From Macrostomum hystrix (Eukaryota > Animalia > Platyhelminthes), in the NCBI GenBank assembly GCA_950097015.1, contig CATNEN010000029.1, positions 2,728,001 through 2,792,000 of the forward strand: a DNA stretch of 64,000 nucleotides, written 5' to 3'. The stretch's first letter is position 1; each line of letters opens with the position of its first letter. This document shows, one piece after another, positions 1 through 64,000 of the stretch. A program made the position numbers and the translations under genes. The notes below the pieces were generated by a model. That model saw nothing but the letters and a program-made list of their open reading frames with translations, did no database searches and was not told the DNA's origin.

Positions 1-1880
1 GCGTAGGGCCGCGGCCGACGGCGCAGCTTTTCAACTAGAACGGCGGAAACCCAGTCCGCATCGTCCGGGTGGAACATGAGGAAAGCGTCGCAGGCCTTGG
101 CCTCGCCGGTGCATTCATCGCGGTCGAAAGGGTGCAGGCCGCAGCTGGCGAACAGGCTGACGCGGCCACAGAATGCCGCTAGGAGGGCCATGGTGGCCAG
201 GGCTAGGATGGTGCTGATGGCCGAGGAGCTGAGGGCCAGCCGGTCGTAGCCTCGGTTGGCCGGCCGCGGCTCCGGCAGGTGGCAGAGTGCCGCCGGGCTC
301 AGCGTCAGCAGTGAGCGATCGCGTAGGCGCGGCGGCTCGGCGCAGCGCACGTCGTCCGGGGCCAGGAGGCGGTCCCGATGTGCTCGCAGCCAGCCGATCA
401 GCCAGCTGGCGTTGCAGCCGCAGTGCCAGGGATTGTGGTCAAGTCGGATGCGGCGCAGTCGGGGCAGCGACACTGTGAGCATCTCCTGATCCAGCTGGGT
501 GAGCAGGTTGTGGTGCAGCATGAGCTCCTCCAGGCTCTGCAGCTTGGCCAGGTAGCGGGCCGGCAGCTCTTCGAGACCGGTGCCGCTCAGATCCAGGCTG
601 GAGGCCTCGCGAAACACCTTCGGCATACCGGGCAGGCCGCGGCTGGCCATGCGACCGCCGCTGAAGTTGAAGCGATATGAATAGTCGCCATTAGCTGGCA
701 GCGGCGGCAGCTCCCGCCAGTGCGGCAGCCGGTCGAGGGTGGCGCCGCGACAGTCGACCAAGACAGCCCGGCGCCAGGGCTCCTCTGTGCAGCGGCAGCG
801 CCCGGCCGCCGAGTCCAGGCAGGGCTCGCGCCGGCAAGTCAGCTCGGCTGGCGCCAGAGCGGGCCGGAAGTCGGCGCCAACCAGCGGACGACGGCCTCGC
901 AGTTCTGCTGGCTCGAAGCATTCCGGCAGGGCGGCGGGACTTTCGAGCAGGGCGGCTAGCGGGGAGGCTCCCTTGCCGGCCGGGTAGAGAAGCGGGAAGT
1001 CCTCGCAGTCGCAGCGGAGCGGATTGCCAGCCAGGCTGCTGATCAGCGGGCGCCAGTTGACGCCGGGCGTCGGATGATTGTCCAACAGGTGCCAGCCTTT
1101 CAACAGGCTGCCAAGGTGCTGAATGCCATTTCCAATCAGGCTAATGTTGAGGCCGGCTTCCGCCAGGCGGTCTAGAGTCCAGGCAGACGTCCGTCGTTCG
1201 GCTGTGAAGCGGCGAATCCGATTGTGATCGAGCAGCAGCCGCAGTTGCCGCCTGAGACCCGGACGCGGCGACCCGGTCCGTTCAGCCAGCTCCAGGGGCC
1301 AGTCAGTCAGCTCGTCCAGGAGATTGCTGCTGAGGTCAATCCGGGTCAGATGGTCGGCGGCTGTTGTGCTGAATGCCACCGCGGAGATGTTGAAAAGCCG
1401 GTTGCGGGCCAGGCTCAATCGGCGAAGTCGCGGCGCCGCCAAGGACCCGTCGGCGAGGCTCTCAAGCCGATTGGCGTCAAGTACCAGGTCGCGGAGTTCG
1501 GCGAATCCAGCGAAGGCTCCGGCCGGCAGGTGGATGAGATCATTGCGGCTGAAGTTCAGGTAGATGAGGCGCGGCAGGCCGGACAGTCGGGTCAGAAGGC
1601 TGGCAGCCGAGCGGACTCGGCTGACGATCAGGACGTTGAGGTCGCCGCCAGCGAGGCAGTGGGTCATTGGGGTTAGTGCCGCGGAGTCAACAGCGAACGC
1701 GCAGTCCAGGTCCAGGTGCTGCTGCGCGAATGCGTACCGAAAAATGCAGACTGGGCAGGCCGCTGGGCAGAGCCGTCGGCAGTCTTCCTGGCCGATCGCA
1801 GCGGGGCAGGCCAACGCCAGGAGCAGCGTCAAAAGCTGAGCCAGCAGCTGCCAGGTGGAGCAGCTGCGCATGCGGCTCAT
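1..1880 (-). CDS. Toll-like receptor, multiple-cysteine-cluster (protostome) type; 3' end (most of the TIR domain) lies outside the window
   Basis: Manual translation of the minus frame (codons at 3+3n) is stop-free from ATG 1880 to the edge. It reads: MSRMRSCSTWQLLAQLLTLLLALACPAAIG (signal peptide); CRRLCPAACPVC (LRRNT); LRRs LIYLNFSRNDLIHL, LRDLVLDANRLESL, LRRLSLARNRLFNI, LTRIDLSSNLLDEL, LRLLLDHNRIRRF; LAGNPLRCDC..C..C (LRRCT); C..GRCRC..VLVDC (second LRRNT); SSLDLSGTGLEEL, LEELMLHHNLLTQL; LDHNPWHCGC..VRC..LC (LRRCT); TM LALSSSAISTILALATMALLAAFCG (~165-240); then HPFDRDECTGEAKACDAFLMFHPDDADWVSAVLVEKL (TIR box-1 region). An in-frame upstream ATG exists at 1943. Confidence 0.92.
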   Translation of the reverse strand, partial: MSRMRSCSTWQLLAQLLTLLLALACPAAIGQEDCRRLCPAACPVCIFRYAFAQQHLDLDCAFAVDSAALTPMTHCLAGGDLNVLIVSRVRSAASLLTRLSGLPRLIYLNFSRNDLIHLPAGAFAGFAELRDLVLDANRLESLADGSLAAPRLRRLSLARNRLFNISAVAFSTTAADHLTRIDLSSNLLDELTDWPLELAERTGSPRPGLRRQLRLLLDHNRIRRFTAERRTSAWTLDRLAEAGLNISLIGNGIQHLGSLLKGWHLLDNHPTPGVNWRPLISSLAGNPLRCDCEDFPLLYPAGKGASPLAALLESPAALPECFEPAELRGRRPLVGADFRPALAPAELTCRREPCLDSAAGRCRCTEEPWRRAVLVDCRGATLDRLPHWRELPPLPANGDYSYRFNFSGGRMASRGLPGMPKVFREASSLDLSGTGLEELPARYLAKLQSLEELMLHHNLLTQLDQEMLTVSLPRLRRIRLDHNPWHCGCNASWLIGWLRAHRDRLLAPDDVRCAEPPRLRDRSLLTLSPAALCHLPEPRPANRGYDRLALSSSAISTILALATMALLAAFCGRVSLFASCGLHPFDRDECTGEAKACDAFLMFHPDDADWVSAVLVEKLRRRPRPY

Positions 1881-3869
1881 GTCTTTCAAGCTCAGCCGAC
1901 GGCACTGACCTGTCTTCGCTTTCGCATGCTTTTGGCCACGCATATATTATAGCCAGAAATAGGACAGCATTGGTGTATGTCTTTTTATATCTGCGAAGCC
2001 CCCTCTTCCCAGTAGTCGCTCATTGGCTGGCAACGTCACAGGCCATAATCTGAGCTATATGCCAGCCAACTCCTGGACCTGGGGTTATCAGCTTGACAAT
2101 TAAATAAAATATGGCGAGCTACAGCATAAAGACAAGGCGCGGACGGAGGCAGGATACGTTTTGTAAAAGCGCTGCAACTGATGCCGTATGCCATCAATTA
2201 TGCAGGCCTGTCAGAGGAGGCGGGGAGCGGTATAGCGGGCCGCACTGACACGGCCGCTACATGGCACTGCCGTTGGCTCCATTTACTTTTAGTCTCCAGC
2301 CAGATTTACCTTTTAGGGGATAGCGTACGATAGCCGATGACGCTACAAAAGCCTGCCTGCTCTCAGAGGGGAACGCCCTTGAGACCGGGGTAGGAGGCCT
2401 GGTTTAACTCAACGTTCTCAATTCCCATCAGTGCCTGCTTGCAAACGTTAATAGCTGGCTATTGCATAATATTTCTGTGTCCCTTTTTTGCTTCTTTTTC
2501 ACTTTCCTCTTTCTTTAGTGTGCGAGTCGGTAAAGCGCATCAGACAATTGCAACAAAGGTCTTGAGCTCGATTCCGTGGCGATATTGTTTACCTTGATTG
2601 AGGGCCACATTCGGAGCCATTTTTGGTGCCACTAAGGTACTCACAAGCTGAGTACTCCTTACTTGTCATTAAATTAAAAATAGCCGAATCCTTCCGACCT
2701 CAGTCGCGTGCCTGTCGCTAGACACACCTGAGGATTTATTTTGTGCTCATTAAAGCAAGGCCAATTTAATATTCATTTGCTGCGCTGACGTCTTTTAATT
2801 CGAAGCGACTTCGTTCCGAGCGGCGTAGCGGATGCGCTCCACAGGAGGCACGTGCCTTCTGCTGAGGGCCTGTTTAGTTCTCGATCCCACTTCACCGCAG
2901 TTTAGACAATGCGAGCGGCCATCTGAGCACTGCACTGCTACAGCAAAAGCTGCGAAGGATTGTGTTCGCAGTGGAGGGGGCAATTCAGACCACAAAATTG
3001 CGGCTCGGGTCAAGCGATCAGCAGACAGTGAGAAGGAGGGGAGATACAGAAATTCTTCATATTTTTTTCTTCCGAATTGAAACAGTTGAGAGATAGTGGG
3101 GGGTAAGAGGAAACCTAGGTCCTAGGGTTAGATTGGCGGATCAAGTTTCAACTGTTCCAAAAATTTTGGCTTTCACTGTCTCAGTAGAAGAAACCTTCCC
3201 CCATCTCCCAAGCAGCAGCGGGAGGGTGGACAGGGGAATCGCTATGTATATAAAGGTGGGAATTGGGAATTGGGGCAGAAATTGACGCAGGAGCAGCAGC
3301 AGCAGCAGCAGCAGCTACATTAGCTCTTAACTATATGCACACCTATATGAAATTTCTGTATCACATGCCTCGAATAAATTGAGGGATTTAGTCAATACTG
3401 CAACTTACTCTCTGGCCAGTAAAAAAAGCACACACACCTACCCACACGGACACAGTTGAGCTGCGTCTATTCTGCACTTACAACTGTCGCTTTCACTCTC
3501 TGTGGGTAGCTGTAATTCTGGCGCATCCAGCTCAAACTTGAACACATTTTGCTGGAAAGCGGGCGAGGGCACACACTCAGCGCACACACTCACTTCACTG
3601 GACCCGAGAACACTGTGCTCAGTTCAGCACTCCGCTGTGCAAATTCGCCAGTTTAGACAGATCAGAGGCTTGAATCTTAATTTATATTCTCACCTGCTAA
3701 ATTAGCCCATGATTTTGTCTCTGATTTGTGGACGATCATATTGCCTCCTTCAGTAAGCTCAGCTGAGGGGTCAATAGGGTACAAAACTGCGCTTGTATAA
3801 ATGTGTTGCCCGTGTGGGTGAGTTGAAGCCAGGGCTGTGTGACCTTTGTCTATCCGGAATTGAGTACAA

Positions 3870-4254
3870 CAGGGGTCGGCATACTCCGGCCCGCGGGCCA
3901 TATGCGGCCCTCGAAGCTCCCAAATCCGGCCCGTTGCCCCTTCCAACACCTATAGTATCCTGTCTCATCTCTCCCCTGTCTCATCTCTCACCTGTCTCAT
4001 CTCTCCCTGTCTCATCTATCCCATGTCTCATCTCTCCCACGTCTTATCTCTCCCCTGTCTTATCTCTCACCTGTCTCATCTCTCACCTGTCTCATCTCTC
4101 CCTGTCTTATCTCTCAGGTGTCTCCCGTCTCTCTCCCGTCTCATCTATTCTCATATCTGTCTCATCCCTCCCCTGTCTCGTCTATCCCGTATCTCACCTC
4201 ATCTGTCTCATCGTTTCTCCGTGGTCCGCTCGCCAAAAAGTTTGCCGACCCCTG
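3870..4254. mobile_element. hAT-type non-autonomous DNA transposon (MITE)
   Basis: 16-bp TIRs CAGGGGTCGGCATACT (3870-3885) and AGTTTGCCGACCCCTG (4239-4254) match at 15/16. The 8-bp flanks GAGTACAA and GTGTACAA match at 7/8, consistent with a TSD. The subterminal CGGCCCGCGGGCC motif is typical of hAT ends. Confidence 0.85.
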
Positions 4255-4993
4255 GTGTACAATCATAGATTTTTTGTTTCTACGAGTTTCTACGAGTTCT
4301 CGTAGTTTCTAGCATTAGAAATCGACAGCTCCGAAAAGCTTCTAAAAAGCTTCTAAAGTGTTTAGTCAGATTGGACGACAAGCCTAGGAATGAACAAAGG
4401 AGGGAGTGTCAACTACTAACTGGTGTAGCATTTTTGTGACTGTGACTGCACTTCATCTATATCTTCCTTGCACTCGACTGATAAATATCGACAAGTTGAT
4501 CGACGCGCAAAAAGACTTCACGGCCGGTTGCTCGGTTGAAACTGACGGCATCGCAGTCTGCAGGGCCTGTCGAGCCGAAGCCACTCCGCAAAATGAATCA
4601 GCGGGTCACGCAATTTCGTGCCCATTCAAGCTCACCACCCGCTCGAAGCGCATTAGCTGACGAAGCCGGTGAAGTCCCTCAAAGGTGCTTTACTGAAATG
4701 GAACGTGTTTTGGTTGAGTTGAGCGCGAACTTCTTTCTGTGCCCAACGATTCCGAATATTCGATAAAAATAGACAAAAGCTCAAAGTTTTCTCGATCATG
4801 CGACTCAGAGTTATGCAGCCAAAAATCACTTTCTCTTAACGAATTGAGTAGAAGCCTCACAAAATCACCCAGAAGCACACCAACACAATATAATATTGAG
4901 AAATCACATCCACTAATCATATGTGAAAGTGACAATCTCAGAAGTGTTTTAATCCGAGCAAAATTTTGTTTCATTTTAGATAATAAAAACTGC

Positions 4994-5155
4994 TTATCTC
5001 TCCCCTGTCTAATCTCTCCCCTGTCTCATCTCTCCCCTGTCTCATCTCTCAGGTGTCTCCCGCCTCTCTCCCGTCTCATCTCTTCTCTATATCTGTCTCA
5101 TCCCTCCCCTGTCTCGTCTATTCCCGTGTCTCATCTCATCTGTCTCATCGTTTCC
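4994..5155. repeat. Second copy of the pyrimidine-rich TCTCCCCTGTCTCATC cassette found inside the MITE
   Basis: Near-identical to ~4050-4218 by eye; no TIRs next to it. Confidence 0.8.
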
Positions 5156-6575
5156 TTGTGACTGTGCACTGTGCACAGCTAATGGCAGTTTTATTAGCGT
5201 TTCCAATGCTTCCTTGTATCTTTGAATGGCTTATAAGGTGATTTTACTGCCTTGATAATCATTAACTTTATTGGTTCTGCTGACAAACCCATCGAGACAC
5301 TTAACTCCCTAGAACTATGAGCTAAACTAAAACAAAACGATTGCATCCTTATCCAATTAATCGTTTAAAAACCAATACGTGACTAGCTTCAAGCTTCAAG
5401 CATGAGCAGGTATGTTTGCTTCAGCATCACAATATGGATTTTGTGTCAGTTTTTGGCCAGTTATTTTAGACTCATTCTAGATATTGACGCCACAATGCCA
5501 ATGCTAACCATCCAGGTGTAAATACTATATAGCCTATGCACTTGGGCCCTCACCATGCATGCCTGTCAAACACGTGTCACAATCAAATGTGGTGACAGCA
5601 TTCTTATAAGCGAGCTTTAGAATTTCAATACTAGAACTATGCGAAATTCTTATTGCATACATTTTTTCGTCAAGTGTCACTTTCGCGTCCTTCAGCAACA
5701 ACTCAATTCTATATTTATCCATGGCAAACAATGAATTGTTTCAAGGGAATATTATAATACTCCTGTACATACAAGCGCACAGCTAATGACAGTTTTATTA
5801 GACGTATTTTTCACCTTTTTTAAAGTCTAAAGTTTACTAGCCTTTTAAAATCGCAATGGTGTACGCCCCCATTGTTCTTATAGTTTGCCGTTCTCCCACT
5901 TCCTAAATGTTTTGCCCCCACCCAGCCAGACTTGTGGAAGTCCTCTCTATTAATTATTATTCTCATGCCTGTTGTACATGTTAAGATAAGAGGGTTGGGC
6001 AAGGCCCTGAGGAGCAGGCGCGAGTCACAGTCGGGTCCAGAAGGCGTGATTTAAAATTAATGAAGCTTTCCTTTCCAAACGTGCTACGACTTCTTTACTT
6101 CCACTCTTGGCCCCTCTGTGCCACACATAGTCAGGGCGAGGGAGGGATGAGGATAGAAGATGAGTAAGGAGAAACTCAGTGAAAGAGGGGACGTGCTCAA
6201 ATATATTTAGCCACAAGCCGTGCAGTCAGTTACCAACGTATATAAACATTTATAAAAGTGATATTGCTTTGGCATCGTATGGCTCACTCAGTATAGTGAA
6301 ATTGCTCATCTGTGCTCAAATGTTAAGCAAGCATTCTAGTTGTGTTGATATTGCTAATATACTATAAGGCAAAATAATAATGAGCTGCGTTTCTGTAAGT
6401 CCACGAGTTGACAGTTCACTGAGAAGACAATAAAGGGACTGACGGCACTGCTATTAGCTTCATATTGGAAATCCGATAGGAAATCCGATCCTGAACTTGC
6501 GAAACAGACTGTCGAATAGCAATTAGCAGCTCGTGAGAGCAGAGAGTTGATATAAAAAAACAGAACAATAGCCAA

Positions 6576-8174
6576 ACTCGAAGCCATAGCAATACACAGA
6601 CTCGAAGCCAGAGCAATACACAGACTCGAAGCCATAGCAATACACAGACTCGAAGCCAGAGCAATACACAGACTCGAAGCCATAGCAATACACAGACTCG
6701 AAGCCATAGCAATACACAGACTCAAAGCCAGAGCAATACACAGACTCAAAGCCAGAGCAATACACAGACTCGAAGCCATAGCAATACACAGACTCGAAGC
6801 CATAGCAATACACAGACTCAAAGCCAGAGCAATACACAGACTCAAAGCCAGAGCAATACACAGACTCAAAGCCAGAGCAATACACAGCCTCAAAGCCAGA
6901 GCAATACACAGACTCAAAGCCAGAGCAATACACAGCCTCAAAGCTAGAGTAATACACAGACTCAAAGCTAGAGTAATACACAGACTCAAAGCCAGAGCAA
7001 TACACAGACTCTAAGCCAGAGCAATACACAGACTCTAAGCCAGAGCAATACACAGACTCAAAGCCAGAGCAATACACAGACTCTAAGCCAGAGCAATACA
7101 CAGACTCAAAGCCAGAGCAATACACAGACTCAAAGCCAGAGCAATACACAGCCTCAAAGCCATAGCAATACACAGACTCGAAGCCATAGCAATACACAGA
7201 CTCGAAGCCATAGCAATACACAGACTCGAAGCCAGAGCAATACACAGACTCGAAGCCATAGCAATACACAGACTCGAAGCCATAGCAATACACAGACTCG
7301 AAGCCATAGCAATACACAGACTCGAAGCCATAGCAATACACAGACTCGAAGCCATAGCAATACACAGACTCGAAGCCATAGCAATACACAGACTCTAAGC
7401 CATAGCAATACACAGACTCGAAGCCAGAGCAATACACAGACTCGAAGCCATAGCAATACACAGACTCGAAGCCATAGCAATACACAGACTCGAAGCCATA
7501 GCAATACACAGACTCGAAGCCATAGCAATACACAGACTCGAAGCCATAGCAATACACAGACTCGAAGCCATAGCAATACACAGACTCAAAGCCAGAGCAA
7601 TACACAGACTCAAAGCCAGAGCAATACACAGACTCGAAGCCATATCAATACACAGACTCGAAGCCATAGCAATACACAGACTCAAAGCCAGAGCAATACA
7701 CAGACTCAAAGCCAGAGCAATACACAGACTCAAAGCCAGAGCAATACACAGACTCAAAGCCAGAGCAATACACAGCCTCAAAGCCAGAGCAATACACAGA
7801 CTCAAAGCCAGAGCAATACACAGACTCGAAGCCAGAGCAATACACAGACTCGAAGCCAGAGCAATACACAGACTCAAAGCCAGAGCAATACACAGACTCG
7901 AAGCCATAGCAATACACAGACTCGAAGCTTGAGCAATACACAGACTCAAAGCCAGAGCAATACACAGACTCAAAGCCATAGCAATACACAGACTCAAAGC
8001 CAGAGCAATACACAGACTCGAAGCCATAGCAATACACAGACTCGAAGCCATAGCAATACACAGACTCTAAGCCAGAGCAATACACAGACTCAAAGCCAGA
8101 GCAATACACAGACTCAAAGCCAGAGCAATACACAGACTCAAAGCTTGAGCAATACACAGACTCAAAGCTTGAGC
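6576..8174. repeat. 24-bp minisatellite GCAATACACAGACTCGAAGCCATA (~66 copies)
   Basis: Direct reading; it generates the spurious CYGFESVY/ASSLCIAM ORFs. Confidence 0.97.
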
Positions 8175-8811
8175 AGTAGGGCCTCAGAACAGCCGGACAT
8201 ATATACAGATCTATAACAAGTTACAACCAGTCTAATCGATCTCAATAATAAAACTTATGGCATAGCAGTTAGTCGAATAAATGTAAATCAATCAAAGTGC
8301 ACATCGATCGATAGGAAGAAAAAAATGTTCCTTTAAGCCATCACTCTTACAGATAGATCTTAACACCTCCAATGAAAGGGCAGACCATTTTTTATCGAAT
8401 TTTTTCCTGTCCATCGCGAAATTCCTGTCCATCATTTGTTTCACGCTCAGCAACAGCTGCGAACTGCTCAGCATGACACAAACGCAGTGAGCAGCTTGCA
8501 GCTCATGGTTGTGCTATCTGGGCCACACTGCATTATTCATGATTATTCACTGGTGTCGATGCAAGCAATTCCTTGGCATCAACAATATCGTGTATTATAC
8601 TATAAGTAGCATATATAACATTCCAGTTAAAGTTTTCTTGAGTAAACACTGAAATTCCCAAATCAAATGGCATTATTGATTTTTTATTTACAGCTAAGAA
8701 ATCACGCAAAAATACTGCCAAAACATGGATTCTACTAAAAGATATTAGAATTTACTGTGACGGAATAACTTACCTACAAACAATACTACATTCTGCATGG
8801 GGTGTGCTTTT

Positions 8812-9385
8812 AAGGACCATCCCTTTTGAGAATGGGTGATTGAGGACCATTCCTTTTGAGAATGGGTGATTGAGGACCATTCCTTTTGATAATGGGTGAT
8901 TGAGGACCATTTCTTTTGAGAATGGGTGATTGAGGACCATTCCTTTTGAGAATGGGTGATTGAGGACCATTCCTTTTGAAAATGACAGATTGAGGACCAT
9001 CCCTTTTGAAAATGACTGATTCAGGACCATTCCTTTTGAGAATGGGTGATTGGGGACCGTTCCTTTTGAGGATTGGTTATTGAGGACCATCCCTATTGAG
9101 AATGGATGATTGGGGACCATTCCTTTTGAGAATGGCTGATTGAGGACAATTCCTTTTGAGGATTGGTGATTGAGGACCATCCCTTTTAAGAATGGGTGAT
9201 TGGAGACCGTTCCTTTCGAGGATTGGTTATTGAGGACTATTCCTTTTGAAAATGGCTGTTGAGGACCATTCCTTTTGAAAATGGGTGATTGGGGACCACT
9301 CCTTAAAAAACAGGTGATTGAGGAAAATTCCTTTTAAGAATGGCATATTGAGGACCATTCCTTTTGAAAATAGGTTATTGGGAAC
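8812..9385. repeat. 30-bp minisatellite GAGGACCATTCCTTTTGAGAATGGGTGATT
   Basis: Direct reading; each unit contains the inverted pair CCATTC/GAATGG. Confidence 0.95.
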
Positions 9386-9559
9386 CGTTCCTTTGGTGTT
9401 GGTTTCAAATGTGATCAAATCCCATTTGAAATCATAGGAACACATAAAACAATAAGGTAATTTAGCGAAATGAGAAATTAGTGCAAAAAGTATCCGCAGT
9501 ATAGTAGTAGACAGTTACACAACTGCGACTGTCACGCAACAGATAAATTGAAGTCTCAA

Positions 9560-10994
9560 TCACGAGTCAATGGTTGACACTTCCGAATCCTCTTTAGCAG
9601 CCGGAGGAAACACCGGCGAACTGTCATCATCGTCGTCATCGTCTCCCAGTTCAACAGCATCTTCGGCGTCAACGTCAGCTTCTTCAGCGACATTGTCCAA
9701 TTCGTCGTCATTCGGCGCGTCCAGAAAGCGATCCAGGTCCGCCTCGACAGCGTCGTCTAGAGGGGGTGGCGGCAACAGATCCGCGGCGTCGACTGCGGCT
9801 GCAACGGCGGCAACAGGCTGGTCACCGCTGCCGATACTGCCGCCACCGCCGCCACCGGCGCCGCCGCTGCTGCTGACGCTTGGAGCCCGCTCAGTGTGGC
9901 CATGCTCCTTGAAGAACTCCATATCGCGCTGGAACTCCTAATTTTTAGATTGATTTATTAGGCGATGCCACATTCGTAGCCGCAGAGAAAAGGCTCGGGA
10001 GCTTGTCTTTCAATTTACGCCCTTGAGGGCCAAGCTTCATGGCATAGGGAGAGTGTACACTGCCTAACGATGAGAAGTCAATGCAGATGTACACACCTGT
10101 ACATGTGTACGCACATGCTCAGGAGTCAGCGGAATGGGTAGTCTTGCCTCCTAGCTAGCAACTATTAGTATTAACCAGGATTTACAAGCGCTCACCTGTT
10201 CAAAGGCGCGCTGCCGTTCCAGCAGAGCCGCCTGCCTGCTCTGCTCCAGCGCGTGCACCCTGCCGGCGTGTCGCTGGGCCAGCTGGACCCGGCGTCGTTC
10301 CAGCTCTTCGGATCGGCGCCGGCTGTGCTCCAGCAGCTGGTAATTGTGCGCGTGCTGGTCGCGCCGCAGCTGGCCCCACTCCGCCTTGGGGAGGTGGGAG
10401 CGGACGAGGATCAATTGAGGGCGATCGTCACTTAAATTTCACCAGCAAGTTACCAACCTGGTTCTCCAGCAGTGCTAGCTCGTGCTCAACTTCCCGGCAG
10501 CTCTGCTCTAGACTATCCAATAGGGCGCCGATGCACTCCAGGCTGGCCAATGTGCGCGGCAATTCGCAAGCCTCTCGCTGCAGAGCCGACCAGGCGGCGG
10601 CTTTTGACTTGGCCCGATTTGACACAACCGCTGCCAGACGGCCGACCCGATCGACCGACTGGCCAATCGCGTCGCCGCCCCGATGAATCTCGGACCAGTG
10701 GCGCTGGTATGAGGCCAGCAGGTCTGCGCCCGGGAGAAGGCAGCCAGCTGGCGATATGTGAAGCTGCTGGGCATCGGGCCTTGGTGGGTGGAATAATTTA
10801 GAATACTGCCATTATATTTTGCTTTAATAAACAGCTTAGGACGAAATTAGGCAAACTTACCTATTGTCTTCCACAATCTGTTTTAATGAGCTATCAAACG
10901 AGGCACTAGCTTTAACTTTAAGCTGGCTCAAGTTCTGGTTGATGTCGTCAGATACTTCCGATAGCTTCTTACCAATACTTCGAAGAAAATTCAT
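9560..10994 (-). CDS. DTNBP1: Dysbindin (dystrobrevin-binding protein 1, BLOC-1 subunit 8), 4 exons, 340 aa
   Basis: Exons 10994-10861, 10779-10458, 10384-10196 and 9937-9560, all GT-AG with consistent phases (total 1023 nt). PGADLLASYQRHWSEIHR matches human AGLELLSRYEDTWAALHR, and LLERQRAFEQEFQRDMEFF matches LKERQKFFEEAFQQDMEQY. It has an acidic C-terminal tail containing DLDRFL. Human sequences are recalled from memory. Confidence 0.88.
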
Positions 10995-13152
10995 TTTATA
11001 GCTATGGTGAACAAACAAAAATCTGAAAAAAAGTTGTTTCACAATTCTAAAAAGCTTCAGTGCTTGGATATCCTAGCAATACAGTATTTATGTTTCTTGA
11101 TTAAACTAACATTGACCACTATGATTAGAAATATGAAATTGTCAATGTTGTTAGACATGTAGCACTTGATTTCAAAATTCTTACTAATTTTAATTTATAT
11201 TACTCGTACTTAATACTAATAGCAGTTAATTTCAATACAGCACACTAAATCTAAAACCAGTTTGTTTATTTAAAAACTACTACATTCGTAGTTATTAGAT
11301 ATACTAAAAAATGATTAGCGACACTGTTATAAACCTTTAACAGTAACAAAGCTAAGTTGGATAACTTTTTATACTTCAAATGTCACAGTCACAGAGCAAA
11401 AAGCAACTTCCTATTTAATAACATAAAAATCATATATATATATCAATAATATATTTATAATTATTTTTGCTCTTTGACATTTACAATGATTGTGCCAGAA
11501 CTACACAATAGTAAAAATCTAAATGCTTGTCCATTTCAGCTAGGCCCCTATGATATAGTAAAGTTGTTGATGTAACAAAAATAAACATAATAAAATTATA
11601 TCAGCGTAAAATTAAAAATAAAACATCACCATAACCGACTGTGCTTTGAATTATTAACACAAATGTTGAATAAACCATTTAAGGTCGAAGCAGCAATTTG
11701 TTTTAAAATCGTACCTGACTTCATAATTTAGAGTCAAAGTTTTAATCTTTCGAAGAAAATATCGAATTAAACTCGCACATTTTTTAATAGTAAAACAAGG
11801 CAGTATACATGCTTGGAAAGAAAACATGGAATGCTTTTTTAACAACATGATTCGTCTTGCGAATTGGTTTTTAATTTTACACTTGGTGTAAAATAATTAT
11901 TATAATGGTTGAATTTCGTAGAACAGCTCTCGAGCTGGCATGAGTTCTGAGTCTGACTACATAATTCGCCTTTTTGCTTTTATCATTAGGCTTACCATAC
12001 TTGTCTATCCATTGCCACGAATAGCGCGCTAGCAGCTACCAGTTATTTATGCATAGTTTCGCTGGCTAAATATGCTTTACTTTCATCAGCGGTTTTACAT
12101 ACATATTGTAGAACAGATTAATTATTATGCACTTTTAAGTTTGGTAATTGCTACTTAATAACTCTTCCCTACTTAGTTAAATAGATTAGGCCCTATTGCA
12201 ATTATTGCAATTATTACAAGTACTAATCTAAATATTTTAAGTAATATTACAAGTACAATATTCAATAGTAGAATAGCTAAGTATATGCCCTAGGCCTAGA
12301 ACTTGCTAGTACAATGCAAATTAAATGACAATTTTCTAGAGTTCCACTTTTAATTATTTTAATCATTTTTTTTAATACTAAGTCATAAGTAGTAAGATTT
12401 AAGTTAGTGTGCAGAGTACTACTAAGTATCAAGTAGGGGAAGCTGATTGTTATTATTTTTATTTCAATAGCTATTATTTGAGAGCCACATTGACTCATTG
12501 AGGAATACCTCTGGCATTGCCTCTGGCTCTACCCAGAGTCTAGTGAACAGCTTCGGGGCCATCCTCTACTGGATCACTGTTTATTACACCAGCAAATTAT
12601 CTTCTTTTGCTTTAATATAAATAAAAACAACAACCAACCTGACTTAATAATCAGCTTACTAAGTCTAATTATTAAACTTAATAAAAAAGTGTTTCCTCAG
12701 CAGTACAAAAGAAATCTCTCTTGTCTTGCCACTTGCAATAGGCAAACAATTTTCCCCAGAAAGCAACCAACTTGTGGTTAGTAAAGAACAGATGTTTCCT
12801 TTTTTGCAGTGAACAGTGTATATTTTTTAGTAGAGAATATTTTCTATATTGTTCAGACTACTAAATGTCCTGTCTAAGATATGTCTATCTGTCTAGTCTA
12901 TCTGTTATAAGGGTTTTATGAAAATGTGAAATATATCTTAGCTATTAAAATAGATCTAGCTACAACTATAGGATATCAAAATGTGTATATTTTGTTTAAT
13001 CTGTTACATAGTTTTTTTTTAATAATTTGATGCTAAGTGTTTTATCATGTCTAGAGTTAGTTAAAGTCTAATTCTGTTGTAATAAAAAAATGTCACCAAT
13101 TTAGCCTAAATCAAGTTTTGTACACATTAAATCAATTTTTAACAAATTATCA

Positions 13153-14154
13153 ATGCCAAGAATCTTTGCTTTGCAGCAGCAAGCCAGTCGTAGTCTATGT
13201 CCCATTTTGTTGCTGCCATCTGCAGCTGCCACTTACTGCAGACTCTGCTGCCAGAGTCAGCAATATCGCGGCCTGGTTCAGCAGCAACAGCAGCAGCAGC
13301 AGCCTAAACTAGAGCCAGTTCGATTCCGCTTGTCCAATGACCCAGTTAGGCTGTCGGTGCCGCAGCTGAAACTGTGGCGAATCATGATTTCTCAGATTGG
13401 TCACGATATCTGCTCATGCAACTATCCATTCACCGAGCTGTCCGAGTGCATTCGGCTGCTAGCTGAGCGCATCTCGTCCGGGCAGAGCCTGGCCACTGGC
13501 CTGCCGTTTCGCGTCGCCAATTACTGCAACGATGAGGCCATGCGCTTCGCCAGTCAGATGACGGCTAGCCAGCTGGCGCAGGTGGCCGCTAGTCGCGACC
13601 TGTTAATTAAACGAGGAAGAATCTATCTGAGCGCAGACAGAATGAATTACGAAGCGGTGGATGGTCCAGCTACTACTAAGGGTAGCTGCTATCGATTTGA
13701 ATATACCGATTTAGTGATTGGCTGCAGGTTGAGTCCACGCGCGCCCAAAGCCTATAGGAAGCGCCTTTGCCAGTGCCGAATACCAGAGAAGCGGCTCTGC
13801 CACCTGCGACCAGTGTGCGAGTTGGGCGAGCGCCTGCTCGCATGCGGCAATTGGACGCCGGCCAAACTGCGCGAAGCGCTTCATTCGCAGTCGACTGCTC
13901 AGAGAGATCATTCTACTGATGGCGTCCAGTTGAAGCAACAGATTCTTGACGATTTCATAGCTAATTCATTTATCTGGCTGTTGAATTGGACTGTCTGCCT
14001 ACCAGTCTGGCCTCTGAATGATCTGCCCCAGTTAGGTCGGCAGATCCGCCTAAGCCAAAGCGGCCTGGATTATCCGTCACGAGTTCGCGTTCTGTCCGGC
14101 CTCAACCTGCTGCTTGTGAAAGATTTCCTCAGTGGCGATGTGCGCTTCCGGTGA
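13153..14154 (+). CDS. Intronless 333-aa protein of unknown function; Arg/Ser/Ala-rich N-terminus (possible mitochondrial transit peptide) and a Q8 tract; possibly MAIP1/Tim44-like
   Basis: Long non-repetitive GC-rich ORF in an AT-rich context, with codon style like the neighbouring genes. The family assignment rests only on weak visual similarity. Confidence 0.75.
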   Translation: MPRIFALQQQASRSLCPILLLPSAAATYCRLCCQSQQYRGLVQQQQQQQQPKLEPVRFRLSNDPVRLSVPQLKLWRIMISQIGHDICSCNYPFTELSECIRLLAERISSGQSLATGLPFRVANYCNDEAMRFASQMTASQLAQVAASRDLLIKRGRIYLSADRMNYEAVDGPATTKGSCYRFEYTDLVIGCRLSPRAPKAYRKRLCQCRIPEKRLCHLRPVCELGERLLACGNWTPAKLREALHSQSTAQRDHSTDGVQLKQQILDDFIANSFIWLLNWTVCLPVWPLNDLPQLGRQIRLSQSGLDYPSRVRVLSGLNLLLVKDFLSGDVRFR

Positions 14155-14230
14155 AGTGCTGCTTCAATCTGGTCGCTTGTCTAGCTAGTTCACTGTGCTT
14201 GCGGATGCTGTCTTTCTGCGAACCGATATT

Positions 14231-17200
14231 CTGATAGTATTCTACCCACCCCAGTGAGAATATTGTACCCACCCCAGTGAGAATATTCTACCCACCCCAG
14301 TGAGAATATTCTACCCACCCCACTGATAATATTCTACCCACCCCACCGAGAATATTCTACCCACCCCACCGAGAATATTCTACCCACCCCACCGAGAATA
14401 TTCTACCCACCCCATTGAGAATATTCTACCCACCCACTGATAATATTCTACCACTCTACTGATAATATTCTACCCACCCCATTGAGAATATTCTACCCAC
14501 CCCACTGATAATATTCTACCCACCCCACCGAGAATATTCTACCCACCCCACCGAGAATATTCTACCCACCCCACCGAGAATATTCTACCCACCCGATTGA
14601 GAATATTCTACCCACCCACTGATAATTTTCTACCACTCTACTGATAATATTCTACCCACCCCACTGAGAATATTCTACCCACCCCACTGAGAATATCATA
14701 CCCACCCCATTGAGAATATTCTACCCACCCACTGATTATATTCTACCCACCCCACCGAGAATATTCTACCCACCCACTGAGAATATTCTACCCACCCCAC
14801 CGAGAATATTCTACCCACCCCATTGAGAATATTCTACCCACCCACTGATAATATTCTACCACTCTACTGATAATATTCTTCCCACCCCACTGAGAATATT
14901 CTACCCACCCCACTGAGAATATTCTACCCACCCCACTGAGAATATTCTACCCACCCACTGAGAATATTCTACCCACCCCACTGAGAATATTCTACCCACC
15001 CCACTGATAATATTCTTCCCACCCCACTGAGAATATTCTACCCACCCCACCGAGAATATTCTACCCACCCCACCGAGAATATTCTACCCACCCCACTGAG
15101 AATATTCTACCCACCCCACCGAGAATATTCTACCCACCCCACCGAGAATATTCTACCCACCCCACTGAGAATATTCTACCCACCCCATTGAGAATATTCT
15201 ACCCACCCCACTGATAATATTCTACCCACCCCACTGAGAATATTCTACCCACCCCATTGAGAATATTCTACCCACCCCACTGATAATATTCTACCCACCC
15301 CACCGAGAATATTCTACCCACCCCACCGAGAATATTCTACCCACCCACTGATAATATTCTACCACTCTACTGATAATATTCTACCCACCCCACAGAGAAT
15401 ATTCTACCCACCCCATTGAGAATATTCTACCCACCCACTGAGAATATTCTACCCACCCCACTGAGAATATTCTACCCACCCCATTGAGAATATTCTACCC
15501 ACCCCACTGAGAATATCATACCCACCCCATTGAGAATATTCTACCCACCCACTGATTATATTCTACCCACCCCACCGAGAATATTCTACCCACCCCACCG
15601 AGAATATTCTACCCACCCCACCGAGAATATTCTACCCACCCCATTGAGAATATTCTACCCACCCACTGATAATATTCTACCACTCTACTGATAATATTCT
15701 TCCCACCCCACTGAGAATATTCTACCCACCCCACTGAGAATATTCTACCCACCCCACTGAGAATATTCTACCCACCCACTGAGAATATTCTACCCACCCC
15801 ACTGAGAATATTCTACCCACCCCACTGATAATATTCTTCCCACCCCACTGAGAATATTCTACCCACCCCACCGAGAATATTCTACCCACCCCACCGAGAA
15901 TATTCTACCCACCCCACTGAGAATATTCTACCCACCCCACCGAGAATATTCTACCCACCCCACCGAGAATATTCTACCCACCCCACTGAGAATATTCTAC
16001 CCACCCCATTGAGAATATTCTACCCACCCCACTGATATTATTCTACCCACCCCACTGAGAATATTCTACCCACCCCATTGAGAATATTCTACCCACCCCA
16101 CTGATAATATTCTACCCACCCCACCGAGAATATTCTACCCACCCCACCGAGAATATTCTACCCACCCACTGATAATATTCTACCACTCTACTGATAATAT
16201 TCTACCCACCCCACAGAGAATATTCTACCCACCCCATTGAGAATATTCTACCCACCCACTGAGAATATTCTACCCACCCCACTGAGAATATTCTACCCAC
16301 CCCATTGAGAATATTCTACCCACCCCACTGATAATATTCTACCCACCCCACCGAGAATATTCTACCCACCCCACCGAGAATATTCTACCCACCCACTGAT
16401 AATATTCTACCACTCTATTGATAATATTCTACCCACCCCACAGAGAATATTCTACCCACCCCATTGAGAATATTCTACCCACCCACTGAGAATATTCTAC
16501 CCACCCCACTGAGAATATTCTACCCACCCCACTGAGAATATTCTACCCACCCCACTGAGAATATTCTACCCACCCCATTGAGAATATTCTACCCACCCAC
16601 TGATAATATTCTACCACTCTACTGATAATATTCTTCCCACCCCACTGAGAATATTCTACCCACCCCACTGAGAATATTCTACCCACCCCACTGAGAATAT
16701 TCTACCCACCCACTGAGAATATTCTACCCACCCCACTGAGAATATTCTACCCACCCCACTGATAATATTCTTCCCACCCCACTGAGAATATTCTACCCAC
16801 CCCACCGAGAATATTCTACCCACCCCACCGAGAATATTCTACCCACCCCACTGAGAATATTCTACCCACCCCACCGAGAATATTCTACCCACCCCACCGA
16901 GAATATTCTACCCACCCCACTGAGAATATTCTACCCACCCCATTGAGAATATTCTACCCACCCCACTGATATTATTCTACCCACCCCACTGAGAATATTC
17001 TACCCAACCCATTGAGAATATTCTACCCACCCCACTGATAATATTCTACCCACCCCACCGAGAATATTCTACCCACCCCACCGAGAATATTCTACCCACC
17101 CACTGATAATATTCTACCACTCTACTGATAATATTCTACCCACCCCACAGAGAATATTCTACCCACCCCATTGAGAATATTCTACCCACCCACTGAGAAT

Positions 17201-17618
17201 ATTCTACCCACCCCACTGAGAATATTCTACCCACCCCATTGAGAATATTCTACCCACCCCACTGATAATATTCTACCCACCCCACCGAGAATATTCTACC
17301 CACCCCACCGAGAATATTCTACCCACCCACTGATAATATTCTACCACTCTATTGATAATATTCTACCCACCCCACAGAGAATATTCTACCCACCCCATTG
17401 AGAATATTCTACCCACCCACTGAGAATATTCTACCCACCCCACTGAGAATATTCTACCCACCCCACTGAGAATATTCTACCCACCCCACTGAGAATATTC
17501 TACCCACCCCAGTGAGAATATTCTACTCACCCCACCGAGAATATTCTACCCACCCCACCGAGAATATTCTACCCACCCCACAGAGAATATTCTACCCACC
17601 CCACTGAGAATATTCTAC
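14231..17618. repeat. 23-bp satellite GAGAATATTCTACCCACCCCACT (~150 copies, with 22-bp variants)
   Basis: Direct reading; variant units such as ACCACTCTACTGATAAT recur in blocks. Confidence 0.98.
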
Positions 17619-17945
17619 ATTGCTGAGTCCGCAGAGCCTCGCGAATTAAGATTGATGGAAAGTGCTAGCAATTCACAAAAATTACGAGCATTTAGTAAAT
17701 TGTTTCTGTTTCACAAGAAAATAAATCAAGAGTCCAGTGTAGTGTATTCTGTAGTGTCCCAGTCTTTTCCAGAATAACTTTATTATTATAAATTTGCATT
17801 GTGTTCACCTGCTTGCTAGTTACGATAAGGTTTAATTCATACAAAATTTCTACTGTTTCACTCGTATAGTTTTTTCTTTGCCTTTACTGTAACATGGTTA
17901 CTTTAAAATCTTGGATGTCTACTAAGTTTAATTGCCTTGATTTAC

Positions 17946-18625
17946 GAATCTTCAAAGGCCACCGCCACTTCTTAGATTACTAGGCCTAGGCTAGTCTAAG
18001 CAAATCTTCAAAGGCCACCGCCACTATTTAGATAGACAGGCTAGTCTAAACTAATCTTCAAAGGCCACCGCCACTATTTAGATAGACAGGCTAGTCTAAG
18101 CGAATCTTCAAAGGCCACCGCCACTATTTAGATAGACAGGCTAGTCTAAACTAATCTTCAAAGGCCACCGCCACTATTTAGATAGACAGGCTAGTCTAAG
18201 CGAATCTTCAAAGGCCACCGCCACTATTTAGATAGACAGGCTAGTCTAAACGAATCTTCAAAGGCCACCGCCACTATTTAGATAGACAGGCTAGTCTAAG
18301 CGAATCTTCAAAGGCCACCGCCACATTTAGATAGACAGGCTAGTCTAAGCGAATCTTCAAAGGCCACCGCCACTATTTAGATAGACAGGCTAGTCTAAAC
18401 GAATCTTCAAAGGCCACCGGCACTATTTAGATAGACAGGCTAGTCTAAGCGAATCTTCAAAGGCCACCGCCACTATTTAGATAGACAGGCTAGTCTAACC
18501 GAATCTTCAAAGGTCACCGCCACTATTTAGATAGACAGGCTAGTCTAACCGAATCTTCAAAGGTCACCGCCACAATTTAAATAGACAGGCTAGTCTGAGC
18601 AAGTATGCAAAGGCCACCGCCAATA
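17946..18625. repeat. 50-bp minisatellite GAATCTTCAAAGGCCACCGCCACTATTTAGATAGACAGGCTAGTCTAAGC (~13 copies)
   Basis: Direct reading; it ends ~145 bp upstream of the SUCLG2 ATG. Confidence 0.96.
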
Positions 18626-18768
18626 ATTAGATTAACTGCCTTTAACTTAGCTCGATGGTAGAATTGATACCTATACTGATACTTAGTTATATTGATATCC
18701 AGTTTATCCAGCGCAATAAACATCAAAGGAATGCCGCAACCACGGTTTCAGCTAATCTCTAAACCGCC

Positions 18769-20641
18769 ATGCTGACGCGAAGCCTGCCATCCAGCCGACA
18801 GCCCGCAGCGGGACTGCTCCGCTGCTGCCGACGCTGGTTGAACCTTCAAGAATACCAGAGCAAGAAGCTCATGCAGGACTATGGTGTCAATGTACAGAGC
18901 TTTGTTGTCGCCGAGAACGCTCAGTCGGCCAAGAGTTTGACAAGCTCATTCCGGCCGACCGAGTACGTAATTAAAGCCCAGATTTTGGCTGGTGGCCGAG
19001 GCAAAGGCACTTTCGACACCGGCTTCAAGGGCGGCGTTCATCTGACCAAGGATCCGGCCAAGGTGTCCGGTCTGGTTGAGAGCATGCTGGGGCACCGACT
19101 GGTCACTAAGCAGACTGGCAAGGATGGCGTCCTGGTTTCCAAGGTAACGGGATCGGGAAACCGGTTTCGACTGTAATCGCTTGATGACCCACTGCCTCTC
19201 CGATGACCCACTGCCTCTCCCATGACCCACTGCCTCTCCGCTGACCCAATGACCCACTGCCTCTCCGATGACCTACTGCCTCCCTGATGACCCAGGCCTG
19301 ACCCACTGTCTCTTCGATGACCCAAGCCTGACCCACTGCCTCTCCGACGACCCACTGCCTCTCCCATGACCCACTGCCTCTCCGCTGACCCAAGCCTGAC
19401 CCACTGCCTCTCCGCTGACCCAAGCCTGACCCACTGTCTCTCCGATGACCCAAGCCTGACCCACTGCCTCCTTGATGACCCAAACTTGAACCCACTGCCT
19501 CTCAAATTAATCAAGGTTGACCACTTCATTTTTTCCTTGATCTTCTAAACCCATCAGGTGATGGTGGCGGAGGCGCTAGACATCAGCCGTGAGACTTACC
19601 TGGCCATCCTAATGGATCGCGAGTCAGGCGGCCCGGTTGTTGTCGGCAGTCCGCAGGGCGGCATGGACATCGAAGAGGTGGCCGCGAAAAGTCCGGATGC
19701 CATCTTCAAGGAGGTTGTGGACATTAACAAGGGTCTGACCAAGCAGCAGGCGGACCGCATGGCTGAACGGTTGGGCTTCTCTGGACCCAGGCTCTCCGAG
19801 GCATCTGACCAAATTTTGCGACTCTACAAACTGTTTGTCTCCGTTGACTGCACTCAGGTAGATTGGCCTGAATGGCAACCAGGTAGATTGCCATTTTTAG
19901 CACTTGTTACCCTAACCATTGCATCCCGCAATGCTAAAACTCTATACAGGTTGAGATCAATCCATTCGGTGAGACACCCGACGGTCGCGTTGTCTGCTTC
20001 GACGCCAAACTCAACTTTGACGACAACGCTAGTTTCCGTCAGAAGGCCGTCTTCGAACTAGACGACCACGCCGAATCGGATCCGCGCGAGGTTGACGCCG
20101 GCCAGCACAACCTGAACTACATCGGCATGGACGGCAACATTGGCTGCCTGGTGAATGGCGCCGGCTTGGCCATGGCCACGATGGACATTGTGCAGCTGTG
20201 CGGCGGCCGGCCAGCCAACTTCCTTGACGTTGGCGGCGGTGTCACTGAGAAGCAGGTCTATCACGCGTTTCGTATACTCACTTCGGATCAGCAGGTAAGA
20301 ATTGCAATTTTATAAATTAATTAATTCAGGCTTCGAATGAGTTCATTGCGTAGATCTGAAAATCACGTAATTCTCAAAAACACTTTTGCCTAAATCAGCA
20401 TTGAAACCAGGTGCGCTGCATCCTAGTAAACATATTTGGCGGCATTGTAAACTGTGCAACCATCGCCAAGGGCATCACCGAGGCGGCCAAGAAGATCAGC
20501 CTTCGCGTGCCCCTCGTTGTCCGCCTTGAAGGCACCAATGTTGAGGAGGCCAAGCGGCTGTTGGCAAATAGCGGATTGCCGATTCTGAGCGCCGAAAATC
20601 TGGAAGATGCCGCCAAGAAGGCTGTTTCAGCGCTGAAATAG
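18769..20641 (+). CDS. SUCLG2: Succinyl-CoA ligase [GDP-forming] subunit beta, mitochondrial; 4 exons, 416 aa
   Basis: Exons 18769-19143, 19558-19857, 19950-20294 and 20411-20641, all phase-0 GT-AG. Motifs: [71 protein letters not shown] is the GDP-type signature (the ADP type has GIMRCD). Confidence 0.96.
19183..19503. repeat. Degenerate GATGACCCACTGCCTCTCC minisatellite filling SUCLG2 intron 1
   Basis: Direct reading; units of about 19-31 bp. Confidence 0.93.
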
Positions 20642-21429
20642 ATAACCTGAGTTGGCGAGCTTTTGAGTTGATAATAAAAAAAGAATTGGATGCACGTAAT
20701 TTCTAAAGCTATATCCCGTTAAGCGAAAATGACGTCATCAAACAGTCGACTAAATATCAAACAGTTATGTACTGAAAAATCTATAGCTCCTTATTTTCTG
20801 AGTTTCAGTTGCAAAAATAACGCTTTAATATATCCTACTTTAAGTAGTATTGGCTGCAAGAATGTGTCCAGCCTATTTTTTGCCTTCTTTTCCTATTTAC
20901 GAACCCATCTTCTATTAAGTTTTTTTCTATTTCTCTATGTCGACATTTTAACATTACTCCGCTATGTCTGTTATCACAAGTATAATAATGGCCAATTAAA
21001 TTCAGAAATAATATTTTATTACAAGTCGAAACTGAGTAAGAGGCTAGTGGTTCGCTTCGACTAATATTCAGTCAAACTTCGACCTCCCGCCTGCCAGCTT
21101 GAAGGTCCATCGCGACATCCAACAGTCGTTTATGACCCTGTGAGAGTACTTTGAGATTACGAGTTAGAGTTAGATTTGCTCTATGCGCAGCAGTGTTAAA
21201 AAATAAACAATCCGAACGCTTTGCAAATTCGACGGAGCTTCTATAACTGTTTGAATTTTAAATATCGTCTCGGACTTTCCGTGTGCTTATTTATAGTTTC
21301 GAATAATTCCTGTTATGCTACTGTCGGGTGAATTTCAGCATGTAAAATATTTTATAATTCCTCTGTGCATGCCCTTTCGTCAAGAATGCTTCGTCAGGAA
21401 TTTAAAACATCTTTCGACGGAAATGCTTT

Positions 21430-22225
21430 ATCAGAAATATTAACATCCTTCGACAAGAGTAATTCGCCAGGAATCAGTAAAACATCCTTCGACAAGAGTA
21501 ATTCTTCAATAATCAGTAATCCTTCGACAAGAGTGATTCGCCAGGAATCAGCAAAACATCCTTCGACAAGAGTGATTCGTCAAGAATCAGTAAAACATCC
21601 TTCGACAAGTGTGATTCGTCCAAAATCAGCAAAACATCCTTTGACAAAAGTAATTCTTCAAGAATCATTATAACATCCTTCGACAAGAGTGATTCGTCAA
21701 GAACCAAAAATCATTAAAAAAACCTTCGACAATACTGATTCGTCAAGAACCAAAAATCATTAAAACAAACTTCGACAAGAGTAATTCATCAAAAATCAGT
21801 AAAACAAACTTCGACAAGAGTAATTCGTCAAAAATCAGTAAAACAAACTTCGACAAGAGTAATTCATCAAAAATCAGTAAACACAAACTTCGACAAGAGT
21901 AATTCATCAAAAATCAGTAAAACAAACTTCGACAAGAGTAATTCGTCAAAAATCAGTAAAACAAACTTCGACAAGAGTAATTCGTCAAAAATCAGTAAAC
22001 ACAAACTTCGACAAGAGTAATTCGTCAAAAATCAGTAAAACAAACTTCGACAAGAGTAATTCGTCAAAAATCAGTAAAACAAACTTCGACAAGAGTAATT
22101 CATCAAAAATCAGTAAACACAAACTTCGACAAGAGTATTTCGTCAAGAATCAGTAAACACAAACTTCGACAAGAGTAATTCGTCAAGAATCAGTAAAACA
22201 TCCCTCGACAAGAGTAATTCGCCAA
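21430..22225. repeat. 39-bp minisatellite AAACAAACTTCGACAAGAGTAATTCGTCAAAAATCAGTA
   Basis: Direct reading; homogeneous core with diverged edges. Confidence 0.94.
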
Positions 22226-25102
22226 GAATTCAATATCTCTCAAAGAGAGTACTTTTTCAGGTATTTAAAACATCTTTGAAGAGATTACGTCATCTAGAAT
22301 TCAACATCATTCGACCAACTAATTCTTCAGGAATATAACATCTTTCGACGGCAAAGTTTCGTTAGGAATTAAGAAATAACCTTTCAAGAGAGTTCTTTGC
22401 CAGAATTAGCTTTTTAAATGTTTTACTAAGTTTATTGTAGGATCGTATGTTAAGAAGCTACTAAATGGGAATCTTAAAAATGCATTAGGGTTCGATTGAT
22501 TGACTTTAAAATGTCGAAGGCGCATCATTCACTTTAGGAACATATAAAGTAATTAGGACATGTAGGGTAATTTTATCCCAGGTGGGCAAGCGAAGGTCAC
22601 GTGTGCTACCCCTGACCCTGCAAAGCTTGAAATAATGTGACATGGAGTTTTCTTGGTCGAGTCTTAATTGCCAGTGACGGTCGTCACGCACGATTTCTGA
22701 CCTCCGCTTGGTGAAACGAAAGACGAAAAGGAAAGTATTAGCGAGCGGTAGGTCGCAGAGGAGTTAGGAAAATTCCTGGTGCTGCTCTCGCTGCTTCACG
22801 GATCGAATCTCTTCTTGAAGGTGGAGCATGTAGGAGAGGGGACTAAGACTCAGAAGTCTCTTTTTGTATCTGGATTTTGGAGCACGTACAGTATTTCCTA
22901 CATGTATATGCATTGAGAGGTGAGTCGATGAAGCTTCTCCAAGCTAAAAGTGACGAAATGTCTATCTGAAATTTATGTCGCCGAAATTTCCCAGTATCAA
23001 ACTGAGGACCACTTGTACTAAAAATGCAGGCGTTAACCGCCCTGAAATGAAATAAAAGAATACATTCATAGTATTTGTAGGGGGCTGTAGGCACTGTAGC
23101 CTCGTTAGGTCACAGTCAACCCGAGGCCAGTGTGGACGTCCATGCCGCCCACACCTACAAACACACTCTGATATTAACGATGTACGAAGGCACTCCCGAG
23201 TGAACATCTGCCCTGTTAACTCGACTGTCAGTCGAGAGTATATTCTATGGCCTAACCCTATTCTGTGTTCATGGATTGCTGATGGAGCACTATCGTTTGC
23301 TCATCCGAGGTATGCGTATGTCTATGGTCAAGATTCCCCAAAAATCGAGGGATATTGGCCAGCTTGTCCATCCTCAGCAGGTGCGCTAATTTATCCGTCC
23401 AAGACTTGCAAAAAAATAAATGACAGCTGCAGTTTAGCCAGGTCTGCGTGATCGCGACACTTCTAGCTGCTTCAGCAAACTCTTCTCCCAATGCGCTGTT
23501 ATCGACGCTATATTGCGCCACATACTAAATGATGCTGACTCCAATGTGTTTTTTTCTACCTGAACGAGAAGCTGCCGCCAATCATCATCAGCTCTGGCTG
23601 GCGTGTTTTCACACCGGGCCCTCTGGCGTCAAACTGGTTAATATTTCTCAGCCTAGCCCGTACTCGCAAGCTAAATATACATATCGATCAGTTCAAACAG
23701 CGCACTCACTCTCCCATACGTGCTTTTTAAAAAGCGCACAAGCAATGAGTTAATAATCAGTCAATTATTCATGAAGGCTTTTTTGGTCGAGCTGATTTTC
23801 TTAAATCGGAGCCCACGAAAACTGATTCAGCAAAGTCTCCAGCCGCGCAGCAGATTAACTGCTTTCTGGCCTGGATTGGCCGAGGCGCGCTTCACTGAGC
23901 GATCTCAAACACTTTCTCTCGCTCTCTCGCCCCTGCTCTCCCTCCCGTTCCATGCTGGGAGCTGCCTCTCTGAATGACACTTCCATCCTCTCATTGGGGA
24001 TAAGAGAGCTGCTACTTTCCCTTAAGAATTTGCCGAGTCTCCGCCCATTTACGGGCCCAACATCCTTCGCCTTGTTTAAGCTCCCCTTGCCAACTGGATT
24101 CTCTTCCCTCTGATCTCTTTATTTTTTTAGCAGGCGGCGGTTTTAGCTCTGCTTTCCGCCTGCAGTGCTCCAGAGTGGCGTCCCTTCACCCACGATCCCC
24201 ACTACGGCAGCCCGGGCATGGGACTGCAGCATCTGCATCAAAGCTCACTCGATCCGGCTCTCGAGCAATGCGCCTCTATCTAAATCAGCCTCTCTACACG
24301 CAGGCCTATAGTTGTCGATTTTGAGCTGTAAGCTCTGTGTCGAAAGCTCGATTCACTTGGTTGCGCCTGCTTAGCAACTGTGTTGGTTTGGGCCCTTTTA
24401 GAAACTCACTGGACTCACTGGCTCCACGCACCAGGTGGAAAATTAACCGAAGCTCCCACTTTGATTCACGAGCTCATCGAGTCCGTGGCGAGGCCACCTT
24501 CAGCCGTGAAACCTGAAGTCGTGGGTCCTCGCTGGCTGTGGGTTGCCGAAACAATTATTGTTAATATTACTATTATTACTACAACGAGCTTATGCTTCGG
24601 GATATCTAAAAACTGAGGAAAACCTTCATCTTAAACTTGAATTCTCAAAAAATATATTTTTTAGTCCGCCTGTCAACGAAAAAAAGTTTTTTTCACAAGA
24701 AAAAAAGAAAAAAAAATTAAAAAATTCAATTGACGACACCTTACAAGAAAAAAAATACAAAATCGGTCCAAAATTCCGAATTCGTCTATCCATTGGTCAG
24801 AGCAAATGGAAACCTCTACAGCCAATAGGACCGCGCCTTGTCAAGCCCAAAACGGGAGTTGAACGCGGCTTTCTCCTAGCTCAAAGCACTGTCTGGCATA
24901 AAATATTGTTTCCGACGAGACGCAAAACAACACAATACAGACACTGCTCACTGTGCTAAAATTCTAAATACCATTTCCTTGCCTGAACTTGGCTGCCAAG
25001 TAAGTGCTCATTGCGTTTATTACTTGACATTAGTCACATCTACCTTTGGTTTTGGCACCTAATCTCCACAAAATAAATATCAAAGAATACATTTTCCAAG
25101 AC

Positions 25103-27090
25103 GTGAGATTCCGAAGGACCGCGTGTTTCAGAGACATGTGATTCTGAAGGACTGCATGCGTGTTTCAGAGACATGAGATTCTGAAGGACCGCGTGTTTCA
25201 GAGACATGTGATTCTGAAGGACTGCATGCGTGTTTCAGAGACATGAGATTCTGATGAGACCGTGTGTTTCAGAGACATGAGATTCTGAGGGACCACGTGT
25301 TTCAGAGACATGAGATTCTGAAGGACCGCGGGTTTCAGAGACATGAGATTCTGAAGGACTGCATGTGTGTTTCAGAGACATGAGATTCTGAGGGACGACG
25401 TGTTTCAGAGACATGAGATTCTGATGAGACCGTGTATTTCAGAGACATGAGATTCTGATGAGACCGTGTATTTCAGAGACATGAGATTCTGAGGGACCGT
25501 GTGTTTCAGAGACATGAGATTCTGATGAGACCGTGTGTTTCAGAGACATGAGATTCTGATGAGACCGTGTGTTTCAGAGACATGAGATTCTGAGGGACCA
25601 CGTGTTTCAGAGACATGAGATTCTGAAGGACCGCGGGTTTCAGAGACTTGAGATTCTGATGAGACCATGTGTTTCAGAGACATGAAATTCTGTAGCACCG
25701 CGAGTTTCAGAGACATGAGATTCTGATGAGACCATGTGTTTCAGAGACATGAGATTCTGAGGGACCGCGGGTTTCAGAGACATGAGATTCTGAGGGACCA
25801 CGTGTTTCAGAGACATGAGATTCTGAAGGACCGCGGGTTTCAGAGACTTGAGATTCTGAAGGACCGCGCGCTTCAGAGACTTGAGATTCTGATGAGACCG
25901 TGTGTTTCAGAGACATGCGATTCTGATGAGACCGTGTTTTTCAGAGACATGAGATTCTGATGAGACCGTGTGTTTCAGAGACATGAGATTCTGATGAGAC
26001 CGTGTGTTTCAGAGACATGAGATTCTGATGAGACCGTGTGTTTCAGAGACATGAGATTCTGATGAGACCGTGTGTTTCAGAGACATGAGATTCTGATGAG
26101 ACCGTGTGTTTCAGAGACATGAGATTCTGATGAGACCGTGTGTTTCAGAGACATGCGATTCTGATGAGACCATGTGTTTCAGAGACATGAGATTCTGAAG
26201 GACCGCGGGTTTCAGAGACTTGAGATTCTGAAGGACCGCGTGTTTCAGAGACATGAGATTCTGAGGGACCACGTGTTTCAGAGACATGAGATTCTGAAGG
26301 ACCGCGGGTTTCAGAGACTTGAGATTCTGATGAGACCATGTGTTTCAGAGACATGAAATTCTGTAGCACCGCGAGTTTCAGAGACATGAGATTCTGATGA
26401 GACCATGTGTTTCAGAGACATGAGATTCTGAGGGACCGCGGGTTTCAGAGACATGAGATTCTGAGGGACCACGTGTTTCAGAGACATGAGATTCTGAAGG
26501 ACCGCGGGTTTCAGAGACTTGAGATTCTGAAGGACCGCGCGCTTCAGAGACTTGAGATTCTGATGAGACCGTGTGTTTCAGAGACATGCGATTCTGATGA
26601 GACCGTGTTTTTCAGAGACATGAGATTCTGATGAGACCGTGTGTTTCAGAGACATGAGATTCTGATGAGACCGTGTGTTTCAGAGACATGAGATTCTGAT
26701 GAGACCGTGTGTTTCAGAGACATGAGATTCTGATGAGACCGTGTGTTTCAGAGACATGCGATTCTGATGAGACCATGTGTTTCAGAGACATGAGATTCTG
26801 AAGGACCGCGGGTTTCAGAGACTTGAGATTCTGAAGGACCGCGTGTTTCAGAGACATGAGATTCTGAGGGACCACGTGTTTCAGAGACATGAGATTCTGA
26901 GGGACCACGTGTTTCAGAGACATGAGATTCTGAAGGACCGCGTGTTTCAGAGACTTGAGATTCTGATGAGACCACGTATTTCAGAGACATGAGATTCTGA
27001 TGAGACCGTGTATTTCAGAGACATGAGATTCTGATGAGACCGTGTATTTCAGAGACATGAGATTCTGTAGCACCGCGAGTTTCAGAGACA
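25103..27090. repeat. 33-bp satellite GTGTTTCAGAGACATGAGATTCTGAAGGACCGC with a 671-bp internal duplication
   Basis: Direct reading; ORF-track translations at 25707 and 26378, and at 25736 and 26407, are identical (offset 671). Confidence 0.97.
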
Positions 27091-27954
27091 CGGTTGATTT
27101 ATTTAGGCACAGAAGTCTTATTAATTGCTAAAATAGATTACACAATCAGCTAATTAAGCGGCACAATATGCACAGAATAAAAGACAGTCATAAAGCTACA
27201 CTAAATCACGGTGATTAAGTCAAATGCCACTGCATATACCAGCCCACCCGCTGTTCCGTGTCCGGCTATCCATTTCTAGCCTTCGGTTGTATCCCGTGGT
27301 TGGAGTTATTGGGATTGGGATCAAACTGCAAGGCTTGCAATCCTATAGAGGATTTCTGGTGGTCCAGTGGGAGAGAGATGTTGGCGGTGTGCGGAATTTA
27401 ATTCGGCTGTGCCTTCCAGTAGCTGCTGCCCCCCATCCACTTATTATTGGCCTGGCAATTACGGTTGCCACCCTTACGGCATCTGTCGGGTTCGCTCTTT
27501 TTTTTCGCCCGATCCGTGCCGTTTGCAGACCCCGCCCAAACAATCCCATCAGCCGCTCACATTGCTGCTGCTGCGAAGCTGTACCAACATAGCCTAGCCT
27601 CTCCTATAGCTCTTCATCTTTTAGCCGGGTTTATACACTCTAAGGCCGGCTCTTTTTGCGGATTTTAGTATAGATTATAATTTTCTGCCTGGCGAAATTT
27701 TTGACATGATCCGAACTCCAACGCCAACAACCTCCCTCACTATTTCAAAATCACCTCTCTCTCCCTGTAAGAATCTGATTTCCTCGATAAGGATAGGGAT
27801 TTAAAATTTGACTTTGCAGCGCAACAGCTGCACGTGCAACTCCCATATGAAGACCCGATCGCCTGTTAAGCCCCCGCTTTAAATTCATCTGCCTGCCTGA
27901 CTTTGTGAATAAGCCTTTAGTTACTTGCATCACTTCTTTTGCAAGTCGCCACAA

Positions 27955-28822
27955 TTGCAAATCACAATCCCACTTGACTGAACCACAATCCCGCTAGATT
28001 GAATCACAATCCCACTTGACTGAACCACAATCCCGCTAGATTGAATCACAATCCCACTTGACTGAACCACAATCCCGCTAGATTGAATCACAATCCCACT
28101 TGGCTGAACCACAATCCCGCTAGATTGAATCACAATCCCACTTGACTGAACCACAATCCCGCTAGATTGAATCACAATCCCACTTGACTGAACCACAATC
28201 CCATTAGACTGAATCACAATCCCACTAGACTGAATCACAATCCCATTAGACTGAATCACAATCCCACTAGACTGAATCACAATCCCACTAGACTGTATCA
28301 CAATCCCATTAGACTGAATCACAATCCCACTAGACTGAATCACAATCCCACTAGACTGTATCACAATCCCACTAGACTGAATCACAATCCCACTAGACTG
28401 AATCACAATCCCACTAGACTGTATCACAATCCCACTAGACTGAATCACAATCCCACTAGACTGAATCACAATCCCACTAGACTGAATCACAATCCCACTA
28501 GACTGTATCACAATCCCACTAGACTGAATCACAATCCCACTAGACAGTATCACAATCCCACTAGACTGAATCACAATCCCACTAGACTGAATCACAATCC
28601 CACTAGACTGAATCACAATCCCACTAGACTGAATCACAATCCCACTTGGCTGAACCAAAATCCCACTTGACTGAATCACAATCCCACTTGACTGAACCAC
28701 AATCCCGCTAGATTGAATCACAATCCCACTTGACTGAACCACAATCCCGCTAGATTGAATCACAATCCCACTTGACTGAACCACAATCCCATTAGACTGA
28801 ACCAAAATCCCACTTGACTGAA
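27955..28822. repeat. 21-bp minisatellite AATCACAATCCCACTAGACTG
   Basis: Direct reading; source of the spurious QSSGIVI ORF. Confidence 0.97.
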
Positions 28823-30212
28823 TATGCCATATGAGGTTTTGATAATGCCTCGAAGGCAAAGTTGGCTTGCAGTTTTTTTGCTAAGTGTTGTCTATATTAA
28901 TTTGTGAGCTGAGAGAAAGTGTCGTTGCCATGGAAACGGTTCAGACAATTCTATAGGCAATGATCAATAAGGCCTGCCAGCCTTGAGCTTGATTACTCCT
29001 GTCGCAGTCTCTCTCCCTCCTGCTGCATCAAGGAGAGCGCCCAGATGCCATCGCCAACCATCCCAATATACAATAGTTGATTAATAAGTAACTAAAACTG
29101 ACGCGCAACATCTTCTCTCGACCCCACTATAGGATGCTGGGTTAAATATTGCGGCTCAATCCAGTACTGATCATGGCCACATCCTGATCTCCATCTCTAT
29201 GTCAGTCCCGCACATGCTTTTTTTGTCCCAGAAATTAGAAATCTGATATCCCCGCAACCCCGTCTGGGCCCGGGATTCGCGCCTGCTGAATAGAATATCG
29301 GCGTTGAAGTCCCAAGTCCTTCGGGTGAGAACACTGCGGACGCCAGTTTCTGCAGTGAACGGAAAGCCAGAAAGTTTTGGGGGGATGGACTGGGGATCAG
29401 CTCGGCTGTCCCATTGGAGCCGGTAATGAAGTGGACCAGACCGGCCCCAAGGGCTCCTCCAGAAAAACCAGCCATTCCCCTACCCCCCGGTCCTTGAAGG
29501 AGTTCATTGGAAGACGGGGCCTCTCTAACTAGTGCACTGGCTCGAGTCAACTCACAGTAGAGAAGCGGGCCAACTTCATTAACATGTCATAATCGTGTCC
29601 GCTGCCGCCATAAATCGTTCAGTGAGGGGATTTTTTGTGCTTCCCGGGCCCGAAAAACCGCGCCTTAGATGGGAGAAAAGAGGAGCGAGGGCCGGGATAG
29701 GGGACGAGCGTCCCCCCCAGTTTGGCCAGTTGTCCCATATTGACCCATAGTTAGACTCGCACTTACTGCTGTGCGAATATAAATACGAATAGAATTTGCC
29801 GGCCAGTCGTGCCTCAAGCCGGTATGTTCAAGCCCACGGGGGCATGACAAGACCGCTTGGGCCAAGGGTCGGGACATTCCTAAGGGCTTCCCTCCACGGA
29901 GCGATGGCGAAGGGTCAAAGCGGACCAAAAAAGTTCAAGAAGAGGAAGAGAATAACACAAGCTTCCTCAGAGAAGCGGTGAGCTCTACTGGAGCGAAAGT
30001 GATTTGCGTCATGCGCACAGGCGGGTCTTCTTCCATCGTCTGCCGCTGCTTGTGCGGCTCGGCCTTCTCTGGCTTGTGCGGGAGCAGTTTTTGCTGCAGC
30101 CAAAGGCAACTTTTACTAGAACAACCCCCCCTGCTTGTTCTGCGTTCCACCTTTATGTGTGAGGTTCTTCTGTTCTCCTTGGAAATAATGTGTGTTAATC
30201 TTCCCCTGCCTC

Positions 30213-31048
30213 GTACTGTCTCTCAGTCCCTCCGTACGGTCTCTCAGTCCATCCGCAATGTCTCTCAGTCCATCCGCAATGTCTCTCAGTCCATCCGCAA
30301 TGTCTCTCAGTCCATCCGTACTGTCTCTCAGTCCATCCGTACTGTCTCTCAGTCCATCCGCAATGTCTCTCAGTCCATCCGTACTGTCTTTCAGTCTCTC
30401 CTTACGGTCTCTCAGTCCATCCGTACTGTCTTTCAGTCCATCCGTACTGTCTTTCAGTCCATCCGTACTGTCTTTCAGTCCATCCGTACTGTCTTTCAGT
30501 CCATCCGTACTGTCTTTCAGTCCATCCGTACTGTCTCTCAGTCCATCCGTACTGTCTTTCAGTCCATCCGTACTGTCTTTCAGTCCATCCGTACTGTCTC
30601 TCAGTCCATCCGTACTGTCTCTCAGTCCCTCCGTACGGTCTCTCAGTCCATCCGTACTGTCTTTCAGTCCATCCGTACTGTCTCTCAGTCCATCCGTACT
30701 GTCTCTCAGTCCCTCCGTACGGTCTCTCAGTCCATCCGTACTGTCTTTCAGTCCATCCGTACTGTCTCTCAGTCCATCCGTACTGTCTCTCAGTCCATCC
30801 GTACTGTCTTTCAGTCCCTCCGTACGGTCTCTCAGTCCATCCGCAATGTCTCTCAGTCCATCCGTACTGTCTCTCAGTCCATCCGTACTGTCTTTCAGTC
30901 CCTCCGTACGGTCTCTCAGTCCATCCGTACTGTCTCTCAGTCCATCCGTACTGTCTCTCAGTCCATCCGCAATGTCTCTCAGTCCATCCGCAATGTCTCT
31001 CAGTCCATCCGTACTGTCTCTCAGTCCCTCCGTACCGTCTCTCAGCCC
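30213..31048. repeat. 21-bp minisatellite GTCTCTCAGTCCATCCGTACT
   Basis: Direct reading; open in four frames. Confidence 0.97.
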
Positions 31049-32062
31049 CTCCCATATCGTTCTCGTTCCGTTCAAAGTTTATTCGGATTCAGTCCACTTC
31101 TAAAGCGAAAAATCAGATGTAAAATAATGAGAAAGCAAAATAGAGTTGGGCAGGCTATCACTAATGAGATTGAGACATACTCATCGGCAACAGGTGTAGA
31201 AAGCATGCTGAGAGAAGAGCCAACCCTGTTACATGAATTCCGAAGTCAAACAGCACAGAACAGTCTCAAGGCGGCCTCGTTAGCGATGAAAATCTCTTTC
31301 AGCACACACCATTGAGCGCTCAGCTCAAAATACGATTAGCTTTTAATTCTAGCAGTAATCTGTGGGTTCTGCTTCGACTGCTAGATGCCCTAAGGCAGTG
31401 AGATGGTTGTGTTGCGATTCCTCACCTATGACTCGCTTTCACTGTCAGTCTTTCGATTCCCGACTCGAATAACAATCTCACCGTTCATGCAATCCAGAGA
31501 TTATCCACCCTTATTTAGCTGCGAGAGGAGGCGATGATAGAGCCATCGAGTTCCAATGTGTGGAGGTGGATATTGAGCCGTATAAACAGCTGGGCAACCC
31601 AGGTAGGACATTGTGGGTTAGCCTCGACTTCGACTTCGAAAGAAAGGAATGCACGAAAGCGGCACAAGAAATTGGGTGCTGGCTGGCGGGCGAAAGACAC
31701 TTCAGTGTCTCTCCTGCCGTATCTGGGACCGCATTGCTGATTCGCTAAGTTCTTATTTGTGTGCTTGGATCTGGCCTTTGCACTTTAGCTAGATTTCGCG
31801 GCTCCCTACTGTGTGTGTCTGTGCTGTGTGTGCCCGTGTCACACCGCGTCGCACTCGGTCCAGTGTGGTAGGCAGGGGGAATCGACATTGTTTATCCCTC
31901 CCACACACCGCAGACAATCACAAACAGGATTTTCCCTTCCGCTCTTTGCCACCCACCGACCTGCAGCCGGGAACCCCCGCCGTGTCTTAGATGCCAAGCA
32001 CAGCCTGAACTGGGCGCTGTCAGACAGTCACTCACATTCATTTCTCACCTGCTAACTTCTGC

Positions 32063-32918
32063 CTATCAGCTGGCTAACCCCTCCCTATCAGCTGGCTAAC
32101 CTCTCCCAATCAGCTGGCTAACCCCTCCCTATCAGCTGGCTAACCTCTCCCAATCAGCTGGCTAACCCCTCCCCATCAGCTGGCTAACCCCTCCCAATCA
32201 GCTGGCTAACCCCTCCCCATCAGCTGGCTAACCTCTCCCAATCAGCTGGCTAACCTCTCCCAATCAGCTGGCTAACCCCTCCCCATCAGCTGGCTAACCC
32301 CTCCCCATCAGCTGGCTAACCTCTCCCAATCAGCTGGCTAACCTCTCCCAATCAGCTGGCTAACCTCTCCCATCAGCTGGCTAACCCCTCCCCATCAGCT
32401 GGCTAACCTCTCCCATCAGCTGGCTAACCTCTCCCCATCAGCTGGCTAACCCCTCCCCATCAGCTGGCTAACCCCTCCCCATCAGCTGGCTAACCCCTCT
32501 CCCCATCAGCTGGCTAACCCCTCCCAATCAGCTGGCTAACCCCTCCCCATCAGCTGGCTAACCCCTCTCCATCAGCTGGCTAACCCCTCCCCATCAGCTG
32601 GCTAACCCCTCTCCCCATCAGCTGGCTAACCCCTCCCCATCAGCTGGCTAACCCCTCCCCATCAGCTGGCTAACCCCTCTCCCCATCAGCTGGCTAACCC
32701 CTCTCCATCAGCTGGCTAACCCCTCTCCATCAGCTGGCTAACCCCTCCCCATCAGCTGGCTAACCCCTCTCCCCATCAGCTGGCTAACCCCTCCCCATCA
32801 GCTGGCTAACCCCTCCCATCAGCTGGCTAACCTCTCCCATCAGCTGGCTAACCTCTCCCATCAGCTGGCTAACCCCTCCCCATCAGCTGGCTAACCCCTC
32901 CCCATCAACTGGCTAACC
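32063..32918. repeat. ~22-bp minisatellite ATCAGCTGGCTAACCCCTCCCC
   Basis: Direct reading; contains the palindrome CAGCTG. Confidence 0.97.
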
Positions 32919-33537
32919 TTTGTTAACAAGTCGCAAACTTTTAGTTGGACTACTATATATTAAAAAAGAATGTCTTGCTTTGAAAAAATGACTTGACACA
33001 ATGACAGCATACTGACAAGGGATGATTAATTTAGCAACTGGCTTAGACATGTAATGAATTGGCTATATTGTCTAAGATATTATGCCCTTATCAGTACCAA
33101 CCAAACCTCGGCCCTATCTTAACTTGCCACTTCAGTATTGGGTCATCAATCTTCAATTAGCAAATCGAGTCAAAATCTTTGTTGTCCTTGTTGACAACGT
33201 TCGCTACCATGTAGAAGCAGAATATCGAAGCAGTGAATCAGCACTGTATCACTATCGCATACAGAATGTTTCACCAATTTCAGGCCCACAACTTCTGCAT
33301 TTAATCTGACTATTGAAGTGGCAAGAAGTGGCGCCAAGGCTAAGTGTCACATGGAGTTCAACTTTCAGCTGCCGCCGCTGCCGCCGCTGCTGCTGCTGCT
33401 GCTTTCGGGTGAGCGACTTTCGTGCGTTTAACCGGGATCATTATTCATTAGGAGACGCAACCCTGGTGAGAGTGTCCATCACTAACGAATTTGGTACATC
33501 TAGAACCAGCCATAGATGTTGGCGCTTTGACCTGATG

Positions 33538-34124
33538 GCCTCGCCTCGCCTCAAGAACCTCACCTCTAGAACCTCGCCTCAAGAACCTCGCCTCAAGAAC
33601 CTCGCCTCTAGAACCTCGCCTCTAGAACCTCGCCTCTAGAACCTCGCCTCTAGAACCTCGCCTCTAGAACCTCGCCTCTAGAACCTCGCCTCTAGAACCT
33701 CGCCTCTAGAACCTCGCCTCTAGAACCTCGCCTCAAGAACCTCGCCTCAAGAACCTCGCCTCTAGAACCTCGCCTCTAGAACCTCGCCTCTAGAACCTCG
33801 CCTCTAGAACCTCGCCTCAAGAACCTCGCCTCTAGAACCTCGCCTCTAGAACCTCGCCTCTAGAACCTCGCCTCTAGAACCTCGCCTCTAGAACCTCGCC
33901 TCAAGAACCTCGCCTCTAGAACCTCGCCTCTAGAACCTCGCCTCTAGAACCTCGCCTCTAGAACCTCGCCTCAAGAACCTCGCCTCTAGAACCTCGCCTC
34001 TAGAACCTCGCCTCAAGAACCTCGCCTCTAGAACCTCGCCTCTAGAACCTCGCCTCTAGAACCTCGCCTCTAGAACCTCGCCTCTAGAACCTCGCCTCTA
34101 GAACCTCGCCTCTAGAACCTCGCC
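33538..34124. repeat. 14-bp minisatellite AGAACCTCGCCTCT
   Basis: Direct reading; near-perfect copies. Confidence 0.97.
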
Positions 34125-34444
34125 TGGCTTTACCTCTGCCGCTGTTACTGCAAGCAGACTCTGAGAGTGGCTCCCATCCTGTTTGAATAAAGGCCTGGCG
34201 CAAAAACTGTTTACTTAGGCCAAAATGTCACTCTGCTTTTCTTTCTAGCTTTTAACTGTCTCATTGTTGCGATAGTCTTGCCGCTGTTTCTTCCTGTCTT
34301 CTTCTTCCTTGGATGAGCTGCATCAAGTTATCCTTCAGTGAGAATCCTATTGCTGGCGAATGCTGCTTGTCTTATTTACTTTTCTTTCCTGTCTGCCTCG
34401 GATGAGCACAGGTGCTCACTTTAGCGGTAGCTACGTCTAGTTGC

Positions 34445-35078
34445 TCTCAGTCTCACAGTCCCACAGCCTCATAATCTCACTTACAGTCTGTGAGATTCAC
34501 TGTCTCACTGTCTGACTCTCACACTGTCTCACAGTCTCACAGCCTCACAATCTCACAGTCTCACAATCTCACAGCCTCACAATCTCACAGCCTCACAATC
34601 TCACAGCCTCACAATCTCACAGTCTCAGTCTCACAATCTCACAGCCTCACAATCTCACAGCCTCACAATCTCACAGTCTCAGTCTCACAATCTCACAGTC
34701 TCACTGTTTCAAATCCTTACAGTCTCACAATCTCACAGTCTCACTGTTTCACAATCTCACAGTCTCAGTCTCACAATCTCACAGTCTCACTGTTTCAAAT
34801 CCTTACAGTCTCACAGTCTCACTGTTTCACAATCTCACAATCTCACAGTCTCACTGTTTCACAATCCCACAGTCTCACCATCTCAAAGCCTCCAAGTCTC
34901 ACAGTCTCACTGTTTCACAATCCCACAGTCTCACCATCTCAAAGCCTCCAAGTCTCACAGTCTCACTGTTTCACAATCTCACAGTCTCACAATCTCACAG
35001 CCTCACAATCTCACAGCCTCACAATCTCACAGCCTCACAATCTCACAGTCTCACTGTTTCACATTCTTGCCGTCTCAC
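34445..35078. repeat. Degenerate CTCACAATCTCACAG(T/C)C low-complexity tandem repeat
   Basis: Direct reading. Confidence 0.9.
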
Positions 35079-35997
35079 AATGGAGAAGGAGACAGTCTCT
35101 AAGACACACATTATCAGAGCGTCTCAATCTCAAAAATCTCAAAATCTAGACTGGCAGACTAATTGGGATCTAGTTAGCATTGCAGTTGTTCCATTAGACT
35201 CTTGTCAATGCCTGTCTGTCAGTCATATGGAGTATGGAGTATGGGATCAGTGCGTGCATTTAGACATCGTCCCAGCAACTTTAGCGGACAAATTAGTTTG
35301 AAAATCCGGAACCCTCATTTGATCCGTTTCCGTCCCCCGCCCCAGCAGCCGTTGGCCTAGAAGCTGCTGTTGCTGAAGCTGCGCTCCGCACCCCTGCTTT
35401 GTCCAAGCCTTGCGAAACAGCCGCACAATGGGGCGAGAGCGGGGGGCTTTGACGTGAACCGCCACACGTCACAAATTTTAACAAGCTTTTCAAAAGCCTC
35501 TAAATCTCTCTCCTTCCCTAGTCTGAGAGTGGGATAACAGCCCGACTAAAAACCTGCGCCGTAAAATGCCTGCCGCCTCCGTTATCCTAAACCACTTTAA
35601 CCCCTTCTAGTAGCTTTTCCTGTCTGGTGATTTTTTTCGACTTCCAAAATAGCTTGCCCCGGGGCCGCAACAGATGCTGTCGGCATGAATGCTGCATGAG
35701 GCCGGGGCTATTGGAGGCCTCTTAATCGCTGCTAGGAACTCAAATTAATGCCCGACATGATCTGGCTACAGGGGACTCAGCGCGAGGGGAAGAATGAGGA
35801 TAAATTTGAGCGGAGATCAGCCATGCGAAATGAGTGACTGAAGCTGGAACGCTGTTATGGTTAGAAATTTGATATACTGTTAATAATTGCTGAAAGGAGA
35901 GTGAAATAAAATCAGGATCGAGAGAAAATGACACGGAAGTTAGAAATTGCACCTAGTAGCAGATGTACAGCCAGTGGCACAGCCGCGGCTATTGCGC

Positions 35998-36268
35998 GTA
36001 GCTCCTGTCGTTGGGATTCGAACTCGCGACCTCTCACTCAGAAGTCCGTAGCTCCTTGTGATTGGGATTCGAACTCGCGACCTCTCAGTTAGAAGTCCGT
36101 AGCTCCATGTGATTGGGTCTTGAACTCACGACCTCTCACTCAGAAGTCCGTAGCTCCTTGTGATTGGGATTCGAACTCGCGATCTCTCAGTTAGAAGTCC
36201 GTAGCTCCTGTCATTGGGATTCGAACTCGCGACCTCTCAGTTAAAAGTCCGTAGCTCCTGTCATTGGG
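35998..36268 (-). repeat. Tandem array (5 x 50-51 bp) of a tRNA-like 3' half (anticodon-loop-like segment plus T-arm/B-box)
   Basis: The reverse-complement unit CGGACTTCTAACTGAGAGGTCGCGAGTTCGAATCCCAA contains GTTCGAATCC (B-box) and GGACTTCTAA, as in tRNA-Arg(UCU). There is no D-arm or 5' acceptor strand, so it is not a functional tRNA. Confidence 0.75.
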
Positions 36269-36704
36269 CTACAAGGTCGCTTGTAAAATCAGTCGCCTCG
36301 CTGGTTTCATATTGCCGTAGAAATCGTAGATTCTTTGGCGCTTAGAAATGCTAGCTATTGGCAATGAAACTAGGGGAAATTTCAGCGCTGTTGCTATGGA
36401 AGTTTATTGCTATGCAAAGTCACGGTGCTGCTAGCAGGTATTTGGTTGCAGTGTGATTTGTATTTCCAAGGGCTAAAAATGCTGCGAACAGCTAAAGCCT
36501 CGGGATCTAGGGTGTAGGAACGCGTGTGACAGGGGATAAGTGAGAGTGGCAGGGGTTGTGAGACAGGGATTTATGATATTTCCATAAGGTCCAGGCCCAC
36601 AAAAAGGAGATAAAGGGGTAGAGAAGCATTGGAACAGCAGCCTAGACAGTGGATTTTGGATTTGCTTAAAACTTCCATGCCGGCAGTAACAACAGTCGTA
36701 CTGT

Positions 36705-37545
36705 GACTTATTGTCTCGTTGTGGGTTTTTGGCTCATTGTGGGTTTTTGTCTCGTTGTGGGTAAGTGACTCATTGTGGGTTTTTGGCTCATTGTGGGTAA
36801 GTGACTCATTGTGAGTTTTTGGCTCATTGTGGGTTAGTGACTCATTGTGGGTAAGTGACTCATTGTGGGTTAGTGACTCATTGTGGGTTAGTGACTCATT
36901 GTGGGTTAGTGACTCATTGTGGGTTTTTGGCTCATTGTGGGTTAGGGACTCATTGTGGGTCAGTGACTCATTGTGGGTTAGTGACTCATTGTGGGTTAGT
37001 GACTCATTGTGGGTTAGTGACTCATTGTGGGTTTTTGGCTCATTGTGGGTTAGTGACTCATTGTGGGTAAGTGACTAATTGTGGGTAAGTGACTCATTGT
37101 GGGTTTTTGGCTCATTGTGGGTTAGTGACTCATTGTGGGTAAGTGACTCATTGTGGGTTAGTGACTCATTGTGGGTAAGTGACTCATTGTGGGTTAGTGA
37201 CTCATTGTGAGTTAGTGACTCATTGTGGGTTAGTGACTCATTGTGGGTAAGTGACTCATTGTGGCTAAGTGACTCATTGTGGGTTTTTGGCTCATTGTGG
37301 GTTAGTGACTCATTGTGGGTTAGTGACTCATTGTGGGTTGGTGACTCATTGTGGGTTGGTGACTCATTGTGGGTTGGTGACTCATTGTGGGTTAGTGACT
37401 CATTGTGGGTAAGTGACTCATTGTGGGTAAGTGACTCATTGTGGGTTTTTGGCTCATTGTGGGTTAGTGACTCATTGTGGGTTAGTGACTCATTGTGGGT
37501 TGGTGACTCATTGTGGGTTGGTGACTCATTGTGGGTTTTTGACTC
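36705..37545. repeat. 18-bp minisatellite CTCATTGTGGGTTAGTGA
   Basis: Direct reading. Confidence 0.97.
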
Positions 37546-38146
37546 ACTGTTGAATGACCACCCTTTCTGAAACACAATGACAGCTTTGCACGCAGCCTTT
37601 AATACAATGGGCAACGTAGCTAGGTCTCATTTCAGAACCGATACGAACTGTCTTCAGAGCCATTATTTTTTGTCACTACGAGCGTATCCAACAAATTTTA
37701 TTCTCATTGGCAGATTTCGAATTGAACCTTTGCCTGCTTATTAAAGCAGAAATTTTGTTGTTGAAACGTGCTGTCGGGAAAAAAAGTAGGAAAATAATTG
37801 GTGGTCCCCACTTATCAATTTGGCCTTGGGGAGGAGGACTTTAATTAAAGGCGACAGCTGTTAGTCCCGAGTACTCCACTGTGGCCACTGCGCCAGCTAA
37901 TACACTGTTTCAATAGACCTTGTCATTGCGCTGACAAAGTTGTCATTATTTTTTAATTAGATTACATTCCGCTAGCTGGCGGGCCGCTGCTGAGATGTCG
38001 TGACGCAGTCGGTAAAGATCAAAAGACTAGGTTTGATTTTTAGATTAGTGCAAATCAGCAGTAAAAATGTAACGACAAATAACTTTCTGACTTGGTAATG
38101 AAGCAATTTGATATTTCTGATCAATAAGAAAGGGATTGAGTTATAG

Positions 38147-38489
<343 letters not shown>

Positions 38490-39014
38490 TAGGGAAAGTC
38501 TTATTTCCCTGGTTGCTTACAGTTTTAAGTTTCATAGGCCCATAGGCCACCGGTTCAGTAAAGTGAGAGGCAGGTCCCAATTTCCTTCCTCTAGCAAGTG
38601 AGTCCCGGAATTCTGAGCATGAGAATTGTCTGCCCGCCCCCCTGACCACTTTCTTGTCTCCGCGGTCGCAGCCTCAGCTTGAATGGCTCAGGGGTCAGTC
38701 CACTTTTCAGTGTGCGACGAGGCTAACAGACTCTGGTCTCCTTCTCATTCCAATTTCCTTAATTTTTATCCAATTATCCCTCCGGCGCAGTGTCCCCCTT
38801 ATAGCAGCCGTCCATTTCCCTCTCATGTGATCTCACTCCTAAGAAATTTATCCTCCCCACCTTTCTTTTCGCCGCCCACCGAAGTGGGAGAATGGATGGG
38901 AGGAGGAACAAGAAGTGTGATGCATTTTCTTGCACCACTTTGGCGCAGAGCCTCGCTGTCGAGAAATTCACGGCTTGCCTGGCAGGTGCGCTTGAGAAGC
39001 TTAGCTAAAATGGG

Positions 39015-39500
39015 ACATTTGACAGTATCTGATAGGGATTTGACAGTATCTGATAGGGATTTGACAGTATCTGATAGGGATTTGACAGTATCTGATAGGG
39101 ATTTGACAGTATCTGATAGGGATTTGACAGTATCTGATAGGGATTTGACAGTATCTGACAGGGATTTGACAGTATCTGATAGGGATTCGAAATTATCTGA
39201 TAGGGATTTGACAGTATCTGATAGGGATTTGACAGTATCTGATAGGGATTTGACAGAATCTGATAGGATTTTAACAGTATCTGATAGGGATTTGACAGTA
39301 TCTGATAGGATTTTAACAGCATCTGATAGGGATTTAACAGTATCTGTTAGGGATTTGACAGTATCTGTTAGGGATTTGACAGTATCTGTTAGGGATTTGA
39401 CAGTATCTGATAGGGATTTGACAGTATCTGACAGGGATTTGACAGTATCTGATAGGGACTCGAAATTATCTGATAGGGATATGAGAGGATCTGAAAATGA
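39015..39500. repeat. 21-bp minisatellite TTGACAGTATCTGATAGGGAT
   Basis: Direct reading. Confidence 0.96.
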
Positions 39501-40392
39501 TTTGGCAGTGTCAAATTAGGTTTTGACGGTCTCTGATAAGGATTTGTCATTCTTAATACTGGGGATTAGCAATCTTGATCAACAGGGTTTAAGTATTGCG
39601 AAAATGATTAACAGATTTTTTGATATGCTTATATTGGGTGAAATTTGAGTTTAGCGTGAGCACATTAATTCCAGTTGGGTTTTCCTTTTTTGGTGAATTG
39701 GCAACACTCTGGAAACCGCAGTTGTCACCTTGGCCCAGGCTAGCAGTGGAGAGAGAACCTCCAGAGAAAAAGACCTTATCGAAAAAACCGGGCCATTTGC
39801 ATAGTGAAGTTAGGCGGTGATTCAAGTGATTAACTTGATTAATGAACACCTCGGAAGCCAGCCAGGTCCACTCCCCCCACTCACTCTCACTCTCTCTAAC
39901 CCTCTAGTGTGTATCTGGAGACCCTGAGACATTGCCTGAACCCAGCTCTCTCTCTCTTTCTTGCTGGACTCACGGCTACATAAAAATAGTGCTTGGTTGA
40001 CCGACTCAGTGCACACACTACACACGCAGGCAACCGCGGCCACCTGTCACAGCTAGTTACTATAAGCTGACTTGTCAGGGAGTAGAACTGCGTAGCCACG
40101 GTTCTGTCAGTTAAGGAGGCCGCTGTGTTGGGGATCGATTCTTGACCAGCGTATGGGGGTGGCGTGTTTCATCCTCTCTCCTACCATCTTTCTTCTGTTC
40201 CTGGCACTTCCAAGTTTTTTTGACGCCTTTCAATCCCACAATCTCTCACACCACCCCATCTGCTGCCCACTCAGTTATTGCTGACAGAGGGTGGCAACTC
40301 TTATTGATTTCTTGCATCACTGACTGCTCTGAGGATTGACTAATTAACTGCCGTATGTTGTTTGGTTTATGATGTTGTGCTGCTGCTGCTAG

Positions 40393-41765
40393 CGAGAATG
40401 GTAGACTGAGAATGGTAGACTGAGAATGGTAGACTGAGAACGGTAGACTGAGAATGGTAGATTGAGAATGGTAGACTGCGAAGGGAAGAATGGTAGACTA
40501 AGAATGGAAGAATGGTAGACTTGGAATCGTAGACTGAGAATGGTAGACTGAGAATGGCAGACTGAGAATGGTAGAATGAGAATGGCAGACTGAGAATGGT
40601 AGACTGAGAATGGAAGAATGGTAGACTGAGAATAGAAGAATGGCAGACTGAGAATGGTAGAATGAGAATGGTAGACTGAGAATGGTAGACTGAGAATGAA
40701 AGAATGGTAGACTGAGAATAGAAGAATGGTAGACTAAGAATGGAAGAATGGTAGACTTGGAATGGTAGACTGAGAATGGTAGACTGAGAATGGCAGACAG
40801 AGAATGGCAGACTAAGAAGGGAAGAATGGTAGACTAAGAATGGAAGAATGGTAGACTAAGAATAGAAGAATGGTAGACTTGGAATGGTAGACTGCGAAGG
40901 GAAGAATGGTAGACTAAGAATGGAAGAATGGTAGACTTGGAATCGTAGACTGAGAATGGTAGACTGAGAATGGCAGACTGAGAATGGTAGAATGAGAATG
41001 GCAGACTGAGAATGGTAGACTGCGAAGGGAAGAATGGTAGACTAAGAATGGAAGAATGGTAGACTTGGCATCGTAGACTGAGAATGGTAGACTGAGAATG
41101 GCAGACTGAGAATGGTAGAATGAGAATGGTAGACTGAGAATGGTAGACTGAGAATAGAAGAATGGTAGACTGAGAATGGAAGAATGGTAGACTTGGAATC
41201 GTAGACTGAGAATGGCAGACTGAGAATGGCAGACTGAGAATGTTAGGCTGAGAATGTTAGGCTGAGAATGTTAGGCTGAGAATGGTAGACTGAGAAGGGA
41301 AGAATGGTAGACTGAGAATAGAAGAATGGTAGACTGAGAATGGAAGAATGGTAGACTGAGAATGGAAGAATGGTAGACTGAGAATGGAAGAATGGTAGAC
41401 TGAGAATGGTAGACTGAGAATGTTAGACTGAGAATGGTAGACTGAGAATGGTAGACTGAGAATGGTAGACTGAGAATGGTAGACTGAGAATGGTAGACTG
41501 AGAATGGCAGACTGAGAATGTTAGGCTGAGAATGGTAGACTGAGAATGGTAGACTGAGAATGGTAGACTGAGAATGGTAGACTGAGAATGGTAGACTGAG
41601 AATGGTAGAATGAGAATGGTAGACTGAGAATGGCAGACTGAGAATGGTAGACTGAGAATGGTAGACTGAGAATGTTAGACTGAGAATGGTAGACTGAGAA
41701 TGGTAGACTGAGAATGGTAGACTGAGAATGGTAGACTGAGAATGGTAGACTGAGAATGGTAGACT
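40393..41765. repeat. 14-bp minisatellite GAGAATGGTAGACT with longer GAATGGAAGAATGG variants
   Basis: Direct reading. Confidence 0.97.
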
Positions 41766-42305
41766 GGTGCTCAGAGAGTGCTTACTAGATGGGAGTACTT
41801 TGCCAGTTTGATTTTCGCAAACGACGCATCTGTGTAGATCTAAAAGCTCTCCCAGGATTGTCTTTTCTGAGAAATTCTATTATTTTTCCGTTGCCTAGAA
41901 ATAGTTCCCGACTGTTTCGACAATGACGTGGGTGGGGGAGATTTCATTTTTTCGACCGCTCAGATCTTCGATCCGACCAGCTTCCGTGTTTCGTAGAAAA
42001 GGAGTGAGAAGACTCGAGAGAGAGATAGAGAGAGGACAGCGCGAAAATCAAAGAACTAATCCCATGTACGATCTGACTAATCAATGAGGCTGAAACCAAT
42101 TGAAACAGAACGCGACACAGCGGGGGGGTCTCGTGTTCTGAGCGATGAGCTGTGAAATTCTAGGAGACAGTTCCCAGCGGCAGAGGCCTAGTTCTTGTTG
42201 TCAAGCCTGTTTATTAAAGTGCTCTCTCTGCTCGTCTATTTCTGCCTAAACCCATCCTGAAGAACTTCCGCCAAGCATCTGGAGGCCGCAGCTTTATAAG
42301 GAGAG

Positions 42306-42738
42306 ATGGAGGGAGAGGCGGAGGGAGAGGCGGAGGGAGAGGCGGAGGGAGAGGCGGAGGGAGAGGCGGAGGGAGAGGCGGAGGGAAAGGCGGAGGGAGA
42401 GGCGGAGGGAGAGGCGGAGGGAGAGGCGGAGGGAGAGGCGGAGGGAGAGGCGGAGGGAGAGGCGGAGGGAGAGGCGGAGGGAGAGGCGGAGGGAGAGGCG
42501 GAGGGAGAGGCGGAGGGAGAGGCGGAGGGAGAGGCGGAGGGAGAGGCGGAGGGAGAGGCGGAGGGAGAGGCGGAGGGAGAGGCGGAGGGAGAGGCGGAGG
42601 GAGAGGCGGAGGCAGAGGCGGAGGGAGAGGCGGAGGCAGAGGCGGAGGGAGAGGCGGAGGGAGAGGCGGAGGGAGAGGCGGAGGGAGAGGGTGAGGGAGA
42701 GGCGGAGGGAGAGAGGGAGAGAGGGAGGGCGGAGGGAG
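42306..42738. repeat. 12-bp purine-rich repeat GGAGGGAGAGGC (~35 copies)
   Basis: Direct reading; source of the spurious (LPPP)n and (EAEG)n ORFs. Confidence 0.98.
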
Positions 42739-43845
42739 AGGGGAGTTTAACAAATTGATGGAGTTTTTTAAAGTATTTAACAAAACTGCTTGTCGCCAGC
42801 AGGGTCTAAATGTGCGACTACCTTATGTATCTATCAGACACAGATCCTATTACTACCAGTTTGCTCTGTTTTAGATGTTTTATATGCATCCTTTTCGATC
42901 TAGCCTACATTTTCTCTGCTTTCGCTTTTCCACTGGACTAACTTTGCCACTTACAAAGCCTTTTTAAATCGCACGGAATTTTATCCTCTCTGCTCTTTCT
43001 CCTATTTGTGAAATCCCCTCTAGTTGAGGTCTTCTGTTGCCAGTTGGCAAATTTTGTGAGCACACTCTCTGTCTGCTCAGCCGGGTTTGAATTCCCCCCT
43101 GTCCCTCCGGGCGATGAGTCTCGGGTCTCTGATTTCGGCTGTCGTCGGGAAAAGATCGAGAGGGATTAGAAATCGATTCCCTGGCCTTCTGGGGCATGAA
43201 AGTAAGAGCCGCCATGTCCTGGTGGCTGGCCTGCAGCAGTCAATTAAACTTTTGCGCTTCATTTAACTACAAATTGGTCGCTTCTACGCGATACTTAAAG
43301 AGGCCTGGACACATGCTGAGACGGGAATGTGAGGGGTGCATCGCCAAGAACAATTTAGGACCCGCTAGTAGCTGCGTAAGTTGGTTACGAGCTAAATTAT
43401 AGAAAATAAATCTTAGAGACTGCGAGACAATGCAATAACAACAAAGTCAACTGGTCAAGCGATTTTGTGTGTGTACACAGCAGGACCACCTGGCTGGTGG
43501 TTGTTAAATTTTGCCTTGTTAAATCTGCGATTTCCAATCAGAAAGACATTGTATTGCAGAAGGCCGAGCCGGTGTAGTGACTAGCAGACAATTTTTGCGC
43601 TTATCTACACTGAAGAATCTGCTTTTGCACATTCGAAAATTTGTCACCTATAGCTACCAAGCGAAATAGAACTTTTTATTCGTTTTTTTTACTTTTTTGC
43701 TGTGCTAGATCAATCAATGTAAATAAGATTTTCGCGCACTGCGTCTTCAACATTCAGGTAGATCTCATGGTTGGATTTGAATCCATCAGGTTCGACTTAG
43801 GGGAATTGCTTCATGGTGGTCTACAAAATCCTCTCTATCTCTGCC

Positions 43846-44710
43846 CTAGTTCTCCCCTTGATCCGTCAGCATCCCCTGTCCTAGTTCTCCCCTTCATCCG
43901 TCAGCATCCCATGTCCTAGTTCTCCCCATCATCTGTCACCATCCCCTGTCCTAGTTCTCCCCTTCATCTGTCAGCATTCCCTGTCCTAGTTCTCCCCTTC
44001 ATCTGTCAGCATCCCCTGTCCTAGTTCTCCCCTTCATCTGTCAGCATCCCATGGTCCCCTAGTTCTCCCCTTCATCTGTCAGCATCCATGTCCTAGTTCT
44101 CCCTATCTGTCAGCATCCCCTGTCCTAGTTCTCCCCATCATCTGTCAGCATCCCCTGTCCTAGTTCTCCCCTTCATCTGTCAGCATCCCCTGTCCTAGTT
44201 CTCCCCTTCATCTGTCAGCATCCCCTGTCCTAGTTCTCCCCTTCATCTGTCAGCATCCCCTGTCCTAGTTCTCCCCTTCATCTGTCAGCATCCCATGTCC
44301 TAGTTCTCCCCTTCATCTGTCAGCATCCCCTGTCCTAGTTCTCCCCATCATCTGTCAGCATCCCCTGTTCTAGTTCTCCCATCATCTGTCAGCATCCCCT
44401 GTCCTAGTTTCTCCCCTTCATCTGTCAGCATCCCCTGTCCTAGTTCTCCCCTTCATCTGTCAGCATCCCATGTCCTAGTTCTCCCCTTCATCTGTCAGCA
44501 TCCCCTGTCCTAGTTCTCCCCATCATCTGTCAGCATCCCCTGTTCTAGTTCTCCCATCATCTGTCAGCATCCCCTGTCCTAGTTCTCCCCTTCATCTGCC
44601 AGCATCCCCTGTCCTAGTTCTCCCCTTCATCTGTCAGTATCCCATGTCCTAGTTCTCCTCTTCATCTGTCAGCATCCCCTGTCCTAGTACTCCCCATCAT
44701 CTGTCAGTAT
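43846..44710. repeat. 35-bp minisatellite CATCTGTCAGCATCCCCTGTCCTAGTTCTCCCCTT
   Basis: Direct reading. Confidence 0.96.
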
Positions 44711-45147
44711 CCGCTGCTCACGATTCAGTTTTACTTCCTGACAATTTCCTGCCTGAGCTTCAACCGCCGCGCCCTGTCAGTTGTAGAATATATGAAAATA
44801 CCATTAAAAGTAACTACAGAAACGAAACGTACTATATATATACAATGGCTAAGTTTTAGGACCACATGCACAGAGACACAGAAACCAATACTAATTTTTG
44901 AGAGCAAGCACAATCACACTGAGCTCTTTATTTGCGAGTGACAGGGCGTGATGAAAGGCCTGTGGACCCAACCCATTCTCTCCGTTGTCCCATCTGCAGC
45001 AGCGGAAAGTATTAATTAGTCATTTGAACGGCAAGGACCAATTTTCAGCACAGCTAGTTGGCTTTTGACAAGACCGAGTGAGAGAGGAAAAACACACAGA
45101 GAAAATTCGCACTTCAAACGAATAAATATATATATTCTGTATATAAA

Positions 45148-46252
45148 CAATACGTATACTGGTGATATACTAGGGTGGATTTTATGTGTGACACAAATGC
45201 GAGTTTGATTAATCGATTATATAAAATGCGACACAATAATACAAATTAAATAACAGACACACGCATTTGGAGGCCTAGTTATTTAAGAAAATTAATATCA
45301 TTAAAACTCCTTCCCAAAAACGCTCGCTGATTGGATGGCGCCATACTGTATTTATTGATTTTAAACTATTTTTCGTCCCCTGAAACGTCGTTGATTGGTT
45401 GTCAGCTAAATTGTGCGACCCCAGCGTGCAAATAGCGCTAGCCAATCAGGAAATGTTCAGGAGGTACAAAAAGTGGATTATTGCATTCGGTTTGCAAAAA
45501 AGAACAAGCTAGCCAAAAAAATATTCTCCCATGAGAATGGTATGAGATCTCCTGTGAGAATGGTATGAGATCTCCTGTGAGAATGGTATGAGATCTCCTG
45601 TGAGAATGGTATGAGATCTCCTGTAAGAATGGTATGAGATCTCCTGTGAGAATGGTATGAGATCTCCTGTGAGAATGGTATGAGATCTCCTGTGAGAATG
45701 GTATGAGATCTCCTGTGAGAATGGTATGAGATCTCCTGTGAGATTGGTATGATATCTCTGATGAGATTGGTATGATATCTCTGATGAGATTAGTATGAAA
45801 TGTCTAATGAAATTGGTATAATATCTCTTTTGAGACTTTGAGATCTGTATGAGATCTAAGACTTTGGTATGTCATATTCAATGAGATTGGTGTAAGATCA
45901 ATATTGAGATAAGTGTATACTGTATGTACACAATACGTATACTGGTGATATACTAGGGTGGATTTTAGGTGTGACATATGCGCGCTAATTAATCTGAGTT
46001 TGATTAATCGATTATATAAAATGCGATACAATAATACAAATTAAATAACTGACACACGCACTTGGAGGCCTAGTTATTTAAGAAAATTAATATCATTAAA
46101 ACTCTTTCCCAAAAACGCTCGCTGATTGGATGGCGCCATACTGTATTTATTGATTTTAAACTCTCTTTCATCCCCTGAAACTTTGCTGATTGGTTGTCAG
46201 TTAAATTGTGCGACTCCAACGTGCAAATAGCCAATCAGGAAAAGTTCAGGAG
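45148..46252. repeat. Pair of ~320-bp direct repeats (45148-45463 and 45931-46252), with a 23-bp array GAGAATGGTATGAGATCTCCTGT (45530-45800) between them
   Basis: The copies align by eye at high identity with small indels. Each carries CTGATTGGATGGCGCCAT, GATTGGTTG and GCCAATCAG motifs. Confidence 0.9.
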
Positions 46253-46369
46253 ATAAAATTGCTCTTGCCAATCAGCAAACAAGTCGAAGATATAATATTA
46301 ATAATTTACCTGCATATGTTAAATAAATTTCCAACAAATATAAACATGAGCTCATTTCTGAACCTTCAG

Positions 46370-49360
46370 GCTGCCTGAGAACACCGGCAGTGGCATCCGC
46401 TGCTGACAGCTGCTCTGTCGGCGAGAGCTGGAGAGCCTGCAGGCAGGTCTATCCAAATGTGCAGCTGTCTCAGAGTCCGTACAATTTCGATTGGAATCCA
46501 TTGGAGAGCCTGCGAGAGATGTGCAGGTTAGGATTTACCATAGACAGTCCGGTTGCCAACAAGACGCTAACAATGTCTCCAATGAAATACATTCCAGACA
46601 CAGAGACCACGTGAAACTGTTGAAATGTCTGCACGACACGCTGAGCCAAAACTGCGACGGCCAGAAGGACTATTCGTACTTCATATTCCAGACGGTGATG
46701 GACTACCGCCGCTACGAGAGGGCCGCTGACTTTATCTGCCAGGAGAGCAACATTGAAAGTGAGCCGCTTTGCGCTTCTAGGTGGAGCTTGAAGTTTCGAA
46801 ATGGAGTTTCGGGAACGCCTTTTGGTCGATTTTCGGGTTGGTTCATTGTTCGAGTTTCGGTTTGGTTTTCGGTGGAGTTTCGGTTTGGTTTTCGGTGGAG
46901 TTTCAGTTTGGTTTTCGGTGGTGATTCGGTTTGATTTTCTTTGGAGTTTCTGTTTTTTGTTTTCGGTGGAGTTTCGGTTTGGTTTTCGGTGGAGTTTCGG
47001 TTTGGTTTTCGGTGGAGTTTCGGTTTGGTTTTCGGTGGAGTTTCGGTTTGGTTTTCGGTGTAGTTTCGGTTTCGTTTTCGGTGGAGTTTCAGTTTCATTT
47101 TCGGTGGTGATTTGGTTTGATTTTCTGTGGAGTTTCTGTTTGTTGTTATCTGTGGATTTTCGGTTTGGTTTTCGGTGGAGTTTTGGTTTGTTTTTCAGTT
47201 CGAGTTTCGGTTTGGTTTTTTGTGGAGTTTTTGTTTTTTGTTGTCGGTGGAGTTTCGGTTTGGTGGAGTTTCGGTTTGGTTTTCGGTGGAGTTTCTGTTT
47301 GGTTTTCGGTTCGAGTTTCGGTTTGGTTTTCGGTGGATTTTCGGCTTGGTTTTCGGTGGAGTTTCGGTTTGGTTTTCGGTGGAGTTTCGGTTTAGTTTTC
47401 GGTGGAGTTTCGGTTCGGTTTTCGGAAAAAAGCAACAGCCAAAGAGTGTGCATTTCAACATTTTTGCCCCATTCGCCCCTCAGTCTACGAGCGCAGCCGC
47501 GGCTGCCTGGGCCACTTCCAAGAAGACGTGCTGCCCTGCGCCAAGAAGCGAACACTCAGCGACACCATGAAGGCAGCGGGCGAAGATATTCAGCGAGCTC
47601 TGAGCGACCAATCGGAAGACACACGGGGCATCCGCACCGACAAGGCCGCCATGCTGCAGTTCATGGAGCGCAAGATAAAACAGAAACTGTGCGCGTAAGT
47701 CAGCCTCCTTATCTGTGATGTCTGCGCTGTGTCGTCAGCCTCCTTATCTGTGATGTCTGTGATGTGTCGTCAGCCTTCTTATATCTATTATGTCTCTGCA
47801 GTGTCGTGAGCCTCCTTATCTGTGATGTCTGCGCTGTGTCGTCAGCCTCCTTATCTGTGATGTCTGCGCTGTGTCGTCAGCCTCCTTATCTGTGATGTCT
47901 GCGCTGTGTCGTCAGCCTCCTTATCTGTGATGTCTCTTCAGTGTCGTCAGCCTCCTTATCTGTGATGTCTCTTCAGTGTCGTCAGCCTCCTTATCTGTGA
48001 TGTCTCTTCAGTGTCGTCAGCCTCCTTATCTTTGATCTCTGATGTGATATGTGATGTCTGCGCTGTGTCGTCAGCCTCCTTATCTGTGAGGTCCCTACTG
48101 CTGATGAAGAAAGCAGTTAATCGAATATTTGAAGCCTAAATATTCATGCCTTATATAAACTTTTTTGATGTGCTCAAAGTGGAGCAGTAAAATAATCTTT
48201 TTGCATAGCAACTAGGCTAATCAAAGGCAGTCGGAAATAATAGGCCATTGCCAGTAGAGAACTGCATAGCAAAGTTGCTGAATAATTTGAATGGATCCTG
48301 CAGTAAGTAGACTAGAAAAAAATTGTTTTTAAACTGTGCTCAAGCCAAACTCTCCGGTTGATTGGACTCTCCCTCGATTCTCAATTTATCTGAGCAGCGG
48401 AGAACCTCAGTGGCTGGTGCTGTGTCTCAAAACTTTTTTATCGCTTTTAAGATGACGGAGACTGGCCCTATGATGGAGATATATCCCTCCAGGGCAGCAG
48501 GGAAATCAATGCTGCCGCCTTCATTAAGTTAGTTAGGAAAAGTTATAACTAAAGCTAGTATGCTACTGCGGGAAACGTTTTTCAAAACGAGCCTTAATTA
48601 GAAAAGATAAAGCATCATGGGTCTAATTATGGGTCAGAAACTTCAATTGCAAACACAACTAACTTGATGCTTTTGAACCCCCACAGCTCACAGTCCCCAG
48701 CTTCATCAGCAACACACAGCTCACAGTCCCCAGCTTCATCAGAAACCCACAGCTCACAGTCCCCAGCTTCATCAGCTCACAGTCCCCAGCTTCATCAGCT
48801 CACAGTCCCCAGCTTCATAAGCAACACACAGCTCACAATCCCCAGCTTCATCAGCTCACAAGCCCCAGCTTCATCAGCTCACAATCACCAGCTTCATCAG
48901 CAACCCACAGCTCACAGTCCCCCAGCTTCATCAGCAACACACAGCTCAAAATTCATAGTTCAGAAAGTATATGTAAGCAACTTGAATGTCGAAAGCTATT
49001 CGATAATGTAACTAATTTCGCAGGGACCGTCGAGTGATGATCTCATGCGTGGAACGGACTCTACTCAATGACAGGCAGTTGTGCCCAAGCGCCAGCATTG
49101 GCCTAGTGACTAGCTACTATGCCCTGCTGCTGCCAAAGAGCTGCAACTATGTCTGGCTGGCTCCTCCTAGTGAAGCGGTCGGCGAAGCCACTTTGTCAAC
49201 GCAGCGTCGTCTGGATGCTCGCCAATCAGGAGCCGACTTCGGCTACGGAACTGGCAGTGTTCGCAGCGGGGACCTAGATCGCAGTGGGGCTAGTGCTGGG
49301 GTGTCGCTGGCTAACACCGTTTCATTGGCAGTCGCCGCCGCCATCAGATTCCTGGTGTAG
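46370..49360 (+). CDS. Cysteine-rich, probably secreted/GPI-anchored protein (two 6-Cys modules); 5' exon not fixed
   Basis: Exons 46370-46526, 46598-46758, 47484-47694 and 49024-49360 join GT-AG in consistent phase (2,1,2) into ~288 codons. The protein ends SGASAGVSLANTVSLAVAAAIRFLV*, with small residues followed by a hydrophobic tail. Cys pattern: SC..AC..MC..KC..NC..IC / GC..PC..LC..SC..LC..SC. Confidence 0.85.
46803..47426. repeat. 23-bp G/T-rich intronic minisatellite GGAGTTTCGGTTTGGTTTTCGGT
   Basis: Direct reading; it fills the intron between exons ending 46758 and starting 47484. Confidence 0.94.
47698..48088. repeat. 35-bp intronic minisatellite GTCAGCCTCCTTATCTGTGATGTCTGCGCTGTGTC
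   Basis: Direct reading; the first unit overlaps the GTAAGT donor. Confidence 0.94.
48680..48950. repeat. Degenerate CACAGTCCCCAGCTTCATCAGCT intronic repeat
   Basis: Direct reading. Confidence 0.88.
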
Positions 49361-50357
49361 TAGCCATGTACATTGTACCTTATAATGTCACTATCGCGAA
49401 CGGGGTTTGTTTTTCAGGGAACAGATTAGTTATAATCTTGACTCGTTCAAAAAAGAGCCATTTTCAAAATTCAAATGTTTTATTTTGAACTGCGCAATTT
49501 ATAACAAAAGGGGAAGAATTTTAGGGTCTTGTTTCGTTAGGTGCTCAAAATTATTTCAAAATTATCAATAATTATGACTCGATTTTGATTGTAATTTAAG
49601 CATGATAACGCTAATCAGTTACAAAAACTTTAACAAAAAAATTATTGGGACATTTTTTTTGTTTGTAAACTAAAAAGCTTTTTCGTAATTTTAGTAACGA
49701 AATATGACGAAGCCACATGGCATTTAATTAAATATATGAAGATTTTCTGAAAATAGTTAGTTAAAAACACACTATTAAAAATTTGTCACACAGTGCTGCA
49801 AAGTTGGTTTGATTTTTCGATTTTCCATAAACTGCGCCCAAATAATTATTGTCCGCTGCGGTGTTAAAGCTAGCTCTTATAATATTGTGTTTTGTTAACG
49901 ATAAGTACCGCTTGCTTGTAAAATAACTTGTAAAAATATATTTAGGAACCATTTTCCTTACTATACTCATTCTATTAGAGTTGCCATTTCTAAAGTTTCT
50001 TAGGAAATTAAATCTGCTATTTTTCTTTAATAAATTAATTAAATTAATAATTCTTTGTCTACAAAACGTTTTCGTATAACAACATTGTCTCTTTGCTAAT
50101 AAGAATTGTATGACATATCAAATATAGTCTATGACGACCCTATGACATTTTGTTTTTTTCTGAGTGTAACTGCTTTAATTGTTTTAAACCAAGAGAATGT
50201 GCATTTAATTTCGAGTGCATCCATTCTGGACTAAAATATTAAGGCTCACTAACGGATTCGAAATGGTCATTTATTATTTCTTCATAATATCAGTCATATC
50301 ACGGCTCATTGTCAATTAGGAATGTGTCTGCCTCCACATGCTCTCTCCTCTCGCCTG

Positions 50358-51039
50358 ACATCATCTACTCCCACTGCACCTGTCATCATCTACTCCCAGT
50401 GCACCTGTCATCATCTACTCCCACTGCACCTGTCATCATCTACTCCCACTGCACCTGTCATCATCTACTCCCACTGCACCTGTCATCATCTACTCTCACT
50501 GCACCTGTCATCATCTACTCCCAGTGCGCCTGTCATCATCTACTCCCAGTGCACCTGTCATCATCTACTCCCAGTGCACCTGTCATCATCTACTCCCACT
50601 GCACCTGTCATCATCTACTCCCACTGCACCTGTCATCATCTACTCCCACTCCACCTGTCATCATCTACTCCCACTGCACCTGTCATCATCTACTCCCACT
50701 CCACCTGTCATCATCTACTCCCACTGCACCTGTCATCATCTACTCCCACTCCACCTGTCATCATCTACTCCCACTGCACCTGTCATCATCTACTCCCACT
50801 CCACCTGTCATCATCTACTCCCAGTGCACCTGTCATCATCTACTCCCACTGCACCTGTCATCATCTACTCTCACTCCACCTGTCATCATCTACTCTCACT
50901 CCACCTGTCATCATCTACTCCCACTCCACCTGTCATCATCTACTCCCACTCCACCTGTCATCATCTACTCTCACTCCACCTGTAATCATCTACTCCCACT
51001 GCACCTGTCATCATCTACTCCCACTGCACCTGTCATCAC
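50358..51039. repeat. 25-bp satellite CATCATCTACTCCCACTGCACCTGT, array 1
   Basis: Direct reading. Confidence 0.97.
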
Positions 51040-51679
51040 TATGTGGCCCACCTTTTGCATCAATTTATCACATCTATAGGCTCCATCTACCTATCTAAGG
51101 TAATCTCTAGACAGTAAGTAGCATGCTCAGAATCACGGAGTCTGTTTTTTGTTTAAAAAAATACTTGCATGGGCTGCATGCAGTTTAAATTCGAGTAGTA
51201 ATTTCTGCATCTTATTTACTCGCACTGCAAACGTAAAATAAACGGATTAAATTACACTGTCGATTCTTGTTGGTATTTGCTTATTTCAGTATCTGTAATG
51301 TATCATACTAATTTATTAATTTAAAATATCAATGCTATTCCTGCTTGAATGCCCATAACGTTACTGCGATATGAATCATCATGAAGTGTTGCTAAAATAG
51401 ATAAGAAAAAACGATAAGGAATAGCAGTGCAAAAAAAAAATATTACTGCACGAGACACTTTATCTATACTATCTATACTACTTTCAGTATGTAAGAAAGG
51501 GAATCTTTCCACTCCAATCAAAGTCAACTAATCAGTTGCAATGTACGGAAGCTTAACGAATCACACTTATTTAGCAAATTGAAATCAATTTTATTGAATG
51601 CTAGTGAAACAGAAAAAACATTTTTTAAGTATAGTTGCACCTTTATCCGAGTAAGTGTCAACCTTCGTCATAGATACCT

Positions 51680-53150
51680 TAGGGTAGAGTCCAACCTACC
51701 TGAGGGTAGAGTCCAACCTACCTCAGGGTAGAGTCCAACCTACCTCAGAAGAGAGTCCAACCTACCTCAGGAGAGTCCAACCTACCTCAGGAGAGTCCAA
51801 CCTACCTCAGGAGAGTCCAACCTACCTCAGGAGAGAGTCCAAATTAACCTACCTCAGAAGAGAGTCCAACCTACCTCAGGAGAGTCCAACCTACCTCAGG
51901 AGAGTCCAACCTACCTCAGGAGAGTCCAACCTACCTCAGGAGAGAGTCCAACCTACCTCACGAGAGAGTCTAACCTACCTCAGGAGAGAGTCCAACCTAC
52001 CTCAGGAGAGAGTCCAACCTACCTCAGGAGAGAGTCCAACCTACCTCAGGAGAGAGTCCAACCTACCTCAGGAGAGAGTCTAACCTACCTCAGGAGAGAG
52101 TCCAACCTACCTCAGGAGAGAGTCCAACCTACCTCAGGAGAGAGTCCAACCTACCTCAGGAGAGAGTCCAACCTACCTCAGGAGAGAGTCCAACCTACCT
52201 CAAGGAGAGAGTCTGACCTACCTCAGGAGAGAGTCCAACCTACCTCAGGAGAGAGTCTAACCTACCTCAGGAGAGAGTCCAACCTACCTCAGGAGAGAGT
52301 CCAACCTACCTCAAGGGAGAGTCTGACCTACCTCAGGAGAGAGTCCAACCTACCTCAGGAGAGAGTCCAACCTACCTCAGGAGAGAGTCCAACCTACCTC
52401 AGGAGAGAGTCAACCTACCTCAGGAGAGAGTCCAAGAGATCTGACCTACCTCAGGAGAGAGTCCAACCTACCTCAGGAGAGAGTCCAACCTACCTCAGGA
52501 GAGAGTCCAACCTACCTCAGGAGAGAGTCCAACCTACCTCAGGAGAGAGTCCAACCTACCTCAGGAGAGAGTCCAACCTACCTCAGGAGAGAGTTCAACC
52601 TACCTCAGGAGAGAGTCCAACCTACCTCAGGAGAGAGTCTAACCTACCTCAGGAGAGAGTCTAACCTACCTCAGGATAGAGTCCAACCTACCTCAGGAGA
52701 GAGTCCAACCTACCTCAGGAGAGAGTCCAACCTACCTCAGGAGAGAGTTCAACCTACCTCAGGAGAGAGTCCAACCTACCTCAGGAGAGAGTCTAACCTA
52801 CCTCAGGAGAGAGTCCTAACCTACCTCAGGATAGAGTCCAACCTACCTCAGGAGAGAGTCCAACCTACCCCAGGAGAGAGTCCAACCTACCTCAGGAGAG
52901 AGTCCAACCTACCTCAGGAGAGAGTCTAACCTACCTCAGGAGAGAGTCTAACCTACCTCAGGAGAGAGTCCAACCTACCTCAGGAGAGAGTCCAACCTAC
53001 CTCAGGAGAGAGTCCAACCTACTTCAGGAGAGAGTCCAACCTACCTCAGGAGAGAGTCCAACCTACCTCAGGAGAGAGTCCAACCTACCTCAGGAGAGAG
53101 TCCAACCTACCTCAGGAGAGAGTCCAACCTTCCTCAAGGGAGAGTCTGAC
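51680..53150. repeat. 22-bp satellite CCAACCTACCTCAGGAGAGAGT
   Basis: Direct reading. Confidence 0.97.
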
Positions 53151-53969
53151 CTGCACTATGTTTTTTTTTGTGTTCTGGACAATAAGAAGTTTTTAAAATA
53201 GATTTCTTCAATTTTTAATCACCTTGGACAGGTTTGAGTAATTGAAGTGTCATCTTTGTCTCTGTTGTTGGCGATAAACACCAACTAGTTTAACTATAGC
53301 CTCATAAAGAAGTAACTACACACGACACTATGCAGTTGTCTCACACTACTCAAGTGGAAGTGTTTTTGCTCTCGACATTCTAAATTTAGCTCCATAGAAT
53401 TTGTTTTGCTGCCAGCAAAGCAAAGTGCCTCGCATCTTACTTCAAGCTTGCTTGTTTTCAGCACTACAAATATCTCACGCAGCGCTGACAGAACGGCCTT
53501 ATTAGGTGCTCTGCTGCAAGCAAACAACACCAACGGAACATCCCCATCGCCATCAAGAGGACTGTGAATGACTTTTAACATGACAAAAGGTGTAAAACTC
53601 GTTGAAAACATTTTGTTGTACTTCTTAGCCGGAATGGAAACGAATCAAGGTGGCAGCAGTTTGTCAAACAGTCCCAGAATAGACAAAAAGCGATGCAAAC
53701 ACGAGGTGAGAAGCGGAACAGAGCGTGGAGGAGGAAAATATCTAATTCTGCTTAACTGGCATTCGCTATCGAGAGAGCCTGTTGAGGTGTTTACGTCTAG
53801 TCCTAGTCTGGCATCTATTTTCCTCTCTCAACGCATCCCCTGCCAAAGTCTGAAATAACAACGGTTAAACAATGTCCTCAACACCCGCAACACGGATGCA
53901 AATAGGGTAGGGTGACAGTTTGCCGCCATCATTGATCGGCATCAGCAATGGGAATATTTTTCTACTAAT

Positions 53970-55072
53970 AATCTCCCACTCCACCTGTCATCATCTACTC
54001 CCACTGCACCTGTCATCATCTACTCCCACTGCACCTGTCATCATCTACTCCCACTTCACCTGTCATCATCTACTCCCACTGCACCTGTCATCATCTACTC
54101 CCACTGCACCTGTCATCATCTACTCCCACTGCACCTAGTCATCATCTACTCCCACTGCACCTGTCATCATCTACTCCCACTCCACCTGTCATCATCTACT
54201 CCCACTGCACCTGTCATCATCTACTCCCACTCCACCTGTCATCATCTACTCCCACTGCACCTGTCATCATCTACTCCCACTGCACCTGTCATCATCTACT
54301 CCCACTGCACCTGTCATCATCTACTCCCACTGCACCTGTCATCATCTACTCCCACTTCACCTAGTCATCATCTACTCCCAGTGCACCTGTCATCATCTAC
54401 TCCCACTGCACCTGTCATCATCTACTCCCACTGCACCTGTCATCATCTACTCCCACTGCACCTATCATCATCTACTCCCACTGCACCTGTCATCATCTAC
54501 TCCCACTGCACCTGTCATCATCTACTCCCACTGCACCTGTCATCATCTACTCCCACTGCACCTATCATCATCTACTCCCACTGCACCTATCATCATCTAC
54601 TCCCAGTGCACCTGTCATCATCTACTCCCAGTGCACCTATCATCATCTACTCCCAGTGCACCTGTCATCATCTACTCCCAGTGCACCTATCATCATCTAC
54701 TCCCACTGCACCTGTCATCATCTACTCCCACTGCACCTGTCATAATCTACTCCCAGTGCACCTGTCATCATCTACTCCCACTGCACCTATCATCATCTAC
54801 TCCCACTGCACCTATCATCATCTACTCCCAGTGCACCTGTCATCATCTACTCCCACTGCACCTGTCATCATCTACTCCCAGTGCACCTGTCATCATCTAC
54901 TCCCACTGCACCTGTCATCATCTACTCCCAGTGCACCTGTCATCATCTACTCCCACTGCACCTGTCATCATCTACTCCCACTGCACCGGTCATCATCTAC
55001 TCCCACTGCACCTTTCATCATCTACTCCCACTGCACCTGTCATAATCTACTCCCACTGCACCTGTCATCACT
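53970..55072. repeat. 25-bp satellite CATCATCTACTCCCACTGCACCTGT, array 2, flanked by 90-bp direct repeats (53887-53976 and 55141-55230)
   Basis: Same unit and same 3' tail as array 1. The flank GCAACACGGATGCAAATAGGGTAGGGTGACAG...AATAATCTCC occurs on both sides. Confidence 0.95.
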
Positions 55073-55504
55073 ATGTGACTCACCCTTTGCATCTATTTAT
55101 CATATATTAATATATATCTATCTATATCAGTTAAACACCAGCAACACGGATGCAAATAGGGTAGGGTGACAGTTTGCCGCCATCATTGATCGGCATCAGC
55201 AACAGGAATATTTTTCGTCTAATAATCTCCGACAAAGGAAGCGATACGCGACGAAGTTTTTCATCCGAGCTCGTCTTTCATCCGCGTGTCCCAGTGTGGG
55301 TTCGGGGCTGAAAAAATCGAAAATCGATTTTAGCAGAGAAACAGACTCATTTTCATTCACGGCTGCACTCTAAAAAAATTTGTCAGTCTAATGTCGTAAA
55401 CAAAAGCTTCATATGGTGAAATTCTCAAGATGACAAATACATTGTTGACGATTTTCTCCCCAAAGCAAGCGGACTATCCCAAGCTATGTAACTGTATCTT
55501 GCCA

Positions 55505-56970
55505 ATCTATTATCCCAAACTGCTCTGATCCCAAAATGCTATGATCCCAAACTGCTCTGATCCTAAACTGCTATGATCGCAAAATGCTATGATCCCAAAC
55601 TGCTCTGATCCTAAACTGCTATGATCGCAAACTGCTATGATCCCAAACTGCTGTGATCCTAAACTGCTGTGATCCCAAACTGCTGTGTTCCCAAACTGCT
55701 GGGATCCCAAACTGCTATGATCCCAAACGGCTGTGATCCCAAACTGCTGTGATCCCAAACTGCTATGATCCCAAACTACTATGATTTCAAATTTCTATGA
55801 TCCCAAACTGCTATGATCCCAAACTACTATGATTCCACATTTCTATGATCCCAAACTGCTATTATTCCAAACGGCTGTGATCCCAAACGGCTGTGATCCC
55901 AAACTGCTATGATCCCAAACTACTATGATTCCAAATTTCTATGATCCCAAACTTCTTTGATCCCAAACTGCTATGATCCCAAACTGCTGTGATCCTAAAC
56001 TGCTGTGATCCCAAACTGCTGTGTTCCCAAACTGCTGGGATCCCAAACTGCTATGATCCCAAACGGCTGTGATCCCAAACTGCTGTGATCCCAAACTGCT
56101 ATGATCCCAAACTACTATGATTTCAAATTTCTATGATCCCAAACTGCTATGATCCCAAACTACTATGATTCCACATTTCTATGATCCCAAACTGCTGTGA
56201 TCCCAAACGGCTGTGATCCCAAACTGCTATGATCCCAAACTACTATGATTCCAAATTTCTATGATCCCAAACTTCTTTGATCCCAAACTGCTATGATCCC
56301 AAACTGCTCTGATCCTAAACTGCTATGATCGCAAACTGCTATGATCCCAAACTGCTGTGATCCTAAACTGCTGTGATCCCAAACTGCTGTGTTCCCAAAC
56401 TGCTGGGATCCCAAACTGCTATGATCCCAAACGGCTGTGATCCCAAACTGCTGTGATCCCAAACTGCTATGATCCCAAACTACTATGATTTCAAATTTCT
56501 ATGATCCCAAACTGCTATGATCCCAAACTACTGGGATCCCAAACTGCTATGATCCCAAACGGCTGTGATCCCAAACTGCTGTGATCCCAAACTGCTATGA
56601 TCCCAAACTACTATGATTCCACATTTCTATGATCCCAAACTACTATGATCCCAAACTACTATGATCCCACATTTCTATGATCCCAAACTGCTATTATTCC
56701 AAACGGCTGTGATCCCAAACGGCTGTGATCCCAAACTGCTATGATCCCAAACTACTATGATTCCAAATTTCTATGATCCCAAACTGCTATGATCCCAAAC
56801 TACTATGATTTCAAATTTCTATGATCCCAAACTGCTATGATCCCAAACTACTATGATTCCACATTTCTATGATCCCAAACTGCTATTATTCCAAACGGCT
56901 GTGATCCCAAACTTCTTTGATCCCAAACTGCTATGATCCCAAACTACTATGATTCCAAAATGCTATGATA
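55505..56970. repeat. 16-bp satellite GATCCCAAACTGCTAT, array 1
   Basis: Direct reading; internal block duplication with offset 704. Confidence 0.97.
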
Positions 56971-57859
56971 CCATAATTGGTACCATAAACGCAATGATAA
57001 ACACAACCCAGGGGTGATGATATCCAGAAAACACAGATTTAAACTATTCTTTCCTTCATAAACCTGATAGCAATATGAGCACATCTGCAAGGACCCTACC
57101 GCAATGGGATGGTGTTTATTTACAATGCCAAGACACATTACCCCCCAGTCCTCTAGATCACCCCAATTCCACATACGCTGTATTCCCAACTCCGAGCTCT
57201 GAGTCTCTGATTGGCCGGCACCACAAGATAATGTTCAGTGGAACAGTTCCTCAAACTGGCTCTTGTCCAATGTCCGTGAGGTTTGCGATTTCAGGGGGGG
57301 TCGTCAGGTTTTACTTATTAAAACTAGAAAACCCAGAATGACAGGCTGAGTTAAACAGAACACAAAATCATTCACAGTAAACACAGCAGGTTCCAAGCTT
57401 TAAACGGTGTCTGTAAGTAGCTTTTTTTTAATTACAAGTTGATTATTTTCCTACCAATCTATATCTCGCGTCGATTAGTTAAAAAAATTGCGTCGAATAA
57501 GACCCACCGATTGGAAACAAAAATGATTCAGGCGCTTAAGTAGATTGCCAAAATAACTGAATCAACATGCAGCAGAGTATAATAATAGCACAGGGCATGC
57601 CGCATTTTTACGATAAAGATGTGGCTATAAATTAGGCATCATTTAGCGGCGGATCAGTTTGTAGGCTTGGCCCTCGTTTGATAAGGGCCAAGGGCAAGAA
57701 CCGCCCCCACTCTACCGCGAAAAGGAAGTCATACTGCCAAACGGCTTCTTAGCTTCTTGGTTGCACTGATTGGAATAGAGTACTTTCATGGCGATTGACT
57801 CTGGAATAGCCGGCCCGATTCCTCTCATTTGCGACCTGTGTGTGAAGTCACTCACGCCG

Positions 57860-58202
57860 ATGAAAAAGAGTGACTGATAGTACAGAGTGACAGAGAGTGA
57901 GTGACAGTACAGAGTGACAGGGTGAGTGACAGAGTGGGTGACAGCACCGAGAGACAGAGTGAGTGACAGAGTGAGTGACAGCACAGAGTGACAGAGAGTG
58001 AGTGACAGAGAGTGAGTGACAGCACAGAGTGACAGAGAGTGAGTGACAGCACAGAGTGACAGAGAGTGAGTGACAGCACAGAGTGACAGGGACTGAGTGA
58101 CAGCACAGAGTGACAGAGAGTGAGTGACAGCACAGAGTGACAGAGAGTGAGTGACAGCACAGAGTGACAGAGAGTGAGTGACAGCACAGAGTGACAGGGA
58201 CT
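57860..58202. repeat. 27-bp minisatellite GACAGCACAGAGTGACAGAGAGTGAGT
   Basis: Direct reading. Confidence 0.93.
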
Positions 58203-59106
58203 GAGCTCTGATTGAGACAGACAGGCAGAAATAGCTAGAAAAGTCTATCTTATAGACTGGATCACTATATAATAAATGAAAGTTTGTGTGAATTCGCTAA
58301 GCTGTCTCGCCGCATCCAGCCGCGCGTAAGATAAGATAATCTCCCAATGAGGATTTGGAATGCTTTTCATTATTCATATCAATTTTTCTGCATCCAACTT
58401 TATTTTTTCCTCACTAGTCTCTCTGTATTTATCAATCTGAATACTGGATATTTTAATTAAAGATCAACTTTAAATAAGCTATAGTTTATAGGTTCTGAAG
58501 AAACTAGCCTGTACTAAATCATAATCGATAATCTTCAGTTAAAAAGTGCATTAGTAATGGACCAATTTCCTATGCTCAGAAATACAAGCAAAAGAGAAGT
58601 GATCCGAATATTAATGGCCGGTGGGGAAGAGCTGCTTAATACGCGCGTTCTGCATAATTCATGTGTGTGCATTTGCAGTCGGAACAATTCTCAAGCCACC
58701 CAGCCTTCAAAGCCAAAGCCAACCTCGCGACTTTAATGGCACCGGCGTGTCCCATTGTACAGAGATTAGATTTTTTGTAACTTATCGGCTCACTGAGACC
58801 AGGATCGGTCGTAAGAAGCGACTAACAGATCTGGGCTAAGTGGAGCATTGCATTGTATAGGAGGTGATTTTCTGTTAGATCAGCTGTCCTAGCCGTCATG
58901 GCTTCAGGACAATGTTCAATGCATTAGTAATTAGCATTTTACTTATAGCATTAGGCGTACATCAAGCTACATTTTAACCCGAGAGTTAAACACACAAGTA
59001 CATATAAAAATCAATTTTTTATGCTTAGTTGCTGTAATTACTGAAAACAAACATTTACTTTTAGCAACAAGTAATTAACCTCTATTTATATTTGAAAATA
59101 ATGTGG

Positions 59107-61490
59107 AATCGTGGGAGCCTCAAACTGATTGGATGGCGGAGTGGTGGAAGCCTCAAACTGATTGGATGGCGGAGTGGTGGAAGCCTCAAACTGATTGGAT
59201 GGCGGAGTGGTGGAAGCCTCAAACTGATTGGATGGCGGAGTGGTGGAAGCCTCAAACTGATTGGATGGCGGAGTGGTGGAAGCCTCAAACTGATTGGATG
59301 GCGGAGTGGTGGAAGCCTCAAACTGATTGGTTGGCGGAGTGGTGGGAGCCTCAAACTGATTGGATGGCGGAGTGGTGGAAGCCTCAAACTGATTGGATGG
59401 CGGAGTGGTGGAAGCCTCAAACTGATTGGATGGCGGAGTGGTGGAAGCCTCAAACTGATTGGATGGCGGAGTGGTGGAAGCCTCAAACTGATTGGATGGC
59501 GGAGTGGTGGGAGCCTCAAACTGATTGGATGGCGGAGTGGTGGAAGCCTCAAACTGATTGGATGGTGGAGTGGTGCAGCCTCAAACTGATTGGATGGTGG
59601 AGTGGTGCAGCCTCAAACTGATTGGATGGTGGAGTGGTGGCAGCCTCAAACTGATTGGATGGCGGAGTGGTGCAGCCTCAAACTGATTGGATGGCGGAGT
59701 GGTGCAGCCTCAAACTGATGGGATGGTGGAGTGGTGGGAGCCTCGAACTGATTTGGTGCAGTGGTGGCAGCCTCAAACTGATTGGATGGTGGAGTGGTGG
59801 GAGCCTCAAACTGATTTGGTGGAGTGGTGGGAGCCTCAAACTGATTTGGTGGAGTGGTGGGAGCCTCAAACTGATTGGATGGTGCAGTGGTGGGAGCCTC
59901 AAACTGATTGGATGGTGCAGTGGTGGGAGCCTCAAACTGATTGGATGGTGCAGTGGTGGGAGCCTCAAACTGATTGGATGGCGGAGTGGTGGAAGCCTCA
60001 AACTGATTGGATGGCGGAGTGGTGGAAGCCTCAAACTGATTGGATGGCGGAGTGGTGGAAGCCTCAAACTGATTGGATGGCGGAGTGGTGGAAGCCTCAA
60101 ACTGATTGGATGGCGGAGTGGTGGAAGCCTCAAACTGATTGGATGGCGGAGTGGTGGAAGCCTCAAACTGATTGGATGGTGGAGTGGTGGAAGCCTCAAA
60201 CTGATTGGATGGCGGAGTGGTGGAAGCCTCAAACTGATTGGATGGCGGAGTGGTGGAAGCCTCAAACTGATTGGATGGCGGAGTGGTGGGAGCCTCAAAC
60301 TGATTGGATGGCGGAGTGGTGGAAGCCTCAAACTGATTGGATGGTGGAGTGGTGTAGCCTCAAACTGATTGGATGGTGGAGTGGTGCAGCCTCAAACTGA
60401 TTGGATGGTGGAGTGGTGGCAGCCTCAAACTGATTGGATGGCGGAGTGGTGCAGCCTCAAACTGATTGGATGGCGGAGTGGTGCAGCCTCAAACTGATTG
60501 GATGGTGGAGTGGTGCAGCCTCAAACTGATTGGATGGTGGAGTGTTAGGAGCCTCAAACTGATTGGATGGTGGAGTGGTGGGAGCCTCAAACTGATGGGA
60601 TGGTGGAGTGGTGGGAGCCTCGAACTGATTTGGTGGAGTGTTAGGAGCCTCAAACTGATTGGATGGTGGAGTGGTGGGAGCCTCAAACTGATTTGGTGGA
60701 GTGGTGGGAGCCTCAAACTGATTGGATGGTGGAGTGGTGGGAGCCTCAAACTGATTGGATGGTGGAGTGGTGGGAGCCTCAAACTGATTGGATGGTGCAG
60801 TGGTGGCAGCCTCAAACTGATTGGATAGTGGAGTGGTGGGAGCCTCAAACTGATTGGATGGTGGAGTGGTGGGAGCCTCAAACTGATTGGATGGTGCAGT
60901 GGTGGGAGCCTCAAACTGATTGGATGGTGCAGTGGTGGGAGCCTCAAACTGATTGGATGGTGCAGTGGTGGGAGCCTCAAACTGATTGAATGGTGCAGTG
61001 GTGGCAGCCTCAAACTGATTGGATGGTGGAGTGGTGGGAGCCTCAAACTGATTGGATGGTGCAGTGGTGGCAGCCTCAAACTGATTGGATAGTGGAGTGG
61101 TGGGAGCCTCAAACTGATTTGGTGGAGTGGTGGGAGCCTCAAACTGATTGGATGGTGCAGTGGTGGCAGCCTCAAACTGATTGGATAGTGGAGTGGTGGA
61201 AGCCTCAAACTGATTGGATGGTGCAGTGGTGGCAGCCTCAAACTGATTGGATAGTGGAGTGGTGGGAGCCTCAAACTGATTTGGTGGAGTGGTGGGAGCC
61301 TCAAACTGATTGGATGGTGGAGTGGTGGGAGCCTCAAACTGATTGGATGGTGGAGTGGTGGGAGCCTCAAACTGATTGGATGGTGCAGTGGTGGCAGCCT
61401 CAAACTGATTGGATAGTGGAGTGGTGGGAGCCTCAAACTGATTTGGTGGAGTGGTGGGAGCCTCAAACTGATTGGATGGTGGAGTGGTGG
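59107..61490. repeat. 33-bp satellite GCCTCAAACTGATTGGATGGCGGAGTGGTGGAA (~72 copies)
   Basis: Direct reading; most units carry CTGATTGG (reverse CCAAT box); 29-bp variants read CTGATTTGG and lack it. Confidence 0.98.
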
Positions 61491-61957
61491 CAAATGGCTG
61501 TAATTTTATTTTAATTTATGAGAAATGCAATAAACAACATGTGCACATAAATTTCGCTTCCTGAGAATGCCCAAGTCGCTGCAGGCAACCGCCCTGCCGT
61601 TAATGTTTTTCAGAACGGGTTTCTGGGGCGTTGGGGCCCGTTCGTAAATCAAATATCACAAGTCGAGAGCTCGTGTCCGCTTGGAGATTTTTACTGGTCA
61701 GTTCGATTGCGGAGGCGGAGACGGTTGCGGACTTTGGCTTGAGAGATTTGCGAAGCACTATACGGGGTCTAGTAGCTGAGGAGCTTCGCCAGAGAGTACT
61801 GCTGACAATTTCACTTGGCGCCCAGGACTGCATACTAGTATAGTCTGGCTTACTGATATAAAGTATTAGTCTAGCGAGCTGTATTTTCGAAAAAATGAAT
61901 CCAATAATTTATTTTATGAGGTGATTCCTCACTATGAAGCACTTCGTAATACAGTTT

Positions 61958-64000
61958 TGATCCCATACTGCTATGATCCCAAACCGCTATGATCCCAAAC
62001 CGCTATGATCCCAAACCGCTATGATCCCAAACCGCTATGATCCCAAACCGCTATGATCCCAAACTACTATGATCACAAACTTCTGTGATCCCAAACCGCA
62101 ATGATTGCAAACTGCTTTGATGCCAAACTGCAATAATCGCAAACAGCAATGATCCCAAACTGCACTGATCCCATACTGCTTTGATCCGAAACTGCTATGA
62201 TCCTAAAATGCTTTGATCCCAAACCGCTATGATCCCAAACCGCTATGATCCCAAACCGCTATGATCCCAAACTACTATGATCCCAAACTGCTGTGATCAC
62301 AAACTTCTGTGATCCCAAACCGCAATGATTGCAAACAGCAATGATCCCAAACTGCACTGATCCCATACTGCTTTGATCCGAAACTGCTATGATCCTAAAA
62401 TGCTTTGATCCCAAACTGCTATGATCCCAAACTGCTCTGATCCCATACTGCTATGATCCCAAACTGCTCTGATCCCATACTGCTTTGATCCGAAACTGCT
62501 TTGATCCCAAACTGCTATGATCCGCAACTGCTTTGATCCCAAACTGCTCTGATCCCATACTGCTTTGATCCCAAACTGCTATGATCCTAAACTGCTATGA
62601 TCCCAAACTGCTTTGATCCCAAACTGCTATGATCCTAAACTGCTATGATCCCAAACTGCTATGATCCCAAACTGCTTTGATCCCAAACTGCTTTGATCCC
62701 AAACTGCTATGATCCCAAACTGCTCTGATCCCATACTGCTTTGATCCGAAACTGCTTTGATCCCAAACTGCTATGATCCGCAACTGCTTTGATCCCAAAC
62801 AGCTATGATCCCAAACTGCTCTGATCCCATACTGCTTTGATCCCAAACTGCTATGATCCTAAAATGCTTTGATCCCAAACTGCTGTGATCCCAAACTGCT
62901 TTGATCCCAAACTGCTGTGATCCCAAACTGCTCTGATCCCAAACTGCTGTGATCCCAAACTGCTTTGATCCCACACTGCTGTGATCCCAAACTGCTTTGA
63001 TCCCAAACTGCTTTGATCCCAAACTGCTTTGATCCCAAACTGCTTTGATCCCAAACTGCTTTCATCCCAAACTGCTCTGATCCCAAACTGCTTTGATCCG
63101 AAACTGCTTTGATCCCAAACTGCTGTGTTCCCAAACTGCTATGATCCCAAACTGCTGTGATCCCAAACTGCTATGATCCCAAACTGCTATGATCCCAAAC
63201 TGCTGTGTTCCCAAACTGCTATGATCCCAAACTGCTATGATCCCAAACTGCTATGATCCCAAACTGCTATGATCCCAAACTGCTATGATCCCAAACTGCT
63301 GTGTTCCCAAACTGCTATGATCCCACACTGCTGTGATCCCAAACTGCTGTGATCCCAAACTGCTTTGATCCCAAACTGCTTTGATCCCAAACTGCTGTGA
63401 TCCCAAACTGCTTTCATCCCAAACTGCTCTGATCCTAAACTGCTTTAATCCGAAACTGCTTTGATCCCAAACTGCTGTGTTCCCAAACTGCTATGATCCC
63501 AAACTGCTGTGATCCCAAACTGCTGTGATCCCAAACTGCTTTGATCCGAAACTGCTTTGATCCCAAACTGCTATGATCCGAAACTGCTCTGATCCCAAAC
63601 TGCTTTGATCCCACACTGCTATGATCCCAAACTGCTTTGATCCGAAACTGCTTTGATCCCAAACTGCTATGATCCGCAACTGCTTTGATCCCAAACAGCT
63701 ATGATCCCAAACTGCTCTGATCCCATACTGCTTTGATCCCAAACTGCTATGATCCTAAAATGCTTTGATCCCAAACTGCTGTGATCCCAAACTGCTTTGA
63801 TCCCAAACTGCTGTGATCCCAAACTGCTCTGATCCCAAACTGCTGTGATCCCAAACTGCTTTGATCCCACACTGCTGTGATCCCAAACTGCTTTGATCCC
63901 AAACTGCTTTGATCCCAAACTGCTTTGATCCCAAACTGCTTTCATCCCAAACTGCTCTGATCCCAAACTGCTTTGATCCGAAACTGCTTTGATCCCAAAC
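61958..64000. repeat. 16-bp satellite GATCCCAAACTGCT(A/T/G)T, array 2, running off the window
   Basis: Direct reading; same family as 55505-56970; internal duplication with offset 896 (identical ORF ends at 62771 and 63667). Confidence 0.97.

Follow-up and report, generated by a model that had tools for sequence, protein, structure and literature searches.

A predicted intronless Toll-like receptor gene with multiple cysteine clusters in a Macrostomum genome, and its bearing on the flatworm TLR record

This work describes a predicted Toll-like receptor (TLR) gene at the left edge of a 64,000-nucleotide stretch of a Macrostomum hystrix assembly (referred to here as the window). On the minus strand, an ATG at window position 1880 opens a frame of 907 uninterrupted codons (first residues MSRMRSC...), 626 of which lie inside the window (translation of positions 3-1880). 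An earlier note, made from the window alone, had described those 626 stop-free codons as encoding a signal peptide, leucine-rich repeats (LRRs), a transmembrane helix (TM), and the start of a TIR domain, and translation confirmed this. The same note had attributed the absence of the frame from the open reading frame track to a stop codon beyond the window edge, which is correct: in the DNA to the left (contig C29:2720001-2730000), the frame gains 281 codons and ends in a TGA at 7157-7159 of that stretch, 843 nt left of the window. The full coding sequence (CDS) occupies 7160-9880 (-) of the same stretch and encodes 907 amino acids in a single exon. The leftward extension that the note had called for therefore completes the TIR domain, without a stop or frameshift that destroys it. 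The features of the gene are as follows, in window coordinates unless otherwise stated.

1..1880, minus strand: TLR CDS, codons 1-626 of 907; remainder at C29:2727157-2728000, left of the window
1791..1880, minus strand: predicted signal peptide, aa 1-30 (hydrophobic aa 10-30, then AIGQ; from hydropathy only)
1596..1790, minus strand: N-terminal cysteine-rich cap, aa 31-95 (Cys 34, 38, 42, 45, 60, and 75; conserved in the paralogues on C1 and C38)
1041..1595, minus strand: first LRR block, aa 96-280, ~6-7 repeats (Pfam LRR_8 and LRR_4; PDB alignments to Toll5A and Drosophila Toll)
750..1040, minus strand: internal LRRCT (Cys 290, 292, 321, and 349) followed by LRRNT (Cys 354, 362, 364, and 377), from the cysteine pattern
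429..749, minus strand: second LRR block, aa 378-484, ~4 repeats (best Pfam LRR_8 stretch, aa 427-484)
276..428, minus strand: membrane-proximal LRRCT, aa 485-535 (Cys 487, 489, 513, and 533; weak in Pfam, 13.8 bits)
165..239, minus strand: transmembrane helix, aa 548-572 (sole internal hydrophobic segment; modelled as a long helix by AF2)
111..134, minus strand: juxtamembrane motif HPFDRDEC, aa 583-590 (DRDEC invariant in the three paralogues)
1..95, minus strand: start of TIR, aa 596-626 of 596-739 (box 1 CDAFLMF at 72-92)
4-33 nt left of the window, minus strand: TIR box 2, CTHDRARLPG, aa 629-638
301-321 nt left of the window, minus strand: TIR box 3, SFWRELF, aa 728-734
1984..1989, minus strand: TATAAA, candidate core promoter, 109 nt upstream of the ATG (sequence match only)
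2022..2026, minus strand: CCAAT, 146 nt upstream of the ATG (sequence match only)
1969..1973: second CCAAT (sequence match only)

Given the local composition, a 907-codon open frame would arise by chance with a probability of ~1.6e-8, and the remaining five frames of the stretch carry 11-30 stops each. GC content by codon position is 69/56/78%. Hydropathy reveals only two hydrophobic segments in the whole protein, the predicted signal peptide and the TM, and a 168-residue low-complexity tail follows the TIR. Past the stop, the 3' untranslated region (UTR) turns AT-rich abruptly, with an AATAAA after ~175 nt. The ten longest open reading frames of the window, examined with Pfam, are all minisatellite or low-complexity frames and gave no indication of provenance.

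A TLR was defined by the joint presence of LRRs (one or more), a TM, and a TIR in a single protein (PMC8609888). The Pfam search proposed in the earlier note retrieved LRR_8 (E value of 2.7e-22, three stretches), LRR_4 (7.5e-10), and TIR PF01582 (22.8 bits against a cutoff of 21.3; aa 605-678), with LRRCT falling under its cutoff. LxxLxLxxN motifs occur in the first LRR block at aa 105, 129, 152, and 178. Sequence matches in the Protein Data Bank (PDB) were Aedes Toll5A, TLR3, TLR7, and Drosophila Toll. An AF2 model of aa 456-739 reached a pLDDT of 89.9, and Foldseek paired the modelled TIR with the TIRs of TLR1/2/6/10/15, MyD88, and Hydra TRR-2 (probability of 1.00, TM score up to 0.78). LRRs, TM, and an entire TIR are thus present on one chain by full frame, Pfam, predicted model, and Foldseek, as the note had proposed from the partial frame. 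Sequence and model together predict a type I topology, with an N-terminal signal peptide, LRRs outside, and TIR inside. TIR domains have three consensus boxes: (F/Y)DAFxSY (box 1), RDxxPG in the BB loop (box 2), and FW (box 3). Here, box 1 (CDAFLMF) keeps DAF with SY replaced, box 2 (HDRARLPG) keeps R and P-G with the D after R changed to A, and box 3 (SFW) is unchanged. Across this gene and the two paralogues described below, the P-G of box 2 and the F-W of box 3 are invariant.

With an internal LRRCT-LRRNT junction and more than one LRRCT, the gene is predicted to encode a P-type, or multiple-cysteine-cluster, TLR. Its best PDB sequence match is Aedes aegypti Toll5A (PDB entry 7b1b; E value of 7.6e-19). 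Both cysteine-cluster parts align with the matching clusters of Toll5A, aa 345-515 with its internal LRRNT and second LRR block, and Drosophila Toll (PDB entry 4lxr) aligns over aa 99-531. The NPWxCxC...RCxxP pattern of the membrane-proximal LRRCT is invariant across the three paralogues and aligns to the LRRCT of Toll5A, LRG1, and TLR3. Toll and Toll5A share the order of signal peptide, LRR block, internal LRRCT-LRRNT, second LRR block, LRRCT, TM, TIR, and C-terminal extension. However, the ectodomain encoded here is far shorter (~520 aa and 10-11 LRRs, compared to ~800 aa in P-type Tolls), identity over LRRCT-TM-TIR is only 24-33%, and no Spaetzle-family ligand was detected in this genome in a weak test. 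Vertebrate TLR3/TLR5/TLR7 (V-type) align without a break from the final LRRs across LRRCT and TM and on into the TIR (for TLR3, aa 422-665) and match in TIR fold, but they possess a single long LRR solenoid without an internal cysteine cluster and bind microbial ligands directly.

To place the receptor among known proteins, a profile built from LRRCT-TM-TIR of the three paralogues was searched exhaustively against a protein library that excluded this genome's own proteins. This search retrieved 3,981 proteins at an E value of ≤0.001, with TLR matches spanning profile positions 2-282 at ~1e-45. Among the best full-span matches (~1e-45 to 1e-24) are proteins that bear the names Toll, Tollo, or TLR; they come from insects, a scorpion, Lingula, annelids, amphioxus, an acorn worm, and an octocoral. 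The top full-span score in the library was 172 bits, compared to 441-546 bits for the three paralogues themselves (same profile, genome search). The nearest named relatives are spiralian TLRs with a WHPF(D/N)xDE juxtamembrane motif: Arenicola marina "TLR13" (UCK81512.1), Paralvinella palmiformis KAK2163172.1, and Lingula anatina "Tollo" (XP_023933697.1). Unlike these, the window protein lacks the usual SY in box 1; a juxtamembrane motif resembling HPFDRDEC is common to annelid, brachiopod, and octocoral TLRs. In a word-based search, the best match was a metagenomic 864-aa TLR (31% identity), and no Macrostomum protein was retrieved. One high-scoring NCBI match comes from assembly GCA_029979725.1.

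The search for paralogues that the note had suggested uncovered two further genes of the multiple-cluster type, making three in the genome (the window gene on C29, the others on C1 and C38, contigs of 27.5 and 35 Mb), as well as two single-cluster TLRs on C3 and C1. At least five LRR-TM-TIR genes are therefore present. In a tree of TIR domains, the multiple-cluster genes form one clade on a long branch (1.43), joined with the two annelid TLRs named above at 85/88, which is below the level of firm support. All three proteins end in an S/T-x-V/L motif, which suggests docking on a PDZ scaffold.

The note had also proposed a search for pathway partners. An open frame combining Death and TIR_2 domains, a candidate MyD88-like adaptor, lies at C38:30.08 Mb, and Rel-homology genes or exons are present. 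Spaetzle (PF16077) had no match in the genome, but the control likewise matched nowhere, making this a weak search; for IRAK/Pelle, a crude look within ~1.5 kb of ten Death-domain loci gave no kinase motifs. A TIR gene on C7 was considered as MyD88 and rejected, as no Death domain lies upstream and the C38 frame is the better candidate. In the mechanism we envisage, the short ectodomain (~10-11 LRRs) would dimerize upon ligand binding. If the receptor resembles other multiple-cysteine-cluster Tolls in this respect, it may recognize an endogenous protein that has been processed, and not a microbial molecule. Dimerization would juxtapose two cytoplasmic TIRs, which could recruit the Death-TIR adaptor and thereby signal toward Rel/NF-κB-type factors.

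Such a receptor need not be an entry point to flatworm immunity. A tentative alternative, which we consider somewhat unlikely, is that it is expressed but acts mainly in development, neurons, or adhesion, as fly Toll-2/6/7/8 do, and not in the sensing of pathogens. The multiple-cysteine-cluster architecture and the names of its relatives (Toll or Tollo) are in keeping with this, as is the PDZ-ligand-like C terminus of all three paralogues, a feature typical of junctional or synaptic receptors. The family is also small, with three genes and no expansion, while immune TLR repertoires are often expanded. Developmental expression of protostome TLRs has been documented as well (PMC8609888). Against this reading stand the MyD88-like adaptor candidate and Rel genes. 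The present data fit immune and developmental use alike, and in insects both roles coexist in one receptor.

A second alternative is a silent relic, i.e., an open frame no longer transcribed or signaling, such as a decoy with a dead TIR. The substitutions in boxes 1 and 2 and the low Pfam score of the TIR would fit a relic. So would the sequencing record: the stretch was found in no run recorded as RNA, and the perfect contigs of 180-221 nt inside the CDS and 3' UTR come from three runs of unrecorded library type at depth 2-4, in which transcription, strand, and transcript ends are unreadable. The window gene is a predicted receptor gene, putatively expressed. The improbability of so long an intact frame argues against decay, as do the confidently predicted TIR fold and the promoter-like and poly(A) signals. 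Comparison with the nearest paralogue (C1; 45% amino acid identity) gave a dS of ~2, at which synonymous sites are saturated, and an overall dN/dS of 0.30, with 0.15 for the TIR and 0.79 for the tail. The duplication is thus so old that synonymous change is saturated, yet the TIR value is low, and the gene is, as judged from codon comparison, under purifying selection. In addition, 91 LRRCT-TM-TIR columns are invariant among the three paralogues. We consider a relic very improbable.

The remaining alternative, a gene foreign to the flatworm (contaminant, assembly chimera, or recent horizontal acquisition), draws on a GC content of 67.6% against ~45% in the flanks and on the lack of a multiple-cluster match among M. 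lignano proteins, but we give it almost no credence, as the locus lies 2.7 Mb inside an 8.7-Mb contig beside ordinary animal genes (e.g., a SUCLG2 exon at window 20405-20638), the stretch occurs in four DNA samples of one study and as perfect pieces in a second study's runs under the same organism label, the two paralogues sit on other multi-megabase contigs (one at 53% GC, one with a GT-AG intron) and form one clade with it beside annelid TLRs, and the single-cluster type is common to M. lignano. The resemblance to Macrostomum inferred in the earlier note from genome style was borne out by an intronless HSP70 that shares 95% identity with M. lignano A0A1I8H2H4 and no more than 84% with anything else. 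COX1 had no match anywhere in the assembly, which therefore has no mitochondrial contig. Taken as a whole, the evidence makes it highly probable that the gene, whose 5' two-thirds lie in the window, is intact and intronless and encodes a type I membrane receptor of the Toll/TLR family with multiple-cysteine-cluster architecture, in a Macrostomum species that is most likely M. hystrix.

According to two broad surveys and several reviews, canonical TLRs are absent from flatworms (PMC8609888, PMC10279657, and PMC7958881). The surveys report none in any flatworm examined, with M. lignano explicitly scored as 0 (PMC8609888 and PMC10279657), and the one survey that gave this zero used it to set TLR loss at the base of the phylum. 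The earlier note's view that TLRs are patchy in free-living flatworms is not supported by these reports, which list none; its proposal of a retained canonical TLR held, and the case is stronger than it had supposed, since the surveys report zero.

An annotated M. lignano protein bears directly on that zero. BOX15_Mlig015196g2 (929 aa; "TIR domain-containing protein" in UniRef) has LRR-TM-TIR architecture and is the orthologue of the single-cluster genes on C3 and C1 (61% identity in the ectodomain, 81% in the TIR); hhalign matched it to the LRRCT-TM-TIR profile with 97% probability. It has one cysteine cluster, is encoded by two exons, and carries a TIR of very high divergence (branch length of 4); it belongs to the other TLR subfamily and is not the orthologue of the window gene. 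For the multiple-cluster type, word-based and exhaustive profile searches found no orthologue among M. lignano proteins, which does not in itself establish absence from that species. Because this annotated single-cluster orthologue exists, the published M. lignano zero, and with it early flatworm loss, looks like a detection failure. The likely cause is that these TIRs lie at or under Pfam thresholds: the window gene scores 22.8 bits, and the M. lignano protein gives nothing at an E value of ≤0.001.

With at least five LRR-TM-TIR genes here and at least one in the M. lignano NCBI proteome, the inference of loss at the base of the phylum needs revising. We think it fairly probable that a functional Toll system, with TLRs of both the multiple- and the single-cluster type together with a MyD88-like adaptor and Rel, was still present in the last common flatworm ancestor and that Macrostomorpha retained it. 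Early loss would then be an artifact of divergent TIRs and early M. lignano annotation, and the real loss would be a later event in the lineage leading to planarians and parasitic flatworms. If this is true, Macrostomum, which can be made transgenic, would be the one flatworm for studying Toll signaling and its link to regeneration. The same difficulty in detecting TIRs may extend to other phyla in which TLRs have been scored as missing. The window gene adds to a known kind of receptor and revises the known distribution of TLRs, and a genetically tractable, regenerating genus gains a concrete receptor set for innate immunity and wound signaling.

The minus-strand frame that the earlier note had described, open for 626 codons from an ATG at position 1880 of the window to its left edge, belongs to a complete Toll-like receptor (TLR) gene. 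The window covers G000:C29:2728001-2792000. In the DNA left of the window (L003, the stretch C29:2720001-2730000), this frame stays open for another 281 codons and ends in a TGA at L003 7157-7159; the interruption by a stop or frameshift close to position 1 on its left that the note had considered is absent. An open frame of 907 codons has a chance probability of ~1.6e-8 at the composition of this stretch (68% GC), the other five frames contain 11-30 stops, and GC content by codon position (69/56/78%) follows the pattern expected for coding DNA. Directly 3' of the TGA, the sequence becomes AT-rich, with an AATAAA ~175 nt downstream. The features of the gene are as follows.

L003 7160-9880, minus strand: TLR coding sequence, a single 907-codon exon without interruption
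109 nt upstream of the ATG: TATAAA
146 nt upstream of the ATG: CCAAT

The encoded protein carries leucine-rich repeats, a membrane segment, and a TIR domain on one chain, as had been proposed. Pfam detects LRR_8 in three stretches (E 2.7e-22) plus LRR_4, and TIR (PF01582) at aa 605-678, barely over its cut-off (22.8 versus 21.3 bits). Hydropathy gives only two hydrophobic segments, aa 10-30 and aa 548-572, the predicted signal peptide and single predicted transmembrane helix, respectively. The ectodomain cysteines fall into four clusters, which places the predicted protein in the multiple-cysteine-cluster (P-type, fly-Toll-like) layout as defined in PMC8609888. With boxes 1 to 3 all present, the predicted TIR domain is complete.

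Cys 34-75: N-terminal cap
Cys 290, 292, 321, and 349: internal LRRCT
Cys 354, 362, 364, and 377: LRRNT, right after the internal LRRCT
Cys 487, 489, 513, and 533: membrane-proximal LRRCT
aa 597-603: TIR box 1, CDAFLMF
aa 629-638: TIR box 2, CTHDRARLPG
aa 728-734: TIR box 3, SFWRELF

A low-complexity tail of 168 residues follows the TIR domain. An AlphaFold2 model of aa 456-739, built from an alignment of 44 sequences, has a mean pLDDT of 89.9, and a Foldseek search with its C-terminal half retrieved the TIR domains of TLR1, 2, 6, 10, and 15, MyD88, IL-1R family members, and Hydra TRR-2 (probability 1.00, TM up to 0.78). Among solved structures, the best sequence match is Aedes Toll5A (7b1b; E 7.6e-19), whose internal cysteine clusters align with those of the C29 protein. 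TLR3 and TLR7 each give one unbroken alignment that runs from the last LRRs across the membrane segment into the TIR domain, and Drosophila Toll aligns over aa 99-531.

The earlier note's attribution of the DNA to Macrostomum on the basis of genome style is confirmed by an intronless HSP70 gene on contig C33: along its full length it shares 95% identity with M. lignano HSP70 (A0A1I8H2H4), against no more than 84% with any other sequence. Contig C33 has two HSP70 genes with equal scores, divergent and 1.7 kb apart (C33:3867893-3873260); a further two copies, full-length and intronless, lie at 4.23 and 4.64 Mb. Contamination or chimerism, which the note had raised against its own reading, is very unlikely for the TLR gene, because four DNA samples from a single study contain the stretch, fragments matching it perfectly also occur in runs of a second study with the same organism label, the gene sits 2.7 Mb into a contig of 8.7 Mb, and an exon of SUCLG2, a gene also remarked on earlier, lies ~18 kb away.

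Window 20405-20638, plus strand: succinyl-CoA ligase beta subunit, last-exon-like frame (...[17 protein letters not shown]...)

The SUCLG2 exons are short, and the introns between them are rich in repeats. Long open frames at window 6354-8157, 29978-31315, 46470-47718, and 59082-61514 are minisatellites in translation, open in several reading frames simultaneously; one of the window's minisatellite frames gives a spurious PGF-CTERM match and another gives dozens of coiled-coil family matches. A comparable repeat load is found beside other TLR loci (L015 2219-3915 and L017 1342-5763).

A six-frame search of the genome with a TIR model returned seven loci, and a profile of the C29 LRRCT-TM-TIR region gave exactly three full matches: the C29 gene itself and two further multiple-cluster genes. 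Two single-cluster (V-type) TLR genes, each with a large exon for signal peptide, LRRs, LRRCT, and TM and then an exon for the TIR domain, bring the number of predicted canonical TLR genes in this genome to at least five.

C1:26.82 Mb (L002:377-3025), plus strand: multiple-cluster paralogue, intronless, 883 aa
C38:8.43 Mb: multiple-cluster paralogue, ~934 aa, a single intron of 1,098 nt with canonical GT-AG ends
C3:8.68 Mb: single-cluster TLR gene
C1:24.17 Mb: single-cluster TLR gene

Across the three multiple-cluster paralogues, 91 of 283 profile positions are invariant, including a juxtamembrane DRDEC, THDRA..PG, and FW..YRMPL. Between the C29 and C1 proteins, identity is 45% overall (59% in the TIR domain, 66% near the membrane segment, and 22% in the tail); synonymous sites of the two genes are saturated (dS ~2), and dN/dS is 0.30 overall, 0.15 in the TIR domain, and 0.79 in the tail. 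Judged by these substitution patterns, the duplicates are old and both are retained under purifying selection. The two intronless genes also differ in composition (67.6% GC and 78% GC3 at L003 7160-9880 versus 53.3% and 66% at L002 377-3025), with flanks of the C29 gene at ~45% GC; biased gene conversion and local recombination rate are possible causes of the difference.

In a word-indexed protein search, the sole match to the C29 protein was a metagenomic TLR (31% identity). A three-paralogue profile, run exhaustively with HMMER against 1.84 billion representatives, gave 3,981 matches at E<=0.001; the best full-span scores, ~172 bits, exclude a close orthologue from that library. Named matches are called Toll, Tollo, or TLR and come from insects (Chelonus, Anopheles, and Anastrepha), a scorpion, Lingula, annelids (Paralvinella and Arenicola, the latter as "TLR13"), amphioxus, a crinoid, an acorn worm, and an octocoral. 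The TIR phylogeny that the earlier note had called for, computed by maximum likelihood from the TIR region, unites the three paralogues in a clade (100/100) in which C29 and C1 are sisters (97/88); this clade groups with the metagenomic protein and the two annelid TLRs (85/88). This last grouping is suggestive rather than firm; its members have in common WHPF(D/N)xDE between the membrane and the TIR domain.

The single-cluster C3 gene has a clear counterpart in M. lignano. Its exon-1 protein is 61% identical to the 929-aa BOX15_Mlig015196g2 (P0309), with 100% of the query region aligned, and its TIR exon matches the same protein at 81%. The M. lignano protein reads across the predicted splice junction (...EW(V/T)YD|ACFIYDE...), thereby confirming the two-exon model, and over its last 290 residues it matches the TLR LRRCT-TM-TIR profile (probability 97%). 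M. lignano therefore possesses at least one canonical TLR among its annotated proteins. At E<=0.001, Pfam detects no TIR in it, and domain-first surveys would class this protein as LRR-only. The survey that scored M. lignano as having zero TLRs applied a TIR HMM first, to predicted proteins of the 2015 assembly (PMC8609888); a weak-scoring TIR domain and early annotation would explain that score. A multiple-cluster orthologue from M. lignano was not found in the word-indexed or HMMER library, both of which also lack M. hystrix proteins.

With respect to expression, none of the runs containing the stretch is recorded as RNA. Four runs of unknown type, aligned to 4.5 kb around the C29 gene, gave perfect contigs, all at depth 2-4, a pattern compatible with weak transcription and with low-coverage DNA alike.

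L003 7028-7207: perfect short contig covering the stop and 3' UTR
L003 8404-8624: perfect short contig
L003 9258-9455: perfect short contig
L003 8443-8624: perfect 182-nt contig, identical to the coding sequence, from a 2024 run labelled as a different organism

A macroalgae metagenome contains 5% of the sampled words of the stretch. Many 31-mers at L003 7615-7646 are common to unrelated contigs because this part is GC-rich and of low complexity.

The genome search for pathway genes proposed earlier succeeded in part. Beyond the paralogues, it yielded a candidate adaptor with predicted Death directly before TIR_2, the MyD88 architecture, as well as TIR-only genes on C7 and C14 and Rel-homology exons; no Spaetzle-family match and no Death+kinase gene were found, in searches too weak to show absence.

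C38:30080039-30081586 (L033:739-2286), minus strand: candidate adaptor, 516-codon frame, Death aa 187-261 and TIR_2 aa 274-384
C7:12712447-12713643 (L018:6447-7643), plus strand: TIR-only frame, TIR_2 E 1.2e-9
C7:389919-407456: Rel-homology exon (N-terminal half of the domain), three tandem copies, 45-47 bits each, ~6-12 kb apart

The TIR domain of the candidate adaptor starts VFISYQWDS and resembles SARM-type or TIR_2-type sequences more closely than vertebrate MyD88. The C7 TIR-only frame carries ~17 PELQLTE minisatellite copies ahead of the TIR domain in the same open frame, and no Death domain was seen upstream of it. Weaker Rel-homology copies lie at C1:23.99-24.02 Mb and C7:12.50 Mb.

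In the established Toll/TLR scheme, a ligand drives ectodomain dimerisation, the TIR domains come together, a Death+TIR adaptor is recruited, and Rel/NF-kB is activated. By this scheme, ligand binding would dimerise the C29 ectodomains and juxtapose the TIR domains; the pair would recruit the Death+TIR adaptor through the BB-loop region, whose P-G is kept in the C29 gene, and the adaptor would signal to Rel/NF-kB. If the analogy to other multiple-cluster Tolls holds, a processed protein made by the animal itself may serve as the ligand. The architecture, TIR fold, selective constraint, adaptor candidate, and Rel genes are present, and are compatible with an immune or a developmental role alike. 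The tails of the three paralogues, otherwise unalignable, end in ...EATV, ...EATL, and ...EVSL, each S/T-x-V/L, the class-I PDZ-ligand consensus, which suggests anchoring to a PDZ scaffold. Slightly upstream, C29 and C1 share STFRS despite 22% tail identity.

L003 7160-7180, minus strand: C29 C-terminus, last tripeptide ATV
L002 3005-3025, plus strand: C1 C-terminus, last tripeptide ATL
L015 9517-9537, plus strand: C38 C-terminus, last tripeptide VSL

Surveys and reviews describe Platyhelminthes as lacking canonical TLRs (PMC8609888, PMC10279657, PMC7958881, and PMC6043800), and one of them uses M. lignano to put the loss at the base of the phylum. No published report of a Macrostomum TLR was found in the literature searched, and the M. 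hystrix genome paper (PMC10468722) makes no mention of Toll or immunity. The C29 receptor belongs to a very well known family, in which it is ordinary, and does not represent a new kind of system. What makes it of interest is its occurrence in a phylum stated to lack canonical TLRs, and the premise of flatworms without TLRs is contradicted by the M. hystrix and M. lignano genes.
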